The position numbers were made by a program, and so were the translations under genes. Under the pieces are notes generated by a model that had not been told where the DNA came from, did no database searches, and saw only the letters and a list, made by a program, of their open reading frames with translations. From positions 496 through 64,495 of the forward strand of contig JBMDXA010000167.1 in NCBI GenBank assembly GCA_048594725.1: DNA of 64,000 bases, read 5' to 3'. This document shows, piece by piece, positions 1 through 64,000 of the stretch; positions within the stretch are counted from its first letter, which is position 1; every line of letters begins with the position of its first letter. The DNA is from Candidatus Kapaibacteriota bacterium. Lineage in GTDB: Bacteria > Bacteroidota > Ignavibacteria > OLB7.

Positions 1-1380
<1,380 letters not shown>

Positions 1381-1474
1381 GCAACGTTGTTCCCGCGCCG
1401 GATTCGCTTCCGGTGCGCAACCTCTCTCCTGTTCCCCCGTTAATCCTGAATTTTCAAACCAATCAACAGGGTAG

Positions 1475-2962
1475 ATGAAAATTTCCGTCCAACGCTTCAA
1501 GGCCGAAGGATATTCGGCCGATACCACGGCGGTCTTCATCCAGCAGGATGAAGCCGGATTTGGTGCACAGACCGACAAGGTCCGCGAGCTCTGGGGAGCC
1601 GCAGCCACCCCTCTCGACAGCAGGGATTTCACCGGCGCCAAGGACTCGAGCTTTCTGGTCTATACCGGCTCGAAGAAGTCCCCGCGCCTGATTCTGGTAG
1701 GTATCGGCGATGGAGGGAAGATTTCGCTGGAGCGGGTACGCCGTTCGGCGGCGGTAGCCGCGCAGCGCGCGTCCGGATTGAAGTCCGAAACCCTCGCCAT
1801 CGTACTCCCGAATCTCCCGCTCGATCAGGCGGAGATCGCCCAGGCGATCGTGGAGGGGGCATGCCTCGGCATCTACTCGTACGATAAGTTCTTCACCGAA
1901 AACAAGCCGTCCCGCAAGCTCGCCAAACTCGTCATCCTTGTGGATGAGGGAACCGATCTGAACCAGGCCAAGCGCGGAATCGCCGTCGGCGAAGCCATCG
2001 CCAACGGTGTTACCCTGGCGCGTGATCTCACCAACGCCCCTTCCAACGAGCTGGACCCGGAAGCGCTTGCCAACCAGGCAAAAGCTCTGGCCGGACTGAA
2101 CGTGAAGGTGACGGTGCTGAACAAGACGCAGATCGAGAAGCTGGGCATGGGTGGTCTTATCGCCGTGAACCAGGGAAGCGTTCGCCCTCCGTTCTTCGTG
2201 ATTATGGAATGGAACGGCGGAAAGAAGGGGGAGGCACCGGTGGTGCTCGTGGGAAAAGGTCTTACGTTCGATTCCGGCGGCATCTCCATCAAGCCGGCCG
2301 CCGGCATGGGAGAGATGAAGATGGATATGGGAGGCGCCGCCGCCGTTATCGGCACCATGCGCTCGGTGGCCGAGCTGAAGCTCCCGGTCAATGTGGTGGC
2401 TCTGGTTCCGACCACGGAGAATATGCCCTCCGGCAGCGCGTTCAAGCCGGGTGATGTCATCAGCTTCATGAACGGCAAGACCGCCGAGATCGACAACACC
2501 GATGCCGAGGGGCGTCTGGTGCTGGCCGATGCCTTGGTCTACGCCTCCCGCTACAAGCCGCAGGCGGTGATCGATCTTGCCACGCTTACCGGCGCCTGCG
2601 TTATCGCGCTGGGAAATGTCGCCTCCGGACTTCTCGGCAATAACGAGGGGCTGAACACCAAGATCCGCGAGGCAGGGGAGAGGAGCTACGATCGTGTGGT
2701 GGAACTTCCGCTCTGGGAGGAATACGAGGAGCTTATCAAGAGCGATATCGCCGATGTGAAGAACTCCGGAGGCCGGGCAGCCGGTACCATCTCCGCGGCT
2801 CTCTTCCTCCAGCACTTCGTTGATGGCTATCCCTGGGCCCACCTCGATATCGCCGGCACGGCGATGATCCCGAAGGGCTACGGATATCTGAACAAGGGGG
2901 GCACAGGGGCCGGCGTGCGGCTTCTGGTGGATATGCTCCGCAACTGGAACGGCATCTCCTGA
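1475..2962 (+). CDS. pepA: Leucyl aminopeptidase (M17 family)
   Basis: 495 aa. Carries the M17 signature 'NTDAEGRLVLADAL' and the 'VGKGLTFDSGG' motif. N-terminal domain followed by the catalytic domain. Confidence 0.9.
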   Translation: MKISVQRFKAEGYSADTTAVFIQQDEAGFGAQTDKVRELWGAAATPLDSRDFTGAKDSSFLVYTGSKKSPRLILVGIGDGGKISLERVRRSAAVAAQRASGLKSETLAIVLPNLPLDQAEIAQAIVEGACLGIYSYDKFFTENKPSRKLAKLVILVDEGTDLNQAKRGIAVGEAIANGVTLARDLTNAPSNELDPEALANQAKALAGLNVKVTVLNKTQIEKLGMGGLIAVNQGSVRPPFFVIMEWNGGKKGEAPVVLVGKGLTFDSGGISIKPAAGMGEMKMDMGGAAAVIGTMRSVAELKLPVNVVALVPTTENMPSGSAFKPGDVISFMNGKTAEIDNTDAEGRLVLADALVYASRYKPQAVIDLATLTGACVIALGNVASGLLGNNEGLNTKIREAGERSYDRVVELPLWEEYEELIKSDIADVKNSGGRAAGTISAALFLQHFVDGYPWAHLDIAGTAMIPKGYGYLNKGGTGAGVRLLVDMLRNWNGIS

Positions 2963-3009
2963 TGCCCCCGGCGAGAGCAGCGCTCCATGGAATAGCGATG
3001 TACGATAGA

Positions 3010-3040
3010 AAGGCGGCCTCAGGGTCGCCTTCTTCGTTTC
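3010..3040 (+). terminator. Putative rho-independent terminator after pepA
   Basis: Stem AAGGCGGCC / GGTCGCCTT (one G-U wobble) with a 4-nt loop, followed by the T-rich tail CTTCGTTTCT. Confidence 0.4.
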
Positions 3041-3194
3041 TGGCCCCAACCTTGCTCTAAAAAGAGAGGTATTCCTTCACGGATCAGAAGTGGAAAAGCT
3101 CCATTTCTACCGTTGATTGGGAGCAAGTCACCGACGTTCCACGCTACTGCGCAACATAGTCACCTGAAACCCCTCATTTCTTGAAAATTTCGAC

Positions 3195-3480
3195 GGTGGT
3201 TTTCCACAGCCTTTTCCACTTATCCCGATTCTCCTCTGGAAATCCGGTGGATGCGCTGTGGTTATCCCTGTGGAAATCGCCCCTTAAAGTAATCTATCAA
3301 CACCCCTGTGGATAACTATGTACTTATCCACAACTAATCCACAGATATCCCCATCCGGTATTACCTTCTTTTCACATACATTTCCCCGCTTTTCAAGGTT
3401 TCCCACTCCATTATCCACTAATCCACAGTCTTATACACCATCATCAAACTTTATAATTATACTTATAGGAGAATAGATAG
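3195..3480. other. DnaA-box cluster plus AT-rich tract: candidate chromosomal replication origin (oriC) or DnaA-regulated region
   Basis: Two perfect DnaA boxes: TGTGGATAA at 3307-3315 (reverse orientation) and TTATCCACA at 3324-3332. One-mismatch boxes: TTTTCCACA (~3201), TAATCCACA (3337-3345), TTATCCACT (3412-3420) and TAATCCACA (3421-3429). Further 2-mismatch boxes near 3258-3275. A strongly AT-rich tract at 3430-3480 (ACTTTATAATTATACTTATAGGAGAATAGATAGGAAGAATAG) follows and may act as a DNA-unwinding element. The local GC drop contrasts with ~64% GC flanks. Confidence 0.5.
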
Positions 3481-3760
3481 GAAGAATAGCTGTGAGAAGA
3501 AGAGAGTTGTGAAACGTATCCGGTTCGTAGAGATTCCTTGAAAGCAGAAAGAGCTCCCCTCCGTATCCCACCTGACACTCTTGACAGTACCCTCTGACCC
3601 CATGGCAGTGATTTTCGATAAGAGGCGCCATACTGGCAGCTTCCCTATCATCTTCTCCTATCCAACCCCCAAATTCCTTGAAACTTTAGCCTTTTTCTCT
3701 CGTGGCATAGCTGTTGGATCATACCTACAGCACATAGAACATTTATGGAGTGAGGAAATC

Positions 3761-4204
3761 ATGGCACGACGAGACTTTGAGTGGATGCGGGAGATTCAGG
3801 ACGTTGCAAGCCGGTTCAAGGATTATTTCGAGAATTTCGAGCCCCCCACACCCCCGCAGCAGCAGGGAGAGCGTCCCGCCAAGCAGCGGTACGATCTGTA
3901 TGTGGAGGATAACAACGTCTGTGTGGAAGTTGAGCTTCCCGGAATGAAGAAGGAGGATCTGCGGATCACGATGGCCGGAGACGCCGTCGAGGTTTCCGGG
4001 GAGAGAAAGCCGGTGCGCAAGGATGGAACGCCGCTTCTCCGGGGAAATCGCAAGTATGGGGCATTTACCTGCCGCATAGAGCTTCCGAAGGAGGCCGATC
4101 TCGATCTTGCAAATGCCTCCGCCTCGTATACCGACGGAGTTCTCCGGATCATGCTTCCTCAGGCCGGTGGAAAAGGCTTTGGTTTCTCCATCCCCGTAGA
4201 GTAG
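3761..4204 (+). CDS. Hsp20/alpha-crystallin family small heat-shock protein
   Basis: ACD domain: 'YDLYVEDNNVCVEVELPGMKKEDLRITMAGDAVEVSGERK...GAFTCRIELP...DGVLRIMLPQ'. GAGGAA RBS-like motif 8 nt upstream of the ATG at 3761. The track ORF starts earlier (3581), but the upstream part overlaps the DnaA-box/AT-rich region. Confidence 0.85.
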   Translation: MARRDFEWMREIQDVASRFKDYFENFEPPTPPQQQGERPAKQRYDLYVEDNNVCVEVELPGMKKEDLRITMAGDAVEVSGERKPVRKDGTPLLRGNRKYGAFTCRIELPKEADLDLANASASYTDGVLRIMLPQAGGKGFGFSIPVE

Positions 4205-4302
4205 GATGGGGAAGGGGTAGTGAAGAGGAACGAGATAGTATGAGTTAGTCGAGAGCAATAACGAAGTACATATATCATTAACACACAGGAGTAGAAACTA
4301 TC

Positions 4303-6207
4303 ATGGGCAAGATCATTGGAATTGATCTTGGAACGACGAACTCAGTGGTTGCCGTGATGGAGGGAACCACGCCGACCGTTATCCCGAACAGCGAGGGAGC
4401 GCGTACCACCCCTTCGGTCGTGGCATTTACCAAGTCCGGCGACCGCCTTGTGGGGCAGGCTGCCAAGCGCCAGGCCGTTACCAATCCCAAGAACACGATC
4501 TTTTCGATCAAGCGCTTCATGGGACGCACCGAGGCCGAGGTGAAGGAAGAGGAGAGGATGGTGCCGTACGAGGTGGTGGCCGGCGAAGGTGGCTCCGCCC
4601 GTGTCCGCATCGACGATCGCCTCTATTCTCCTCCCGAGATCTCCGCGATGATCCTCCAGAAGATGAAGCAGACCGCGGAGGATTACCTGGGGCAGAAGGT
4701 TACCGAGGCCGTTATCACGGTTCCGGCATACTTCAACGATTCCCAGCGCCAGGCTACCAAGGATGCGGGCGAGATCGCCGGTCTCCAGGTGCGCCGTATC
4801 ATCAACGAGCCCACGGCCGCCGCTCTGGCGTACGGTCTGGACAAGAAGGGACGTAACGAGAAGGTTGCCGTCTACGATCTCGGCGGCGGTACGTTCGATA
4901 TCTCGGTTCTCGAGCTGGGCGATGGCGTTTTCGAGGTGAAGTCCACCAACGGTGATACCCATCTCGGCGGCGACAACTTCGACCAGCGTCTGGTCGATTT
5001 CCTGGCCGATGAGTTCAAGAAATCGGATGGCATCGATCTGCGCACTGATGCCATGGCTCTGCAGCGCCTCAAGGAGGCCGCTGAGAAGGCCAAGATGGAG
5101 CTTTCGCAGATGATGCAGACCGATGTGAACCTCCCGTTCATTACGGCCACCCAGGACGGTCCCAAGCACCTGAACCTGACGATCACCCGCGCCAAGTTCG
5201 AGCAGTTGTGCGAGGATCTGTTCCGCCGCACGCTCGATCCCTGCCATCAGGCACTGAAGGATGCCGGTTTGAACCCCACCCAGATCGACGAAGTGATCCT
5301 GGTGGGCGGTTCCATCCGTATCCCGAAGATCCAGCAGCTGGTGCGCGAGTTCTTCGGCAAGGAGCCGAACAAGGGGGTCAATCCGGATGAGGTTGTGGCG
5401 ATCGGTGCGGCTATCCAGGGCGCGGTGCTTCAGGGTGACGTGCAGGACGTGCTCCTGCTGGATGTCACCCCGCTGACGCTCGGCATCGAGACGCTGGGCG
5501 GCGTGATGACGCCGATGATCCCGTCGAACACGACGATCCCGACCAAGAAGACGGAGATCTTCTCGACGGCGGCCGACAGCCAGCCCTCCGTGGAGATCCA
5601 TATCCTCCAGGGCGAGCGTCCGATGGCGAACGACAACAAGTCGCTGGGCAAGTTCCATCTCGATGGCATCCCCCCGGCGCCGCGTGGCGTTCCGCAGATC
5701 GAGGTGACGTTCGATATCGATGCCAACGGCATTCTGAACGTCTCGGCAAAGGATAAGGCCAGCGGCAAGGAGCAGTCCATCCATATCACCTCTTCGAGCG
5801 GTCTTTCCCAGCAGGAGATCGACCGTATGAAGCGTGAGGCACAGGATAACTCCGCTACCGACCGTAAGCGCAAGGAGGAGGTCGAGGTTCGCAATCAGGC
5901 TGACCAGACCGTCTTCTCCACCCGCAAGCAGCTCAGCGAGCTTGGGGATAAGATCCCGGCCGATGGAAAGGCGAAGATCGAGGCTGCCGTGGAAAAGCTG
6001 GAGAACGCGCTGAAGAGTGGTTCGTTCGATGAGATCCGTTCCTCCAAGGATGAAGTGGATCGTATCTGGAGCGAGGTTTCACAGCAGATGTACTCGCAGG
6101 CTTCGCAGGAGGGTGCACCCCAGCAGGATGGGGGCGCTGCCGGCGGCCAGGGAGGCGGCAAGAACGTCGAGGACGCCGACTACACCATCGTTGAAGACGA
6201 GAAGTAG
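4303..6207 (+). CDS. dnaK: Molecular chaperone DnaK (Hsp70)
   Basis: 634 aa with hallmark Hsp70 motifs 'GIDLGTTNS', 'DLGGGTFD' and '[11 protein letters not shown]', plus a C-terminal GGxG-rich tail ending 'EDEK'. Confidence 0.97.
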
Positions 6208-6243
6208 GAAGCCGGTGATCGTTTGATGACCGTACGATAACAG

Positions 6244-6278
6244 AAAGGGGATCGGCAGCTATGCCGGTCCCCTTTTTC
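6244..6278. terminator. Rho-independent terminator (bidirectional; dnaK and the convergent lipoprotein gene)
   Basis: AAAGGGGATCGG-cagctatg-CCGGTCCCC followed by TTTTT: a 9-bp GC-rich stem with one wobble and a U-tract. On the other strand an A-tract/T-tract serves the minus-strand gene ending at 6297. Confidence 0.6.
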
Positions 6279-6296
6279 GTAGATATTTCGGGCCTT

Positions 6297-6632
6297 TTAC
6301 TGGCTCATCTTGTCTGCCGGCTCATTCTGGACGGCTTCCATGAGGCGCTGTGCGCTGTCGAGCGTCTGGCGGAGCTGATCCGGATTGGCCGTCAGTTTCC
6401 TCAGCTCCTCTCGCAGTTCCTCTTCATTCTCGAATCCGTACGACCTCACCACACTATCCACGGAGCGTTTCGCCGAGGCCGAATCCCCCGTCACCATGTT
6501 CTTGGCGATCAGCATCTCAGCATATGCTTTTGCGATCTTCTGCTGTTGCTCCTGGGAGATCGTCTGCTGGCATCCGCCAAGGCAGAGAGGGAGGAGCAAC
6601 GCAACAACCAGCGTCCGGGGCTTACTTGGCAT
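6297..6632 (-). CDS. Hypothetical lipoprotein
   Basis: Start chosen at 'MPSKPRTLVVALLLPLCLGGCQQ', a signal peptide with lipobox L-G-G-C. This gives an 11-nt overlap with the upstream gene rather than 80 nt. Coiled, charged mature part. Confidence 0.45.
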   Translation of the reverse strand: MPSKPRTLVVALLLPLCLGGCQQTISQEQQQKIAKAYAEMLIAKNMVTGDSASAKRSVDSVVRSYGFENEEELREELRKLTANPDQLRQTLDSAQRLMEAVQNEPADKMSQ

Positions 6633-7134
6633 CGATAACCTTTTGCAGTCTGGTAGCCAGTGCTTCGATCTGTGCTGCCGTTCCCTTTCCGTAGGTGACA
6701 TGTTCCACCACCCCTTTCCTGTTCACCACCACGAAGTTTGGATATCCCTCCGTCATATTGAAGTTGGTGATAAGCACCCCGTCCCAGTCCATAAGCACCG
6801 AGTAGGTGAATTTATCCTTGAACTGTCCGCGGATGAATCCCTTCAGAAAACCTGGCACCGTGCGCAGATCGGCCACCGGTACGAAGCGGACCTGAGCGCT
6901 CTTGAACCGGGGTACCAGTACCTTGGTCCAGTTGTCGCTATACTCGTATCCGCTTCTATCGCTCAGCACAAACACCGTCGTCTCCCCCTTGAAATGACCT
7001 GCGTTCCACTCACGTTCAAATTGATCTTCGATGGTGAAATCCGGTATTCTGCTTCCAATGAGTGCCGTATTGGTGTAGGCAGTTGCGCCGGCCACGATCA
7101 TGGTTGCCAACAGAACGGAGGCTCTGCATATCAT
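6622..7134 (-). CDS. Secreted thioredoxin-fold protein (TlpA/YtfJ-like) lacking the CxxC motif
   Basis: N-terminal signal peptide 'MICRASVLLATMIVAGATA'. Redoxin-like spacing 'TTVFVLSDRSGYEYSD...' in which the catalytic Cys pair is replaced by SDRSG. Family assignment by pattern only. Confidence 0.45.
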   Translation of the reverse strand: MICRASVLLATMIVAGATAYTNTALIGSRIPDFTIEDQFEREWNAGHFKGETTVFVLSDRSGYEYSDNWTKVLVPRFKSAQVRFVPVADLRTVPGFLKGFIRGQFKDKFTYSVLMDWDGVLITNFNMTEGYPNFVVVNRKGVVEHVTYGKGTAAQIEALATRLQKVIDAK

Positions 7135-7135
7135 A

Positions 7136-7522
7136 TTATCCTTCCTTCTCCTCGGGTTTCGGTCGTTTGTTGATGTAGAGTTTCAGCGGGGTTTCGCGAT
7201 TCCTGTTCGTGGTAACCTCGATCACGATCGGCTGGGTGGCCGATACTCTATCGGAGGTTACCGCCACATATATATCCCCCGGATTGTCCTTCGTTGCGAT
7301 ATTGCGTTGTACCGTTGCCAGCACGCATCCGCAACTGGGGTGTACCTGCTCGATCACCACCAGGCTGTCGCTGTTGTTGAGTACTTTCAGACGGAAGCTC
7401 TCGTACTTCGATGTGTCGGAAACGTAGTACTGCGTGATATTCAGCCGTGGCTCAGGCGTCGTCTGCTGTAGTGCGACAACGGATGTAATCAGAGCCATTG
7501 CAAGCGAAAGCATATATGTCAT
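7136..7522 (-). CDS. DUF1573-like secreted protein
   Basis: Signal peptide plus the conserved 'HPSCGCVLAT' motif typical of DUF1573 proteins of FCB-group bacteria. 1-nt gap to the downstream gene, so a three-gene minus-strand operon 7522->6297. Confidence 0.5.
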   Translation of the reverse strand: MTYMLSLAMALITSVVALQQTTPEPRLNITQYYVSDTSKYESFRLKVLNNSDSLVVIEQVHPSCGCVLATVQRNIATKDNPGDIYVAVTSDRVSATQPIVIEVTTNRNRETPLKLYINKRPKPEEKEG

Positions 7523-7964
7523 GGCTGGCCTGCCGGTATAGAGTGTTGCACGTTGGCTGTTGCTACCAAACGTCGATGAGGCGAATTTACGTAGAACTGA
7601 TGACGCATATCCGCCCCTTTCAGTTCCGCCTCCCTATCCGGTTCCAACTTTTCTTGTGCCGCACCATAGCGGGCGGCTAATCGTCGTTACCCCGATACCG
7701 GTACGGGAAGGGTCTATCACGACAGGAGATTTCCCCATCGGTTTAGCCCCGCTTTCTTTTCATGTCCTCGGAGATGAATCTTTCTCCGGTGCCTGATGTG
7801 GATAGAGAATGTGGAAAAGGGGATAACAATGCCCGGTTATCCACACCGGAAGAGGGGGAACTGGCCGAAGGCCCACCGGGGGAGTCAACAGTGTTTTCCA
7901 CTGGAGAGTTCCTGCGCTGTTCCACATCCATGGCCGGATATGCCGGAATGCTTTTCAAGAGATT

Positions 7965-9317
7965 ATGATCGATTCCAACGATACCATTGTTGCCAGGGCC
8001 ACACCGCTTGGAACGGCTGGGGTGGGGATTGTCCGGCTGAGCGGGACAGATGCGTTTTCCATTGCCGACCGCATCTTCCGTGCAGCCGGCTCCCGTTCAT
8101 TTCTGGAACTCTCTCCCCGTTTTCTGTCCGGAGGAGCCATCCTGATGGATGAGCGTATTCTGGATCACTGTCTCGCGGTACGCTTTCAGAACCCTCATTC
8201 CTTCACCGGCGATGATGTGGTAGAATTTCATCTGCATGGAAATCTCCTTATCGCCGAGCATGTCATCAACCTCTGCATTCGCCACGGGGCACGGCTGGCT
8301 ACCGCCGGGGAGTTCACCAAGCGCGCATTTTTGAACGGGAAGATCGATCTTACCCAGGTCGAGGCTCTCGCCGACGTGCTTGCCTCGGAATCAGAACAGG
8401 CGCTTTTCATAGCCCAGCGCCAGCTCCACGGCGAGCTTCGCGATCGTTTGCAGGGGTTCCGCGATCGTCTGCTGAAGGTTCTTGCCCTGCTGGAGCTGGA
8501 GCTTGATTTTGTTCAGGAGGGATATCACTTTGCCAGCATCGATCAGGTAGAAGGGCTTCTGGAGCAATTGCGTTCGTTTGTGGCCGATCTTCTCGGCACG
8601 TATCAGACCGGCGCGCGGCTGCGCCGTGGACCCAGGGTTCTGCTTCTGGGACGCCCCAATGCCGGTAAATCCAGCTTGTTCAATGCTCTTGTGGGGCATA
8701 CTCGTGCTCTGGTAAGCCCGGTGGCGGGCACAACCCGCGATTATCTTGAGGAGCCCGTGGCATACGGCGGCGTACAGTTCCGCTTTGTGGATACTGCCGG
8801 CCTGCGTTCCACAAGCGATCTCCTGGAAGCCGAGGGGGTGGCGCGGGCCATCGATCTGGTTGCCACGGCCGATCATCTGCTCTATCTGATCGATGGGGTG
8901 GATGAGGCCCATATCACTGCCGAGCTCCAGGAGATGGCTCATTTGCAGCAACAGTTCCCCGCTACGGTCTGCACGCCGGTTTTTACAAAGTCCGATCTTC
9001 GTTCCATGGGAAATCATGGCTCCCTGGCCTGCTCGGTGGGGGACCGCAATTCCCTGAAGGGAATTCTGGATCATCTGCTTCAGGGATATACCTCGGCGCT
9101 CTCCGAATCGATAGCCTTGCTCAATCACCGTCAGTTCCTGTTGCTCGACTCGATGCGCCACACTCTGGAAGGTATCTCCTATACATCCCTCTCCGATACC
9201 GAGCTGCTCTCCGATGACCTCCGTACATTGCTTCGCCCCCTCTCGGAACTCACCGGTGATGTAGTGAACGATGATGTGCTGAATACCCTTTTTTCGTCAT
9301 TCTGCATCGGTAAATGA
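7965..9317 (+). CDS. mnmE: tRNA modification GTPase MnmE (TrmE)
   Basis: N-terminal 'TIVARATPLGTAGVGIVRLSG', G-domain 'GRPNAGKSSLFNAL...DTAG', and C-terminal 'CIGK' motif that ends the protein. Confidence 0.93.
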   Translation: MIDSNDTIVARATPLGTAGVGIVRLSGTDAFSIADRIFRAAGSRSFLELSPRFLSGGAILMDERILDHCLAVRFQNPHSFTGDDVVEFHLHGNLLIAEHVINLCIRHGARLATAGEFTKRAFLNGKIDLTQVEALADVLASESEQALFIAQRQLHGELRDRLQGFRDRLLKVLALLELELDFVQEGYHFASIDQVEGLLEQLRSFVADLLGTYQTGARLRRGPRVLLLGRPNAGKSSLFNALVGHTRALVSPVAGTTRDYLEEPVAYGGVQFRFVDTAGLRSTSDLLEAEGVARAIDLVATADHLLYLIDGVDEAHITAELQEMAHLQQQFPATVCTPVFTKSDLRSMGNHGSLACSVGDRNSLKGILDHLLQGYTSALSESIALLNHRQFLLLDSMRHTLEGISYTSLSDTELLSDDLRTLLRPLSELTGDVVNDDVLNTLFSSFCIGK

Positions 9318-9350
9318 CTTCATGTTCCACGTGAAACTTTCTATCTGTCT

Positions 9351-11171
9351 ATGTTGAGGTACGATGTTATTGTCATCGGTGGCGGGCATGCGGGGATCGA
9401 AGCATCCTCGGCAGCCGCCCGTATGGGATGCCGGACCCTCCTTGTGACGGCTGATCTCTCTGCTATCGGACGGCTTTCCTGCAATCCCGCCATTGGCGGA
9501 ATGGCGAAGGGACAGCTTGTCTGCGAGATAGATGCTCTGGGAGGGGAGATGGGGCGGCTGGCGGATCTCTCCGGCATACAGTTCAAGATGCTGGGAACGT
9601 CCAAGGGGCCGGCGATGTGGTCGCCACGGTCGCAGAACGATAAGGATCTCTATCCTCTCTATGCCCAGAATCGCTTGAAGGAGATAGAGCTCCTCGATCT
9701 GCTTGAGGGGATGGTTGAGGATGTCCGATTGGAAGATGGCCGTGTGGCAGGTATTCGTCTGGGGGATGGGACCGATATCTCCTGCTCGGCGCTCATTATC
9801 TGCTCGGGAACCTTTCTCTGTGGCCGTATGCATACCGGAGCCGAACAGACCGCCGGTGGAAGAGTGGAGGAGGCATCTGCCGAGGGGTTGAGCGGATCAT
9901 TGCGGGATGTGGGATTTGTGACCGGCCGGCTCAAGACCGGGACACCACCCCGGGTCAGCCGCCGGTCGCTGGACCTCTCGCTCTGTGATGCTGATGGAGG
10001 AGATCGTAATCCGCAGCCGTTTTCACGTTCCACAGCATCGGTAGAGAATAGAATAGAGTGCTATCTCACCTCTACAACCCCTGAAACGCACGAGATTCTC
10101 AAAACCGGTTTCGACGATTCGCCGATGTTTACCGGGCGTATCACTGGAACCGGACCCCGCTACTGTCCCTCGATAGAGGATAAGATCCATCGTTTCGCGG
10201 AGAAGGAGAGCCACCAGATCTTTCTGGAACCAGAAGGACTGGATACGGATTCGGTGTATGTGAATGGTTTTTCCACCTCGTTGCCCAAGGAAGTGCAGCT
10301 GGCAGGACTGCGGAGCATACCCCCTCTGGCGCAGTGCGAGATCCTTCGCTATGGCTATGCGGTAGAATATGATTACTTCCCGTCGTATCAGCTTCATCTC
10401 ACCATGGAGAGCAAGCTGGTGGGAGGTCTGTTCTTTGCGGGACAGGTGAATGGAACTTCCGGATATGAGGAGGCGGCCGCTCAGGGACTGATTGCTGGCA
10501 TCAATGCGGCGTTGAGCACACAGGGACGGGATGCCTTCATCCTCAGTCGTTCCCAGGGCTATATCGGGGTTCTGATCGATGACCTGGTAAACCTTACGAT
10601 CCTGGAGCCGTACCGGATGTTCACATCGCGCGCTGAATACCGTCTTCTGCTGCGCCAGGATAACGCTGATCTGCGGCTGACCCATCTGGGCTACCAGCTC
10701 GGTCTTGTAGGGGAGTCTCAGATGGAACGAGCCCGCCGAAAGCAGGAGGGGGTGGATGCTGCTGTGGAACTGCTCCGGAACCGGTCGGTGCTGCCGGCTG
10801 ATGCTTCGCAGGCGACACGTGCCTGGCAGTTCCTGAAACGTCCTGAGGCGGGCGTAGAAGATGTGCTGGCATTGGTGGACCGGGATGATCCGTTGCATAC
10901 CATCCTCGCCAACCGGGATGTTGCGGAACAGATCGATATCATCGCCAAGTACGACGGGTATATCAAACGGCAGATGGAAGAGGTGGAGCGCTTTGCTGCA
11001 TCGGAGAATACCCTGATTCCCCCTGCCATCGATTATAACCGCATCCAGTCGCTTTCATCGGAGGCCAGGGAGAAGCTGACGAAGGTACGTCCCCGGTCCT
11101 TGGGGCAGGCCAGCCGCATCGCCGGCGTAAGCCGTTCCGATCTCTCCGTTCTGACCCTTTATATTCGCTAG
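9351..11171 (+). CDS. mnmG: tRNA uridine 5-carboxymethylaminomethyl modification enzyme MnmG (GidA)
   Basis: FAD fold 'YDVIVIGGGHAGIEAS'; 606 aa with the conserved GidA C-terminal domain. 33 nt downstream of mnmE, so an operon. Confidence 0.95.
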   Translation: MLRYDVIVIGGGHAGIEASSAAARMGCRTLLVTADLSAIGRLSCNPAIGGMAKGQLVCEIDALGGEMGRLADLSGIQFKMLGTSKGPAMWSPRSQNDKDLYPLYAQNRLKEIELLDLLEGMVEDVRLEDGRVAGIRLGDGTDISCSALIICSGTFLCGRMHTGAEQTAGGRVEEASAEGLSGSLRDVGFVTGRLKTGTPPRVSRRSLDLSLCDADGGDRNPQPFSRSTASVENRIECYLTSTTPETHEILKTGFDDSPMFTGRITGTGPRYCPSIEDKIHRFAEKESHQIFLEPEGLDTDSVYVNGFSTSLPKEVQLAGLRSIPPLAQCEILRYGYAVEYDYFPSYQLHLTMESKLVGGLFFAGQVNGTSGYEEAAAQGLIAGINAALSTQGRDAFILSRSQGYIGVLIDDLVNLTILEPYRMFTSRAEYRLLLRQDNADLRLTHLGYQLGLVGESQMERARRKQEGVDAAVELLRNRSVLPADASQATRAWQFLKRPEAGVEDVLALVDRDDPLHTILANRDVAEQIDIIAKYDGYIKRQMEEVERFAASENTLIPPAIDYNRIQSLSSEAREKLTKVRPRSLGQASRIAGVSRSDLSVLTLYIR

Positions 11172-11209
11172 AGAGTGAATGAACGGGACCGACATGCAGG
11201 AGAACATTC

Positions 11210-11253
11210 AGAGAGCCGCTACAGAATTTCCTCAGGGGATATAGCGGCTCTCT
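11210..11253. other. Perfect 12-bp inverted repeat (AGAGAGCCGCTA ... TAGCGGCTCTCT) with 20-nt loop, downstream of mnmG
   Basis: Read directly from the sequence; no U-tract follows. Could be an intrinsic terminator variant or a protein-binding palindrome. Confidence 0.3.
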
Positions 11254-11406
11254 CGCTAATCCGTTGTACTTTCAGTCTTCCCCGTATTGGTGGTCGGATC
11301 GGAAATTATCTTCGAAAAAGAGCCGTAATCGCCGTATTGTTTCACGTGGAACTTTTCGTCAAGTCATTGAACCAGCGTGAATTCCATTCCTGTCAGAGAT
11401 AAACGT

Positions 11407-12312
11407 ATGAAGTTGATGATCGTAGGAGCAGAGGGAAGTCTGGGGGAAAAACTCCAGTCGATTGTGCGAAAGGAGACAAGCTGGACGCTGATCTGCGTTA
11501 CCCGCAGAAAGGTAGGTTCCAACCACGTGGAACTTCCCTTTGAGAGCGGCAATAAGGCTGCCTGGAAGGCACTGTTCGAACAGGAGGAATGGCGTCCGGA
11601 TGTGATCGTCAATGTTGCCGCCATGACCAATGTGGATGCCTGTGAAACCATGCGGGCCGAAGCCTGGAATACCAATGTGGGGCTGGTAGAGACCCTGGCT
11701 GGGGAGTGTAAAACGCATGGGCTCAAGCTGGTGCAGGTGTCGAGCGATTATATCTTCGATGGAGCGGATGGACCCTATCTGGAAACATCCACCCCCAATC
11801 CGATCAATTATTACGGGAAGACCAAGCTGGCAGCGGAAAACACCTGCATCAAGCTGGGTATCGATTATACGATCATCAGAACGATGTGGCTGTATGGGGA
11901 ATCGGGAGGAGGGAGGCCATCGTTCGTGCAATGGCTGGTGGATGCTCTGATGGCCCGTGATACCGTTCGGGTGGTCACTGATGAATTCGGCAATCCAACC
12001 CTTCTCGATGATGTTGCGTACGGCATAATCCGCGCGATCGATAAGAAGCTGCGTGGAATCATCAATATCTCCGGTCCCGATCTTCTCTCGCGATGGGATT
12101 TCGCGCTGGCAATCGCTGCGGCATATGGTATCAGCGCCGCGGAGCTTATTCCGGTAACGTCCGCCGATCTGCAACGGCCCGCACGGCGTCCGCTCCGGTC
12201 AGGTCTGATAAGCCTGAAGGCACAGACAAGCCTGGGGCTCCGTCTTACTCCGCTGAAGGATGGCCTTGAGATAACGAAGATTCTGGAACAGCGCATGGCG
12301 CGCGAGCTCTAG
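11407..12312 (+). CDS. rfbD: dTDP-4-dehydrorhamnose reductase
   Basis: Rossmann 'MKLMIVGAEGSLG', 'VNVAAMTNVDACE', catalytic 'YGKTK' and 'VQVSSDYIFDG' match RmlD. Start taken at the MKLMIVG methionine; the track ORF begins 30 nt earlier. Confidence 0.8.
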   Translation: MKLMIVGAEGSLGEKLQSIVRKETSWTLICVTRRKVGSNHVELPFESGNKAAWKALFEQEEWRPDVIVNVAAMTNVDACETMRAEAWNTNVGLVETLAGECKTHGLKLVQVSSDYIFDGADGPYLETSTPNPINYYGKTKLAAENTCIKLGIDYTIIRTMWLYGESGGGRPSFVQWLVDALMARDTVRVVTDEFGNPTLLDDVAYGIIRAIDKKLRGIINISGPDLLSRWDFALAIAAAYGISAAELIPVTSADLQRPARRPLRSGLISLKAQTSLGLRLTPLKDGLEITKILEQRMAREL

Positions 12313-12382
12313 AGCGAGGGCGGAGGAAGGGGCAATGCGGAAGTGTGCTGCCAGGACCCATCAGGGAATAATTGGAAGAAGA

Positions 12383-13150
12383 ATGAACGTAACCTTTCTG
12401 GGGAGTGGAACATCCTCCGGAGTACCCACGATCGCGTGTAGCTGCGCGACCTGTCTCTCAGACGATCCTCGCGATAAACGCCTCCGGCCTTCCATATGGA
12501 TCAGGAACGGGGAGGAGAGCGTGGTGATCGATACCTCGAGCGATTTTCGCCAGCAGTGTCTCCGGCAGGGAATAACCTCGCTGGATGCGGTGGTCTATAC
12601 CCATCACCATTTCGATCATATCGCCGGGTTCGACGATCTGCGTGCGTTCAACTTCAAGATGCGCCGGCCGATCCCGGTCTATATGATGCCGGAAACCCTC
12701 CGCAACATGCAGATGGTATTCAGCTATGCGTTCGGCCAGAATATCACCGTCGGTAGCAGTGTTCCCCTGATCGATGTCCATACGATTCTGGATGATCCCT
12801 TTACCATCGGCTCACTGGAGCTGATTCCGCTCCATCTTCAGCATGGCAGCATGAGGGTGAACGGCTATCGTATCGGCTCGTTCGCCTACTGCACCGATTG
12901 CAACGTCATCACCGATATGGCTATGGAAAGGCTTCAGGGAGTGGAAACGCTGGTACTGGATGCACTGCGATTCACCACGCATCCCACCCATTTTTCCCTG
13001 ACCGAAGCAATCGAGGCCGTTTCACGTATCGGAGCCACTACCACCTACTTCACCCATATCGCCCACGATATCAAGCATGCCGATGTGGAGCCTACGCTAC
13101 CGGAAGGTGTTCATCTGGCCTACGACGGATTGGAACTGAACATCGATTAG
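12383..13150 (+). CDS. MBL-fold metallo-hydrolase (PhnP/RNase Z-like)
   Basis: 'VTFLGSGTSSGVP' and metal-binding 'YTHHHFDHIAGF'; about 255 aa. Confidence 0.8.
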   Translation: MNVTFLGSGTSSGVPTIACSCATCLSDDPRDKRLRPSIWIRNGEESVVIDTSSDFRQQCLRQGITSLDAVVYTHHHFDHIAGFDDLRAFNFKMRRPIPVYMMPETLRNMQMVFSYAFGQNITVGSSVPLIDVHTILDDPFTIGSLELIPLHLQHGSMRVNGYRIGSFAYCTDCNVITDMAMERLQGVETLVLDALRFTTHPTHFSLTEAIEAVSRIGATTTYFTHIAHDIKHADVEPTLPEGVHLAYDGLELNID

Positions 13151-14228
13151 CATTGTGGAACCCGCTGCAAAGGAAAAGGCTCGCTGAACCTGGATTGGGC
13201 GATGGCGGTTGGTTTCCCTCCGATCGGGTGTGACTGGAGCATTGCTACTCTATTACCACAACATCTAACAGCGATACTCAGAATCTCTCCCTCTATACAT
13301 AAGAATGGGCGTTCCGTACTATCGAGAGAACGCCCACCAGTACCAATCGTGAAGTTCACCATAAGCCCGTACGTAAAGCTTCAATCCCGATTTCTCACCA
13401 TCCACCTGAGTTCTTCCGGGAGCGCCGTACAAGCCATTCGAAGAGGGACCAAAGTGCCGCGAAGAGAAGACCTTCAAGAACTGCCCGAAGAAAAGGGGTG
13501 TCCGTTAGGACCTGGAATCCACCGTACAGACATGCCAGTAGCAGAAATCGTACTGCTGGATGGATGTTGGCTCTACCTTCCGGTATCTGTCCCATAGCTG
13601 TTCGTTATCTCCGTCGATTTCCTGGACAGTAGGATCAAGAGTGATAATTGTACCCAGGCACCTCATAACCCTCCCCACAATTCTATGATTTTCTGCTGAG
13701 CTTTACATCACTCTCCGGCAACGGCCGCTACCATCTCTCTCTCATTATGCTTCGCCGCTCCGTAAGATGCCTCTCCATAAACGTAGCGGTCTTCCCAAGC
13801 CAAACGATGCCGGCCATCATACCTTGCCTCTGCTTGTAGCCTGCTTTCTGCCTGTAGCCTCTCCGGAAGCTCATGGTGTTCTGCTTTCGGGATGACTTGC
13901 ATCGTATAGGAATAGCATATACTATCGACAGCGGTGTTCGGGAGGTTTCGTGGTGAGCATGCAAGAGTGGTTAGAAGAGGGTGGGAGCGGAGGAAAGAGG
14001 GAAGCTTGAACGAGGAATCGTGATACGAGTGTGCCCGATACCGTTATTTATAAAGGGGACTGTGACAGAAAACCTGTCCTGAAGTATCAGCAGGGCGGGT
14101 AGAAACGGGGAGCTGCCGCAGCATGTATCCCACAGATTGATCTTGCAGGGATACTATAAACCTCGTAACATTGCAATCCGCTAAATCTATGCAAGATAGA
14201 TTATGCGTTTTTTAATCTCGATTGCTAC

Positions 14229-14651
14229 ATGAAGAGGATCGTTTTTTCTCTCATCGGGCTCATTGGGGTGTGGATGATCTTCGGATCCAATTCCACGACG
14301 GCTATTCAGGGAGTGTTCGGCTCGGTAAAGGCTACCCCGTATGGCGAGGAAATCCTGCTGCAGTGGGAAACCCTTAATGAGAGCGGTATCCAGGGCTTCG
14401 AAGTAGAACGGCGAAGCGATGAGATCACCGAATTCCGGAAACTGATTCGCCTGGATGCACGTGGAACCTCCAATGCCTACAGATATGTGGATGATGGCGC
14501 GTTCTTCAAGTCCAGCAGCGGCAAGCGGTTTACCTACCGGGTAAAAGCGGTGGGATCTTCCTTCTATCAGTACTCTCCGGCTATCTCCATCACGCATGAA
14601 GTCTCGAGCGTGCGGAAATCCTGGGGAATGATCAAGGAGCTGTTCCGCTAG
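14229..14651 (+). CDS. Hypothetical secreted protein
   Basis: Signal peptide 'MKRIVFSLIGLIGVWMIFGS', beta-rich, and a low-GC upstream region; no recognisable family. Confidence 0.4.
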   Translation: MKRIVFSLIGLIGVWMIFGSNSTTAIQGVFGSVKATPYGEEILLQWETLNESGIQGFEVERRSDEITEFRKLIRLDARGTSNAYRYVDDGAFFKSSSGKRFTYRVKAVGSSFYQYSPAISITHEVSSVRKSWGMIKELFR

Positions 14652-14818
14652 GTATCGCCTTGCAGGGCGCTCATTGCAGGATCACAGACGTAACACAGGC
14701 AGCCTTCTGTCTGTGTTTTCTTTTTATATCTACCTTAAAGTAAATCGTTAACCGGATCATATAACTGCTATCGCTGCTTGCATTTATCCACACTCAGATG
14801 TTACTTTAAAGTAAGGCT

Positions 14819-17800
14819 GTGTTGATGCGCATATACTCTGACCATATATATATATCCCCGCTACGTAGAAGGGGCTTGACGATCGTGCTGCTTATGATGG
14901 GCAGCGCCGCCGTCAGTACCCTCCATGCGCAAAGCCGTCTGGAGGCAATCGGGGAGATGTATCTCGATAGAAGCGACCTGCTCGGGAGCTATTCCTGGGG
15001 GGTGCTGCCAGGCGATCTCCCCGCAATAGACAGAGCAACCTCCTGGGCGCCGGAGGCACTTCTCTGGCATGGGGAGCAGCGGATTGAACTGGGACAGTTG
15101 GGGCCGGCCCGCTTCATGATGAGCGAGGTGGCCGAGCAATACCCGAACACCTCCTCGGCAACGATGGCCCTGTTGAACCAGGGAATCATCGCCATCCGGA
15201 ATGGTGCCTACGGTAAGGCCCGCATCTACTTCGATGAGACCATCATCAAGGGGAGCGCCGAGCACACGCCCGAGGGGGAACGGGTGGCAGGGACCGCGCT
15301 CTACCTGATAGCCTATACGCATGCTCTGGAAGGAGAGCAGCCGGTTGAAAAGACCGTGGCTCTGCTGGAAGATTTCCTCGACACCTATCCCGGCAATCCC
15401 CGCGAAGTGGATGCCCTCTATATGCTCGGCGAAATAGCCGAGATGAAAGGAAACTATGAGAGGGCCATTGACCATTACGACCGGATTATCCGCAAGGGGG
15501 CCGGGCGGCTGTATTTCGAAGCGCGGAACCATCGCGCACAGAGCCTGGCGCGCCTGGGCCGCTACCGTGACGCCCAGGATGAGCTGGCGGGAATAGAGCG
15601 CGATCTCTACAGTGCCCCGGCTGCCGGTCTGGAAAAAAGCAGGTTCGAGGCCATCCGCGCCGATTGCATGCTTCTACGCGGGGAGATAGAGATTGCTCTG
15701 GGGAATCATTCCGCTGCCGAAGCGGCATTCGTGGGGCTGATGAACGGAAGCGAGCGTTATCGGCGCACGGGGCTTCTGGGGCTGGCCGATACCTATCAGT
15801 CGGCGGGACGGAACGATTCGGCGCTTGCCATCTATTCCCGTCTGGTGGCCGATGATACCAGCGATGCGGTCTTTCAGCGTGCGGAGTTCAACCAGGCCAT
15901 AGCCCTGCGCGGTCTGGGACGCACCGAGGAGGCCACCACGATCTTCGAGTCGATCGGCGGCGACAGCCTTCACCTGATGAACGATCGTGCTCTGGTGGAA
16001 CTGGCGATGATCCGCTACCGGAATAAGGATTATCCCGCCGCGGCTGCGGTGCTGAACCGGGCCATCATTCTGGCAAAGGATGACCGGACCCGCATCCGCG
16101 CCTATATGATAAAAGGGGTGGTGGAGCTTGGGGGCGGGGAACCGGCCAGAGCTATCGAGTCGTTCGATGCCGCTGAAAAACTGTCCGTGAAGTTCAAGGA
16201 ATATAAAGGGCCGGAACTGGCCGAAGCCAAGCTGCTGAGCGGTATCACGATGGCGCGAACCAACCGCTCGGCCGAGGCGATCACGACGCTCAACCGGTTT
16301 CTGGATCAGTACCCGGCTCATACCGGCCGCGATGAGGCGCTCTACTGGCTGGGGGAATCGCACTATCAGTCGGGCCTCTATAAAGGGGCCGTGGATGTGA
16401 TGGAGGATCTGATCGAACAGTATCCCGGCTCTCCCAGAGTGGCCGATGCGATGTATACCACAGGATGGGCGCATTTCCGGCAACGGCGGTTCGATCGCGC
16501 CGATGCCTCCTTCTCGCAGCTCATCAAGGCGTTTCCCACATCCGGGTACGTGGCCGAGGCACAGCTCCGCCGCGGCGACGGGTTCTATCTGGCAAAACAG
16601 TATGCCGATGCCGCACGGGCCTATAGCCAGGTGCGGAAGATGAATCCCACAGCCCAGGAGAGCACCCACGCCGCCTATCAGGAAGCGCTGGCCTATATGC
16701 AGCTCGGCGATCTGGCGGTGGCCGATACCCTCTTCCGGAACTTCGCCACCTGCAATACGGCCACGACTCTGGCCGATGATGCGCTCTATCGCCGCGGGGA
16801 AATCGCCGTTCGCCGCTCGGAATATGCTCAGGCGGTCGGGGTGCTGAAGCCGCTGCTCGGCCGGGGCGTCAGAGAGGAGTTGCTTCCGGCTACGTATGGC
16901 GCGCTGGGGGATGCCTATCTCAAGCTGGGTGATCTTCAGGGTGCCGCCGGTGCCTATTCCATTATCGCGGAGCGCTTTCCCAAGAACAGCGCCGCGCAGA
17001 GCGCGGGGCGGGGGATAAGCGATGCGGTTGCCGCATGGAAGAACGATGGGCGCTCCGCTGAATGCGGAAGCGGCGAGGAGTTCCTGGCAATGGCACGCGC
17101 GCGGGTGTATCTGGAGACCTATCATCCTTCCGAAGCGCTCCGGGAGTACCGGATGCTGGAACAGGGAGCCGCCGAGGGAGTCTGCCGGCAGCAGATCCTG
17201 CTGGGTATCGGCCGGAGCCATCTGGCCGGGGGGGATCTCAAGGCCGCGGTCGATACCCTCCGTCTCCTCGTGGAACGCTACCCGGACGGGCGATTCCTTC
17301 CCGGTGCGCTTCTGGCGCTGGGAGAGGCGGGGCTGGCCGGAAGAGATTCGGCGATGGCGCGCGCCTACTACGAGCAGGTGCGGACCTCCTATCCCGATAG
17401 CAGCGAATCGGTTCGTGCCCGGCTCCATCTCTCGGAGCTCTATGCCGCGGCCGGGATGCGGGATACTGCCGGGAGCATCCTCTATGAAAATGTGACCCGC
17501 TTTCCCAACAGTACGGTGGCGCAATGGTCGTGGCTGGGGCTGGCAAAGGTGGATACCGCTGCCGGGCGGCGCGATACGATCGTTACCATGCTTCGGGCTC
17601 TTGCCGGCCGTAGCGATACGCTCGGTGCGGAGTCGGCATTTCTGCTGGCCCGCATGGCGGCCGATGGTGGCCGGTTGCAGGAATCGGTGGATATGCTGGA
17701 AGATTTGAGCACCCGGTTCACGGGGGAGACCTCGCTGACAAGCCGTGCCGTGCTGGCTATCGGCGAGGCGTACCAGCGGATGGGAGCGCCGGAGAAAGCC

Positions 17801-17893
17801 AGATCGGCGTACGAGAGGATTCTCCGCTTCTACTGCGATGAAACCCTGAGAAAACAGGCCGAGCAACATATACAAGCCTTGAGCAAGCTATGA
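14819..17893 (+). CDS. Large secreted tetratricopeptide-repeat (TPR) protein
   Basis: 1024 aa with a GTG start and an N-terminal signal peptide '...LTIVLLMMGSAAVSTLHAQ' (no lipobox Cys). Repeated 'YP.s..a.eAly.lGe...' TPR/YbgF-like units run along the whole length. The stop overlaps the next gene by ATGA. Confidence 0.8.
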   Translation: MLMRIYSDHIYISPLRRRGLTIVLLMMGSAAVSTLHAQSRLEAIGEMYLDRSDLLGSYSWGVLPGDLPAIDRATSWAPEALLWHGEQRIELGQLGPARFMMSEVAEQYPNTSSATMALLNQGIIAIRNGAYGKARIYFDETIIKGSAEHTPEGERVAGTALYLIAYTHALEGEQPVEKTVALLEDFLDTYPGNPREVDALYMLGEIAEMKGNYERAIDHYDRIIRKGAGRLYFEARNHRAQSLARLGRYRDAQDELAGIERDLYSAPAAGLEKSRFEAIRADCMLLRGEIEIALGNHSAAEAAFVGLMNGSERYRRTGLLGLADTYQSAGRNDSALAIYSRLVADDTSDAVFQRAEFNQAIALRGLGRTEEATTIFESIGGDSLHLMNDRALVELAMIRYRNKDYPAAAAVLNRAIILAKDDRTRIRAYMIKGVVELGGGEPARAIESFDAAEKLSVKFKEYKGPELAEAKLLSGITMARTNRSAEAITTLNRFLDQYPAHTGRDEALYWLGESHYQSGLYKGAVDVMEDLIEQYPGSPRVADAMYTTGWAHFRQRRFDRADASFSQLIKAFPTSGYVAEAQLRRGDGFYLAKQYADAARAYSQVRKMNPTAQESTHAAYQEALAYMQLGDLAVADTLFRNFATCNTATTLADDALYRRGEIAVRRSEYAQAVGVLKPLLGRGVREELLPATYGALGDAYLKLGDLQGAAGAYSIIAERFPKNSAAQSAGRGISDAVAAWKNDGRSAECGSGEEFLAMARARVYLETYHPSEALREYRMLEQGAAEGVCRQQILLGIGRSHLAGGDLKAAVDTLRLLVERYPDGRFLPGALLALGEAGLAGRDSAMARAYYEQVRTSYPDSSESVRARLHLSELYAAAGMRDTAGSILYENVTRFPNSTVAQWSWLGLAKVDTAAGRRDTIVTMLRALAGRSDTLGAESAFLLARMAADGGRLQESVDMLEDLSTRFTGETSLTSRAVLAIGEAYQRMGAPEKARSAYERILRFYCDETLRKQAEQHIQALSKL

Positions 17894-19662
17894 AGGGGAT
17901 GATGAAGCTCATATCGCATGAGAGGAATCTGGTACGTGCCGGATGCATCGCTGCGTGCCTGATGATGCTGGCCGCTTCCGAGGCCGACGCGCAACGAAGC
18001 AAGCGGCAGAGCCAGAAGAAGGGGAAAACGACCCAGGTGCAGAAGAAGAGCAGCTCCAGATCGGCGGCCTCCGGCCCGCGCCGGAGCACATCATCCGATG
18101 CGCGCCGTGCCCCCACTACCGCTCGCACCGGGGCAACCGTTACCGAGCCGGCGGATCAGAGCGGGCCGGCTGATCTGGCGCAGCAGACGGCCGATGGAGG
18201 GGGAACCGAACAGCCGGTGCAGAGCAAGCGCCCGGCACCGCCGGCGCCCCCGATCACTGCCGAGCAGCTGCAGGCCATGAACCCGTATAAACGGGAGATG
18301 GAGGGACTTCCTCTGCGGGGATATGCCGAGCCGGAACGCTCTCCCAGGCCAACGCGCCCCATCTACGCCGAAGGAAGCTTCGGGATGTATATGACCGCCG
18401 GTCTCCGTGCCGGTGCCACCGGAAGTTCCTGGCCGTACGATTATTCTGCCCATCTCTCGGCGCAGACCACCGATGGTTTCGTCGATAATGCCTCGCGGCT
18501 CGATCTGCTTGCCGGAGCCAAGGGGGGATATATCATCGACGAGGGGTATGGGATCTTCAGCGGCGGGCATATGGGGGCCGAGGTGGAATACCGTTCCCAG
18601 AAGTACCGCCGGTATGCCCTGGCAGACGCGCCCGAGCGTGCCGTGGCCGGATGGGATATCGGGATGAACGGACAGAACAGCTACGACGGTACGACGTTCG
18701 AGCTGAACGGCGCCTACCGGCAGCTTGCCCTTACCGATACCGGAGAGGTGGGGGAGCAATCGTTCGATGGCAGCCTGAGCATCCGCACCCCCTACATGGG
18801 GCTTACCGTCGGCGGCGATGCCGATCTGCATCTTACCTATCTCGATGATAAATCGATCAGCCTTGGGCGGCTGGGGGGATATGCAAAATATTCCACATCG
18901 GCATTTTCTCTACGCGGAGGATTTACCGCCGGCGCGGGAGAAAATTCCGATGGAAATACCACGGTGAAAATCGCTCCGCTGGCGGAAGTGAATTTCTTCC
19001 CCCTGAGCGGAATTACGCTTGGTGCCGGAATTACCGGGGGAATAAGCGGAAGCAATCTTCAGAATTTTCTGGAGATGAACCCCTATGTGATAGCCCGCCC
19101 GCAGGTGCAGCACGAGGTGGAAGGGTTGGGATATACGGCAACCATCCGGATAGAGCCCGCGCAAGCCTTCGGCCTGCGAGTGACCGGCGCCCGGAGCGAT
19201 TACGACCGGTATGCCTATTTCCGTGATACCGATAATGCCCTGTTCGCTCCTGCTTACGAAGAGGCGACGATCACGAAAATCACAGGGGATCTGTATTGGG
19301 AAATCGATCCCAGCGCAATGATTGCCACTATGGCAACCTTCATGGAAAGCAGGCTCGAAGAAACCGGAACGACGATTCCCTACGTTCCGAAATGGGATGC
19401 CGAAGTGATGGTCACGAAACGTCTTGCGGCAATTCCACTGACGATTACGGCAACAGCGCGATATATCGGAGAACGGGAAACCATCAATGGAGCGGTGATG
19501 GATGCGGTTCCTCTGGTGGGAATAAAAGGGCGCTACAGAATAAGCTCCCTGTTCGATATATCGCTCGAGCTCAATAATCTGAGCAATACCCGCTATGAAC
19601 TGTGGCCGGGGTACCGGGAACGGGGATTATTCGGGGCGGTGGGAATCGGGATTCGATATTGA
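17890..19662 (+). CDS. Putative outer-membrane beta-barrel protein
   Basis: Signal peptide, a basic/Pro-rich low-complexity linker, then alternating amphipathic beta-strand segments. C-terminus '...GLFGAVGIGIRY' ends in an aromatic residue, the OMP beta-signal. Translationally coupled to the TPR gene. Confidence 0.55.
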   Translation: MKGMMKLISHERNLVRAGCIAACLMMLAASEADAQRSKRQSQKKGKTTQVQKKSSSRSAASGPRRSTSSDARRAPTTARTGATVTEPADQSGPADLAQQTADGGGTEQPVQSKRPAPPAPPITAEQLQAMNPYKREMEGLPLRGYAEPERSPRPTRPIYAEGSFGMYMTAGLRAGATGSSWPYDYSAHLSAQTTDGFVDNASRLDLLAGAKGGYIIDEGYGIFSGGHMGAEVEYRSQKYRRYALADAPERAVAGWDIGMNGQNSYDGTTFELNGAYRQLALTDTGEVGEQSFDGSLSIRTPYMGLTVGGDADLHLTYLDDKSISLGRLGGYAKYSTSAFSLRGGFTAGAGENSDGNTTVKIAPLAEVNFFPLSGITLGAGITGGISGSNLQNFLEMNPYVIARPQVQHEVEGLGYTATIRIEPAQAFGLRVTGARSDYDRYAYFRDTDNALFAPAYEEATITKITGDLYWEIDPSAMIATMATFMESRLEETGTTIPYVPKWDAEVMVTKRLAAIPLTITATARYIGERETINGAVMDAVPLVGIKGRYRISSLFDISLELNNLSNTRYELWPGYRERGLFGAVGIGIRY

Positions 19663-19832
19663 TAACGTACTGATAATTATTCGGGGGTCCAGACCATGCG
19701 GTTCCAGTTTCGGACCGCATCCTCCAGGATCGCCGGAATACCGGCCGGAGCAATCCAGCACCCCGGCCTATTCACGGGCGAACCCAACCCCTCTGGTATT
19801 GTGTACATCATACTGGAGCAGAGGAATTTACC

Positions 19833-21356
19833 ATGGAACCAGAGCAGATGCCAGGGCCGCCGCACGGCGACGATAGAAGCACTCGGATTGGCCGCGTGCC
19901 GGAACAGGCCGAGCAGAAATATGAACCGCGCGATCTCTCACGTCCGGCGTTCCCGCGTGCCGCCGAGCGTGCCGGGGCTGCCACATCCGCCATGAGCCGC
20001 GATGGGGCAAGACTCCGTACGGTGATGACCAGAGCGGTGGAACGAAATGGCGCCCGGGTTGCCGGTGCCGCCGATGATGAATGGCGTGCCGGTCACGAGC
20101 TCGCCTACGGTGCCCCGCAGCCGGTCCATGATCCCGACGCAGCCTCCCCCATTCCGATGCCGGAACTGGGCCCGGAGGAAGGGGGCAGCCAGACCGGAAT
20201 CCCGGCCGTACCGGAGGGCTATCGCGCCACCCGGCTGGTGATACCCCCGGCCGATCGTGCCTCCTCTACGTATGCGGCCGCCGCCTCCGGCGATGAGGGG
20301 AAGGATGCTACCAGGCTTCGCCCGGTGACCTCTCTGGAACAATTCAAACCGGCCGGGGAACCACCGGCCGCACCCCGCTCCGGCGCTCCGGCGCAGAACC
20401 CGGCTCCTGCCGGCTACGAGTGGAAGGGGCCGGAATCGGGAGAGAGGGCTGCACGAGCTGTTTCCGGCGACGCCACCCGGGAGGATGTCTGGGATGCCGC
20501 TGCAACCGCGGCAAGCCCAAGGATCGCCAGCGATAACTGGACCGGCGCACGCCGGCACCGCGAGCGGGGAACCGGGGGCTTCAGAAAGGGAGCTACCGCC
20601 GCCCTGACAGTGGTGCTGGGAACTGCGGTGGGAATAGCCCTGTATGCCGGCGGCAGCGGGTATCTCTCCGATTTCTTCTCCAACAGGAACGAAGGGGTGG
20701 ATAGGACCGTAAGCCCCTCGGCGGTTACCGAACGTCCCCAGACAGCGCTGCCCGATACCCGGTCGGCACTGCCATCGGCCGGGATGGCCGCCGATTCCGG
20801 TGGCGGCAACCTCGATTCGGCGCTGGCGGCACGGTACGATCGCTACGCGGTAGAGGATAGAATGGATATTGCCGAGGGGGAGAACCCGGCTCCGAAGCCC
20901 GCTCCGGCGAAGAGTCCGGCGGCCTCGAACCTCCCGGAGAAGCCGGCCGCCAAGGCGGAAACTCCGGCGAAAAAATCTCCGGAGAACTCCCGTACCCCGG
21001 CCGCGGCGGTGACGGCCGGAGATGCCGCCAAGGCGAAAGCCGATGCGAAGAAGGAGGAGAAACTGGCCGCGAAGAAGGAGGAGAAGGGAGCCGATGCCCA
21101 GAAGAAGGAGCAGGCCTCCGCTTCCGCCGGGAAGTATATCGTGCAGGTGCGCGCCACATCGGATGAATCCGAAGCGAACCTTATCGCCAGGAAACTCCGT
21201 AAAAAAGGGATCTCCAATGTGCAGATCGTGCGCTCCGAAAAGAACGGTGCCCCTTTCTTCCGTATACGCTTCACGGCCGCCGGAACCGGCAGTGATGCCC
21301 AGGCAAAGGCCAAAAATGCCGGATTTTCCGATGCCTGGGTGGTGCAGCAGAAGTAA
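19833..21356 (+). CDS. SPOR-domain protein (FtsN/DedD-like septal peptidoglycan-binding protein)
   Basis: Single TM 'ATAALTVVLGTAVGIALYAGG', Pro/Ala/Lys-rich periplasmic linker, C-terminal SPOR domain 'KYIVQVRATSDESEANLIARKLRKKGISNVQIVRSEKNGAPFFRIRFTAAGTGSDAQAKAKNAGFSDAWVV'. The true start may be downstream of 19833. Confidence 0.65.
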   Translation: MEPEQMPGPPHGDDRSTRIGRVPEQAEQKYEPRDLSRPAFPRAAERAGAATSAMSRDGARLRTVMTRAVERNGARVAGAADDEWRAGHELAYGAPQPVHDPDAASPIPMPELGPEEGGSQTGIPAVPEGYRATRLVIPPADRASSTYAAAASGDEGKDATRLRPVTSLEQFKPAGEPPAAPRSGAPAQNPAPAGYEWKGPESGERAARAVSGDATREDVWDAAATAASPRIASDNWTGARRHRERGTGGFRKGATAALTVVLGTAVGIALYAGGSGYLSDFFSNRNEGVDRTVSPSAVTERPQTALPDTRSALPSAGMAADSGGGNLDSALAARYDRYAVEDRMDIAEGENPAPKPAPAKSPAASNLPEKPAAKAETPAKKSPENSRTPAAAVTAGDAAKAKADAKKEEKLAAKKEEKGADAQKKEQASASAGKYIVQVRATSDESEANLIARKLRKKGISNVQIVRSEKNGAPFFRIRFTAAGTGSDAQAKAKNAGFSDAWVVQQK

Positions 21357-21402
21357 CTGAGCCATACCGACAGTTTACCGGAACCTCTCCTATGCTGAGG
21401 CA

Positions 21403-21441
21403 GGCCGCACGTCATGCTCGACGTGCGGCCATTCCGTTTTT
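21403..21441 (+). terminator. Rho-independent terminator after the SPOR gene
   Basis: Perfect 11-bp stem GGCCGCACGTC-atgctc-GACGTGCGGCC followed by ATTCCGTTTTT. Confidence 0.55.
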
Positions 21442-21576
21442 AGACTACCCTGATCGTTTTATCGTAATTGTTCTCCGGGGAAACCGTCTGCCGATTGCCT
21501 ACCATCTCCGCATATCGCTATTTTGCCGGAGATAAGGGTATGATCTAGGGTATAGTTCAGGCGTTCCGGAAGAGCA

Positions 21577-22821
21577 ATGCGAATATTACACACCGCCGAC
21601 TGGCACCTCGGGCGTAAACTCGAAGGGCGCAGCCGGCACGATGAACAGCAGCAGGCATTGGATGATATCTGCCGCATCGCCGATGATGAGGGCATCGACG
21701 TGGTGCTGGTGGCCGGCGATATCTTCGACGCCTACAACCCTCCCGCCGAGTCCGAAGCGCTCTTCTACCGGACCATGATCCGCCTCTCCGATGGCGGGCG
21801 GCGGGGTGTGGTGATTATCGCCGGCAACCACGACAGCCCCGATCGTCTCATCGCCTCCGATCCCTATGCGCGTGCCCTCGGGATAACCACCATAGGCTAT
21901 CCAAAGGATATCCCCGCACTCTACGATAACGGCCACGACCGGGTGGCGTGCGTGGAGTCCGATCCATCCTTCATCCGCCTGCGGCTTCCCGCCTCCGGAC
22001 GGATTCTTACCCTCCTGGCGCTCCCGTATCCGTCGGAATCGCGGCTGCGAGAGCTTCTGACGGCCGATATAGAGGATGAGCGCCAGGCCACCATCGATTA
22101 CAACAGGCGGGTACGGCGGTTCATGGAGGAGGGGGAACGCCGCTTTCTCCCCGGCGAGGCCAATCTTGTTGCCAGCCACCTGTTCGTGGCCGGCGGGGCC
22201 GAATCCGAATCGGAACGCCCCATCCAGGTGGGGGGGCTCTATACGGTCGATCCTCTCAGCTTCCCTCCGGAGTCCTCGTATGTGGCGCTGGGACATCTCC
22301 ATCGTCCGCAGACGCTCCTTGGCCGGGATGAACTCCCGGTACGCTACTCCGGATCGATTCTTCAGTACAGTTTCAGCGAGGCGGAGCAGGAGAAATCGGT
22401 AACGGTGATAGAATGCGACGGCACCGGATGCACCCATCGCTCCATCCCGCTCGGCAGCGGGCGCATCCTCCGCCAATGGTCGGTGGATGGCCTGCCGGAA
22501 CTGGAATCCCGTCTTGCCGCCCTCCACGGTGATAACTGGCTCTCCATCACCGTAACGCTCGATGATCCCCTTCCCCCGGACTATATGGGAAATCTCCGCA
22601 AGGCCCATCCCGGCATCGTCTTCTGCAACAGCCGTTACCGGATCGAGCAGCAGGATGAAGCCGAAGCGGCGGTCGGCATAGCACACCTCCCGCTGGAGGA
22701 ACAGTTCCGCCGGTTCGTGGCATCACGGTTCAACGAGCCCTGCAACGATGCCGTGCTCCGGTTGTTTCTGGAACTTGCCGCCGGCGACCGGAGCGATGCC
22801 GGGTCCGGCACGAAACGCTGA
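21577..22821 (+). CDS. sbcD: Exonuclease SbcCD nuclease subunit SbcD (Mre11-like)
   Basis: Calcineurin-like phosphoesterase motifs 'ILHTADWHLG', 'VLVAGDIFD', 'IIAGNHD' and 'GHLH'. Confidence 0.9.
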   Translation: MRILHTADWHLGRKLEGRSRHDEQQQALDDICRIADDEGIDVVLVAGDIFDAYNPPAESEALFYRTMIRLSDGGRRGVVIIAGNHDSPDRLIASDPYARALGITTIGYPKDIPALYDNGHDRVACVESDPSFIRLRLPASGRILTLLALPYPSESRLRELLTADIEDERQATIDYNRRVRRFMEEGERRFLPGEANLVASHLFVAGGAESESERPIQVGGLYTVDPLSFPPESSYVALGHLHRPQTLLGRDELPVRYSGSILQYSFSEAEQEKSVTVIECDGTGCTHRSIPLGSGRILRQWSVDGLPELESRLAALHGDNWLSITVTLDDPLPPDYMGNLRKAHPGIVFCNSRYRIEQQDEAEAAVGIAHLPLEEQFRRFVASRFNEPCNDAVLRLFLELAAGDRSDAGSGTKR

Positions 22822-22911
22822 TCGTCGCCGTTCCCGGTCTATCTCTGTTCGCAGGTCTACGGAATCATCATTCTTACGGCCACTCACCCTCCCTCATGTA
22901 CCGCAGGTGTT

Positions 22912-25900
22912 ATGAAGCCTCTTCATCTTCAGATATCAGGACTCAACAGCTTCCGCGACCGGGTGTCGATCGATTTCGATCGCCTGCTGATCGGCGGGCT
23001 GTTCGGCATCTTCGGTCCTACCGGCAGCGGTAAATCGACCATCCTCGACGCCATGACCCTGGCCCTGTACGGAAAGGTGCGCCGTGCTCCGGGAGGAACC
23101 CAGGGGATCATCAACGTCAGGGAGCCGAACTGCACGGTCAACTTCACGTTCGAGATCGGGAGCAACGGGGGCCGTAACCGCTATACCATCGACCGGGTTC
23201 TGGGACGGAACAAGACCGGGGGGATAGAAACCAAGCGGATGCGGCTGCTGAAGTATACCGACGGGATTCCGGTGCCCATCGCCGAGAAGAAACAGGAGTT
23301 GAAGGAGAGCGTGCAGGATATCGTCGGGATCAACGTGGAGGATTTCCTTCGCGCCGTGGTCCTGCCGCAGGGAGCATTTGCCGAGTTCCTCGGACTGGAA
23401 ACCAGAGAGCGCGGGGCCGTGCTCCAGCGGTTGTTCGGCCTGCATGATCTCGGCGACCGGCTTACCTCCCTGCTTCGCGAGCGTGCCTCGGAGCTGGCGA
23501 GCGCCCGCGCCGAGGTGGAGGGGCAGTTGCAGCATCTGCGTGCCTATGATGATGCCGCCCTGGCTGCGGCCGGGGATGCGCTGGTGAGGGCAACCGAAGA
23601 GCAGCGTACCGCCCGTGCCCGTCTGGCCGAAGCGGAGGGGAGATACCGGGAGGCGGCCCAGCTCCGGGAATATCTGGAGGAATACCGGCTGCTGCTGGTG
23701 TCGGATGCCGACCGCAGCTCCCGCGCAGGGGAGCTGGAGGAGATGCAGCGGAGAATCGCGCTGGCGGAGCGGAGCAATGCCATTCTTCCCGCAATCGAGG
23801 CGTATCGCAATGCCCGGCTGCGCTACAAGGATGCGGAGCTGCGCCATGCGGAGGCCCTTGCCGCCAGAACCGCGGCGGAAGCCCGGCTTGCACCGGCTCG
23901 CGAGCGGCTGGATGGAGCATCGGCACTGTACGATTCCCGCTACGACGTGCTGGGTGCGGAACTGGAAGTGCTGGGCCGGGTACGGGAGGGCAAACAGGTT
24001 CTGCTGGAGAGCCGGGAACGATTACAGCGGATCGAGGCCGATCATGCCGCCGCCTGCGAGCGATGCGCGGAGATCGCCGTGCGCCGCGATAGCGCCGCTG
24101 CCATGCTGGAAGAGGTGGAGCAACGGCTCGCCGCCGCCGAGCGGGAACTGGCGGCACAGAATGTTTCCAGCGGCGAGCGCCAGCTTATCGGCGAATTGAA
24201 TCTGCTGATCCGCGAGATACGACGGTTCGATGAGGAGATAGCCGGTAAGGAATCGGAGATCCGGTCGTTATCGGAAGAGCGTGAAGGGCTTGCCGCTGCC
24301 GTGCGCGATGCCCGGGAGCAGGAGGAGGAGGCCGGTTCGGCTGCCGGGCGCCTGGCCGCCGAACGTGATCTTCTGAAAGGGGAACTGGAGCATACGCACG
24401 CCGCACGTGAAACGCTCCGGGAACGTTCCGCAATCCTGCATCATGGACTGGCCGAGCTTGAAGGGTTCGAGCGCGAGGCCGGCAATCTTCGCACGACCCT
24501 GGCGAAAAAAGGCTCCGATGCGGATGGTGCCCGCAGAACGCTCCAGGAACTGGATGTCCGCCTGAAGGAATCCACATCCTATGAATCGCTGCTGTGGGGG
24601 GAGCGCGAGGCCGTGGCGGCGCTTCGGGAGGATGCGCGCCAGCGCCTGGCCCTTGCCTCGATGCTGGAGCATCTCCATGATGGCGATCGCTGCCCGCTCT
24701 GCGGTTCCTTCGATCATCCCGATCCGTACGATGGAGGGGACGGCGAGGCCGCGGAGCTTGCCCAGCTGGACCGCGAACTGGCCCGTCTGGATGGAAAAGT
24801 GCGCGAATCGCAGGAGCGTGTCCGCGATGTCCAGCAGTCGATAGCGATTGCGGCAACCGGGTTGGAGGGGGCGGAGCTGGCGCTGGAGGGGGCTCGCGAG
24901 CAGCTAGCGGGAACTGAAGCCGCTGCCGCCGCCGTGCTTCAGACATTGATCGACTCCCCTCTTTCCGGTATCGCCGGATTGCGGGAGCTGATAGCCTCCC
25001 TGGCCGAGCAGGATCTGGAGATGAAGGGGAGGATCGAGCGCTCCGGAATCCGTCTTGCCGAACTGGAGGATGATCTGGCCGCCGCCCGGTCGCGTGCCCT
25101 TGACGCCGCCGGAATTCGTACACGGGCCGAGGCCGATCTTGCCGTCCGGGAGGGACTGCTGGGCGATCTCCGCGGGAAATTTAGTGAACTGAACGCTTCT
25201 CTGGCCGCCGAACGCCATGCGTTCGAAACCCGCTCGGCCGGACGCCGGATGGAGGATCTGGGAGAGGAGCTTCAGGCGATGCAGCAGCGCGACCGCCGGG
25301 CGGAGGAGCTGCGCGCGCAGATAGAGACCGAACGCGCTCTGGCGCAGCGCGAACGGGAACGCCTTACCGCGCTCGACCGCCAGGTACGCGAGCAGGAGGG
25401 AACACGCGATCGTGCCGAGGGGGAACGCCGCAGCCTGGAGGCGGAGATCAGCCGGATGCGCTCGGAGCTTTCCGGGAAACTGGATGCCGTGCTGGCCGAA
25501 GCCGAACGCGGAACGCCGGTGGAGAAGCTGATCGGCCTGCGCCAGCAGGAGCGGCTGCAGGTGCAGCGCCAGCGTGATGACGCCCGGAAGATCTACGAGG
25601 AGGCCGTGCTGGCGGGGGTGGCGGCAACGGAGAGGGTTGACAATCTATGGAAGGATTTCTGCCGCGAGGAGAAGGCGTGCGATGAGGCCGGGGAGAGATC
25701 GCGCGATCTCATCAGCGGGGGAGGATTTGCCTCGGCCGATGAAGTGGAAGCCTCCGCGCTTCCCCGCGAAGAGCTGGACCGGCTTCGTAGCGATGCTGCC
25801 AGGGCAGGCAAGGAGCTGGATGAGGCCCGCCGCCGCCTGGAAGAGCTGCGGGAGAATATCGCCGGCAGGGAAATTTCCTCTGCGGAGCTGTCGGGGCTCG

Positions 25901-26547
25901 GCGAGGAACTGGAACGCTCACGGGCAGCCGATGAGGAAGGGATGAAGGGGCTTGGCGGCGCACAGGAGCGCCTGCGCGAATGCCGCGAGAAGAACGCCGA
26001 GTGGAACCGGGTGCGGATGCAGGATGTGGCGGGGGCCGAAAATGCTGCCACCGCCGACCAGCTTATGAAGTACCTGCGGGGCAATGGCTTCGTCGATTTT
26101 CTCGCCAACGAGCGCCTCTCGGAGATCTGCCGCCGGGCAACGCTCCAGCTGCGGAGTCTTACCGTGGGCCGCCTGGAGATAGGTGCCAGACCGAAAGATG
26201 GATTCTTCATCCGCGATAACGGGAACGGAGCGATCGAACGCTCCCCAAGTTCCCTCTCCGGAGGAGAGACCTTCCTCGTCTCCCTGTCGCTTGCCCTTGC
26301 GCTCTCCGAGACCATCCAGCTTGGGCGCTCGCCGCTGGAATTCTTCTTCCTGGACGAAGGGTTCGGCACGCTGGACAACGATCTGCTGGAAACGGTGATG
26401 AGCTCCCTGGAACGGCTCCGCTCGGAGCATCGCGCCATCGGCGTCATCTCGCATGTGGCACAGCTTCGCGAGCGTATCCCCAGGCGCCTGATCGTCACCC
26501 CCCCCTCGGAACAGGGGGGCTCCACGATCCGCTACGAGGTGGCGTAG
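22912..26547 (+). CDS. sbcC: Exonuclease SbcCD ATPase subunit SbcC (Rad50-like)
   Basis: Walker A 'GPTGSGKSTILDA', very long Ala/Glu/Arg/Leu coiled-coil, central zinc hook 'CPLCGS', C-terminal ABC signature 'LSGGETFLVSLSLALAL' and Walker B 'FFLDEGFGTLD'. Confidence 0.9.
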   Translation: MKPLHLQISGLNSFRDRVSIDFDRLLIGGLFGIFGPTGSGKSTILDAMTLALYGKVRRAPGGTQGIINVREPNCTVNFTFEIGSNGGRNRYTIDRVLGRNKTGGIETKRMRLLKYTDGIPVPIAEKKQELKESVQDIVGINVEDFLRAVVLPQGAFAEFLGLETRERGAVLQRLFGLHDLGDRLTSLLRERASELASARAEVEGQLQHLRAYDDAALAAAGDALVRATEEQRTARARLAEAEGRYREAAQLREYLEEYRLLLVSDADRSSRAGELEEMQRRIALAERSNAILPAIEAYRNARLRYKDAELRHAEALAARTAAEARLAPARERLDGASALYDSRYDVLGAELEVLGRVREGKQVLLESRERLQRIEADHAAACERCAEIAVRRDSAAAMLEEVEQRLAAAERELAAQNVSSGERQLIGELNLLIREIRRFDEEIAGKESEIRSLSEEREGLAAAVRDAREQEEEAGSAAGRLAAERDLLKGELEHTHAARETLRERSAILHHGLAELEGFEREAGNLRTTLAKKGSDADGARRTLQELDVRLKESTSYESLLWGEREAVAALREDARQRLALASMLEHLHDGDRCPLCGSFDHPDPYDGGDGEAAELAQLDRELARLDGKVRESQERVRDVQQSIAIAATGLEGAELALEGAREQLAGTEAAAAAVLQTLIDSPLSGIAGLRELIASLAEQDLEMKGRIERSGIRLAELEDDLAAARSRALDAAGIRTRAEADLAVREGLLGDLRGKFSELNASLAAERHAFETRSAGRRMEDLGEELQAMQQRDRRAEELRAQIETERALAQRERERLTALDRQVREQEGTRDRAEGERRSLEAEISRMRSELSGKLDAVLAEAERGTPVEKLIGLRQQERLQVQRQRDDARKIYEEAVLAGVAATERVDNLWKDFCREEKACDEAGERSRDLISGGGFASADEVEASALPREELDRLRSDAARAGKELDEARRRLEELRENIAGREISSAELSGLGEELERSRAADEEGMKGLGGAQERLRECREKNAEWNRVRMQDVAGAENAATADQLMKYLRGNGFVDFLANERLSEICRRATLQLRSLTVGRLEIGARPKDGFFIRDNGNGAIERSPSSLSGGETFLVSLSLALALSETIQLGRSPLEFFFLDEGFGTLDNDLLETVMSSLERLRSEHRAIGVISHVAQLRERIPRRLIVTPPSEQGGSTIRYEVA

Positions 26548-26609
26548 CCGGCGAACGAGTTCCGGAGCAGACATCGATCCTCTTTATCATATCCGTCAAC
26601 GAAGATTCA

Positions 26610-27347
26610 ATGCCCATAACCGTAGTCACGATAGATTTCTGGAATACTCTCTTCGATTCGGCCGGCGGAGCACACCGGAATACGGCACGCCTGGACGCGC
26701 TCAGGGAGGCGATCGGGGGAGCGGGATTGTCCTGCGAGGAGTCGCTTCTGGAGGAATCGTACAAGTCCATCTGGGAATATTTCGACGATCACTGGCTCAA
26801 CCGGCAGCGCACCCCCACTTCCGAGGAGATGGTGCGGGAGATCTGCAGCCGTGCGCAGGTGGCGCTGGATGAGAAGAGCGTGCTGGATGTGGCCGATAGG
26901 TTTGCCCGTGGCGTGCTCGAACATCCCCCGGCGCTCCTTCCCGGCGTGGCCGAGGGGCTGGAGTATCTGGCCGGACGCGCCGATCTGGCCCTGATTTCCG
27001 ATACGGCCTTCTCTCCCGGTTCCATTCTCCGGGAATTGATGGAGTCGGCCGGTATCGCGCGCTACTTTGGTGCCTATATCTTCAGCGATGAGACAGGGGT
27101 GGCGAAACCGCATCCCGATGCATTTCGCCTTGCCCTGGAGCCGTTCGGGGGCAGGCCGGAGGGGGCGGTGCATATCGGTGATATCGAGCGAACCGATATC
27201 CGTGGCGCCAAGGCTGCGGGCATGAAGGCCATCCTCTATCAGGGGGATGATCAGCCGCACAAGTATGCCGAGGAGGCAACCGCCGCCGATGCCACCATGG
27301 TGCACTGGCGCCAGATCGGTACTCTGTTCGAAATGCTGGACCGGTAG
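26610..27347 (+). CDS. HAD-superfamily hydrolase (haloacid-dehalogenase-like subfamily)
   Basis: Motif I 'VTIDFWNTLF' (D-x-[WY]-x-T type), motif III/IV 'GVAKPHPDAF ... HIGDIERTDIRGAKAAGM'. Confidence 0.8.
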   Translation: MPITVVTIDFWNTLFDSAGGAHRNTARLDALREAIGGAGLSCEESLLEESYKSIWEYFDDHWLNRQRTPTSEEMVREICSRAQVALDEKSVLDVADRFARGVLEHPPALLPGVAEGLEYLAGRADLALISDTAFSPGSILRELMESAGIARYFGAYIFSDETGVAKPHPDAFRLALEPFGGRPEGAVHIGDIERTDIRGAKAAGMKAILYQGDDQPHKYAEEATAADATMVHWRQIGTLFEMLDR

Positions 27348-27411
27348 AGCAATGCTTCCGGCCCGGTACACCACAACGTTGAAGCCATAACCATCCGGTA
27401 CGGATGCGTAT

Positions 27412-27452
27412 GAGAACGGCAGCCATGATTTCGCATGGCTGCTGCCGTTTAT
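27412..27452 (+). terminator. Putative terminator after the HAD hydrolase gene
   Basis: AACGGCAGCCATG-atttcg-CATGGCTGCTGCCGTT imperfect long hairpin followed by TAT-rich sequence. Confidence 0.4.
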
Positions 27453-27509
27453 AGAGAGCCGACCGAAAACGATACCATTTACTTTATTCCATAGTCCGCG
27501 GGTATTGCT

Positions 27510-30206
27510 ATGCTGAACCGCTTTTATCATGCAACGATTCTGGCCTGCTTCCTTCTGGCTCCCCTGGCAGGAGTGCAGGCGCAGCAGGGACTGCGATTGA
27601 TTCGCCCGAACGGCGGCGAGACGTTGAACGTTGGGACCAGCGCTCTGATTACATGGGAGGGAATGCCATCGAATACTCCGGTTTCATTGCACTATAGCCC
27701 CAACGGCGGCGCCAACTGGGTGCTGATCGCCAACACGGTGGAGGGGGGACAGTATGCATGGGATGTGCCCAACATGCCCAGCACCCAGTGCCTGGTTCGC
27801 GTGCGATTCAATGCCGAAGAGACCATTACGACGACGAAAGTGCATAACGGCGAGGTGAACGGGGCGGTCTATAATACCAGTGGAACGCAGTTCGTTACCG
27901 CCGGGGGCGACAACCTCGCCAAGATCTGGACCTCCACCGGAGAGCTTGTGCATTCCCTGAAGGGGCATAGCGATGCGGTGAACTGGGCCACGTTCAGCCC
28001 GGATGGATCGCTCGTGGCAACGGCAAGCGACGATCATACCGCAAGAATCTGGAATGCCTCCACCGGCTCGTTGCTGCATACGCTGGGTGATAGCGTCGCC
28101 ATCCGCTCGGTGGCGTTCAGTCCCGATGGAAGCCAGGTGATAACCGCGGGCGAGGACGGCATCGCCAAGATCTGGAACGCAAGCACCGGAGGGCGCCTCC
28201 AGGTGCTGAACGGCCATACCGGTGCGCTCAATGGGGTATCGTACAGCCCCGATGGTAGGCTGATCGTCACTGCAAGTGCCGATAACACCGCGAAGATCTG
28301 GAATGCGGAGACCGGTATTCTTCTCCATACCCTGACTGGCCACACCGATCAGGTCAACTCGGCCCGTTTCAGCCCCGATGGGAATCTTCTGGTGACCGCG
28401 AGCCGGGATAAGAGCGCACGAGTCTGGAGTGTGGTTCAGGGTGTGTACCTGAACACGCTTGGCGGCGGTACTCATCCCGACTGGGTATGGAACGCCTCCT
28501 TCAGTCCGGACGGGAGCCAGATCGTGACGGCCTGCGGTGATGGAAAAATGAGGTTGTATACCACCGGAACCATGCACCTGCATACGTTCGCCGGTCATAC
28601 CGGTGATGTGAAATCTGCGGAATTCAACCGGTCGGGGAACCGGATCATCACCGCCGGGCAGGATACCTACGTGAGAGTCTGGGATATCAAGTCGACCGAT
28701 CAGGAGGATATCTCCGATACGGTATTCACCATCTTCCGTCCTCCGCTGCGAGTTCTCAAACCGAATGGAGGGGAGGGACTGGTGCCGGGGACCACCTCGA
28801 TCATCGAGTGGGAGGGAACCGCTGTCGCCGAGCCGGTGACGCTCCAGTACAGCACCAACAACGGGGCGCAGTGGAACAGCGTTGCCGAGGCGGCGGTGGG
28901 ATTGGGATATGCATGGCGTGTCCCCAGCACCATCAGCAATTCCTGTCTGATGCGTGTTGCCACGGGGGTGAAGCCTATCTCGACCGTGCTTTCGTTCGAG
29001 GCGCACCAGGCCTGGATCAACGCCGCGGCCTTCAGCAAGGATGGAGAACGGTTCGCCACCGCAAGCGACGATGCCACCGCCAGAGTCTGGTCCACCGATG
29101 ACGGCGCCTTTCTCTTTTCTCTGGCCGGCCACACCGACGATGTCTGGTGGGCGGCATTCAGCTATGATGGGGCCTTTATCGCCACGGCCAGCGCCGATCG
29201 TAACGTCAAGATCTGGAACGCTGCCAATGGGCAGCTGATACGCACCCTTACCGGCCATACCAGCGGCGTGGAGTATGTGGAATTCAGCCCCGATGGAAGG
29301 CTGCTGGCAACGGCAAGCGAGGATCGTACGGTGAAGATCTGGGACGTGAGCGATGGCTCGGTGGTGAGAACGATTTCCGGCCACAGCAATGGCGTGTATG
29401 CGGTGACGTTCAGCCCGGACGGCAGCCTGATTGCCACGGCAAGCAGAGATAAGACCGTGAAGCTCTGGAACGCCGAAACCGGAGCTCTGATCCGCATCTT
29501 CGGCAGGCATACCGATCAGGTCCATTCCGTCCGCTTCAGCCCCGATGGGAAACGCCTGGTCACCGGATCACGGGACAATACCGCTAAAGTCTGGGATCTG
29601 GAGACCGGAGAGGAGTATTTCACCATGACCGGACATACGGATTGGATCTGGCGGGTGTCCTATAATCCCAGCCAGACCTTGATAGCAACGGCCGGCCGGG
29701 ATGGCACCGCCAGATTGTGGAATGCCACGACGGGCGAGCTTCTGCAGACGTTGCGCGGGCATACATCCGATGTGGGGGCTGCGGAATTCAATGCCGACGG
29801 CTCCCTGCTGCTTACCGCCGCCAACGATAAATACGCGAAAGTCTGGGGCATTCTGAACGATTTCCGGGAAAGCGATGTCTCCGACGCTCTCTGGTCTATC
29901 GTTCCTCCTGCTTCGGTGCGCACCGGGGAAGGTGATGAGTTGGCCGGCACTGGTCTGTACCAGAATCATCCCAACCCGGTGCGGGGCATTACCTCGATAG
30001 GATATGATGTGACGATGGCCGGCGGGGTGGAACTGGTGGTTACCAGCGCTCTGGGCGAGCGCATCGCAACGCTGGTAGGAGAGGAACAGGAGGCCGGCCA
30101 CCATACCGTCCGGTTCGATGCCACCGATGTTCCGTCGGGCATCTACTTCTATACGCTGAGCACCCCATCCGGCCGGACAACCAGACGGATGGTTGTGGAG
30201 CATTGA
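27510..30206 (+). CDS. Secreted double WD40 beta-propeller protein with Por/T9SS C-terminal sorting domain
   Basis: Signal peptide, then an internal duplication. Each half is an ~75-aa beta-sandwich module ('LRLIRPNGGETLNVGTSALITWEG...' / 'LRVLKPNGGEGLVPGTTSIIEWEG...') followed by 7 WD40 repeats ('GH...V....FSPDG..l.TAS.D.TA.IWN'). The C-terminal ~80 aa '...GIYFYTLSTPSGRTTRRMVVEH' match the T9SS CTD. Confidence 0.85.
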   Translation: MLNRFYHATILACFLLAPLAGVQAQQGLRLIRPNGGETLNVGTSALITWEGMPSNTPVSLHYSPNGGANWVLIANTVEGGQYAWDVPNMPSTQCLVRVRFNAEETITTTKVHNGEVNGAVYNTSGTQFVTAGGDNLAKIWTSTGELVHSLKGHSDAVNWATFSPDGSLVATASDDHTARIWNASTGSLLHTLGDSVAIRSVAFSPDGSQVITAGEDGIAKIWNASTGGRLQVLNGHTGALNGVSYSPDGRLIVTASADNTAKIWNAETGILLHTLTGHTDQVNSARFSPDGNLLVTASRDKSARVWSVVQGVYLNTLGGGTHPDWVWNASFSPDGSQIVTACGDGKMRLYTTGTMHLHTFAGHTGDVKSAEFNRSGNRIITAGQDTYVRVWDIKSTDQEDISDTVFTIFRPPLRVLKPNGGEGLVPGTTSIIEWEGTAVAEPVTLQYSTNNGAQWNSVAEAAVGLGYAWRVPSTISNSCLMRVATGVKPISTVLSFEAHQAWINAAAFSKDGERFATASDDATARVWSTDDGAFLFSLAGHTDDVWWAAFSYDGAFIATASADRNVKIWNAANGQLIRTLTGHTSGVEYVEFSPDGRLLATASEDRTVKIWDVSDGSVVRTISGHSNGVYAVTFSPDGSLIATASRDKTVKLWNAETGALIRIFGRHTDQVHSVRFSPDGKRLVTGSRDNTAKVWDLETGEEYFTMTGHTDWIWRVSYNPSQTLIATAGRDGTARLWNATTGELLQTLRGHTSDVGAAEFNADGSLLLTAANDKYAKVWGILNDFRESDVSDALWSIVPPASVRTGEGDELAGTGLYQNHPNPVRGITSIGYDVTMAGGVELVVTSALGERIATLVGEEQEAGHHTVRFDATDVPSGIYFYTLSTPSGRTTRRMVVEH

Positions 30207-30244
30207 TACACCGGGGCCGCCGGCGGAAGTCTGGAATACACGAA

Positions 30245-30275
30245 GGGGATGGCCTGTACGGCCATCCCCTTTTCA
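30245..30275. terminator. Bidirectional rho-independent terminator between convergent T9SS cargo genes
   Basis: Perfect 10-bp stem GGGGATGGCC-tgtac-GGCCATCCCC, flanked by an A-tract upstream and TTTTCA downstream. Confidence 0.65.
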
Positions 30276-30301
30276 TTGATGATTATCCTGCCGGATACGC
30301 C

Positions 30302-31849
30302 TTACTTGGTGACCGTCATCGTCTTGGTCTCCGAGAAGCTCCCTCCCACCAGACGGTAGAGATAGAGACCGCTCGGCAGATCGCGCGCGTCGCAGGTTAC
30401 CGAGTGGGTGCCGGCGGGGACCACCTCATCCTTCAGCACCTTTACCGGCTTGCCGGCAGCGTCGAACACCGTAAGGGTGACATGCTCCTCCTTCGGCACC
30501 ACGAAATTGATCGTGGTGGATTCGGAGAAGGGATTGGGGCGATTGGCCTCCAGAGTATACCCGGCACTGCTCGACGATGCGGCCGCCATCTCAGTGGCCG
30601 TGGGCACATCGGAGGTGCCCCCGCTCAGGGTATCCACCTTCCTGCCGCGTGCCATCGTAATCACCACCATGCTCGTTGTCACCTTCGGGGAGCTGCTGTC
30701 GTGATAGACCTTGATGAGCATCTGTTCGTTGGACCCATCCTGAAGGCGGAGCGAGTCGTTGCCGATCAGGATGAGGTTGTTTCCCAGCGTGAACGGTGCC
30801 ATCGTGGTCTGGGAAGGGGGAACCGGGAAATCGGCAAGATCGGTTCCTTCGCTGCTGAACGAACGGATATAGATCGTCCTGCTGCTCTTCTCTCCGTCGG
30901 TATCCTTGAACTTTCTGATGATGATCTGGCTGGAGCCTGCCGAGAGGCCTCCCTGAGCCGCAGGCTCCGCCGAGTCGCTCGTGGAGATCACCACCACACG
31001 ATCTTCCCGCTTCCAGATATCGTTGCTGCCCGGATGGTTTCCTTCCAGAACGATGGTCTCGCTGTTCTGCCCTCCGTATGCCGATGGCGAGGTCTTGCAG
31101 GCTACCGAGATATTCTTGCACTGGTCCGGGACAGCACCATGTCCCATCACCACGATATGATGCCGCTCTCCATTCTCATCCTTGTCCACGCTCACCCTGA
31201 CACTGGGGAGGGTGAAATTGACCGCGGAAAAGCTCGGGTTGATCTGCTTCAGCGATTCGCGGGCGCTCTGGAGCGCCTGTTCGGCCTGGAGGAGCGATTC
31301 CCGGAGCGCTGCGGTATCGCCGTTCATCTGGGACTCCATCTTCCGCAGTTCGCGGTTTTTTACGCGGATATCGCGTTCGATACGGCGCACGTCGCGCTGC
31401 ACTTCCCGCGCGGCCCGGGCGCTCTCGCGGACCTTGAGGATCTCTTCGCGGATCTGGTGCTGAAGCGAGTCCATGGTATTGATGGAGATTCCTTCCGGGA
31501 GCATTTCAAACTCCGTTGCATCGAGCTGGAACTCCTTGGCGTCCAGCTCGAAATCACTGGCATCGAGCTCGAAGTCGTGCGCATCCAGCTGGAAGTCCGT
31601 TGCATCGAGTTCAAACTCCTTAGCATCCAGCTCAAATTCCTTTGCATCGAGTTCGAATTCCAGGGCATCGGCCTCGAATTCCCGTGCATCGGCTTCGATG
31701 TCGGCGGGGTCCAGCGGCGGCAGGGGAGGCAACGGCGGCACCGCTACCGATGGCGGGGCAGGGGGAGTCGGGGTCTCGGTTGTCTGCGCTGCCAGCGGCA
31801 GGGCTGAAAGGATGGCTATCCCTACTGGAAGCAATTTGTTGATGTTCAT
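30302..31849 (-). CDS. Secreted acidic octad-repeat / coiled-coil protein with T9SS C-terminal sorting domain
   Basis: Start taken at 'MNINKLLPVGIAILSALPLAAQ' (signal peptide). Pro-rich segment, then ~9 tandem 8-aa acidic repeats ([ED]F[EQ]LDAxx, e.g. 'EFELDAKEFELDAKEFELDATDFQLDAHDFELDASDFELDAKEFQLDATEFE'), then a coiled-coil 'REVQRDVRRIERDIRVKNRELRKMESQ'. C-terminal T9SS CTD '...LPSGLYLYRLVGGSFSETKTMTVTK'. Confidence 0.7.
   Translation of the reverse strand: MNINKLLPVGIAILSALPLAAQTTETPTPPAPPSVAVPPLPPLPPLDPADIEADAREFEADALEFELDAKEFELDAKEFELDATDFQLDAHDFELDASDFELDAKEFQLDATEFEMLPEGISINTMDSLQHQIREEILKVRESARAAREVQRDVRRIERDIRVKNRELRKMESQMNGDTAALRESLLQAEQALQSARESLKQINPSFSAVNFTLPSVRVSVDKDENGERHHIVVMGHGAVPDQCKNISVACKTSPSAYGGQNSETIVLEGNHPGSNDIWKREDRVVVISTSDSAEPAAQGGLSAGSSQIIIRKFKDTDGEKSSRTIYIRSFSSEGTDLADFPVPPSQTTMAPFTLGNNLILIGNDSLRLQDGSNEQMLIKVYHDSSSPKVTTSMVVITMARGRKVDTLSGGTSDVPTATEMAAASSSSAGYTLEANRPNPFSESTTINFVVPKEEHVTLTVFDAAGKPVKVLKDEVVPAGTHSVTCDARDLPSGLYLYRLVGGSFSETKTMTVTK
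31505..31700. repeat. Tandem 24-bp DNA repeats (~8-9 copies) encoding the acidic octad repeats
   Basis: Visible periodicity on the plus strand: 'gcatcgagctggaactccttggc gtccagctcgaaatcactggc atcgagctcgaagtcgtgc gcatccagctggaagtccgtt gcatcgagttcaaactcctta gcatccagctcaaattccttt gcatcgagttcgaattccaggg ...'. Confidence 0.7.
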
Positions 31850-32020
31850 CGCGCGTACCTCCCTGTTGGATCTAGGGTCGTTTGTTGACTGACTGCTGTT
31901 TTCCACGTTTGGAGCTTGTGACGGAGCCTATGGCCGTGATGTTCCGTTGAAAATCGGTGTGGAACATCTTTGCATCCGCTCCGTCCTAAAGCGCGATTGT
32001 ATGTGTAAACTATTCCATCC

Positions 32021-32719
32021 ATGGACCTAGTCACCGGTAACGCGGCTGTTTTGGACTATATAGACGGGTTCCGAAGCGAACAGCCAGTAGGGAATGGGCC
32101 GGTGGTCCATTCCGTACGGGAACGGGATCGCGTTGCCTCGCTTGGCGATGCCGAGCTGGTGAGTGAATGCCTGGAAGGGAGTTCCCTTGCGTTCAACGAA
32201 CTGGTGGTGCGGTATCGCGCGAAAGTGGTTCGCCTGATCGCCTCCACACTCGGGCAGGATGCGGAGATAGAGGATTTCGCCCAGGATATCTTCGTGAAGG
32301 TCTATCTTTCCCTCGGAAAATTCCGCGGGGATTCCTCCTTCTCCACCTATCTCTATACGGTGACGGTGAACCGTTGCCGCGACGAGCTTCGCAAGACCAA
32401 ACTCCGTAAGTTCTTCTCCTTCGACGAGTGGTTCTCCTCCAGCGACGGTGCCGCGCATCTTTCGCAGGAGGAGGAGCCGGAGATCGAGGGGAACGAGCGT
32501 CGCAGCGCCGTCCGCTCGGCCATGAAGCGGCTCCCCTCCAACACCCAGATGCTGCTGCATCTGCGCGAGGTGGAGGAGCTGAGCTACAAGGAGCTGGCCG
32601 ATATCTTCGAGGTGGAGATCGGCACGATCAAATCCCGGCTCGCCCGGGCGCGTGACCGTCTTCGCGAGGCACTGTATCCCTATATCAATGATGGGACGCT
32701 GCCGGGAGAGAGGAAGTAG
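32021..32719 (+). CDS. ECF-family RNA polymerase sigma factor (sigma-70 region 2 and region 4)
   Basis: Region 2 'FNELVVRYRAKVVRLI...QDIFVKVY' and region 4 HTH 'LREVEELSYKELADIFEVEIGTIKSRLARAR'. The N-terminal ~45 aa of the track ORF may not be translated. Confidence 0.85.
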   Translation: MDLVTGNAAVLDYIDGFRSEQPVGNGPVVHSVRERDRVASLGDAELVSECLEGSSLAFNELVVRYRAKVVRLIASTLGQDAEIEDFAQDIFVKVYLSLGKFRGDSSFSTYLYTVTVNRCRDELRKTKLRKFFSFDEWFSSSDGAAHLSQEEEPEIEGNERRSAVRSAMKRLPSNTQMLLHLREVEELSYKELADIFEVEIGTIKSRLARARDRLREALYPYINDGTLPGERK

Positions 32720-32857
32720 GATGATCGTAACGCTAACCATACCGAAAACATCGGCCGGGCATCAGACGTCAGATCTTCTCTGTTGCTTCGGAACCGGCTT
32801 GAGAATGAACGTGCACAACAGATTATCGACCGTAGCAGACGAAGGCTCAATGTCATC

Positions 32858-34411
32858 ATGAGTTATAACCTTTCCAATACCGAACGAACGCTTCTCTCTG
32901 CGTACCTCGATGGCGAGATCTCCGCCACCGAACGGGTACAGGCGGAGCAGTTGCTGACGCGTTCGGAGGGAGCACGGGCATACCTGAACGAGATTCGGGC
33001 GGTCCATGATCTCTCGGGAAGCGTTCTGACGGGGACTTCCATTCTGGAGGGGAGCAGCGGTGCTCCGTTCTCTGCCAAACTTTCCGGAAAGGCTATCGAG
33101 GCCGCTGCGGAGAAAGCTATCTACTCGAAAGCCGTGGCCCTGGGTTCGTGGGGGCTTGCCGGAGTTGCCGGCGTGGCTGCCGTTGCCGTTGGAATGGTGC
33201 TCTCGGTGGCTACTCCCTCACGCCCGGTTGCCGGCAACACTTCTCCGCGTCCCGTTCCGCAATCCAGAACCATGACGGCGCCGGAGGTAACTGCCACGGC
33301 ACCCGTGATCGATCTGGATACGAGCAATCTGCTGGTGTCGCCGATGACCCCATCCGATCTTTTCGCCTTCGCCGTGGATGGCACGCTCCCCATCAAGTCG
33401 ACCAAGGGGAGCTATATCACCCTGGCGCCGCAGGGAAAGGCATCGATGGCGCTTGAAGTACACGCCGATGCCCCGGAGGATATCTCCGAACGTCTCCTCT
33501 CGTTCGATGCCCCCGCCCTGGCGATGTTCGATTCCATCCAGCGGGTGGTGCGTACCTCGCTGTTGCAGTATTCCAACGAGCGGATAGCGCTTCGCGCCGA
33601 TCTGCAATCGCTTCGCCTTGGCGTCATCCGCTCGTTCGAACGGGCGGCACCCCATATGCCGATGGAGATCCGCGAGCGGCTGGACCGCTCCCGCATGCAG
33701 ATCGCGGCGGTGCAGCGGAGCTTCGGCGGGGGAGAGATCGGGGTAGGCGGAACCGGGGGACCGGGAGAGGGAAATGAAGACCAGATCCCCTATCTGCTGG
33801 TATCGTTCGGGGGAACCGGCGACCAGATGCATCAGTTCGATCCTCCCGATGAGCGGATCATCTTCAATGTGAGCGAACCGGCTGTGCTGATCGACCAGCG
33901 GTCGCTGGTGGCGTTGCAGCGTATGGTGCCCGCCCCGCCGGTGATCCCATTCTTCGCCGATGCCGATGATGCGCGGGAGACGCTGAATGTCAGCCCGGTG
34001 GGGATGCGTCCGCGTAGCAAGGTGAAGCGTTATACGGTTTCGGCCAGCGAACAGCAAGGGCTGCAGGAGCGGGACAACATCATGTCGCCGAATGGTCTTT
34101 TTCCGATTCCCCCTCAGGGTGCGAATCCTCCGGCAAGCCCCATCAGGGTGCAGGAAGGGCAATCCGATATCGTGCGGATGAGAGAGGCGCTTCAGCGTGC
34201 CGATGAGGCCGTGCGCCGTGCCGATAGCATCATGCAGCGGATGAGAAAGGAACTGGAGATCAAGGTGAGAAGCGAGGGGAGGGGCAATACCATCCGGTTG
34301 GATGGCTATAATGGCCGCATAGAGATGAACGGCTCGCTGAATGTGGAAGATAGCGGGACGAATGATGGTCCCCGGATCAATCCCGGTGATACTGATAAGG
34401 ATGATGAATGA
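32858..34411 (+). CDS. Anti-sigma factor (zinc-finger/RsiW-type N-terminal domain, single TM, large periplasmic domain)
   Basis: Start at 'MSYNLSNTERTLLSAYLDGEISATERVQAEQLL' (canonical anti-sigma N-terminus), TM 'AVALGSWGLAGVAGVAAVAVGMVLSVA', then a ~380-aa extracytoplasmic region. Sits immediately downstream of the ECF sigma gene. Confidence 0.65.
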   Translation: MSYNLSNTERTLLSAYLDGEISATERVQAEQLLTRSEGARAYLNEIRAVHDLSGSVLTGTSILEGSSGAPFSAKLSGKAIEAAAEKAIYSKAVALGSWGLAGVAGVAAVAVGMVLSVATPSRPVAGNTSPRPVPQSRTMTAPEVTATAPVIDLDTSNLLVSPMTPSDLFAFAVDGTLPIKSTKGSYITLAPQGKASMALEVHADAPEDISERLLSFDAPALAMFDSIQRVVRTSLLQYSNERIALRADLQSLRLGVIRSFERAAPHMPMEIRERLDRSRMQIAAVQRSFGGGEIGVGGTGGPGEGNEDQIPYLLVSFGGTGDQMHQFDPPDERIIFNVSEPAVLIDQRSLVALQRMVPAPPVIPFFADADDARETLNVSPVGMRPRSKVKRYTVSASEQQGLQERDNIMSPNGLFPIPPQGANPPASPIRVQEGQSDIVRMREALQRADEAVRRADSIMQRMRKELEIKVRSEGRGNTIRLDGYNGRIEMNGSLNVEDSGTNDGPRINPGDTDKDDE

Positions 34412-34460
34412 TCCTCCGGCGATGCCGGGGAGCGAGCATGGAGCTTCGAAACGATACAGG

Positions 34461-34487
34461 AAAGGGCGCCCTCTGGGCGCCCTTTCG
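34461..34487. terminator. Bidirectional terminator (anti-sigma gene and convergent arsI-like gene)
   Basis: Perfect hairpin AAAGGGCGCCC-tct-GGGCGCCCTTT. Confidence 0.6.
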
Positions 34488-34642
34488 CATTGATGCAGTG
34501 CGGTTCCGGCCGGAGATGCTCAACAGTACGGCCCCGTCCCTCCTGCTACCGGCCGTGGATACCGCGGCCGAACCGCCTATCCCGGAATTCATCGTCCGGA
34601 TTTGCAGCGATGGCCCGATATATCGATGCCGATCTCTCCTTC

Positions 34643-35188
34643 CTAGCAGCAGTCCGAGCCCGGAGTACAGGCGGGCGCCTGGCCCACCTCTATCATCACC
34701 GGCTGGAAGCGAGGGGCGATCGCATCATTGGTGTCATTAGTTCCTGTGGCCGCCTCTGCGGAATCGCCGCAGCAGACCGGGATTTCCGGCAGGTTATCCT
34801 CCAGCACCACAAAGACCTCCCATTCGTAGCCGTCCGGATCAAACGCCCAGGTCTTGTCCTGCACCGCATAACAGCATTCGGTTCCCATCTCATCCCTGGT
34901 ATCCAGACCGGCCGCCCTCCACCGTTCCCGTATCGCCAGCACATCCTCGGTGGAAGCCACCTGGATGCCCAGATGGGAGAGCGCCCCCTGCTCGCGCACC
35001 GGATGTTCGTTCAGCGCCAGATTGAGCGGCGGATTCTGTACGTCGAACTTCGCATATCCGGTGCGCACCTTCGCCGGCTCTATGCCGAACATCGTCCGGT
35101 AGAACTGGATGCTCCGTTCCACGTTGCTGACATTCAAAGAGATATGAGCCTTCAAGGCCCTTACCTCTCGTTCTCCGGTAGTCGTCAT
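34643..35188 (-). CDS. arsI: ArsI/CadI-family VOC (glyoxalase/extradiol dioxygenase-fold) protein: putative C-As lyase
   Basis: Close pattern match to characterised ArsI (e.g. '...SLNV.......FY..lFG.EPAKVR.GYA.F.........L.L.E........L.HLGi.V......V......r...AGL.T..E....CC.AVQDK.W...P.G..WEV'). This includes the vicinal Cys pair 'ECCYAVQDKTW' that binds As(III) in ArsI. Extra Cys-rich C-terminal tail 'PVCCGDS...APACTPGSDCC'. Confidence 0.75.
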   Translation of the reverse strand: MTTTGEREVRALKAHISLNVSNVERSIQFYRTMFGIEPAKVRTGYAKFDVQNPPLNLALNEHPVREQGALSHLGIQVASTEDVLAIRERWRAAGLDTRDEMGTECCYAVQDKTWAFDPDGYEWEVFVVLEDNLPEIPVCCGDSAEAATGTNDTNDAIAPRFQPVMIEVGQAPACTPGSDCC

Positions 35189-35379
35189 GCGCTTCTCTCC
35201 TTATATATGGATAGGCATATTTGTTTCGGGACCAACGTACGGAATGTTCTTATAGATGTAAAAGCGTAGTTGCTGGCTGGCTGCGACTCCAACACTCCTG
35301 AGATGGATAAACGGTTCCGGGAGATGCTGGAACAAGGGAGCAGGAGAGGCGATAGGGGGTTCATCCTTTCCGGTGATCG

Positions 35380-38001
35380 TTATCGTGCTACGGCGCCTGC
35401 CGAGCGGGGGACCGGCGTGGCTTCCGCCGTTTCCTTATCCACCCGCACCACCATAAGCGTGATATCGTCGTTCTGCTCGGCCGGGCCCCGGAACGATTCC
35501 ACATGAGTGAGGATGCGGTTGCGGAGAACCTCCACGGTGGTATCGCTGGCGGCTCCGGAGATGATATCGTGCAGCCGTCCCTCGCCGAACTCCTCGCGAC
35601 GAGTGTTCATCGCCTCGGAGACGCCATCGCTGTAGAGGATGAACGTCTCTCCCGGCTCGTATTCCACGGTGTACTCCTGAAGCAGTTCGCCGAACAGTTC
35701 CCTGGAACAGAGCCCGAGCGCCACCCCGGTGGGCACCAGCGCATCCACCGCCGAGCGGTTCCGCCGGATGATGGGGGTGTGCCCCGCCCGGGCGAAGCTG
35801 ACGCTTTTGCGGGTGGTATCGAACAGCAGCATCGTGGCGGTGATGAACGATCCCCGCGCCATCACCTCGAACAGATGTTCGTTCAGCGTGGTAAGGATCT
35901 CCTTGGGAGATTTCAGCATGCCGCAGGCCACATGCACCATGCCGTGAAACTCCGCCATATAGAGCGATGCCGGCAGCCCCTTGCCGGAGACATCGGCCAC
36001 GATCACCATGAACCTGTCGTCGGCCATCCGGAGCACATCGTAATAATCGCCTCCTACGGCCTGTGCCGGCTGCGATACCGCGCTCACCGAGATGCCGGGG
36101 ATCTTCGGCATCTCCGCCGGCAGAAGACTTTCCTGAATCCGGCGGGCGGTAGCCAGCTCCTCGCGATAACGCTGGCGGGCCAGTTCCTCCTCGTACAGCC
36201 GGGCCACTTCCAGAGCGGCTGCGGTCTGCCCGGCCACTCCGGCGATAAAGGATGTCTGGCTTCCGCTGAGTGCCTCCCCGTCCCTGGTGCGGCTCATCAG
36301 AATGGCGCCGATCACCCGTCCCTGCGCATACAGCCCGATCACATAGGGGAAATGGGATCGTAGATCGGTAAAGCCTGGATCGGTGATGGTATCGAGCGAT
36401 GTAAGATTATGGGTCTGGCGAAGAAGATGCCGGAGCGCCTCGATGGCTTCGTCGTGAACCGGAACCGGCGCAAACTCGCTGGCGCGGGCCATTGGCTTCA
36501 GCTCGCCGTCGAAGGAGTCTTCCACCACCACGCACACCCCGCGCAGTTCCAGCCCCTGCTGGAGCGTCACGGCCGTGAGCATCGCCACCGCTTCGGCGCC
36601 CACGGTCTCGGTGATCTGCGCGGCAAAGGCTCCCAGATGCCCCGAATAATCGCGGCGTTGCGGGAAAAATCTATTCTCGATCGCCGTCTGCACGCGCCGC
36701 TTCACCGGCTCGAACAGCAGCAGGAAAAGGACGAAACTGAACACCTCCACCGATCCCTCGAACACCTCGCCGGTGAGCGCCCCCAGGGCTTGTCCCACGC
36801 CATATCCCACCGCCAGGTAGAGTCCGGCGATCAGCGCCATGGTGGCGGTATAGACCAGCGTGGTTTTCACCACGCGACGGAAATCCATCACCTGATAGCG
36901 GAAGATGGCGTAGCCGAAGGAGATCGGCAGGGCCAGCAGCAGCAGCAGCGGGAGCAGATACTGCGGGTAGAGGATGGCGATATCGGCCACGGCGGTCTGG
37001 ATCACCGTGATATAAAACAGCGCCAGGCTGGCAAGGATCGTCCCCACCAGAATGACCGTCATCGCACGGCGATCGGCGGAGGCGGGCATCCGTTTATAAC
37101 CACGGAACAGAGACCACACCCCCCCGCCGAACAGGAGCGCGCTGATGCCGATGTTAATATAATTGATCTTCTGGAAGAGCCCCGCCGGCAGGTCGAGCGG
37201 GATCAGATAGGCGGCGATGGAAAGGAGCGGGCAGAAGATGAGAAATCCCGCCGTGGCATAGAGCGCCACCCTGGAACGCCCGCTGCTGAATGTCTGCTGG
37301 TCGATCGGAAAGACCGTGCAGAAGTAGAGCCAGAGGGGGAAGAAGCATGATCCCGCGATCACCCAGAGCACCCCCACTACCAGGCCGATCGCCGATTCGG
37401 TGATATTCAGCGGCGGCACCGTAAAGGCGAAGATCACCAGCGCGGCGGTAAAGAAGAACTGCCGCTGCACCAGGCCATGCGGCCGGGTGAGCGCCACCAT
37501 CACGCCGATCACCAGCCAGAGCAGGGCAAAAGCGGGGGCCAGGAGAGGGAAGAAGAGAAACTGCTTGGTAAGGACGATGCGGAGGTCATGGAGCTCTCCC
37601 CGGCGCTCTACCACATAGGGGATCTCCACATCGACCGGGGAGCTGCGCAATGCCTGCTGCGCGTGCATCAGCAATCGCTCCTCCTCCGCCGGATGAACCA
37701 GCGGTATGAGCTGATCGCCGATCTGAAGCACGCGATCGCCTATCATCACCCCTGCCTTATCGGCATTTCCCCCCGGAATCACCTTGGTTACCACCAGACC
37801 CAGCCGTCCATTAACCTCCCGGGTATGCCACAGACAGTCGTCGGTGTGGAGCACGGTGTTCTTGAAGCCACGGGTCATCGTCACGATGATGGCGATCAGT
37901 GCCACCAGCGCTATCAGCGAATAAAGGAGACGGAGGTGCTGGTCGGAGGGATGTCGAAGTCTCTGCAATGAGATCGGTATCAGGCGTTTCATAGTGGTCA
38001 T
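35380..38001 (-). CDS. Membrane sensor phosphatase: N-terminal TM anchor, periplasmic PDZ domain, 7-TM region, GAF-like domain and PP2C (SpoIIE/RsbU-type) phosphatase domain
   Basis: PDZ 'GLVVTKVIPGGNADKAGVMIGDRVLQIGDQ'; multiple hydrophobic helices across residues ~150-420; PP2C motifs 'GGDYYDVL...FMVIVADVSGKGLPASLYMA' and '...FILYSDGVSEA...NDDITLMVVRV'. Confidence 0.8.
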   Translation of the reverse strand: MTTMKRLIPISLQRLRHPSDQHLRLLYSLIALVALIAIIVTMTRGFKNTVLHTDDCLWHTREVNGRLGLVVTKVIPGGNADKAGVMIGDRVLQIGDQLIPLVHPAEEERLLMHAQQALRSSPVDVEIPYVVERRGELHDLRIVLTKQFLFFPLLAPAFALLWLVIGVMVALTRPHGLVQRQFFFTAALVIFAFTVPPLNITESAIGLVVGVLWVIAGSCFFPLWLYFCTVFPIDQQTFSSGRSRVALYATAGFLIFCPLLSIAAYLIPLDLPAGLFQKINYINIGISALLFGGGVWSLFRGYKRMPASADRRAMTVILVGTILASLALFYITVIQTAVADIAILYPQYLLPLLLLLALPISFGYAIFRYQVMDFRRVVKTTLVYTATMALIAGLYLAVGYGVGQALGALTGEVFEGSVEVFSFVLFLLLFEPVKRRVQTAIENRFFPQRRDYSGHLGAFAAQITETVGAEAVAMLTAVTLQQGLELRGVCVVVEDSFDGELKPMARASEFAPVPVHDEAIEALRHLLRQTHNLTSLDTITDPGFTDLRSHFPYVIGLYAQGRVIGAILMSRTRDGEALSGSQTSFIAGVAGQTAAALEVARLYEEELARQRYREELATARRIQESLLPAEMPKIPGISVSAVSQPAQAVGGDYYDVLRMADDRFMVIVADVSGKGLPASLYMAEFHGMVHVACGMLKSPKEILTTLNEHLFEVMARGSFITATMLLFDTTRKSVSFARAGHTPIIRRNRSAVDALVPTGVALGLCSRELFGELLQEYTVEYEPGETFILYSDGVSEAMNTRREEFGEGRLHDIISGAASDTTVEVLRNRILTHVESFRGPAEQNDDITLMVVRVDKETAEATPVPRSAGAVAR

Positions 38002-38395
38002 CGCGATTATAACATCATGCCCTGAACCGGAAACAGGTTCTTCCAGAGATGGACGAAGGGAAACAGGAATATTCCCCGGCGAGAAAAATACTCAGAAGAG
38101 AGCCGGGAAACTCCGGAAAAAAGAAGAGGAACCGATGGCAGGAAGACGGCCTACACTACGTACGATTGATCGCTTCTTCCCTGTGGATGAGAAATAGTGT
38201 CCGGAGTCGTCCCGCCGGTTGCAGCAGGGGCGGTTTCAGCGGGCCTGGGGGGATCGGGGTGGGAGGATGGCCTGGAATCAGGATGAAGAGTATCCGGAAT
38301 GATGAGATGGCATTCCGCCACGGGCTATCGGTAACGGATCACTGCCAGAGTGGCAGCGTACTTCCGTCTGCATCGCGATGGCGATGGGTATCCTG

Positions 38396-39412
38396 TTACG
38401 CCACCGCCCCTCCGCAGGAGCTGCCGGCCCCGGCGGTGCAGCCGAAGCAGTGGTCGGCAAACACGATCCGCCGTCCCAGCACCGCATCGAAATTCCAGTC
38501 GAAGATGGAGCGCGGAACATCGCCGGCCAGAGGAAGATCGAGCATCTGGTTGAAATCGCAGTCGGAGAGGCGCCCGTCGTAATCCACGCTGATGAGGGTG
38601 CGGCACATGATCCCCTGCGCCGCCGCCGGATTGAATGCGGCTACCAGCTTGCTCATGTACTCCTCGTAACCGCCATGCCGGAGCAGATCCTCCTTGAAAC
38701 GGTGGATCGGCATGTTGGTGATCGTATAGAGATTGTTGAAGACCAGGCCGAACTTCTGCTTCAGTTCCCGCTTGTAATCGGCCTCCAGCGACGATTGCGA
38801 TGCCGGCAGGAAGGAGCCGACGGGATTATAGACCAGGTTGAGGAGAAGCCCCGATTCCGGCACCCCGTAGCCTATCGCGTTGAGCCGGCGAATCGCCTCT
38901 ATCGATTTCTCGAAAACCCCGCGCCCGCGCTGTTTATCGGTGAAATACTGGGAATAATAGGGGAGGGAGGAGATCACCTCGCACTGATGCCGGGCAAAGA
39001 ATTCCGGGAGATATTCCATCCCCCCATCGCTTTTCGGGGCACCGTCGAACTGCACGGTAAGGTTGTGCCGTACCATCACATGCCTGCCCAGCCGCCGCGC
39101 CTCGGCCACCAGCCATTCGAAGTTCGGGTTCAGCTCCGGGGCGCCGCCGGTGATATCCAGCTTGCCGATCTGCGGATGGGCCGCAAGCACCGCTATCACC
39201 CGCTCGGCCGTGCGTCTGTCCATCATCTCGGTCCTGACGGGCGAGGCATCCACATGGCAGTGGCGGCAGGCCTGGTTGCAGAGCTTCCCCACATTGATCT
39301 GAAGCGTCTCTATCGAAAGGGGATGCAGATCGAGCCCCTGCTCGGCCACCGTGCCGCCGAAATTGAAACGGCGGGGCTCCGGGATCGGGTTGTTGATGAC
39401 TTCCAGGTTCAT
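38396..39412 (-). CDS. arsS: Radical SAM / Cys-rich domain protein of the ArsS (arsenosugar-biosynthesis rSAM, TIGR04167-like) family, all-Cys (non-selenoprotein) form
   Basis: 338 aa. rSAM cluster motif 'CNQACRHCHVDASP' near residue 45. C-terminal Cys-rich motif 'HCFGCTAGAGSSCGG' is the hallmark of this family. No in-frame TGA. Confidence 0.65.
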   Translation of the reverse strand: MNLEVINNPIPEPRRFNFGGTVAEQGLDLHPLSIETLQINVGKLCNQACRHCHVDASPVRTEMMDRRTAERVIAVLAAHPQIGKLDITGGAPELNPNFEWLVAEARRLGRHVMVRHNLTVQFDGAPKSDGGMEYLPEFFARHQCEVISSLPYYSQYFTDKQRGRGVFEKSIEAIRRLNAIGYGVPESGLLLNLVYNPVGSFLPASQSSLEADYKRELKQKFGLVFNNLYTITNMPIHRFKEDLLRHGGYEEYMSKLVAAFNPAAAQGIMCRTLISVDYDGRLSDCDFNQMLDLPLAGDVPRSIFDWNFDAVLGRRIVFADHCFGCTAGAGSSCGGAVA

Positions 39413-39514
39413 GAATGGTTCGGTACGGTCTGGGATGGAGGAAGAGAAGGGGAGCAGCCGCAGGGATGGTTCCGGATGCTGCTCCCGACGGTCATCGTTA
39501 CGGATGGGAGGGGG

Positions 39515-39850
39515 TTATGCCCCCACCTTCTCCAGCACGTTGAGCATCTGCACACCGTGTACCAGCGATGCGCCGCCACGCACGGCGGCCACCACATGCA
39601 GCGCCTCGGTCATCTGTGCCGGATCGGCGCCAGACTCCAGACAGCCGGTGGTGTAGGCATCGATACAGTAGGCGCACTGGATGGTATGAGCCACCGCAAG
39701 ACCGATCAGCTGCTTCTCGCGCTTGGTGAGAGCGCCGTCGGTACCGGTAGCCATGCCGTAGTACTCGAAGAACTTGTCCATCAACTCCTTGTTGTGGGTG
39801 CCTACCTCGGCGAAACGGGAGAGATCGGAGGACTCGTAATAATTAGCCAT
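39515..39850 (-). CDS. AhpD/carboxymuconolactone-decarboxylase-like peroxidase-fold protein (the usual partner of ArsS-family rSAM proteins)
   Basis: 111 aa with the AhpD-core CxxC 'IQCAYCIDAYTTGC' and 'KREKQLIGLAVA'. Lies immediately upstream and co-directional with the rSAM gene. Confidence 0.7.
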   Translation of the reverse strand: MANYYESSDLSRFAEVGTHNKELMDKFFEYYGMATGTDGALTKREKQLIGLAVAHTIQCAYCIDAYTTGCLESGADPAQMTEALHVVAAVRGGASLVHGVQMLNVLEKVGA

Positions 39851-40076
39851 GGATGAATTCAGGATATGCGTTACAGGATAAGCTGCCGGTTCCGGTGCTC
39901 CATGTCCGTGATGGACGGATTGCAGCCGGTTTCCGGCAAGGGACGAACGCGATGGCCGCGATCGTTTGAACGATCATAGGTAGAGCCCCCATAGGAGCGA
40001 CGTGCCGGACGGCTTCCACCAACGCCGGGGATATATTCACCCGGATGGGAGCATCAGGCGTATCACTGCCGGCGGA

Positions 40077-40838
40077 TCATTTCCTGGTGACCTGGACGTT
40101 CTCGAAGCGGATCTCGAAACTTCCATCGGGGGCCGTCTTGCGAAGCGAGAGTTTCACCGGCCCGAACTGCCGGTAATCGGTCCAGAGAAATTCTCCCTCG
40201 CGCCCGCTCTGAAGCAGAAACCGCCATCGTTCCACCAGCTTGGTGGCCGGATCGATATAGAGCCAGTAGCGGTCGCCGGGGGTAAGCCCCACGTTGCCGA
40301 ACGAGAGCTGAAGGGTCTGGAAGGTCCGGCCGCCGATAAGAGTATCGTGGCCGCGCCGGTGGTGTACGCCGGCATCCAGCAGCTTGAACGGCATCAGCAG
40401 CCAGTAGCTGTCGTTGATGAAACGCCCGTATCCCATCTCCAGCATCGCCTTGCCCGCCGAATCGGCCACCAGCGAGCCATTGACCGTCGCCGATCCGGTT
40501 TTTTTGCCGATATCGGAGAAATTCACCGTCCAGTTTCTCCCCTCCTTATCTTTTCCGTTGAGGATATAGGTATCCGACCGGCGGTTCCAGATGTGCGAGA
40601 AGCGGGATGCCTCGGCACCATCCCGCACGGCCACGAAATCGAACGAGATATTCCAGTTCCTGTCGTTCCAGGCGGCCGGTCCACCCACGGCGGCCATCAC
40701 CTCCTCGGCAAGCGTTCTCCCCTCCAGTTCCTGCTGCGATGGCCCTCCGCCGGTTCCGGGAGATTCCGACGGCTGGGCCAGAAGCGGAGCTGCGGCGATG
40801 ATGAACAGGAGCGCGCGGAGGAGCATGGGTGCTGGCAT
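40077..40838 (-). CDS. Hypothetical secreted protein
   Basis: Signal peptide 'MPAPMLLRALLFIIAAAPLLAQ'; no recognisable domain. Confidence 0.45.
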   Translation of the reverse strand: MPAPMLLRALLFIIAAAPLLAQPSESPGTGGGPSQQELEGRTLAEEVMAAVGGPAAWNDRNWNISFDFVAVRDGAEASRFSHIWNRRSDTYILNGKDKEGRNWTVNFSDIGKKTGSATVNGSLVADSAGKAMLEMGYGRFINDSYWLLMPFKLLDAGVHHRRGHDTLIGGRTFQTLQLSFGNVGLTPGDRYWLYIDPATKLVERWRFLLQSGREGEFLWTDYRQFGPVKLSLRKTAPDGSFEIRFENVQVTRK

Positions 40839-41096
40839 TGTGGAGTAGTTCTACGATCCTGGGTAGAGTGCCTGGGAGGCTCCTCGTATTCCTCTGCGGG
40901 AGGGGAGGAGCTGCAGGAGGGAACAGAGTTCCCGGTATCGGCGTCTACATGAAGTGCCGGTTCGGATGGCGCTCTGGCGCCGCCGGGGTTCCGGCTTGTG
41001 GTCTCCGGAAGATACGGTGGATGAGCGATATCCGCCGCAGGCGCTCCCTGCGGGAGCCCCCCGCGAAGGGGGGCCATATCGTACCGGTGCGTCCTG

Positions 41097-41630
41097 CTAC
41101 TGAAAACCCATCGCCTGTTTTTCTTCGGTCTGCGGGTTTTTTGCCTCAAGGATCAGCTCCGCAAATTCCCGGAACGCCCCATGGCCTCCCGGACGGCGGC
41201 AGACATAATGAGCAACCTCGCGAGTTTTCGGGAAGGCATCGGCGGGGCAGGCGGCAAGGCCCACCAGCTTCATCACCTCGATGTCGTTCACATCGTCGCC
41301 GATGTAGGCTATCTCCTCGGTCTCGTACTTATGCTGCTCGATGATCTGGCGAAGAATGGAGGGTTTGTCCTGGCAGAGAAGGTGCACCATCTCGATGTGC
41401 AGTTTCTCCGCCCGTTTGACTACCGACTCCGATTTCTCCCCGGTAACGATACCGACCTCGATGCCGGCCTCCCGAAGCCGCTCCACTCCCATCCCATCGC
41501 GGATGCTGAAGCGCTTCATCACCTCGCCATCCTGGCCGTAATAGACGCCGCTGTCGGTCAGGACGCCGTCGACGTCGGTAAGAACCAGGCGTATTTTCGC
41601 CGCCCGTTCGTTGATATTCGTGATATTCAT
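41097..41630 (-). CDS. kdsC: 3-deoxy-D-manno-octulosonate 8-phosphate phosphatase (HAD, KdsC family)
   Basis: 'IRLVLTDVDGVLTDSGVYY', 'VGIVTGEKS' and 'AYIGDDVNDIEVMKLVGLAACPADA' match KdsC. Start at MNITNINER; the track ORF is 45 codons longer. Confidence 0.8.
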   Translation of the reverse strand: MNITNINERAAKIRLVLTDVDGVLTDSGVYYGQDGEVMKRFSIRDGMGVERLREAGIEVGIVTGEKSESVVKRAEKLHIEMVHLLCQDKPSILRQIIEQHKYETEEIAYIGDDVNDIEVMKLVGLAACPADAFPKTREVAHYVCRRPGGHGAFREFAELILEAKNPQTEEKQAMGFQ

Positions 41631-41973
41631 GAGAAATTCTGCTGCGTTGAATGCGTTCCCGGCATCCGGAACCGGTATCCGGGAAAAACCGGGCGTGTAC
41701 CATGCCGGCATGGCCGCATGGCGGCGGGGCGCAATCTGCCACAAGTTTTTCCTATAACCTTGCACAGCCCTCCTGCGCCTATACTTTCATGGAGCCGTAG
41801 TCGTCAGTTCAGAAGCCGTTGTGCGCTCCATGGTAATTATGGGTTGATGCAACCTGGTGGCACGGGGTTACGTCCGGTAACAAACCGGTCATATGTTAGT
41901 ATATTCTTCCGCGCTTCAGGCGTACCACCGCCGCATAAACGGCGGATCAAACATCGAACGATTCTTCCAAACT

Positions 41974-43383
41974 ATGCCTCGATCGTTGAATGGAATTCCG
42001 ATCCGTCCTCACGGACGATCTCTGGCGTTTCTCGCGCTCCTGTTTCTGGCATCGCTCCTTCCGGCTGACGCGCAGATAAAACGCGCTCCCGAGAAGGAGT
42101 TCTCGCGATTCACCCTTCCGAACGGTCTGGAAGTGATCGTGGTGCAGAACAATTTCGTTCCCATCGCCACCATCGAGCTTGCCGTGCGCAATGGCTCCTT
42201 TACCGAGGGGCCGGAGTACGCCGGGCTGTCGCACCTGTATGAACATATGTTCTTCAAGGCGAATGGCAAGTATCAGTCCTCCCAGGATTTCATCTCCACT
42301 CTCAGCTCGCTCGGCATTCTCTATAATGCCACCACGCGCGAGGAAGTGGTCTACTACTACTTCACCCTTCCGGTTGCAAATCTGGAAAAGGGACTGGAGG
42401 TGATGGCGAATTCCGTGCAGACCCCGTTGTTCGATCCGCTGGAGCTGGAGCGGGAGCGGGAGGTGGTGCTTGGGGAGTTCGACCGCCAGGAATCCAACCC
42501 CTTCTTCCCCTACAGCCGTGCCATGGATTCGGCGATGTGGGGGGAGAATGTGGTGCGCAAGCAGCCGATCGGGCAGCGGGACGTTATCAAGACCGCCACT
42601 CCCGAGAAGATGCGGACCATCCAGCATAAGTATTACATCCCGAACAACTCCATGCTGATTGTGGCCGGTGATGTGGATTCCGCATCGGTCTACAACCTGG
42701 TCACCAAGCATTTCACCAGCTGGAAGCGGGGGACCGATCCGTTCAAGCAGGACCCGCCGCCGATGTCCAAGCCGCTCGCGGCCAAGAGGCTAGTAACCGT
42801 GCCGATCCCCGGCGTCGATATCGCGCAGGTGGAATACCAGTGGCATGGCCCTTCGGTGGGGGTGGACAACGCGGCCACCTATGCCGCCGACGTCTTCATC
42901 TTCATCCTGACGCAGCAGCAGTCGCGATTCCAGCGGAAGCTGGTGGAGAGCGGCATCGCGCAGGGGGCGGGGCTCAACTACTACACGCAACGCTATGTGG
43001 GGCCGATCTCGGCGCAGATCGTTACCACGCCGGAGCAGGCCCGCAAGGCGCTCGATGTTCTCTGGGATGAGATCCAGGCGTTCGATTCCCCCGACTATTT
43101 CACCGATGAGGAACTGGCAACCGCCAAGCAGACCCTCCGGATGCGCGCGCTCTACGAGAGCGAGGAGACCTCCGAGTGGGTGCATACCCCGTCGTTCTGG
43201 TGGAGCACCACCGGCCTGGATTATTACATGGGCTATATCGATAATCTGGCGAAGGTGAGCCGCGCCGATATCCAGAATTACGTGCGGAAGTATATCAAAG
43301 GGAAGAACTACGTGCTCGGTGTTGCAACCAATCCGGAAACGCTCCAGCGACTGAACCTGAAACCCTCGGAGGTGTTGAAATAA
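41974..43383 (+). CDS. M16 (pitrilysin) family zinc peptidase, active subunit
   Basis: Signal peptide; inverted zinc-binding motif 'HLYEH' (HxxEH) in 'AGLSHLYEHMFFKANG'; M16 N- and C-terminal domains. Confidence 0.85.
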   Translation: MPRSLNGIPIRPHGRSLAFLALLFLASLLPADAQIKRAPEKEFSRFTLPNGLEVIVVQNNFVPIATIELAVRNGSFTEGPEYAGLSHLYEHMFFKANGKYQSSQDFISTLSSLGILYNATTREEVVYYYFTLPVANLEKGLEVMANSVQTPLFDPLELEREREVVLGEFDRQESNPFFPYSRAMDSAMWGENVVRKQPIGQRDVIKTATPEKMRTIQHKYYIPNNSMLIVAGDVDSASVYNLVTKHFTSWKRGTDPFKQDPPPMSKPLAAKRLVTVPIPGVDIAQVEYQWHGPSVGVDNAATYAADVFIFILTQQQSRFQRKLVESGIAQGAGLNYYTQRYVGPISAQIVTTPEQARKALDVLWDEIQAFDSPDYFTDEELATAKQTLRMRALYESEETSEWVHTPSFWWSTTGLDYYMGYIDNLAKVSRADIQNYVRKYIKGKNYVLGVATNPETLQRLNLKPSEVLK

Positions 43384-44813
43384 TGGCGATAACAGTATTT
43401 CCAAGCGTTCCCGGAACCAGGGGCGCGCGGCGTGCAGGGAGGGCTCTGAGGGCGTTCCTGGCGGCGATGGTCCTGGGTGCGGCACTGCCGGCCGCACAGA
43501 GCCTTGCCGCTCCCATGCCGAAGATGCCCGACAATGTCAAGCAGTTCAACGCCGGCGGGGTGGAGGTTATCCTCCGGCCCAGCGGCCAGGCCAACCACGT
43601 GGTGGTCTCCAAGCTCTTTATCCGTGGCGGAACCAGCGCGCTGCCGAACGGGGTTTCTCCGGCGGTGGAGGACCTCTCCCTTCAGATACCCGCTCTGAGC
43701 GGACCGCAGGGAATCGATCGCGCCGCCTACCAGCGGGAACTTCAGCGGATGGTGATCAGCATAGCGCCGGCCACGGGGCGGGATTTCGCCACGATGACGC
43801 TCCGCTGCGTCGATGAGACGTTCGACCGATCGTGGCAGCTCTACACCGGCGTGGTGATGCAGCCGCAGTTCGATCCGGTGGAGCTTCGCAACGCCAAGGA
43901 GAGGAGCCTTACCGCCCTGCGGAACCGCCAGACCAGCCCGGAGGCCTATGCGGCCTATCTGGCCGATAGCGCCTTCTTCCATGGTCATCCGTACGGCCGG
44001 TATGCGCAGGAGGGGGATATCCCCCCGATCGACGCGGCCATGCTGATGGAGCACAACAAGCGGCTGTTCGTCAAATCGCGTCTGCTGCTGGTGGTGGTGG
44101 GGAATATCGATTCGGCCGATCTGCACCGGAAGGTGCTGGCCTCGTTTGCGAAGCTGCCGCAGGGGAACTACGTCGATCCGGTGATCCCCGATCCCCCCAA
44201 TGCCTCTCAGGGCACGCTGATCGTCCGCCCGCCGAATGGCGGCCGCGCCGTCACCAACTATATCGTTGCCCGTCATCTGGCGCCCGGACGCACCGATTCG
44301 CTCTATTATCCCATGATGCGCCTGACCAGCTTCGTCTCCGGATCGCTCTTCCGCGAAGTGCGTATCGAGCGGAACCTGAGCTATGCTCCGGATGCCGATG
44401 TGAAGTTCGGCAAGACCTCCTACGGCGATATCACTATCTCCACGACGCTCCCCGATTCGGCATGGCGCGTTGCCAAGGGGGAGGTGCTCGATTTCTTCCG
44501 CAGGTATATCATTGCCAACGAATATGTGACCGGTGGTTTGAGCAGCTGGATCACCAGCAATTATATGCGCGAACAGACCAACGAGTCGCAGGCCAACGAG
44601 CTTGGCAACGCCCAGCTGTATACCGGTTCGTGGCGCAACGCCTACAGTGTTGTGGAGGGGATAAGCTCCATCACGCCGGAACAGATGAACATGGCGGCCC
44701 AGCTCTACATGCGGAACTTCACGATCGTGGTGGTGGGCGATCCTTCGGCCATCAACACCGAGGAGTTCCTCTCCGAGGGAGTGCTCGGCGCCACCGAGGA
44801 GCCGGGAGAGTAG
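43383..44813 (+). CDS. M16 family peptidase homolog lacking HxxEH (non-catalytic partner subunit)
   Basis: Start overlaps the upstream stop (ATAATGG). Signal peptide, M16 fold pattern but no HxxEH motif. Typical active/inactive M16 pair. Confidence 0.8.
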   Translation: MAITVFPSVPGTRGARRAGRALRAFLAAMVLGAALPAAQSLAAPMPKMPDNVKQFNAGGVEVILRPSGQANHVVVSKLFIRGGTSALPNGVSPAVEDLSLQIPALSGPQGIDRAAYQRELQRMVISIAPATGRDFATMTLRCVDETFDRSWQLYTGVVMQPQFDPVELRNAKERSLTALRNRQTSPEAYAAYLADSAFFHGHPYGRYAQEGDIPPIDAAMLMEHNKRLFVKSRLLLVVVGNIDSADLHRKVLASFAKLPQGNYVDPVIPDPPNASQGTLIVRPPNGGRAVTNYIVARHLAPGRTDSLYYPMMRLTSFVSGSLFREVRIERNLSYAPDADVKFGKTSYGDITISTTLPDSAWRVAKGEVLDFFRRYIIANEYVTGGLSSWITSNYMREQTNESQANELGNAQLYTGSWRNAYSVVEGISSITPEQMNMAAQLYMRNFTIVVVGDPSAINTEEFLSEGVLGATEEPGE

Positions 44814-44928
44814 AGGATCTGGAAGGAAGGCCGTAAACGTAACGAGGCCCGGGTCATCTCATGGATGATCCGGGCCTTGTCGTATACGGATGGAAGTTCG
44901 GGGAGCCGTCAAGCAATCGAAACGTTCC

Positions 44929-46041
44929 TCACTTTCCTCCCATGAACTTCTTCCGGCGGTTGCGGATGTAATCCACAAAGACGGTCTCGCCGAGCTGGTT
45001 CAGGCCGGAGTAGTATGCCCGGCCCCGATTGGCCTTCGTAAGATCCTCCACGAAATTGACCAGATAGGGATCGCGCGCCACCATGAACGTGGTGATCGTG
45101 ATCCCCTCGCGCCGGCATGCCACCGCCTCATCGAGGGTTTTATTGACGATACGGGGATCGAGACCGAAGGAGTTCTTGTACAGGCGGCCGGAGGGCTCGA
45201 AGATCGCCGAGGGCTTGCCGTCGGTGACCATGAAGATCTGCTTGTTGGCGCCCCCTTTCCGTTTCAGGAGCTGGCGGGCCAGCTGCAACCCCGCGCGGGT
45301 GTTGGTGTGGAACGGTCCCACCGAGACGAAGGGGAGTTCATGCATGTTCACCTCCCGCGCCTCGTCGCCGAACAGGAGCACATGAAGCCGGTCCTTGGGG
45401 AAACGGGTCATGATAAGTTCCGAGAGGGCCAGCGCCACCTGTTTTGCCGGGGTTATCCGGTCCTCGCCGTAGAGGATCATCGAATGGGAGATATCGAGCA
45501 TCAGGACCGTGGCTACGTTGCTGGTATGCTCGGTTTCGTGCACACGGATATCATCCTCCTGAAGGGAGAAGTTCTCCAGATCGCTCTCCCGCTTGAGGGC
45601 GTTGCTGAGGGTGCTGGTAGCATCGATATTGGCCGACTGGTCGCCGAACTCGTACTCGCGCAGATCGCCGGTTCGTTCCACGCCGGAGCCGGTATGAGGC
45701 GTCTCGTGCTGTCCCGGGCCGGACTTCTTCAGCGAGGTGAAGATCTCGCGGAGCGCATCCTGGCGAATCCGCTGGGCACCCCGTGGGGTAAGCTCGAAGT
45801 CCCCTCCGCCGGAATCGTCATCGCGGATGAGACCCGCTTTCTTCAACTGATCGATGAACTGCTCCATCGTCATATCGCCGAGGATATTGTATTGCTCATC
45901 CAGCCTGCTGATCCAGTCCAGCGCCTCATCGACATCGCCGGAGGTTTTGGTAAGCAGATAGCTGAAGAGTTTGAAGAGCTGTTCCAGGCGATCCTGGCCG
46001 GAAAGCTCGTTATCGTTCCATTCGGAATAGCGGATGATCAT
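44929..46041 (-). CDS. von Willebrand factor A (VWA) domain protein
   Basis: VWA/MIDAS 'VLMLDISHSMI' (DxSxS), '...TDGKPS' and 'ITTFMV'. The start is uncertain: the ORF-track start at 46083 is a TTG, and I took the downstream ATG of 'MIIRY' (46041). Confidence 0.7.
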   Translation of the reverse strand: MIIRYSEWNDNELSGQDRLEQLFKLFSYLLTKTSGDVDEALDWISRLDEQYNILGDMTMEQFIDQLKKAGLIRDDDSGGGDFELTPRGAQRIRQDALREIFTSLKKSGPGQHETPHTGSGVERTGDLREYEFGDQSANIDATSTLSNALKRESDLENFSLQEDDIRVHETEHTSNVATVLMLDISHSMILYGEDRITPAKQVALALSELIMTRFPKDRLHVLLFGDEAREVNMHELPFVSVGPFHTNTRAGLQLARQLLKRKGGANKQIFMVTDGKPSAIFEPSGRLYKNSFGLDPRIVNKTLDEAVACRREGITITTFMVARDPYLVNFVEDLTKANRGRAYYSGLNQLGETVFVDYIRNRRKKFMGGK

Positions 46042-46226
46042 GGCTGTAGGGAATCGGTAAATGCAAGTCCATGCTTCTGGCAATACGTATGGGCGGGGCC
46101 GGTATTGTCAACCGCCGCGCATACGCTACGAACGGAAACGCCCCGAAGAGACTGACCTTCTTCGGGGCGTTGTTCCTTCTGCGAGCGGATTCTCCGGGAA
46201 CGGAGGGCCCGCTCAGCGTGCTATCC

Positions 46227-48866
<2,640 letters not shown>

Positions 48867-49901
48867 GCTACGCTCGCGGGAGAATAGCGGAGCAATTGGT
48901 TGATATCTTCTTGCGTACTAATCAACGACGGATGAATCGCCACGTTGCGTACATCGCATCAGCCCAGGTGCCCATCATCATACAGTATCATATTGTGCAA
49001 CGTCGTAACCCTGCTCCGATACACCAGCCGAAGCCTGCAATCGTCCGGCTGGCGGGGTAGTTCTGCAATCGCTTGCAGTGCTGGGGTGGACGTCCTGTTC
49101 GTCTGATCGTTCCGGTCGGCACCGCTGTAGGGAGAAAACCATCCTCTACAACCTTTCCAACCACACTACTAATACACATATAACAGGCTCAGGTTTCAAG
49201 GACTTTTCTCTCCCCCAACTACCATACCAGTATCTATAGTATAAACGGAATAATCATCTTCATAGATTCCGCATAGCCTTGCATCGCATCAGGACCGATA
49301 TACCTCGCTATCTTCAAACCCTCCTCCGATACCGACACCACACGGGAGCGACGATAACATCGGCCCCCATGGTTTCTTCGTTCGATTCTCTCCGTGCCGT
49401 ATCCGCTTTATTCCGGGCCTCCGTGGCTGCCGATCTCTCCTGCGTGGCATACCGGCCCGTGTTCTACAGGGGTGCCCGGAGGGCATGCCGGCCTGCGCCA
49501 GAGGAAAGATTGATATTCAGGGAGTACGATGATGACTTCCCTACTACTGACGGTCATCGCTCCGTTTTACTGCAAGCCGCTGGAAGGAAGTTTCCCGGCA
49601 GATTTCTCATGCGATAAACGCGCCACGCCGGCAGAGCACGCTACAGGAGGAGAGCGTGGAAGAAATGGCAGCACTCCCCGTCGATAACGTCAGCGGGTTC
49701 AGCCGTAATGGCAGTCCTGAACGGAACAAGCGGAGCCGGCGGAGCGAAGAGAACGGAGCCATGGAGACAAGTCAGCCGGCACGGCATCATGATTTGAAAC
49801 ATTGTTTGACCCCCGCATCTTGGCGGGACTGGCTCCGCACCCGTAACTTTGCGGACTTGGCATAAAGAAACCTTTACCATAAACCATAGGAACGTGCAGC
49901 A

Positions 49902-51056
49902 ATGCTTCAGCTAGATCTTACCGAGACTCACGAGATGATCCGGGATACCGCGCGTGATTTCGCGCAGAACGAGGTAGCCCCCACCGCCATCGAGCGCGAC
50001 ATCAAGGGAGAGTTTCCTCATGAGGCAATCAAGAAGCTCGGAGAGCTCGGGTTCATGGGCATGATGGTCTCCCCGGACTGGGGCGGCGCCGGTCTGGATG
50101 CCATGAGCTATGTGATCGCGATGGAGGAGATCTCCAAGGTCGATGCCTCCGTGGGCGTCGTGATGTCGGTGAACAACTCGCTGGTCTGCTGGGCATTGGA
50201 GACCTACGGTACCGACGAGCAGAAGGAGCGTTTCCTCCGCCCGCTGGCTACCGGCGAGAAGATCGGTGCCTACTGCCTGTCCGAGCCGGAGGCCGGCTCC
50301 GATGCCACCCAGCAGCGGACGGTTGCCACCAGAAACGACGACGGCTCGTGGGTGGTGAACGGCACCAAGAACTGGATCACCAACGGCACCACCGCCGATA
50401 TCTACCTGGTGTATGCCCAGACCGACAAGGAGAAGGGATACAAGGGGATCAGCTGCTTCATCATCGAGAAGGGAACCCCGGGCTTCACCCACGGCGTCAA
50501 GGAGGACAAGCTCGGCATCCGCTCCAGCGATACCTGCTCGTTACAATTCCAGGATGTGGTCGTCCCTGCTGAGAACATGCTCGGACCGGAAGGGCGCGGA
50601 TTCAACCTGGCGATGGAGACCCTGAACGGCGGCCGTATCGGCATTGCCGCGCAGGCGCTCGGAATCGCCCAGGGAGCGTTCGAAGCGGCCGTGGGATATG
50701 CCAAGGAGCGCAAGGCGTTCGGCAAGCCCCTCTCCGATCTTCAGGCCATCCAGTTCAAGCTGGCCGATATGGCAACCAAGATCGCCGCCGCGCGCGAGCT
50801 GGTGCACCGCGCCGCCTCGGTGAAGGACAAGCACGAGCGGTACGTGAAGGAGGCCGCCATGGCGAAGCTCTTCGCATCGAAGACCGCCGTGGAGGTTGCG
50901 CTTGAGGCCATTCAGGTGCATGGCGGATACGGCTATGTGCGCGAATACAAGGTGGAGCGTTACCTTCGCGATGCAAAGATCACCGAGATCTATGAAGGGA
51001 CATCGGAGATTCAGCATATCGTGATTGCGCGCGAGCTGATGCGCGATATGCCGTAA
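49902..51056 (+). CDS. Acyl-CoA dehydrogenase (short/medium-chain type)
   Basis: 384 aa with 'GAYCLSEPEAGSDA', 'NGTKNWITNG', and a C-terminal 'YEGTSEIQ' catalytic Glu region. Confidence 0.9.
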   Translation: MLQLDLTETHEMIRDTARDFAQNEVAPTAIERDIKGEFPHEAIKKLGELGFMGMMVSPDWGGAGLDAMSYVIAMEEISKVDASVGVVMSVNNSLVCWALETYGTDEQKERFLRPLATGEKIGAYCLSEPEAGSDATQQRTVATRNDDGSWVVNGTKNWITNGTTADIYLVYAQTDKEKGYKGISCFIIEKGTPGFTHGVKEDKLGIRSSDTCSLQFQDVVVPAENMLGPEGRGFNLAMETLNGGRIGIAAQALGIAQGAFEAAVGYAKERKAFGKPLSDLQAIQFKLADMATKIAAARELVHRAASVKDKHERYVKEAAMAKLFASKTAVEVALEAIQVHGGYGYVREYKVERYLRDAKITEIYEGTSEIQHIVIARELMRDMP

Positions 51057-51260
51057 CCGGAATCCTGCTCCGCTGCACGCGGAGCGCGGGATGATTCCGG
51101 ATGAGAACTTCCGGCAGGCCCCGACTCGTCGGGGCTTGCTGTTTCCGTACCGTCCGGAAATCTTGACCTCGGATCTACGTCGCATAAGCGGCGGCGCCCC
51201 CATGCGCACGCCGCTCCGTCGGAAGAATACCGGACCGAATTCACTCTGTTCAGACCTCTC

Positions 51261-52910
51261 TTGAAGCTCCTTTCCTCATACCCTGGCCGTTTCGTCGTGG
51301 CGCTGGTTCTGCTGCTGGCAGGAGCCGCCGCCGGAAGGGCGCAGCCTATCGGTCCGAGCCTTCCTCTCTCGTTCAAAGCCGACAGCCTGCTTACCAGCAG
51401 CAGCGCGGCCGGGGCGGTCAATGAGCTGTGGGGCAATGTCCGTATCACGCAGGGGGTGGTGGTGATAGAGGCGAACAAGGCAGTGGTCTACGAGGCCACC
51501 AACAGCGCCATCTTCACCGGCAACGTCCGTGTTACGCAGCCCGGCATGATCCTTACCGCTCCCCGTGCCGATTACGACGGCAATTCCAGGCTCGCCACCG
51601 CTCCATCGGGGGTGACGCTTCAGGAGGAGGGGGCTACCCTCCAGGCCGGATACGGCACCTACAACATGTACAACCGCCATGCGCAGTTCCGCGAAGGGGT
51701 GGTGCTGCGCGATAGCAATGCCACGCTCAACGCCGCCGCCGGCGATTATTACTCCGTGGAGCGGCGGGCGGTGTTCACCGGAGGGGTACGGGTGCAGAGC
51801 GATTCCGGCGAGATCACCGCGCGCGACCTGACCTACTGGCGCGATTCCCGCGAAGCCTATGCGGTGGGAGATGTGGTGCTTATCTCCACCGACAACGGCG
51901 CCCGGCTGACCGGCGATACGCTCCGGCATCGTCCGGCGGTCGGCTATACGATGGCTACCGGATCGCCGAAACTGGTGAAGGTGGATACGGCGGTTGTGCG
52001 CGATACGGCGAGTGGTGATGGCGGCGGTGCGGTTGCCGCCACCTCCGTGCGGCGCGATACCACGACCATCACCGCCCGGTTGCTGGAGGCGTTCCGGACC
52101 GACCGCAACGAATACGTCGCCACCGACAGCGTCCGGCTGCGCCGGGGAGATCTGGAGGCGATCGGCGGGCTTGCCCGCTTCATTGAGGATGACGATGTGA
52201 TAGCGCTCGGCCCCGGCGGCCGGTGGTCCCGGAGAACCGATTCGGCCGTGACCGGAGTTCCTCCCCGGCGCGATTCCCTCGCCGCTGCGGGGGATTCTCT
52301 TGCTTCCGACGGTGATGGGGGAGATGAGCTGGCCGATGCCGCAACGCGAACCGGAGGTATCCCGCCGGTGGTCTGGTATCAGGGGTCGCAGTTGACAGGA
52401 GATACCATTACGGTGGGACTGATGGAGCGGAAGCTCCGATTCATCGATGTGGTGGGGAATGCCTTCGCCGTATCGGAGGGGAAGGTTCGCGGCCGGTACG
52501 ACCAGCTTGCGGCCGTACGCCTCTATTTCGATGTGCTCCTGGATACCATACGGAATGTGCGCGCCCAGGGGCTTGCCTCCAGCATCTATTTCCTCTACGA
52601 TTCGAATCTCCCCTCCGGAGTCAACAGGACATCGGGGGATACCATCAATATCGCGTTCGCCAACGGCCAGGCTACCGGCATCGGTATCATCGGGCGGCGC
52701 TCACGGGCCGAAGGGGAGTATTTTCCCGAGCCGATCGTGGCGGGGCAGGAAACCGCCTACCGGCTGGAAGGGTTTCGCTGGATAGGACGCGACGGCGCAA
52801 TTCAGGGGAACGCAGCCTCCCGGCCGAGCAGCGCGGCCGTGCCGCAGGGGGAGGTTCCCCCGGCCGATCAGCCCACGTCCACCCAGTCGCGGCCACGGTC
52901 ACCCCGCTAG
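51261..52910 (+). CDS. OstA/LptA-like (LptD N-terminal-fold) periplasmic protein
   Basis: Signal peptide, then repeated beta-jellyroll motifs ('..A....GNVRITQG...I.A.KA...') characteristic of OstA_N domains. Long for LptA (549 aa). Confidence 0.5.
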   Translation: MKLLSSYPGRFVVALVLLLAGAAAGRAQPIGPSLPLSFKADSLLTSSSAAGAVNELWGNVRITQGVVVIEANKAVVYEATNSAIFTGNVRVTQPGMILTAPRADYDGNSRLATAPSGVTLQEEGATLQAGYGTYNMYNRHAQFREGVVLRDSNATLNAAAGDYYSVERRAVFTGGVRVQSDSGEITARDLTYWRDSREAYAVGDVVLISTDNGARLTGDTLRHRPAVGYTMATGSPKLVKVDTAVVRDTASGDGGGAVAATSVRRDTTTITARLLEAFRTDRNEYVATDSVRLRRGDLEAIGGLARFIEDDDVIALGPGGRWSRRTDSAVTGVPPRRDSLAAAGDSLASDGDGGDELADAATRTGGIPPVVWYQGSQLTGDTITVGLMERKLRFIDVVGNAFAVSEGKVRGRYDQLAAVRLYFDVLLDTIRNVRAQGLASSIYFLYDSNLPSGVNRTSGDTINIAFANGQATGIGIIGRRSRAEGEYFPEPIVAGQETAYRLEGFRWIGRDGAIQGNAASRPSSAAVPQGEVPPADQPTSTQSRPRSPR

Positions 52911-52921
52911 GGAGTGCCGGG

Positions 52922-53728
52922 ATGACTATCTCATCCGGCCGGCGTTTCCGGCATCATACTGACATATCGAAGGAAATCATCATAGGGCGGTCTGTACGAT
53001 ATCATCCCTCCCCGGCACGCTCGCAGAGCCTGCGATTTATCGTCAGGTGGGGCCTGCTGCTGCTCGTCCTTTCGTTGCTGATCCCCTCGGTGGGGGGGGC
53101 GCAGGTCAGAGGAACTGGGGGTGATACGCTGAAGCCGGTGCGTCCGGTTCCCGATTCCACCGTGCGGGTTCCCTCAACCGGGGGAAGCTCCGGGCAGTAT
53201 CAGGGAACGGCGGATACGGCGGGGATGCAACGGCTTCGCGAGACCATCCGGCGCGATAGCGCGTGTGTGCGTGCCTACCTGGACAGTATCGCCAATACAC
53301 CGCTGGCAAGGATGCGCCGCAACCTGGCGATGAATCCGAGAGAGTGGATGACGTCGGATGCGGACCGGCGGCGGCGCGACGACGAGATAAAGAACTCGCA
53401 GAGCTGGGACGATATCCACCAGAATATCCCGCGTGCCGGAGTCTCCATACCGTTGCAGGCGATAGGACGGGCGCTGGGGCTGATAGAGGATGTCACCCCG
53501 CGTATCAAGTATACCCTCACCCGCACCGACAGCATCAGCGTGAAGGTCTACGACCTTACTGCCGGGGTCGTCCGCGTGATCGTCAACGGCGTGCAGAGCC
53601 CCGGCGTTTACGACTTCGATTGGGATATGGAGGACAACCGGGGACGCCGGGTGCTCGCCGGCGACTATATTGCCGAGGTGGTGGTCAATCGCCGGCTGGT
53701 TCTTCGCAAGAGGATCGAGGTGCCGTAA
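52922..53728 (+). CDS. Hypothetical secreted protein with C-terminal FlgD-Ig-like beta-sandwich domain
   Basis: Internal signal-like segment 'LLLLVLSLLIPSVGGAQ'. C-terminal 'ISVKVYDLTAGVVRVIVNGVQSPGVYDFDWDMEDNRGRRVLAGDYIAEVVV' resembles FlgD-Ig/T9SS-type-B-like domains. Start uncertain. Confidence 0.4.
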   Translation: MTISSGRRFRHHTDISKEIIIGRSVRYHPSPARSQSLRFIVRWGLLLLVLSLLIPSVGGAQVRGTGGDTLKPVRPVPDSTVRVPSTGGSSGQYQGTADTAGMQRLRETIRRDSACVRAYLDSIANTPLARMRRNLAMNPREWMTSDADRRRRDDEIKNSQSWDDIHQNIPRAGVSIPLQAIGRALGLIEDVTPRIKYTLTRTDSISVKVYDLTAGVVRVIVNGVQSPGVYDFDWDMEDNRGRRVLAGDYIAEVVVNRRLVLRKRIEVP

Positions 53729-53841
53729 AGCCCTTTTTCGGCCGGGAGCGGGCCATATGCTGCCAATGAAATCGGCTTGCAGGCGATTTCATCCCCTTTT
53801 CATGAAATTTACGAGGGTAGAAGTACGTTTACCCGGTTGCT

Positions 53842-54864
53842 ATGAATATAGGTACGATACAATTAGAGAAGGGCCTTCTGCTGGCGCCGATGGAGGATGT
53901 TACCGATCCCCCGTTCCGGAGGATCTGCAAGCGCCTTGGAGCCGACCTCGTCTACACCGAATTTATTTCGAGCGAGGGGCTGATCCGCGATGCAAAGCGG
54001 TCCAACCAGAAACTGACGCTGTATGATGATGAGCGGCCGGTTGCCATTCAGATCTTCGGCGGCGATGAGAGCGTGATGGCCGAGGCAGCGCGTATCGCCG
54101 AGGATGCCGGTCCCGATTTCATCGATATCAACTGCGGGTGCTGGGTGAAGAACGTGGTGGCCCGCAATGCCGGGGCGGCGCTTCTGAAGGATCTCCCTGC
54201 CATGGAGCGCCTTACCAGGACCGTGGTGGATGCGGTGAAACTGCCGGTGACGGTGAAGACCCGTCTGGGGTGGGATCGTAATTCCATCCGGATCGTGGAG
54301 GTGGCGAAGATGCTGGAACAGACCGGTATCCAGGCGCTCGCGCTCCACTGCCGCACGCGCGATCAGGGCCATGAAGGGGTGGCCTCGTGGGAGTATATCG
54401 AGCAGGTGCGGAACGCCATCCGGATTCCTGTGATTCTGAACGGCGATGTGAAGACCCCGGATGATGTGCGCCGTGCGTTCGATACCGGCGCCGATGCGGT
54501 GATGATCGGCCGTGCCGCCATCGCCAATCCCTGGATCTTCCGCGACGCCAAGCATTTCATGGCTCATGGCGAAGTGCCCCCCACTCCGGATCTCGATGAG
54601 CGGATCAGGGTGGCGCTGGAGCACCTTCGCCTCTCCATCGAGTACAAGGGGGACCGGTACGGCATCATCGAATTCCGCAAGTACTGGGGAGGATATCTCC
54701 ATTCGATGCCCCTGGCCTCCACGGTTCGCAAGGAACTGGTGGTGATGAACAGCGTGGAGGAGCTGGAGGCCCGCATCGACCGCTACCGCGAAGAGGTGGA
54801 TGCATTCATCCGCCAGCGGGAGGAGTGGCAGAGCCAGGACGTTCCCGAGGCGGTGGCCGCCTAG
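53842..54864 (+). CDS. dus: tRNA-dihydrouridine synthase (DusB-like)
   Basis: 'LAPMEDVTDPPFRRIC', 'IDINCGCWVKNV' (catalytic Cys), and TIM-barrel FMN motifs. Confidence 0.9.
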   Translation: MNIGTIQLEKGLLLAPMEDVTDPPFRRICKRLGADLVYTEFISSEGLIRDAKRSNQKLTLYDDERPVAIQIFGGDESVMAEAARIAEDAGPDFIDINCGCWVKNVVARNAGAALLKDLPAMERLTRTVVDAVKLPVTVKTRLGWDRNSIRIVEVAKMLEQTGIQALALHCRTRDQGHEGVASWEYIEQVRNAIRIPVILNGDVKTPDDVRRAFDTGADAVMIGRAAIANPWIFRDAKHFMAHGEVPPTPDLDERIRVALEHLRLSIEYKGDRYGIIEFRKYWGGYLHSMPLASTVRKELVVMNSVEELEARIDRYREEVDAFIRQREEWQSQDVPEAVAA

Positions 54865-55028
54865 AGCCCGCGGGGGGATATCCTCAGAAACGACATGCAA
54901 GACAAAGCCTGGAAGGATAACTCCTCCGGGCTTTCTCGTTTCCGCGGAAAACGGCAGGAAAACAGGAAAGGCGGGCCGGGTGATTCCGGCTCCGCCTCTG
55001 GTACTGTTCGGGGGGAGTACGCCGCTTC

Positions 55029-55589
55029 TTATGCGGTTGCATTCTCGGCCGGGGCCGGAACTTCCTCGGCGGCCTTCAGAAGCTCCACCTCGATGTTGAT
55101 CTTCACTTCATCACCCACCAGCAGGCCACCTGCCTCCAGAACCTGGTTCCACTCAAGACCCCACTCCTTGCGGCTGATCTTGGTGTGCGCGCTGAATCCG
55201 GCGCTGGTGGTTCCCCAGGGGCTGGTCATCACGCCGGAATACTCGGTATCGAGGGTCACCGGATGGGAAATGCCACGGATGCTGAGATCGCCATGCACGC
55301 GGAGATTGTTGCCGCTGGCCTTCTCCACGCTCGTGCTCTTGAAGGTCATCAGGCTGTTCTCATCGGCACCGAAGAAATCGGCCGAGCGGAGATGGGCATC
55401 GCGCTGCTCGTCGCGCGTGTTGATGCTGGCGGTGTTGACCGTCACATCGATCTTCAGAGAGGTGAGGTCGTTCGGATCGAAATCGACCGTGCCGCTGAAA
55501 TCCTCGAAGCGTCCGCGGACGTTGGAGATCATCATGTGGCGGACGGTGAATTCCACCTGCGAATGCGATTTATCGATGGTCCATGCCAT
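55029..55589 (-). CDS. YceI-family polyisoprenoid-binding protein
   Basis: 'WTIDKSHSQVEFTVRHMMISNVRGRF' and 'GDLSIRGISHPVTLD' match the YceI lipocalin-like fold. Confidence 0.85.
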   Translation of the reverse strand: MAWTIDKSHSQVEFTVRHMMISNVRGRFEDFSGTVDFDPNDLTSLKIDVTVNTASINTRDEQRDAHLRSADFFGADENSLMTFKSTSVEKASGNNLRVHGDLSIRGISHPVTLDTEYSGVMTSPWGTTSAGFSAHTKISRKEWGLEWNQVLEAGGLLVGDEVKINIEVELLKAAEEVPAPAENATA

Positions 55590-56061
55590 GGTCGTAGTCT
55601 CCCTTGAAGTTGAAATATTGAATGTTCACTATCTGTTGAGTTCCTCGCGTGCCGGGGGCGCTGGGAGCCGGAATGACAGATACAGCCTGTACATGCCGTT
55701 CCGGAACTCCCGCTGCTCCCCGGGTCCGGTCCCATCATCATGCCGGAGGAGGGGGATTGCCATGATGACCGGGACAGGAGCGAAGTATTGGATGCAAACT
55801 TACGTCGAAACATTATTCGTTGCAACAAGAATATTCTTTCCAGCAGACGAGTTCTCATCCCAACTATTTCAAGCCGGAATCAAAAACGCCCTATCTGGGC
55901 TGGAATCAGGGAAAAGGTGACGGGGGAGGGATTGAAAAAAATAGATCGTGATGCTGCGGCGCTGCCGGGCTGTTCCAAGAACGCCTGAGATCCTTCCCGG
56001 TGGGGGCTTCGGGGATGGCAGGGAAACCATCTGAACCGGCATGAACGTGCCGCCCGGCATG

Positions 56062-56736
56062 CTACACGCCTCTGGTATCGGGATGCCAGATGAATTTGTG
56101 GAGCTGAAGCTGGAACCGGACATCGAGGCCATCCTCCAGAATCCAGTTGACCAGGTCCACCGGCTCGATGGAGCCGAAGATGGGAGAGATGAGGATGGAG
56201 CCGACCCTGGCGCTGAGATCGAACCGCCGGACGATCTCGCGGGCCCATTCGTAATCCTCGCGCGAGCCGCAGACGAACTTCACCTCGTCATTTCCGGTGA
56301 GTATCTCCAGGTTCTCCATCCGGTTCCGCTTGCTCATGCCGGAGCTGGGGGTTTTCAGATCCATGATCCGGATCACCCTGGGATCGCACGCCGAAACATC
56401 GATATGCCCGCCGGTTTCCACCGCCACGGTATAGCCGTCATCCAGCAGTTCCCGCATCAGCTCGTGCACCTCCGGCTGTTCCAGCGGTTCGCCGCCGGTG
56501 AACTCCACGAACCGCGTGGGGTGGCGTTCCACCTCGGCGCGGATCTCTTCGAAGCTCTTCCACTCCCCTCCGATTCTGTGATCCAGGGCATAGGGGGTAT
56601 CGCAGTAGGTGCAGCGAAGCCCGCAGCCGTGCAGCCGCACGAACGTGCAGGGGAGCCCGGCACGTGTCCCCTCTCCCTGAACGGAAAAGAAGATCTCGTT
56701 GAGCTTGAGATGGCGGGGCCGGATCGGCTTTATCAT
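56062..56736 (-). CDS. queE: 7-carboxy-7-deazaguanine synthase QueE (radical SAM)
   Basis: 'LKLNEIFFSVQGEGTRAGLPCTFVRLHGCGLRCTYCDT' with the CxxxCxxC variant typical of QueE. Start at MIKPI. Confidence 0.88.
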   Translation of the reverse strand: MIKPIRPRHLKLNEIFFSVQGEGTRAGLPCTFVRLHGCGLRCTYCDTPYALDHRIGGEWKSFEEIRAEVERHPTRFVEFTGGEPLEQPEVHELMRELLDDGYTVAVETGGHIDVSACDPRVIRIMDLKTPSSGMSKRNRMENLEILTGNDEVKFVCGSREDYEWAREIVRRFDLSARVGSILISPIFGSIEPVDLVNWILEDGLDVRFQLQLHKFIWHPDTRGV

Positions 56737-56855
56737 GATAATCTCTGAAAGTTCATCCGGATGACGAGAAGGGCGGAGCATTCGTCTACCGGCTCCGGTA
56801 ACGGAGTGATAGTTACGAGTGTCCCGCCCTTTTCGCGTTTCGCGCGAGATGGATG

Positions 56856-57875
56856 CTAGAACTGCTCCAGCATCCGTACGTCGTTTTCGTAGAAGAGCCT
56901 GATATCATCCAGCCCGATGCCCAGCATCTGGGTGCGCTCGATCCCCATGCCGAAGGCATAGCCGCTGTAGATGTCCGGATCGATGCCGCAGTTGCGGAGG
57001 ACGTTCGGGTGGATCATGCCGCAGCCCAGAATCTCCAGCCAGCCGCTCTGCTTGCAGATGCGGCAGCCATTCCCCCCGCAGAGGAAGCAGGTGATATCCA
57101 TTTCGGCCGAGGGCTCGGTGAAGGGGAAGTAGGAGGGACGGAACCGGAGCTTCACATCATCGCCGTAATAGGCTTTGGCGAACTCCAGGAGCGTTCCTTT
57201 CAGCTGCGCCATCGTCACCCCCTTGTCGATATAGAGCCCCTCGATCTGGTGGAACTCGGCCAGGTGACGCACGGAGATCGCCTCCTTGCGCGCCACGCGT
57301 CCCGGCATGATGGCCCGGATGGGGGGCTTCTGCGACTGCATGACACGGATCTGCACCGGGGAGGTATGGGTGCGCAGGAGGATATCATCCCGTCCCTCGC
57401 TCTTGACGAAGAAGGTATCCTGCATGTCGCGCGCCGGGTGGTCCGGCGGGAAGTTCAATGCGGCGAAGTTGTGATAATCATCCTCTACCATCGGCCCGGT
57501 AGCCACGGAGAATCCCATACGGATGAAGATCTCCTCCATACGCGCCTTGGCCTGCATGATGGGGTGTTCGTGGCCGTGATAGAGCTTCCGCCCCGGAAGG
57601 GTGGCATCCCGGCCCGGCTGCGCCGGTTCCTGGGCCGATGTGGCGGCCTGTGCCTCGGCAAAGGCCCCCTCGGCGAAGGTGCGAAGCTCGTTCAGCGCCT
57701 GCCCGGCCTCCCGCTTCTGTTCCTTGGGCACCTCGCGAAGCCTGTCGAAAAGCCCGGCGATGGTTCCCTTGCGAACCAGATGTTTCAGGCGGAAAGCCTC
57801 GGCCGAGCCATTGGAGGCAAGCCCGGCGATCTCTTGTTCTATCTGCGAGCGGAGTTCGGTGATTTCGTTCAGCAT
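56856..57875 (-). CDS. pheS: Phenylalanine--tRNA ligase alpha subunit
   Basis: 339 aa with class II aaRS motifs ('[12 protein letters not shown]', '[10 protein letters not shown]', '[11 protein letters not shown]'). Confidence 0.95.
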
Positions 57876-58105
57876 GAGCTATCGGCTTCCATGAGCGGAG
57901 AATTCTGCGACTGTTGCCATATCGCTCCTCCGGGTATCCCGGAGGGCCGGCGTAAGATACAAGGCGGCTGCCTGATTCCAGCACGATTGCCGCCTCTGCG
58001 GCGGGACGCGAAGCGGGCAGCAGCGTGCCTGGTGACTACTAAACTACAAATCCCCTTCTCGCATGCGAAAAGGGGATCTGCACATGTTCATCCGGTGATG
58101 ATCGA

Positions 58106-58453
58106 TCAGCCCTTTGCGTGCTCGACGATCATCTTGAACACCTCCGGCTCGTGCATGGCGATCTCGGCCAGCACCTTCCGGTTGATGACGAGATTCTTCT
58201 TGTTCAGCGCGTCGATCAGGCGGCTGTAGGTAGTGCCGTTGAGACGCGCCGCAGCGTTGATGCGGACGATCCAGAGGCGGCGGTAATTCCGCTTCTTGAG
58301 GCGGCGGTCGCGGAAGGCGTGCGAAAGACCCTTCTCGACGTGGTTCTTGGCAATCGTCCAGACGTTGCTACGCTCGCCCCAGTATCCCTTGGCAAGCTGT
58401 AATACGCGCCGGCGGCGTTCACGTGAGGCGACCTTGTTCTTTGAACGTGGCAT
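58106..58453 (-). CDS. rplT: 50S ribosomal protein L20
   Basis: '[26 protein letters not shown]...[13 protein letters not shown]'. Confidence 0.97.
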
Positions 58454-58719
58454 AGTTCTCCTTTACAGATTTTGAGAGTTGTTCAGGCGCAGGCGAGTAT
58501 CTGTGCGGCCTAGTGCCGTCGCCCCAGACGCATCGGAAGCCGGGTGCTGCCATCAAAAAGGAGGATGGCGGCGGGGCTGCCGGAGAGCATGGGCACATCG
58601 CCGTGCGCGGTAGTTATGATGCTGCGATTTTCTAGTGAAAACCGCATCCGCCTTCTATGGCGGAGGAACCATTCCCAACGGATCGGGAGGATGGCGGGGT
58701 ATCGGCGGGGAGGCCGGAA

Positions 58720-58914
58720 TTACATTCCGAGCATCCGCTTGATACGGGGGGCGTCGACGTCTGCAACGACATCGCTGGCACGAAGATGACGCAGACGCTT
58801 CGGCGCCTTCTTCGTAAGAATGTGGCTGCGGTTGGCCTTCTCGTGGACCAGCTTTCCGGTGCCGGTCACCTTGAAGCGCTTTGCCACAGACCGTACGGTC
58901 TTCATCTTGGGCAT
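58720..58914 (-). CDS. rpmI: 50S ribosomal protein L35
   Basis: 64 aa, '[22 protein letters not shown]...'. Confidence 0.95.
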
Positions 58915-59035
58915 GAACTGCTCCTGGATTGATGATAGGGGTCTAAACGGACAACTTTCGCTTTACATAAAAGACGGCCTTGCGTCCGCGCTGGAGCAGC
59001 GGGCGATAACAATGAGATCGAATACGCTCGGGCCG

Positions 59036-59545
59036 TTACGCTTTCTTCTTCTTGGTAAGATCAGGTGCCAGGATGATCGACATGTTACGGCCATCCATAC
59101 GAATGGCCTGATCGACCTTGGCATCCTCGACAAGAATGTCGATGATACCCTGGAGCAGTTCCCGGCCGACCTCCTGATGAGTGATCTCGCGCCCCTTGAA
59201 GACCACGGTGAACTTCACCTTGTGTCCTTCCTGGAGGAATTCGCGCGCGTGACGGGTCTTGAAATCGACGTCGTGCGTGTCGGTACGCGGATGCAGGCGC
59301 ACTTCCTTGAGTTGCTGCTGATGCTGGTTCTTCCGCTGGGTCTTGTCGCGCTTCTGCTGCTCATACTTGAACTTGCCGAAGTCGATGATCTTACAGACCG
59401 GAGGATTCGCCTGCGGTGCAATTTCGACCAGATCGAGCTCACGGTCCTGCGCAAGCTGGAGAGCTTCGCGCGACGACATGACGCCGAGCTGTTCACCATG
59501 CTCGTCCACGACACGGATGCGAGGGGCTCTGATGTCCCTGTTCAC
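59036..59545 (-). CDS. infC: Translation initiation factor IF-3
   Basis: 'IRAPRIRVVDEHGEQLGVMS', plus the C-terminal domain 'VRLHPRTDTHDVDFKTRHAREFL'. It heads the minus-strand infC-rpmI-rplT-pheS cluster. Confidence 0.9.
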   Translation of the reverse strand: MNRDIRAPRIRVVDEHGEQLGVMSSREALQLAQDRELDLVEIAPQANPPVCKIIDFGKFKYEQQKRDKTQRKNQHQQQLKEVRLHPRTDTHDVDFKTRHAREFLQEGHKVKFTVVFKGREITHQEVGRELLQGIIDILVEDAKVDQAIRMDGRNMSIILAPDLTKKKKA

Positions 59546-59795
59546 GCGAGGGCCTTGCTGGCGTGGTGCGTTCTGTGGCTGATTCCTGAGTATTGCTGTG
59601 CTCCCGGATGTGAGAATAACTGAATTGCCTACTATACGGCACGATAGCCGGTAAAATTACGTATTGAATGCCGTATCACAAAAACCTTTCATCGGTATCG
59701 GGGGCTCTTTGCACGAAAAAGTGGGTAACTTCCTGTTTCCGTGCCGCCGCAATGGCAGCCCACGTTCCTTTCCCATGCCCCAACTACCAAATCCG

Positions 59796-60659
59796 ATGCC
59801 GGAAGTAACGATGCTGGCCCCGGCCAAGATCAATCTTGGCCTGGAGGTGATCCGCCGCCGAAACGATGGATTTCACGATATCAACACCGTATTTGCCGCC
59901 GTGGGGGTGTTCGATACCATTACCCTGGCGCTCCGGCCCGACCGCGAGATGGTGCTGCGCGTGGAGGGAAACCGGGAGCTGGAGACGGGGGAGGGGAACC
60001 TTTGCGTGCAGGCCGCCCGCCGGCTCCGGCAGATCGCCGGGGAGGAGCTGCCGGGGCTGGATATCACCCTGGAGAAACGGATTCCGATGGGGGCTGGGCT
60101 CGGTGGCGGAAGCTCCGATGCCGCGGCCGTGCTCCGGGGGGCCGCAACACTGTGGGGGATACCGGTTGATGAGGATCAAATGAACCGCCTGGCGCTCGGG
60201 CTGGGCAGCGACGTCCCCTTCTTTCTTTCCGGTGCCATCTCCCAGGCGTCATCGCGAGGGGAGCTGCTGGTGCCGCTGGATATCGATCTCTCGGGGCTCT
60301 CCGTCCTTCTGCTGAACCCCGGGATTCATGTCCCCACCCCCTGGGCCTACAATGCGGTGGAGCGGACCGCAGAGCGCCCCGCGAGCGATCTTGCCGCAAC
60401 GCTCCGCCGTGGGCTGCTTCGCCCGGAGATCCTTCGCGAGGAGGTCACCAACGATTTCGAGAGAGGAGTATTCGCCCGGTATCCCCGTCTGGCGGAGATC
60501 AAAGACGATTTGTACCGGTCCGGCGCCATCTTCGCCCTTATGTCGGGGAGCGGCTCCACCCTGTTCGGCCTGTTCCGGAGCAGGGAGGAGGCCGAGAGGG
60601 CGGCCGGCAGTTTTCCAGGGTGCTGGAGCGCCGTTGCGGATTTCCTTACATCTGTATGA
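59796..60659 (+). CDS. ispE: 4-diphosphocytidyl-2-C-methyl-D-erythritol kinase
   Basis: 'APAKINLGLEV', GHMP kinase 'IPMGAGLGGGSSDAAA'. Start chosen at the third in-frame Met, giving ~287 aa. Confidence 0.85.
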   Translation: MPEVTMLAPAKINLGLEVIRRRNDGFHDINTVFAAVGVFDTITLALRPDREMVLRVEGNRELETGEGNLCVQAARRLRQIAGEELPGLDITLEKRIPMGAGLGGGSSDAAAVLRGAATLWGIPVDEDQMNRLALGLGSDVPFFLSGAISQASSRGELLVPLDIDLSGLSVLLLNPGIHVPTPWAYNAVERTAERPASDLAATLRRGLLRPEILREEVTNDFERGVFARYPRLAEIKDDLYRSGAIFALMSGSGSTLFGLFRSREEAERAAGSFPGCWSAVADFLTSV

Positions 60660-60686
60660 CATCGTATCGGCCGAAGCGATCACCCC

Positions 60687-61538
60687 TTATGATTCGTCTT
60701 CATTCTCCCCGAGATTCCCGGACAGGAGCGGGAGCGATGGAGCCGGGGAGATCCGCCGTTCGGGCTGCGGCAGGGCCAGCGGGATATCGATGGGAGTGAT
60801 CGGATACTGGACGATCATCCGGGAATCGACCACACCGACCCCCACCTTCCCCCGCAGCTTTCCCCGCGAGGGGATGGCAACCCTGGCCTGAAGCGACGAA
60901 TCGTACCAGCGCCCCTCCCGTACCGCGTCGAGACGCCTGTTGAGTATGGCGCTATCGATTTCATATATTGAGCGGAGTCCGGGAACCGAGCTGTCGGCGA
61001 ATGCGAGAACCCTTGCCGGCGACCCCCCGTGGACGTATACCACCATACCAGAGCGAACGTTGCCGAAAAGCTTCGTGCCGGTCTCGTTGCTGATGCGGAC
61101 ACAGCCGTGGGATGAGGGGCGCCGCCCAAGGAACCGATAGTAGGATTTACTATCCAGCCCGTGGAATCCGATGCCGCCGTCGAACTGCATCCAGTAGTTC
61201 AGATACACCTGAAATTGCTGCGAAAGTGCCTTTTTTGCCCGTCCGCCGACTGTGAAGATCCCCTGGCGGGTGGCGATACCATCGGGGATGCGGGGATCGC
61301 CCGTGGAGCAGGGATAGCTGTCCACCCGTCCGCTCCGGAAGTGCTGGTGGATCATCTGCTCATCCAGCCGGACCTCCAGGTAGGTGCTGTCCAGCAGGAA
61401 GAGCGTATCGCGAAGCCTGCTGAACGAAGGCTCGTACCGGGCATCCGAAAAGGGGGCCGACGGCTGGGCGGAGAGGGCTCCCGGTGTTGCAAGAGCGCCG
61501 AGAAGCAGGAGTAGTGCCGGAAGAACAATGTGCATCAT
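60687..61538 (-). CDS. L,D-transpeptidase (YkuD domain) family protein
   Basis: Signal peptide; catalytic 'SHGCVRISN' motif. Confidence 0.8.
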   Translation of the reverse strand: MMHIVLPALLLLLGALATPGALSAQPSAPFSDARYEPSFSRLRDTLFLLDSTYLEVRLDEQMIHQHFRSGRVDSYPCSTGDPRIPDGIATRQGIFTVGGRAKKALSQQFQVYLNYWMQFDGGIGFHGLDSKSYYRFLGRRPSSHGCVRISNETGTKLFGNVRSGMVVYVHGGSPARVLAFADSSVPGLRSIYEIDSAILNRRLDAVREGRWYDSSLQARVAIPSRGKLRGKVGVGVVDSRMIVQYPITPIDIPLALPQPERRISPAPSLPLLSGNLGENEDES

Positions 61539-62171
61539 CGCTGGTACCTGATAACGATTGGTTCAGGACCAAACTACGAACAATAGCCGTGCTGATGATG
61601 CAGTGAAGTATGGTGTCGGTCCGAATGGAACGCTTCTTGATAAGTGTGAGGACACACAGCAACTATATATATGGTTGCTCGTAACACGGACAGGTGGTTC
61701 GGTGTAGATACAGAAGCGGCAGGTTCATTGGCAACAATGGCAGGATTCGGGAACGATAGTCACGGGGTGTGACATAACGTCACGTCCGCCGTTCCTCTAC
61801 CGGAGGTGCGGATCGTTCTCCGATGCGACTTCAGGGCCCGGTAGGTGGTCTTTGAAGTTGGCAGGTTCCGCTAACACAGAGGCGGCTGAAGTGTTGAAAA
61901 CAGAGCCGATGGAGAGGATCGCCACCGATGGGGGTGGCAATGATAGCCGGTAGGGCATTCAACCTTCCCTCGCTCTATGCGTTCAAACAATTAAAACCTG
62001 TTAATGTTGTCTTTGATAAGAGAGTGCCAAATGCAGCAGATGTGCAGGAATGGCGGACAGAAGATCCCGGTTGTTGTACTGGCATGCATTTGGAGTTGAA
62101 AGAGAGTTAAAAGTTGTTAACCTTCGGACTCGATAGCGTGTGAGAAGAAACGGTTAGGTAAAAGTAGATGT

Positions 62172-62786
62172 GTGAGGACTGCCATGAATTACACGTATAA
62201 ATATCCGAGCAAGATCCAGAACATCAATGGACGCCGCTTCGGACATATCAACATCTCGGAAGAGTATCTGACACAAACGCATAACGAGCTCCTGAGCCGT
62301 CTGGATGTGCCGGAAAAGACGATTGCCGTACAGGTGGAGGTGAATGCTCCCAAGGAAAAGGTATGGGATGCAAGTGTGGGGTCGGCGACGAAGTTCTTTT
62401 CGCATCATCCGATCTTCGCCGGGCTCACCCATCTGAACTCCTTCAAGTCGGAGGAGGGGGGGCGTTTTGTGATCCATCGCGCGATCAACGGGTGCATCTT
62501 CGACCGTATGGGCGAGGTGCTGGTGAACATCCCGAACTCGCAGTTCACCGTCAGCGATGTGGAAATAGCGGATCCGAGCGTCAGCGGATTCTTCCCCTCG
62601 CTCTACACGATCAAGGTGGAAGATCATCCGGATGATCCCGAGAAGACCATCGTACTGCTGACCTATACGATGCTCGGTGTGGCCCACCCGTGGGCGCTCG
62701 GTGTACTGGCGTACCAGGCGAACGGTATCAAATACCACGCAGAACGCCAGAACAGCGAGGAAACCGACACGGAAGGGAACTCGTAA
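62172..62786 (+). CDS. Hypothetical protein
   Basis: 204 aa, lower GC than its neighbours, no recognisable motif. Preceded by a ~630-bp low-GC non-coding stretch. Confidence 0.4.
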   Translation: MRTAMNYTYKYPSKIQNINGRRFGHINISEEYLTQTHNELLSRLDVPEKTIAVQVEVNAPKEKVWDASVGSATKFFSHHPIFAGLTHLNSFKSEEGGRFVIHRAINGCIFDRMGEVLVNIPNSQFTVSDVEIADPSVSGFFPSLYTIKVEDHPDDPEKTIVLLTYTMLGVAHPWALGVLAYQANGIKYHAERQNSEETDTEGNS

Positions 62787-62988
62787 AGGCACATTGTGCT
62801 ACTATCATAGATCGTGAGGAGCCCCGGTATCGGAGATGATGCTGCGGGCTCCTCCGCGTTTACGGACAACCGGTACCGGAAAGGCACCGAAGTGGGAATG
62901 CCGGACGTGAGAGGCGCGTTACGTTCTATTAACAGCTATCACCCCCTGCTTCCCTAAGTTTGTTCTGGTCGCGGAGCATCCGCCCGGC

Positions 62989-63966
62989 ATGCAGCCGGGG
63001 CAGAGCGCTCCCCGGCCGCAAATAGAAATCAACCGCGGCCGCCTGCATGGCTTATCCGCGATTCTGGTGCAACCGAACGTAGACGTACAGATGACAGCGC
63101 AGCCAACTGGACAGGCGGGCGGACCGCAGAACCCGGTGATGCCGGGGGTGAAGAATACCATAGCAGTGGCCTCCGGGAAGGGAGGTGTCGGAAAATCGAC
63201 CGTAGCGGTTAATCTGGCGGTCTCGCTCGCTCTCGACGGGCATCGCGTCGGTCTTATCGACGCCGATATCTACGGCCCATCGGCCCCCCTTATGTTCGGT
63301 CTTACCGGACAGCGGCCGATGATGTTCGAAAACGACAAGGGTGAGCGCCGCCTGGTGCCGCTGGTGGCTCACGGGGTCAAGGTGATTTCGATCGGTTTTC
63401 TGGTCGATCCCGATCAGGCGGTGATCTGGCGCGGGCCGATGGCCTCCGGCGCGCTCAAGCAGTTCATGTCGGATGTGGAGTGGGAGGAACTCGATTATCT
63501 GATCTTCGATATGCCTCCGGGAACCGGCGATATCCAGCTTACGCTGGCGCAGTCGATCCCCCTTACCGGCTCGGTGATCGTCACCACGCCGCAGGATATC
63601 GCCCTGGCCGATGCCCGCAAGGGGCTGAAGATGTTCGAGCGGCTTCAGGTGCCGGTGCTGGGAATTATCGAGAATATGAGTTATTTCATTGCTCCCGATA
63701 CCGGCGCCCGGTATGATATCTTCTCGCATGGCGGCGGCGCCAGGGCGGCCCAGGAGATGAATATCCCCTTCCTCGGCGAAATCCCGCTGGTAATGGAACT
63801 GCGCAGCGGCGGCGACGAGGGGGTCCCGATGGTGATCGGCAAGCCCGATTCCGATCAGTCGAACAATATCAGGGAGATCGCCCGTACCCTTATCGGGCAG
63901 GTATCCACCGCCAATGCTACGCGGGGGATGCAGAAGCCCATCCAGATCATTCTGGGGGATCAGTAG
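62989..63966 (+). CDS. mrp: Mrp/NBP35 (ApbC) family iron-sulfur cluster carrier ATPase
   Basis: Deviant Walker A 'ASGKGGVGKSTVAVNLA', 'DADIYGPS', CxxC 'not present, but ParA/MinD fold pattern throughout'. The short N-terminal region means the usual DUF59 domain is absent or the start lies at a later Met. Confidence 0.85.
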   Translation: MQPGQSAPRPQIEINRGRLHGLSAILVQPNVDVQMTAQPTGQAGGPQNPVMPGVKNTIAVASGKGGVGKSTVAVNLAVSLALDGHRVGLIDADIYGPSAPLMFGLTGQRPMMFENDKGERRLVPLVAHGVKVISIGFLVDPDQAVIWRGPMASGALKQFMSDVEWEELDYLIFDMPPGTGDIQLTLAQSIPLTGSVIVTTPQDIALADARKGLKMFERLQVPVLGIIENMSYFIAPDTGARYDIFSHGGGARAAQEMNIPFLGEIPLVMELRSGGDEGVPMVIGKPDSDQSNNIREIARTLIGQVSTANATRGMQKPIQIILGDQ

Positions 63967-64000
63967 CTCCCTGGCTCATAGTTATCTCAGGAAGGATGGT

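Follow-up and report, generated by a model that had tools for sequence, protein, structure and literature searches.

The question raised by this locus was whether a dense group of DnaA boxes, lying between pepA and hsp20-dnaK in a stretch of DNA of 64 kb (hereafter the window, meaning the whole stretch that was analysed), represents a chromosomal replication origin uncoupled from dnaA or, as the original prediction had offered as the other option, a strong DnaA-titration or regulatory site controlling hsp20-dnaK. From the features described below, the pepA-hsp20 spacer (about nt 3200–3490) is very probably the DnaA-dependent oriC of this Kapaibacterium-like bacterium, with dnaA located elsewhere in the genome. 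The genes and the terminator-like structure surrounding the boxes were as follows.

1475–2962, + strand: pepA, encoding an M17 leucyl aminopeptidase (Pfam Peptidase_M17, 6.6e-128); left neighbour, reads towards the candidate origin
3010–3031, + strand: terminator-like hairpin with a T-run, 3′ of pepA (consensus scan only)
3761–4204, + strand: hsp20 (Pfam HSP20, 4.5e-15); right neighbour, reads away from the candidate origin
4303–6207, + strand: dnaK (Pfam HSP70, 5.7e-270); right neighbour, reads away from the candidate origin
7965–9317, + strand: mnmE, annotated window gene
9351–11171, + strand: mnmG/gidA, annotated window gene

Annotation and coordinates thus agreed with the flanking genes named in the original prediction (pepA, hsp20-dnaK, mnmE and mnmG), and mnmE and mnmG/gidA are classic origin-proximal genes. 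The pepA-hsp20 spacer is 798 bp long and has a G+C content of 46% versus 60% for the whole 64-kb window, the latter value replacing the approximately 64% given previously. A sigma-70 promoter scan of the spacer gave no match, Rfam detected no RNA family in the spacer or in the window, and neither parA nor parB was present among the annotated window genes.

Every box listed in the original prediction was recovered at its position by a mismatch scan, and the AT-rich tract that had been said to follow the boxes proved to be both the top 50-mer in A+T and the weakest 60-mer of the window. The following features were recognised in the spacer.

3307–3315, − strand: DnaA box TGTGGATAA, perfect match
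3324–3332, + strand: DnaA box TTATCCACA, perfect match
Start at 3200, + strand: DnaA box TTTTCCACA, at most one mismatch
Starts at 3335 and 3419, + strand: DnaA box TAATCCACA, at most one mismatch
Start at 3411, + strand: DnaA box TTATCCACT, at most one mismatch
3200–3439, both strands: DnaA-box array (candidate DnaA-oligomerisation region), 13 boxes with at most two mismatches
3307–3332, opposed strands: facing perfect pair, TGTGGATAA, 8 bp, TTATCCACA (mismatch and repeat scans)
3411–3439, + strand: boxes nearest the unwinding element, TTATCCACT directly followed by AATCCACA (9+8 tandem, 3411–3427), then TTATACACC (3431–3439)
3429–3490, no strand: candidate DNA unwinding element, AT-rich and of low duplex stability

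The starts and strands of the boxes in the array were 3200+, 3212+, 3220+, 3257−, 3269−, 3294+, 3307−, 3324+, 3335+, 3345+, 3411+, 3419+ and 3431+. Boxes with at most one mismatch to TTATCCACA numbered 20 in the 64-kb window versus 7.2 expected, and six of them, including the two perfect ones, fell within 228 bp (nt 3200–3427), the maximum in 300 block shuffles being three per 250 bp. With two mismatches allowed, 13 boxes were found in nt 3190–3440 versus approximately 0.63 expected, and the density of the cluster is far above chance. Enrichment extended as far as 15.5 kb into the window (15 boxes with at most one mismatch versus approximately 1.7 expected), and the other 48.5 kb was at chance level (5 versus approximately 5.4). 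The direct and inverted repeats of the spacer were all derived from DnaA boxes. The facing perfect boxes at 3307 and 3324 are presumed to be high-affinity anchor sites, while those on the side of the unwinding element (3324, 3335, 3345, 3411, 3419 and 3431) run nearly all in the same direction with a spacing of 8–12 bp within groups, and the boxes at 3411, 3419 and 3431 are all oriented towards the AT-rich tract, which is on their 3′ side.

The unwinding element directly abuts the last boxes of the array. Within it, nt 3429–3478 contain 38 A+T out of 50, the highest of any 50-mer in the window, and nt 3429–3488 form the least stable 60-mer of the 64 kb (−65.2 kcal/mol versus a mean of −91.2 with an sd of 5.5, i.e., 4.7 sd off). 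The element possesses six consecutive NTN triplets at nt 3450–3467, which read as NAN DnaA-trios when taken on the − strand, a threefold tandem of the hexamer TTATAN (nt 3451–3468), and two copies of GAATAG (3471–3476 and 3484–3489), 13 nt apart, within a conserved purine-rich tract. According to the rule proposed for a basal unwinding system (PMC8287927), a box with at most two mismatches is followed, after a spacer of 0–16 bp, by at least three DnaA-trios. In the window, the box at 3431–3439 is followed by a 10-bp spacer and then by the six triplets, and the element-proximal box conformed to the rule in 9 of the 11 genomes compared (see below). As 22.5% of all boxes with at most two mismatches (1.4 Mb of loci) also passed, the rule is permissive and the match was counted as consistent with an origin. 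The purine-rich tract (3468–3489) was considered as a possible set of trios for a right-hand box and rejected, there being no box with at most two mismatches and nothing conserved at that place.

A PepA scan of species-representative genomes yielded 80 loci, all from MAGs, the best match being 85% identical. These loci were labelled Candidatus Kapaibacterium, Chlorobiota, Ignavibacteria or Bacteroidota, some evidently mislabelled; Kapaibacterium belongs to Bacteroidota according to the NCBI taxonomy. The gene order guaA-pepA-spacer-hsp20-dnaK, with mnmE-mnmG further downstream, was common to ten of them (L001–L008, L017 and L060; PepA identity 61–85%), and a DnaA-box cluster directly after pepA was present only in these ten syntenic loci and in none of the other 70. 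When the eleven spacers (the window and ten relatives) were aligned, the boxes appeared as conserved islands amid diverged sequence, with a majority fraction of 0.72 in box columns versus 0.52 in non-box columns (p = 1e-12). At positions 3200, 3212, 3294, 3307, 3324, 3411 and 3419, a box with at most two mismatches was kept in at least 8 of the 11 genomes, the one at 3307 being retained in all 11 and that at 3324 in 10. Position, order and orientation of the array were conserved across the ten syntenic relatives. The common order begins on the left with two tandem + boxes, some − strand half-sites and a box, continues with the facing pair TGTGGAnAAC/GTTnTCCACA, another + box and a spacer of about 70 bp, and ends on the right with GTTATCCACTnATCCACA, a TTATACAC-like box, the AT-rich stretch and the purine-rich tract (GAGAATAGAnAGGAAGAA); the tandem boxes and both tracts were conserved in the eleven-spacer alignment.

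Two of the relatives deviated in detail. In the closest one, L001, two paralogous ORFs for small secreted proteins (132 and 130 aa; nt 11928–12759 of that locus) are inserted between pepA and the array, so that the array remains on the hsp20 side, and extra DnaA boxes occur next to pepA at 11488, 11508 (perfect) and 11651. In the most divergent syntenic relative, L008 (also L161; contig CAVQEG010000001.1 of 3,201,621 bp, with the homologous spacer at about 3,000,752–3,001,493), the array is the weakest of all and lacks any perfect box, the AT-rich tract is weaker, and the parS sites have been kept.

The absence of dnaA from the window, another element of the original prediction, was upheld by tblastn with an E. 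coli DnaA query: no dnaA was found in the window or in the 80 PepA loci. The same query recovered a true DnaA, confirmed by Pfam, in a locus of classical organisation (L102, see below). No Bac_DnaA domain was present within 22 kb to the left of the spacer in five relatives, and the window was clear to +60 kb; adjacency to dnaA/dnaN, a common but non-defining feature of oriC, was therefore not found in the regions covered. Two parS-like sites were identified to the right of the spacer.

9323–9338, no strand: parS-like ParB site TGTTCCACGTGAAACT, intergenic between mnmE and mnmG
11338–11353, no strand: parS-like ParB site TGTTTCACGTGGAACT, intergenic, downstream of mnmG

These sites flank mnmG, 6–8 kb to the right of the spacer; 0.06 sites with at most three mismatches would be expected by chance. 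The consensus of parS is TGTTNCACGTGAAACA, and parS is placed close to oriC (review PMC7022226). Eight of the 10 syntenic relatives, like the window, had sites with at most two mismatches, mostly flanking mnmG, and none was detected in the 70 non-syntenic loci (about 1.2 Mb). A distant control set comprised 80 metagenome mnmG loci among the matches listed, which share 46–56% MnmG identity and are not members of the clade. Among these listed loci, parS flanks mnmG in 59 of 80 (88 of the 105 sites adjoin mnmG), and dnaA lies within 10 kb in eight. Two loci, L102 and L091, show the classical succession of dnaA, boxes and rnpA-yidC-mnmE-parS-mnmG-parS. Since a parS-flanked mnmG occurs in distant loci including classical origin regions, the mnmE-parS-mnmG-parS block marks the origin region, and within this region of the present clade no conserved box cluster other than that of the pepA-hsp20 spacer is accompanied by an unwinding element. 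In a further distant mnmG locus (L140), 12 boxes with at most one mismatch were observed in 400 bp at nt 7429–8040, adjoining the least stable 60-mer of that locus (7352); this cluster, about 5 kb downstream of mnmG and with no dnaA in view, is another probable origin.

For the analysis of strand asymmetry, the left arms were lengthened through an InfB search that gave contigs from five clade genomes with left arms of 22 kb. The left arm carries rimP-nusA-infB-rbfA-truB-ribF-rpsO-pnp-guaA-pepA on the + strand, mostly preceded by several − strand genes. The G/C skew at four-fold sites, expressed on the + strand, was as follows.

L162 (L002): left + genes −0.055, left − genes −0.098, right arm +0.074
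L164 (L003): left + genes −0.064, left − genes −0.198, right arm +0.121
L165 (L004): left + genes −0.114, left − genes −0.048, right arm +0.015
L166 (L060): left + genes −0.069, left − genes −0.106, right arm +0.124
L161 (L008): left + genes +0.051, left − genes +0.146, right arm +0.179; no switch

In four of the five lineages the left arm was negative on either gene strand and the right arm positive, which indicates that the polarity changes at the spacer or close to it. For + genes, the left value was lower than the right value in all 11 sequences. In L008/L161, either the origin has moved or the local composition is atypical. The right arm of the window itself had a weakly positive four-fold skew (+0.011 for + genes and +0.031 for − genes); the skew was still negative for genes up to about 9.3 kb, possibly owing to the codon bias in hsp20 and dnaK. 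When all codon positions were counted, GC skew tracked gene orientation and did not switch at the spacer. In the window the effect of the coding strand (approximately 0.035) was larger than that of replication (approximately 0.02), so that total skew, GC3 skew and the counts of genes per strand were all ambiguous, and the usable skew signal was confined to four-fold sites on the longer left arms. With 27 genes on the + strand and 17 on the − strand, the window has little leading-strand bias and is uninformative for the origin in this respect. About 14 kb of left genes (rimP-nusA-infB...pnp-guaA-pepA) point at the spacer, so that a leftward fork would be met head-on. On the right arm, clpB and infC-(rpmI)-rplT-pheS (46227–48866 and 56856–59545) are on the − strand, and with an origin at 3.3 kb they would likewise face the fork head-on.

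Between the unwinding element and hsp20, one further site was predicted.

3703–3717, + strand: sigma-54-type (−24/−12) promoter TGGCATAGCTGTTGG of hsp20-dnaK, the only match in the window

In 10 of the 11 genomes the corresponding motif, TGGCAY-N5-TTG, preceded the hsp20 start by 47–83 nt, and 10 of its 12 matches in 541 kb fall at hsp20. Judged from this motif, the distribution suggests that the main chaperone operon may be under RpoN-dependent control in the lineage. Inverted repeats of the TGACA/TGTCA type were observed upstream of the promoter (3560–3650) and may be sites for an enhancer-binding protein, and no CIRCE/HrcA operator was found in the window. The last DnaA box ends at 3439, 264 bp before the sigma-54-type promoter, with the unwinding element between them; the boxes neither overlap nor closely flank the hsp20 promoter, an arrangement different from that of a DnaA-regulated promoter. 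The predicted promoter is a separate regulatory module lying outside the origin proper.

Smaller groups of boxes were observed elsewhere in the window. A group of three DnaA boxes, including a perfect one, occupies less than 50 bp at nt 7797–7845, where a DUF1573 gene (7136–7522, − strand) and mnmE diverge, and recalls the jag-thdF DnaA-box cluster of B. subtilis. It was considered as one half of a bipartite origin and rejected, being absent in all nine relatives that have mnmE in the locus, and is therefore regarded as a lineage-specific DnaA site. A perfect box at 14784–14792, flanked by the direct repeat CTTAAAGTAA/CTTTAAAGTAA, adjoins a stretch (14704–14792) that ranks second in the window both for A+T content and for low duplex stability, and lies just upstream of a gene for a 1024-aa TPR protein (14819–17893). 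Further to the right, sbcD and sbcC (21577–26547) are located upstream of a gene (27510–30206) encoding an 898-aa WD40 beta-propeller-repeat protein, for which many WD40 families with eukaryotic names gave very strong matches.

Features of oriC found in the spacer and its surroundings were the box cluster, the flanking AT-rich element with an oriented box, agreement with the unwinding rule, the parS/mnmE/mnmG context and non-coding conservation. Of the two options in the original prediction, that of an oriC uncoupled from dnaA gained support from the conservation of array and unwinding element in ten relatives, the box-unwinding layout, the parS sites flanking mnmG, the four-fold skew in 4 of 5 lineages and the lack of dnaA from −22 to +60 kb. 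DnaA titration or regulation directed at hsp20-dnaK became less likely, since this operon has its own conserved sigma-54-type promoter (10 of 11 genomes) about 260 bp past the last box. Clusters of DnaA boxes that are not origins are known, those of B. subtilis lying mostly close to the origin; that the array is one of these, of the datA/DARS or B. subtilis type, and titrates or recycles DnaA near a real origin elsewhere, for example at dnaA, is considered unlikely. Such a role would agree with L008, which keeps a weak array without a skew switch, and with the dnaA-linked origins of sister lineages, but such elements are not known to have an adjacent unwinding element, whereas here the weakest duplex of 64 kb abuts correctly oriented tandem boxes. 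Moreover, nine or more box positions, together with the AT-rich and purine-rich tracts, are conserved down to 61% PepA identity, and the skew at four-fold sites switches at the spacer in all lineages but one of the five.

DnaA is also a known transcription factor, the array does lie upstream of hsp20-dnaK, and other small box groups are situated in promoter regions (7797–7845 before mnmE and 14784 before the TPR gene). It is nevertheless very improbable that the boxes constitute a control region through which DnaA regulates hsp20-dnaK, or pepA: 13 boxes with an unwinding element far exceed known DnaA operators, pepA ends ahead of the array at the terminator-like hairpin, and hsp20-dnaK has its own control module, a conserved sigma-54-type promoter at a distance of 264 bp from the last box and with inverted repeats upstream, so that the array is unlikely to act as a DnaA operator. 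Dual origins have reportedly been predicted in other bacteria, according to a preprint, and the eroded array of L008 (no perfect box, weaker AT-rich tract), which shows no skew switch, could be taken as a sign that the chromosome has two origins, of which the spacer is one, or that the spacer is a former origin in decay, a dnaA-linked site having come to share initiation or to take it over. This can hardly be expected for the window, however, where the array is intact, has two perfect boxes and adjoins an unwinding element that is the strongest; the polarity of the skew changes in the four nearer lineages, and nothing observed points to a second origin.

With the spacer taken as oriC, initiation might proceed as follows. 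DnaA made elsewhere would bind the two perfect boxes at 3307 and 3324, and ATP-DnaA would then occupy the weaker boxes, which on the side of the unwinding element are mostly in the same direction. From the tandem 9+8 boxes the filament of DnaA would be led to the NAN triplets on the − strand and would open nt 3429–3490, the least stable duplex of the window, followed by helicase loading and bidirectional departure of the forks. The new origins would be segregated by ParB bound at the pair of parS sites on either side of mnmG, 6–8 kb to the right, while transcription of pepA would meet the terminator ahead of the array and the sigma-54 promoter would drive hsp20-dnaK away from the origin. A more elaborate scheme, in which stress-induced hsp20-dnaK transcription or local DnaK is coupled to initiation at the dnaA-separated origin, or in which two origins exist, one of them dnaA-linked, appears decidedly doubtful.

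Origins away from dnaA are well known, for instance in E. coli and Caulobacter, and the locus would accordingly be a further example of this arrangement. The order pepA, oriC, sigma-54 promoter and hsp20-dnaK, followed at some distance by mnmE-parS-mnmG-parS, would provide a natural example of a relocated origin, as in E. coli, that has retained the tandem-box-plus-triplet unwinding module; knowledge of origin function is unchanged by it. For an uncultured group of Bacteroidota at family level (Kapaibacteriaceae-like MAGs), the candidate supplies a well-supported assignment of the origin, which would be missed by a dnaA-adjacent search. It could be used to orient and rotate MAG assemblies, to estimate growth rate from read depth (peak-to-trough ratio), for replichore and strand-bias analysis, and in comparing the movement of origins relative to dnaA.

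In E. coli, oriC lies between mnmG/gidA and mioC, 42 kb from dnaA. The candidate origin resembles it in being apart from dnaA, with mnmG nearby and reading away and with pepA reading towards the origin as mioC does. Further similarities are an element that is A/G-rich on the TTATCCACA strand and contains short repeats spaced by about 13 nt, boxes of the TTATACAC type (like R2), and, as with R1, a box that points at the AT-rich element, the orientation of R1 having been derived by us from the oriC sequence and confirmed by the E. coli row in the supplement of PMC8287927. Unlike E. coli oriC, the window spacer is without GATC/Dam sites and without known IHF or Fis sites, its boxes are on one side of the unwinding element only, and it is flanked by pepA and hsp20-dnaK; the window also has parS sites close by, whereas E. 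coli is not known to have a ParABS system.

The same supplement (Pelliciari et al. 2021, PMC8287927) gives the basal-unwinding-system sequences 3′ to 5′ on the DnaA-bound strand, and boxes 6/7 of B. subtilis, when converted to the TTATCCACA strand, read TTATCCACA directly followed by AATCCACA, then GGCC and (CTA CTA TTA ...). The tandem 9+8 format of these incC boxes is shared by the window, with TTATCCACT and AATCCACA versus TTATCCACA and AATCCACA in B. subtilis, as are the triplets, whose middle base is conserved on the strand bound by DnaA, and the AT-rich stretch that follows. The window differs in having a third box, TTATACACC, between the tandem pair and the triplets and no GC-rich spacer, in triplets that are mostly TAT/AAT instead of GAT, and in an element that is not between dnaA and dnaN.

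The predicted origins of Ignavibacterium album and Melioribacter roseus, members of the same superphylum, also have TTATCCACA-type boxes and a tandem-box-plus-trio layout, but they are situated between dnaA and dnaN, whereas here no dnaA occurs in the −22/+60 kb covered. As these sister lineages have dnaA-dnaN-linked origins, the dnaA-distant arrangement is probably derived. Finally, the location of mnmE-parS-mnmG-parS a few kb from the box cluster is similar to that in the classical region of L102 and L091, in which dnaA is followed by rpmH-rnpA-yidC-mnmE-mnmG-parS, except that the place of rnpA-yidC is taken in the window by hsp20-dnaK together with two small − strand genes, and that of dnaA by pepA.

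Follow-up and report, generated by a model that had tools for sequence, protein, structure and literature searches.

Probable chance-like juxtaposition of an ahpD–arsS pair, a membrane sensor phosphatase and an arsI–arsC cassette in one Kapabacteria lineage

Introduction

The radical SAM enzyme ArsS converts DMAs(III) to DDMAA (PMC13598754). In Synechocystis sp. PCC 6803 its gene is co-transcribed with arsM, according to bioRxiv 10.1101/2022.09.23.509062, which cites Xue et al. Selenoprotein homologues of ArsS carry selenocysteine (Sec) at a GxxU position (PMC13188914). NCBIfam holds ArsS as TIGR04167 and pairs it with TIGR04169, an 'arsenosugar biosynthesis-associated peroxidase-like protein'. 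ArsI is represented structurally by the Thermomonospora curvata enzyme (PDB 5C4P). Its Fe(II) triad is Gln8-His65-Glu117, whereas that of Bacillus ArsI is His5-His62-Glu115; the vicinal Cys pair (Cys96-Cys97 in Bacillus) binds the trivalent arsenical, with Tyr38, Gln103 and Lys105 in the second shell (residue roles from PMC12607644).

Here we describe a region that carries genes of both types in a 64-kb stretch of DNA (the window) from a Kapabacteria (Chlorobiota/FCB-group) lineage. With a probability of about 0.78, we read the region as three independent units brought together in one lineage by what looks like chance: an ahpD-like–arsS pair, a clade-specific sensor phosphatase and an arsI–arsC cassette.

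Results and discussion

Layout of the locus

Four co-directional minus-strand genes, described in an earlier note on this DNA, were all confirmed, as were the family assignments that the note gave them, and lie among the following features.

32021-32719, plus strand: ECF sigma factor (Sigma70_r2 and r4 matches)
32783-34411, plus strand: putative anti-sigma factor
34460..34486, no strand: perfect 12-bp inverted repeat (GAAAGGGCGCCC/GGGCGCCCTTTC; repeat search)
34569..34636, minus strand: remnant of a thioredoxin-type arsC (LMW-PTP family), 68 bp, directly downstream of arsI
34643..35188, minus strand: ArsI-type VOC-fold C–As lyase-like protein, 181 aa, Cys-rich C-terminal tail (NF041414)
35203..35220, minus strand: operator-like motif ATATGCCTATCCATATAT; the arsI start codon follows 15 bp downstream
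35380..38001, minus strand: PDZ, multi-TM, (GAF-like), PP2C/SpoIIE membrane sensor phosphatase, 873 aa (PF07228)
38002..38395, no strand: ArsS/phosphatase intergenic gap, 394 bp (variable inserts in relatives)
38396..39412, minus strand: ArsS radical SAM enzyme, all-Cys form, 338 aa (TIGR04167, PF04055, PF12345)
39515..39850, minus strand: AhpD/CMD-like CxxC protein, 111 aa (TIGR04169 and PF02627)
40077-40838, minus strand: secreted hypothetical protein, 253 aa, upstream neighbour of ahpD
41097-41765, minus strand: KdsC-like HAD phosphatase (TIGR01670, 151.7 bits)

The four genes had been called a pocket. They are contiguous and on one strand but loosely packed, with gaps from ahpD to arsI of 102, 394 and 191 bp. 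The two larger gaps form internal boundaries, and arsI is preceded by a ribosome-binding site and an operator-like motif of its own. The 394-bp gap, which is without an Rfam match and contains a weak terminator-like hairpin at 38064-38078 as its sole such signal, is probably a transcription-unit boundary. The shared strand means that read-through transcription is possible, a point against a reading as three units. On the upstream side, the 253-aa protein (no Pfam or NCBIfam match) and the HAD phosphatase are syntenic with AhpD–ArsS in eight Kapabacteria loci, and form a conserved Kapabacteria block of non-arsenic genes.

Pfam searches of some 44 further ORFs, spanning all 64 kb, found no intact arsM, arsR, acr3/arsB or arsC, and six-frame HMM searches of the window, using profiles for ArsM and TIGR04282 that were constructed from related loci, gave no match at E<=1. 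The earlier statement that all of these ars genes are missing therefore holds for intact copies, but not for the 68-bp arsC remnant.

The AhpD–ArsS pair

ArsS scores 422.6 bits against TIGR04167 (NCBIfam equivalog cut-off 300) and contains the Pfam domains PF04055 (38.5 bits) and PF12345/DUF3641 (181.3 bits). The AhpD-like protein, encoded 102 bp upstream, scores 152.7 bits against TIGR04169 (NCBIfam cut-off 120) and 59.8 bits against PF02627. The cluster motif of ArsS is C45-x3-C49-x2-C52 (CX3CX2C), within the previously quoted CNQACRHC. Its C-terminal HCFGCTAGAGSSCGG contains C322, C325 and C333, with a GxxC at the Sec position of the selenoprotein homologues, in agreement with the Cys-rich, all-Cys tail proposed before. 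The partner has a CAYC motif at residues 59-62 (C59-A-Y-C62).

Compared with the TIGR04167/TIGR04169 pair of NCBIfam, the two proteins agree in both scores, the short intergenic distance, CX3CX2C, DUF3641, GxxC and the partner CxxC; nothing substantive sets them apart, the window ArsS being all-Cys. A neighbouring TIGR04282 glycosyltransferase-like gene is found at loci L003, L004 and L008-L012, and not beside the window pair. Of 80 ArsS loci, 38 have an AhpD homologue no more than 3 kb from ArsS, which bears out the description of the 111-aa protein as a habitual partner. ArsS shares 65-80% identity with homologues across phyla, and both genes are under purifying selection, with dN/dS of 0.094 (arsS) and 0.025 (ahpD-like) relative to L002, the closest relative among the 80 ArsS loci. 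AhpD–ArsS is a known conserved pair, and would constitute the first, two-gene unit of the region.

From its family membership, ArsS is predicted to use a [4Fe-4S] cluster and SAM to transfer a 5'-deoxyadenosyl group onto dimethylarsenite, yielding DDMAA in what would be the first committed step to arsenosugars. The AhpD-like CxxC protein would most likely serve ArsS as a thiol/disulfide redox helper. The Synechocystis ArsS belongs to the same family and shares the predicted adenosylation of DMAs(III) to DDMAA. In contrast to the arsM–arsS arrangement, the window has no ArsM in its 64 kb, and ArsS is partnered by the AhpD-like protein. The substrate could come from an ArsM encoded outside the window or from the environment.

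The membrane phosphatase

The phosphatase carries a C-terminal SpoIIE/PP2C domain (PF07228, 131.3 bits in Pfam) like that of RsbU/SpoIIE-type enzymes, and its homologues are annotated as RsbU-like. Of the architecture PDZ-7TM-GAF-PP2C suggested earlier, the PP2C assignment stands, whereas Kyte-Doolittle hydropathy shows ~9-10 hydrophobic segments rather than seven. The PDZ_6 match is borderline (26.8 bits, cut-off 27), with precomputed PDZ matches in homologues, and the GAF_3 match is weak (17.5 bits, cut-off 27). In contrast to RsbU/SpoIIE-type phosphatases, the N-terminus appears to combine PDZ with ~9 TM segments, partner-switching genes are missing from the surroundings (ORF scans of the window found no STAS, anti-sigma-kinase partner or phospho-target gene near the phosphatase), and the family is confined to Kapabacteria-like MAGs. 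The full-length family is small, with ~47 clusters that bear Kapabacteria names wherever they are named.

Convergent with the phosphatase gene is an ECF sigma/anti-sigma unit (32021..34411, plus strand). No Pfam or NCBIfam model matches 32783-34411, so the anti-sigma label rests on position and an N-terminal motif. The synteny of sigma/anti-sigma and PP2C is kept in L002, L003, L006, L008, L016, L082 and L092; in L092 the phosphatase sits beside anti-sigma and ECF sigma genes with no ArsS. The phosphatase gene is found only in Kapabacteria, where an ECF sigma/anti-sigma pair accompanies it, and no link to arsenic could be demonstrated. Together with the convergent pair, it would represent the second unit.

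These findings bear on the proposal that all four genes form one organoarsenical-processing module, with the membrane sensor phosphatase governing its activity or expression. In its favour, the four genes lie side by side in the same direction, and PP2C–ArsS adjacency recurs in seven related loci. In our comparison of 80 ArsS loci (±10 kb), however, those seven (7/80) all belong to one Kapabacteria clade in which the whole 20-kb block is syntenic, and ArsI occurs in none (0/80), being missing in all relatives but L082. Between ArsS and PP2C, relatives have 0.27-4.6 kb of unrelated genes (GNAT, M28-like peptidase, T9SS protein). The MAG CAYWXV01 carries PP2C–antisigma–sigma on contig 17 (L092) and HAD–hyp–AhpD–ArsS on contig 142 (L014), and both paralogues and orthologues of the phosphatase occur where there is no ArsS. 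The lack of nearby partner-switching or phospho-target genes also counts against such control. The module, including the membrane-signal control envisaged in the earlier note, is largely refuted by this lack of co-conservation, which that note itself had named as a refuting outcome, by the variable inserts and by the separate arsI–arsC cassette described below, and we consider it very improbable. A novel arsenic-processing operon was likewise rejected as a description of the region, the four genes falling into three independent units without shared conservation.

The arsI–arsC cassette

ArsI scores 160.5 bits against ArsI_CadI_VOC (NF041414; NCBIfam cut-off 116) and 59.9 bits against PF00903. 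It aligns gap-free to T. curvata ArsI (5C4P), which places the Fe(II) triad at H15/H72/E124, the vicinal pair at C105-C106 and the second-shell residues at Y45, Q110 and K112; all of these, together with the Cys-rich tail, are common to the 120 closest ArsI homologues. The Cys pair and the 'AVQDK(T)W' signature reported earlier are thus both present, the latter as 'YAVQDKTW'. VOC fold, vicinal Cys, Tyr/Gln/Lys and Cys-rich tail are shared with the ArsI proteins of Bacillus sp. MD1 and T. curvata (5C4P and related). The His-His-Glu triad and Cys pair match those of Bacillus ArsI, whereas T. curvata has Gln as the first triad residue. The window protein is a candidate Fe(II)/O2-dependent C–As lyase of the Bacillus-type His-His-Glu class, predicted to release arsenite from methylarsenite and from aromatic trivalent arsenicals. 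Its dN/dS relative to L082 is 0.26, indicating purifying selection that is relaxed yet present.

Close homologues of the window ArsI are found in ordinary small arsR–arsI–MIP/arsC operons, in which MIP is an aquaporin. The five other contexts of the same subtype (L083, L086, L088, L089, L090) are arsR-divergent operons with MIP, arsC or GNAT, and ArsS occurs in none of the five. In contrast to these, the window arsI has no adjacent arsR, its companion arsC is a remnant, and the cassette is embedded between the phosphatase and anti-sigma genes. Of any ars-operon context, the window retains only that remnant and the operator-like motif; beside the L082 homologue, arsC is intact. The ATATGCCTATCCATATAT-type motif has a single match in the window (0.03 expected) and is found upstream of the ArsI homologues in L082, L083-85 and L088, in arsR–arsI intergenic regions; the pattern was derived from those same sequences, so that it is a lead rather than proof.

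L082 is a very close relative (97.6% amino acid identity in PP2C) with the order PP2C–arsI–arsC–antisigma, and its intact arsC best matches TIGR02691 (131 bits). The window remnant matches the central part of that gene (blastn, 68 bp at 86.8% identity), and a tblastn match covers residues 55-67 at 85%. The 5' and 3' parts are deleted, and the ribosome-binding site is kept, fused to codon ~55. In L002, by comparison, PP2C is followed by the anti-sigma gene after 170 bp, with no ArsI. To judge from the sequence context, arsI is part of a recently inserted, separately acquired arsI–arsC cassette. This third unit would be a detoxification cassette, acquired horizontally and inserted where the 3' ends of the phosphatase and anti-sigma genes face each other, with its arsC decaying afterwards to the 68-bp remnant. 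The inverted repeat at 34460..34486, whose hairpin is also present in L082, probably acts as a bidirectional terminator for the arsI and anti-sigma units, which converge on it.

The two arsenic-related units lie only ~3.2 kb apart, which counts against chance juxtaposition: for one random insertion into a few-Mb genome, the chance of such proximity is ~0.3%, a rough post-hoc estimate for a single event. This raises the alternative of a loose arsenic island, complementary without being an operon, in which the cassette is kept beside ahpD–arsS because clustering is beneficial. ArsI could, for example, clear the toxic MAs(III) that builds up as methylarsenicals pass to ArsS. Both enzymes act on trivalent methylarsenicals, selection on ArsI persists, and Nostoc is reported to have both arsM and arsI activities (PMC5258700). 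Yet the association is a single lineage event, seen neither at the other ArsS loci nor in the other ArsI contexts, and a conserved non-arsenic gene separates the two units. The cassette went into a neutral intergenic gap (3'-3') and is decaying, since arsC has been lost. We therefore regard an island as unlikely and favour chance-like juxtaposition.

AhpD and ArsM at ArsS loci

The missing arsM is not a peculiarity of the window. Among 49 ArsS loci with adequate flanks, adjacent ArsM is missing from 25 of the 28 that are AhpD-paired, and its absence is thus normal for this ArsS subtype.

An AhpD-type ArsS pair acting on a non-arsenic substrate, or on an arsenical other than DMAs(III), would account for the usual lack of an adjacent ArsM. 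Consistent with this, AhpD and ArsM adjacency is nearly exclusive (AhpD only at 25 loci, ArsM only at 12, both at 3; Fisher p = 0.0012, with loci counted without phylogenetic correction), and the ArsS tree splits AhpD-associated from ArsM-associated clades. However, the window ArsS scores far above the equivalog cut-off, ArsM is present at the AhpD-type loci L018, L028, L030 and L037, and many AhpD-type loci have the TIGR04282 'arsenosugar' glycosyltransferase-like gene. Moreover, ArsM–AhpD domain fusions are known (NF041537), which ties AhpD domains to arsenic methylation chemistry. A different substrate thus seems quite improbable, and DMAs(III) remains the predicted one for the ArsS of the first unit.

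As an observation in its own right, the near-exclusive adjacency of AhpD and ArsM at ArsS loci may merit follow-up.

The four genes and their families

The locus consists of four minus-strand genes, and open reading frames (ORFs) were found exactly where an earlier note had placed them.

Genes of the locus and their family matches
34643-35188, minus strand: ArsI-type protein, 181 aa; ArsI_CadI_VOC (NF041414), 160.5 bits against a cut-off of 116
35380-38001, minus strand: PP2C phosphatase, 873 aa; SpoIIE/PP2C domain (PF07228), 131 bits, a strong match
38396-39412, minus strand: ArsS, 338 aa; TIGR04167, 422.6 bits against a cut-off of 300
39515-39850, minus strand: AhpD-like partner, 111 aa; TIGR04169, 152.7 bits against a cut-off of 120

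Profile searches confirm the ArsI-type, ArsS and AhpD-like assignments, all three of which exceed the NCBIfam cut-offs. The motifs quoted for them are real: ArsS carries the cluster motif C45x3C49x2C52 and the C-terminal motif HCFGCTAGAGSSCGG, and the AhpD-like protein a CxxC motif, C59AYC62. In TIGR04167 selenoproteins the selenocysteine is listed at a GxxU position, of which the C-terminal GSSC of ArsS is the counterpart (PMC13188914). The phosphatase had been described as a PDZ-7TM-GAF-PP2C protein. Its PP2C domain stands. By simple hydropathy the hydrophobic segments number about 9-10, not seven, and in Pfam the PDZ match is borderline (26.8 bits against 27) and the GAF match weak (17.5 bits against 27). 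All four assignments to known families are correct, and the arrangement of the genes is composite and specific to the lineage.

Long plus-strand antisense ORFs (38378-39856, 492 aa; 35503-37350) are high-GC artefacts with no homology support. They were rejected because codon-position GC and every homology match favour the minus-strand genes; one of them is called as a 177-aa gene on a Logan contig.

ArsI enzymes use Fe(II) and O2 to cleave the C-As bonds of trivalent organoarsenicals. The window protein aligns without gaps, at an offset of +7, to Thermomonospora curvata ArsI (PDB 5C4P). Both the Fe-binding residues and the Cys pair align, placing the Fe(II) triad at H15, H72 and E124, the arsenical-binding pair at C105-C106, and second-shell residues at Y45, Q110 and K112. 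The first triad residue is Gln in T. curvata ArsI but His in the window protein and in the biochemically characterised Bacillus ArsI (His5-His62-Glu115; PMC12607644); the window protein is therefore of the Bacillus type. The same triad, Cys pair and second-shell residues, together with a Cys-rich C-terminal tail, occur in 120/120 of the closest ArsI homologues.

The phosphatase gene travels with sigma factor genes

For comparison we assembled 80 ArsS loci with 10-kb flanks from one-genome-per-species assemblies and searched them with the window proteins. An identical ArsS sequence is found on just one Logan contig and one 66-kb NCBI contig. The genomes nearest to the window are MAGs that bear the labels Candidatus Kapaibacterium, Chlorobiota or Bacteroidetes, and the closest relative among the 80 loci is L002 (ArsS 79%, PP2C 83% identity).

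The earlier note had proposed that the four genes form an organoarsenical module under membrane-signal control. A single functional module is essentially refuted by the relatives, in which the genes are not co-conserved, the outcome that the note itself had named as contradicting it. ArsI is present in 0/80 ArsS loci, and 7/80, all from one Kapabacteria clade, have the phosphatase gene inside the 10-kb flanks. In the window the gaps are 102 bp (ahpD/arsS), 394 bp (arsS/PP2C) and 191 bp (PP2C/arsI).

Across the seven loci of that clade an entire block is syntenic, in the order VWA, M16, M16, KdsC-like HAD, a 253-aa protein, AhpD, ArsS, PP2C, anti-sigma, ECF sigma, T9SS. The ArsS/PP2C junction is variable: it measures 0.27 kb in L002 and is occupied elsewhere by a GNAT gene (L003, L004), an M28-like peptidase (L006, L016), two ORFs (L008) or a 940-aa protein (L015). 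In the MAG CAYWXV01 the two parts lie on different contigs. Contig 17 (L092) carries PP2C, anti-sigma, ECF sigma, T9SS, HAD and SbcCD and, upstream of this PP2C block, genes for PAP2, lectin and PPDK, and contig 142 (L014) carries HAD, the 253-aa protein, AhpD and ArsS. The full-length PP2C family is small (about 47 clusters), and its homologues in L091 and L093 have no ArsS nearby. The clade-limited adjacency, the variable junction, the CAYWXV01 contigs and these ArsS-less homologues indicate that the phosphatase travels with the sigma/anti-sigma pair and not with ArsS. Its signalling target would then be the ECF sigma system or another one unrelated to arsenic. L091, from a related genome, holds two tandem PP2C-phosphatase paralogues (6293-11694; 868 and 897 aa), with neither ArsS nor ECF sigma nearby.

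Acquisition and decay of an arsI-arsC cassette

Among homologues on useful contigs, the ArsI nearest to that of the window is P0124 (83% identity). It lies in L082, a locus whose organism is very closely related to that of the window (PP2C 97.6%, ECF sigma 96.6% amino acid identity). In L082 the genes run PP2C, arsI, arsC, anti-sigma, sigma, T9SS. There arsC is intact (3787-4236) and encodes a thioredoxin-type LMW-PTP protein, with 131 bits to its best model, TIGR02691, under the 174.3-bit cut-off. In L002, by comparison, the PP2C gene is followed by the anti-sigma gene after 170 bp, and arsC of the L082 type, like ArsI, is found in 0/80 ArsS loci within the 10-kb flanks. Being absent from L002 and present in L082, the arsI-arsC cassette entered the 3'-3' gap between the PP2C and anti-sigma genes after the L002 lineage had branched off.

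Features around arsI in the window
34460-34486: perfect 12-bp hairpin between the arsI unit and the convergent anti-sigma gene
34569-34636, minus strand: arsC remnant, a 68-bp mid-gene piece with 86.8% nucleotide identity to L082 arsC
35203-35220, minus strand: 18-bp motif ATATGCCTATCCATATAT, 15 bp upstream of arsI

As read from the sequence, the cassette has since partly decayed in the window. Deletions have removed the 3' part of arsC and, on the 5' side, its catalytic part. Just past the stop codon of arsI, the ribosome-binding site of arsC is kept and fused to the remnant, which is in frame and encodes EIGIDISGHRCKS before a stop. The window and the L002 PP2C/anti-sigma intergenic region are too diverged to place the insertion boundaries, sharing chance 7-11-mers only. 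The cassette shows neither direct repeats at its flanks nor a transposon signature, and the window contains no tRNA. Between the window and L082, dN/dS is higher for ArsI (0.26) than for PP2C (0.045) or the sigma factor (0.089); ArsI is still under purifying selection, though relaxed.

The same ArsI subtype occurs in five other contexts, all taken from MAGs; two carry a Pyrinomonadaceae or Acidobacteria label. All five are small ars operons of an ordinary kind: a divergent ArsR (HTH_5) is present in 5/5, accompanied by a MIP channel, arsC and/or GNAT, and ArsS in 0/5. A weak "arsenic island" effect that keeps arsI near arsS is conceivable, though unlikely: one random insertion falls within about 4 kb of arsS with a probability of only about 0.3% in a few-Mb genome, a rough figure worked out after the fact for one event. 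Against such an effect, the cassette sits in a neutral gap between convergent genes, and the association occurs in no other genome. The window serves as a worked example of two arsenic-related units that adjoin through an independent insertion event. Its practical value is negative: there is no new operon type here, and annotation pipelines should not infer an ArsI-ArsS-phosphatase system.

The 18-bp motif upstream of arsI has a single match in the window against 0.03 expected, and recurs upstream of ArsI homologues in L082 (3193-3210), in L083-85 (L083 7921-7938) and in L088 (6912-6929). It is shared by ArsR-linked operons and the ArsR-less Kapabacteria copies, and may be a relic ArsR operator. 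This putative assignment is a lead only, because the pattern was derived from the same sequences. Upstream of ArsI-like genes the motif forms a conserved AT-rich imperfect palindrome, ATATGYNTNNNCAYATAT.

We infer that arsI is transcribed from its own promoter. A sigma-70 promoter scan returned zero sites and is uninformative, since the consensus does not cover FCB-group promoters. Terminator-like matches are weak and mostly intragenic, and an Rfam scan of 32000-42500 at E<=1 gave two sub-threshold chance matches only.

AhpD-like and ArsM genes as neighbours of ArsS

ArsS family enzymes make a C-As bond by 5'-deoxyadenosyl transfer to DMAs(III). The product of this adenosylation is DDMAA (PMC13598754), and in Synechocystis arsS is described in a preprint as co-transcribed with arsM (bioRxiv 10.1101/2022.09.23.509062). 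The earlier note had seen no ArsM, ArsR, Acr3/ArsB or ArsC in the window, which Pfam and six-frame HMM searches over the 64 kb bear out for intact genes. In a rough whole-window gene call from codon-position GC, about 44 further ORFs searched against Pfam included no ArsM-type methyltransferase, ArsR, Acr3/ArsB or intact ArsC. Six-frame searches with profiles built from related loci gave no match to ArsM or TIGR04282 in the window at E<=1, and no TIGR04282 remnant was found between ahpD and the gene for the 253-aa protein (40077-40838).

The AhpD-ArsS pair itself is a known NCBIfam association. Within 3 kb of ArsS in the 80 loci, tblastn counts and NCBIfam annotation gave an AhpD-like gene in 38/80, a TIGR04282 glycosyltransferase-like gene in 30/80 and an ArsM-family methyltransferase in 29/80, with PiT phosphate transporters (11/80) and MerA-like flavoproteins (6/80) rarer. 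Of the 49 loci whose flanks measure 2 kb or more on each side, 25 have AhpD only, 12 ArsM only, 3 both and 9 neither, so that the two adjacencies are nearly exclusive (Fisher p = 0.0012, uncorrected for phylogeny). In a neighbour-joining tree of ArsS, an AhpD-associated superclade is separate from an ArsM-associated clade of Nitrospirales, Gemmataceae/Planctomycetaceae and Bacteriovoracales. From these counts and the tree, ArsS with AhpD and without adjacent ArsM is the default of the subtype, not a peculiarity of the window. One Ignavibacteriales MAG, JBBIRR01, has one locus of each type (L020, L058).

Relative to L002, dN/dS is 0.094 for ArsS and 0.025 for AhpD; both genes are under strong purifying selection. 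The AhpD-like CxxC protein would be a thiol/disulfide helper of ArsS, with ArsM, or the substrate, presumably supplied from elsewhere. We consider it rather improbable that there are two functional flavours of ArsS, of which the AhpD-paired one, including that of the window, performs ArsM-independent salvage of environmental methylarsenicals into arsenosugars. In such salvage the trivalent substrate could come from the CxxC protein itself, for instance if it reduces environmental DMAs(V) to DMAs(III) in a thiol-dependent way, and the acquired ArsI would complement AhpD-ArsS in the window lineage by removing MAs(III). That AhpD-type ArsS acts on a non-arsenic substrate is also unlikely, given the high ArsS equivalog score, the ArsM or TIGR04282 genes at some AhpD-type loci and the existence of ArsM-AhpD fusion proteins (NF041537). 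The wider reach of our data lies in the finding that, across phyla, AhpD-like and ArsM genes rarely both adjoin ArsS at one locus. If this pattern survives a phylogeny-aware test, the source of dimethylarsenite in organisms with AhpD-type ArsS, and the role of the AhpD-like partner, become concrete questions.

Other genes of the window

The other ORFs searched belong to housekeeping or envelope genes (GuaA, DnaK, MnmE/G, SbcCD, ClpB, PheS, L20, Lpt, M16 peptidases, an ECF sigma and proteins with T9SS tails). The 253-aa protein (40077-40838, minus strand) has a signal peptide and adjoins AhpD-ArsS upstream in 8 Kapabacteria loci. It matches no Pfam or NCBIfam family, and its single-sequence AlphaFold model is unusable (mean pLDDT 39.4). 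A T9SS-tailed 534-aa protein (30302-31906, minus strand) contains a striking acidic tandem peptide repeat, (A/K)EFELDA, about 10 times (EFEADALEFELDAKEFELDAKEFELDATDFQLDAHDFELDASDFELDAKEFQLDATEFEM). An 898-aa protein (27510-30206, plus strand) has two WD40 propellers with 13 repeats detected; its tail resembles a T9SS sorting tail, with no sorting domain among the 25 Pfam families listed. WD40 propellers with a T9SS-like tail are an unusual pairing for a secreted or surface protein.
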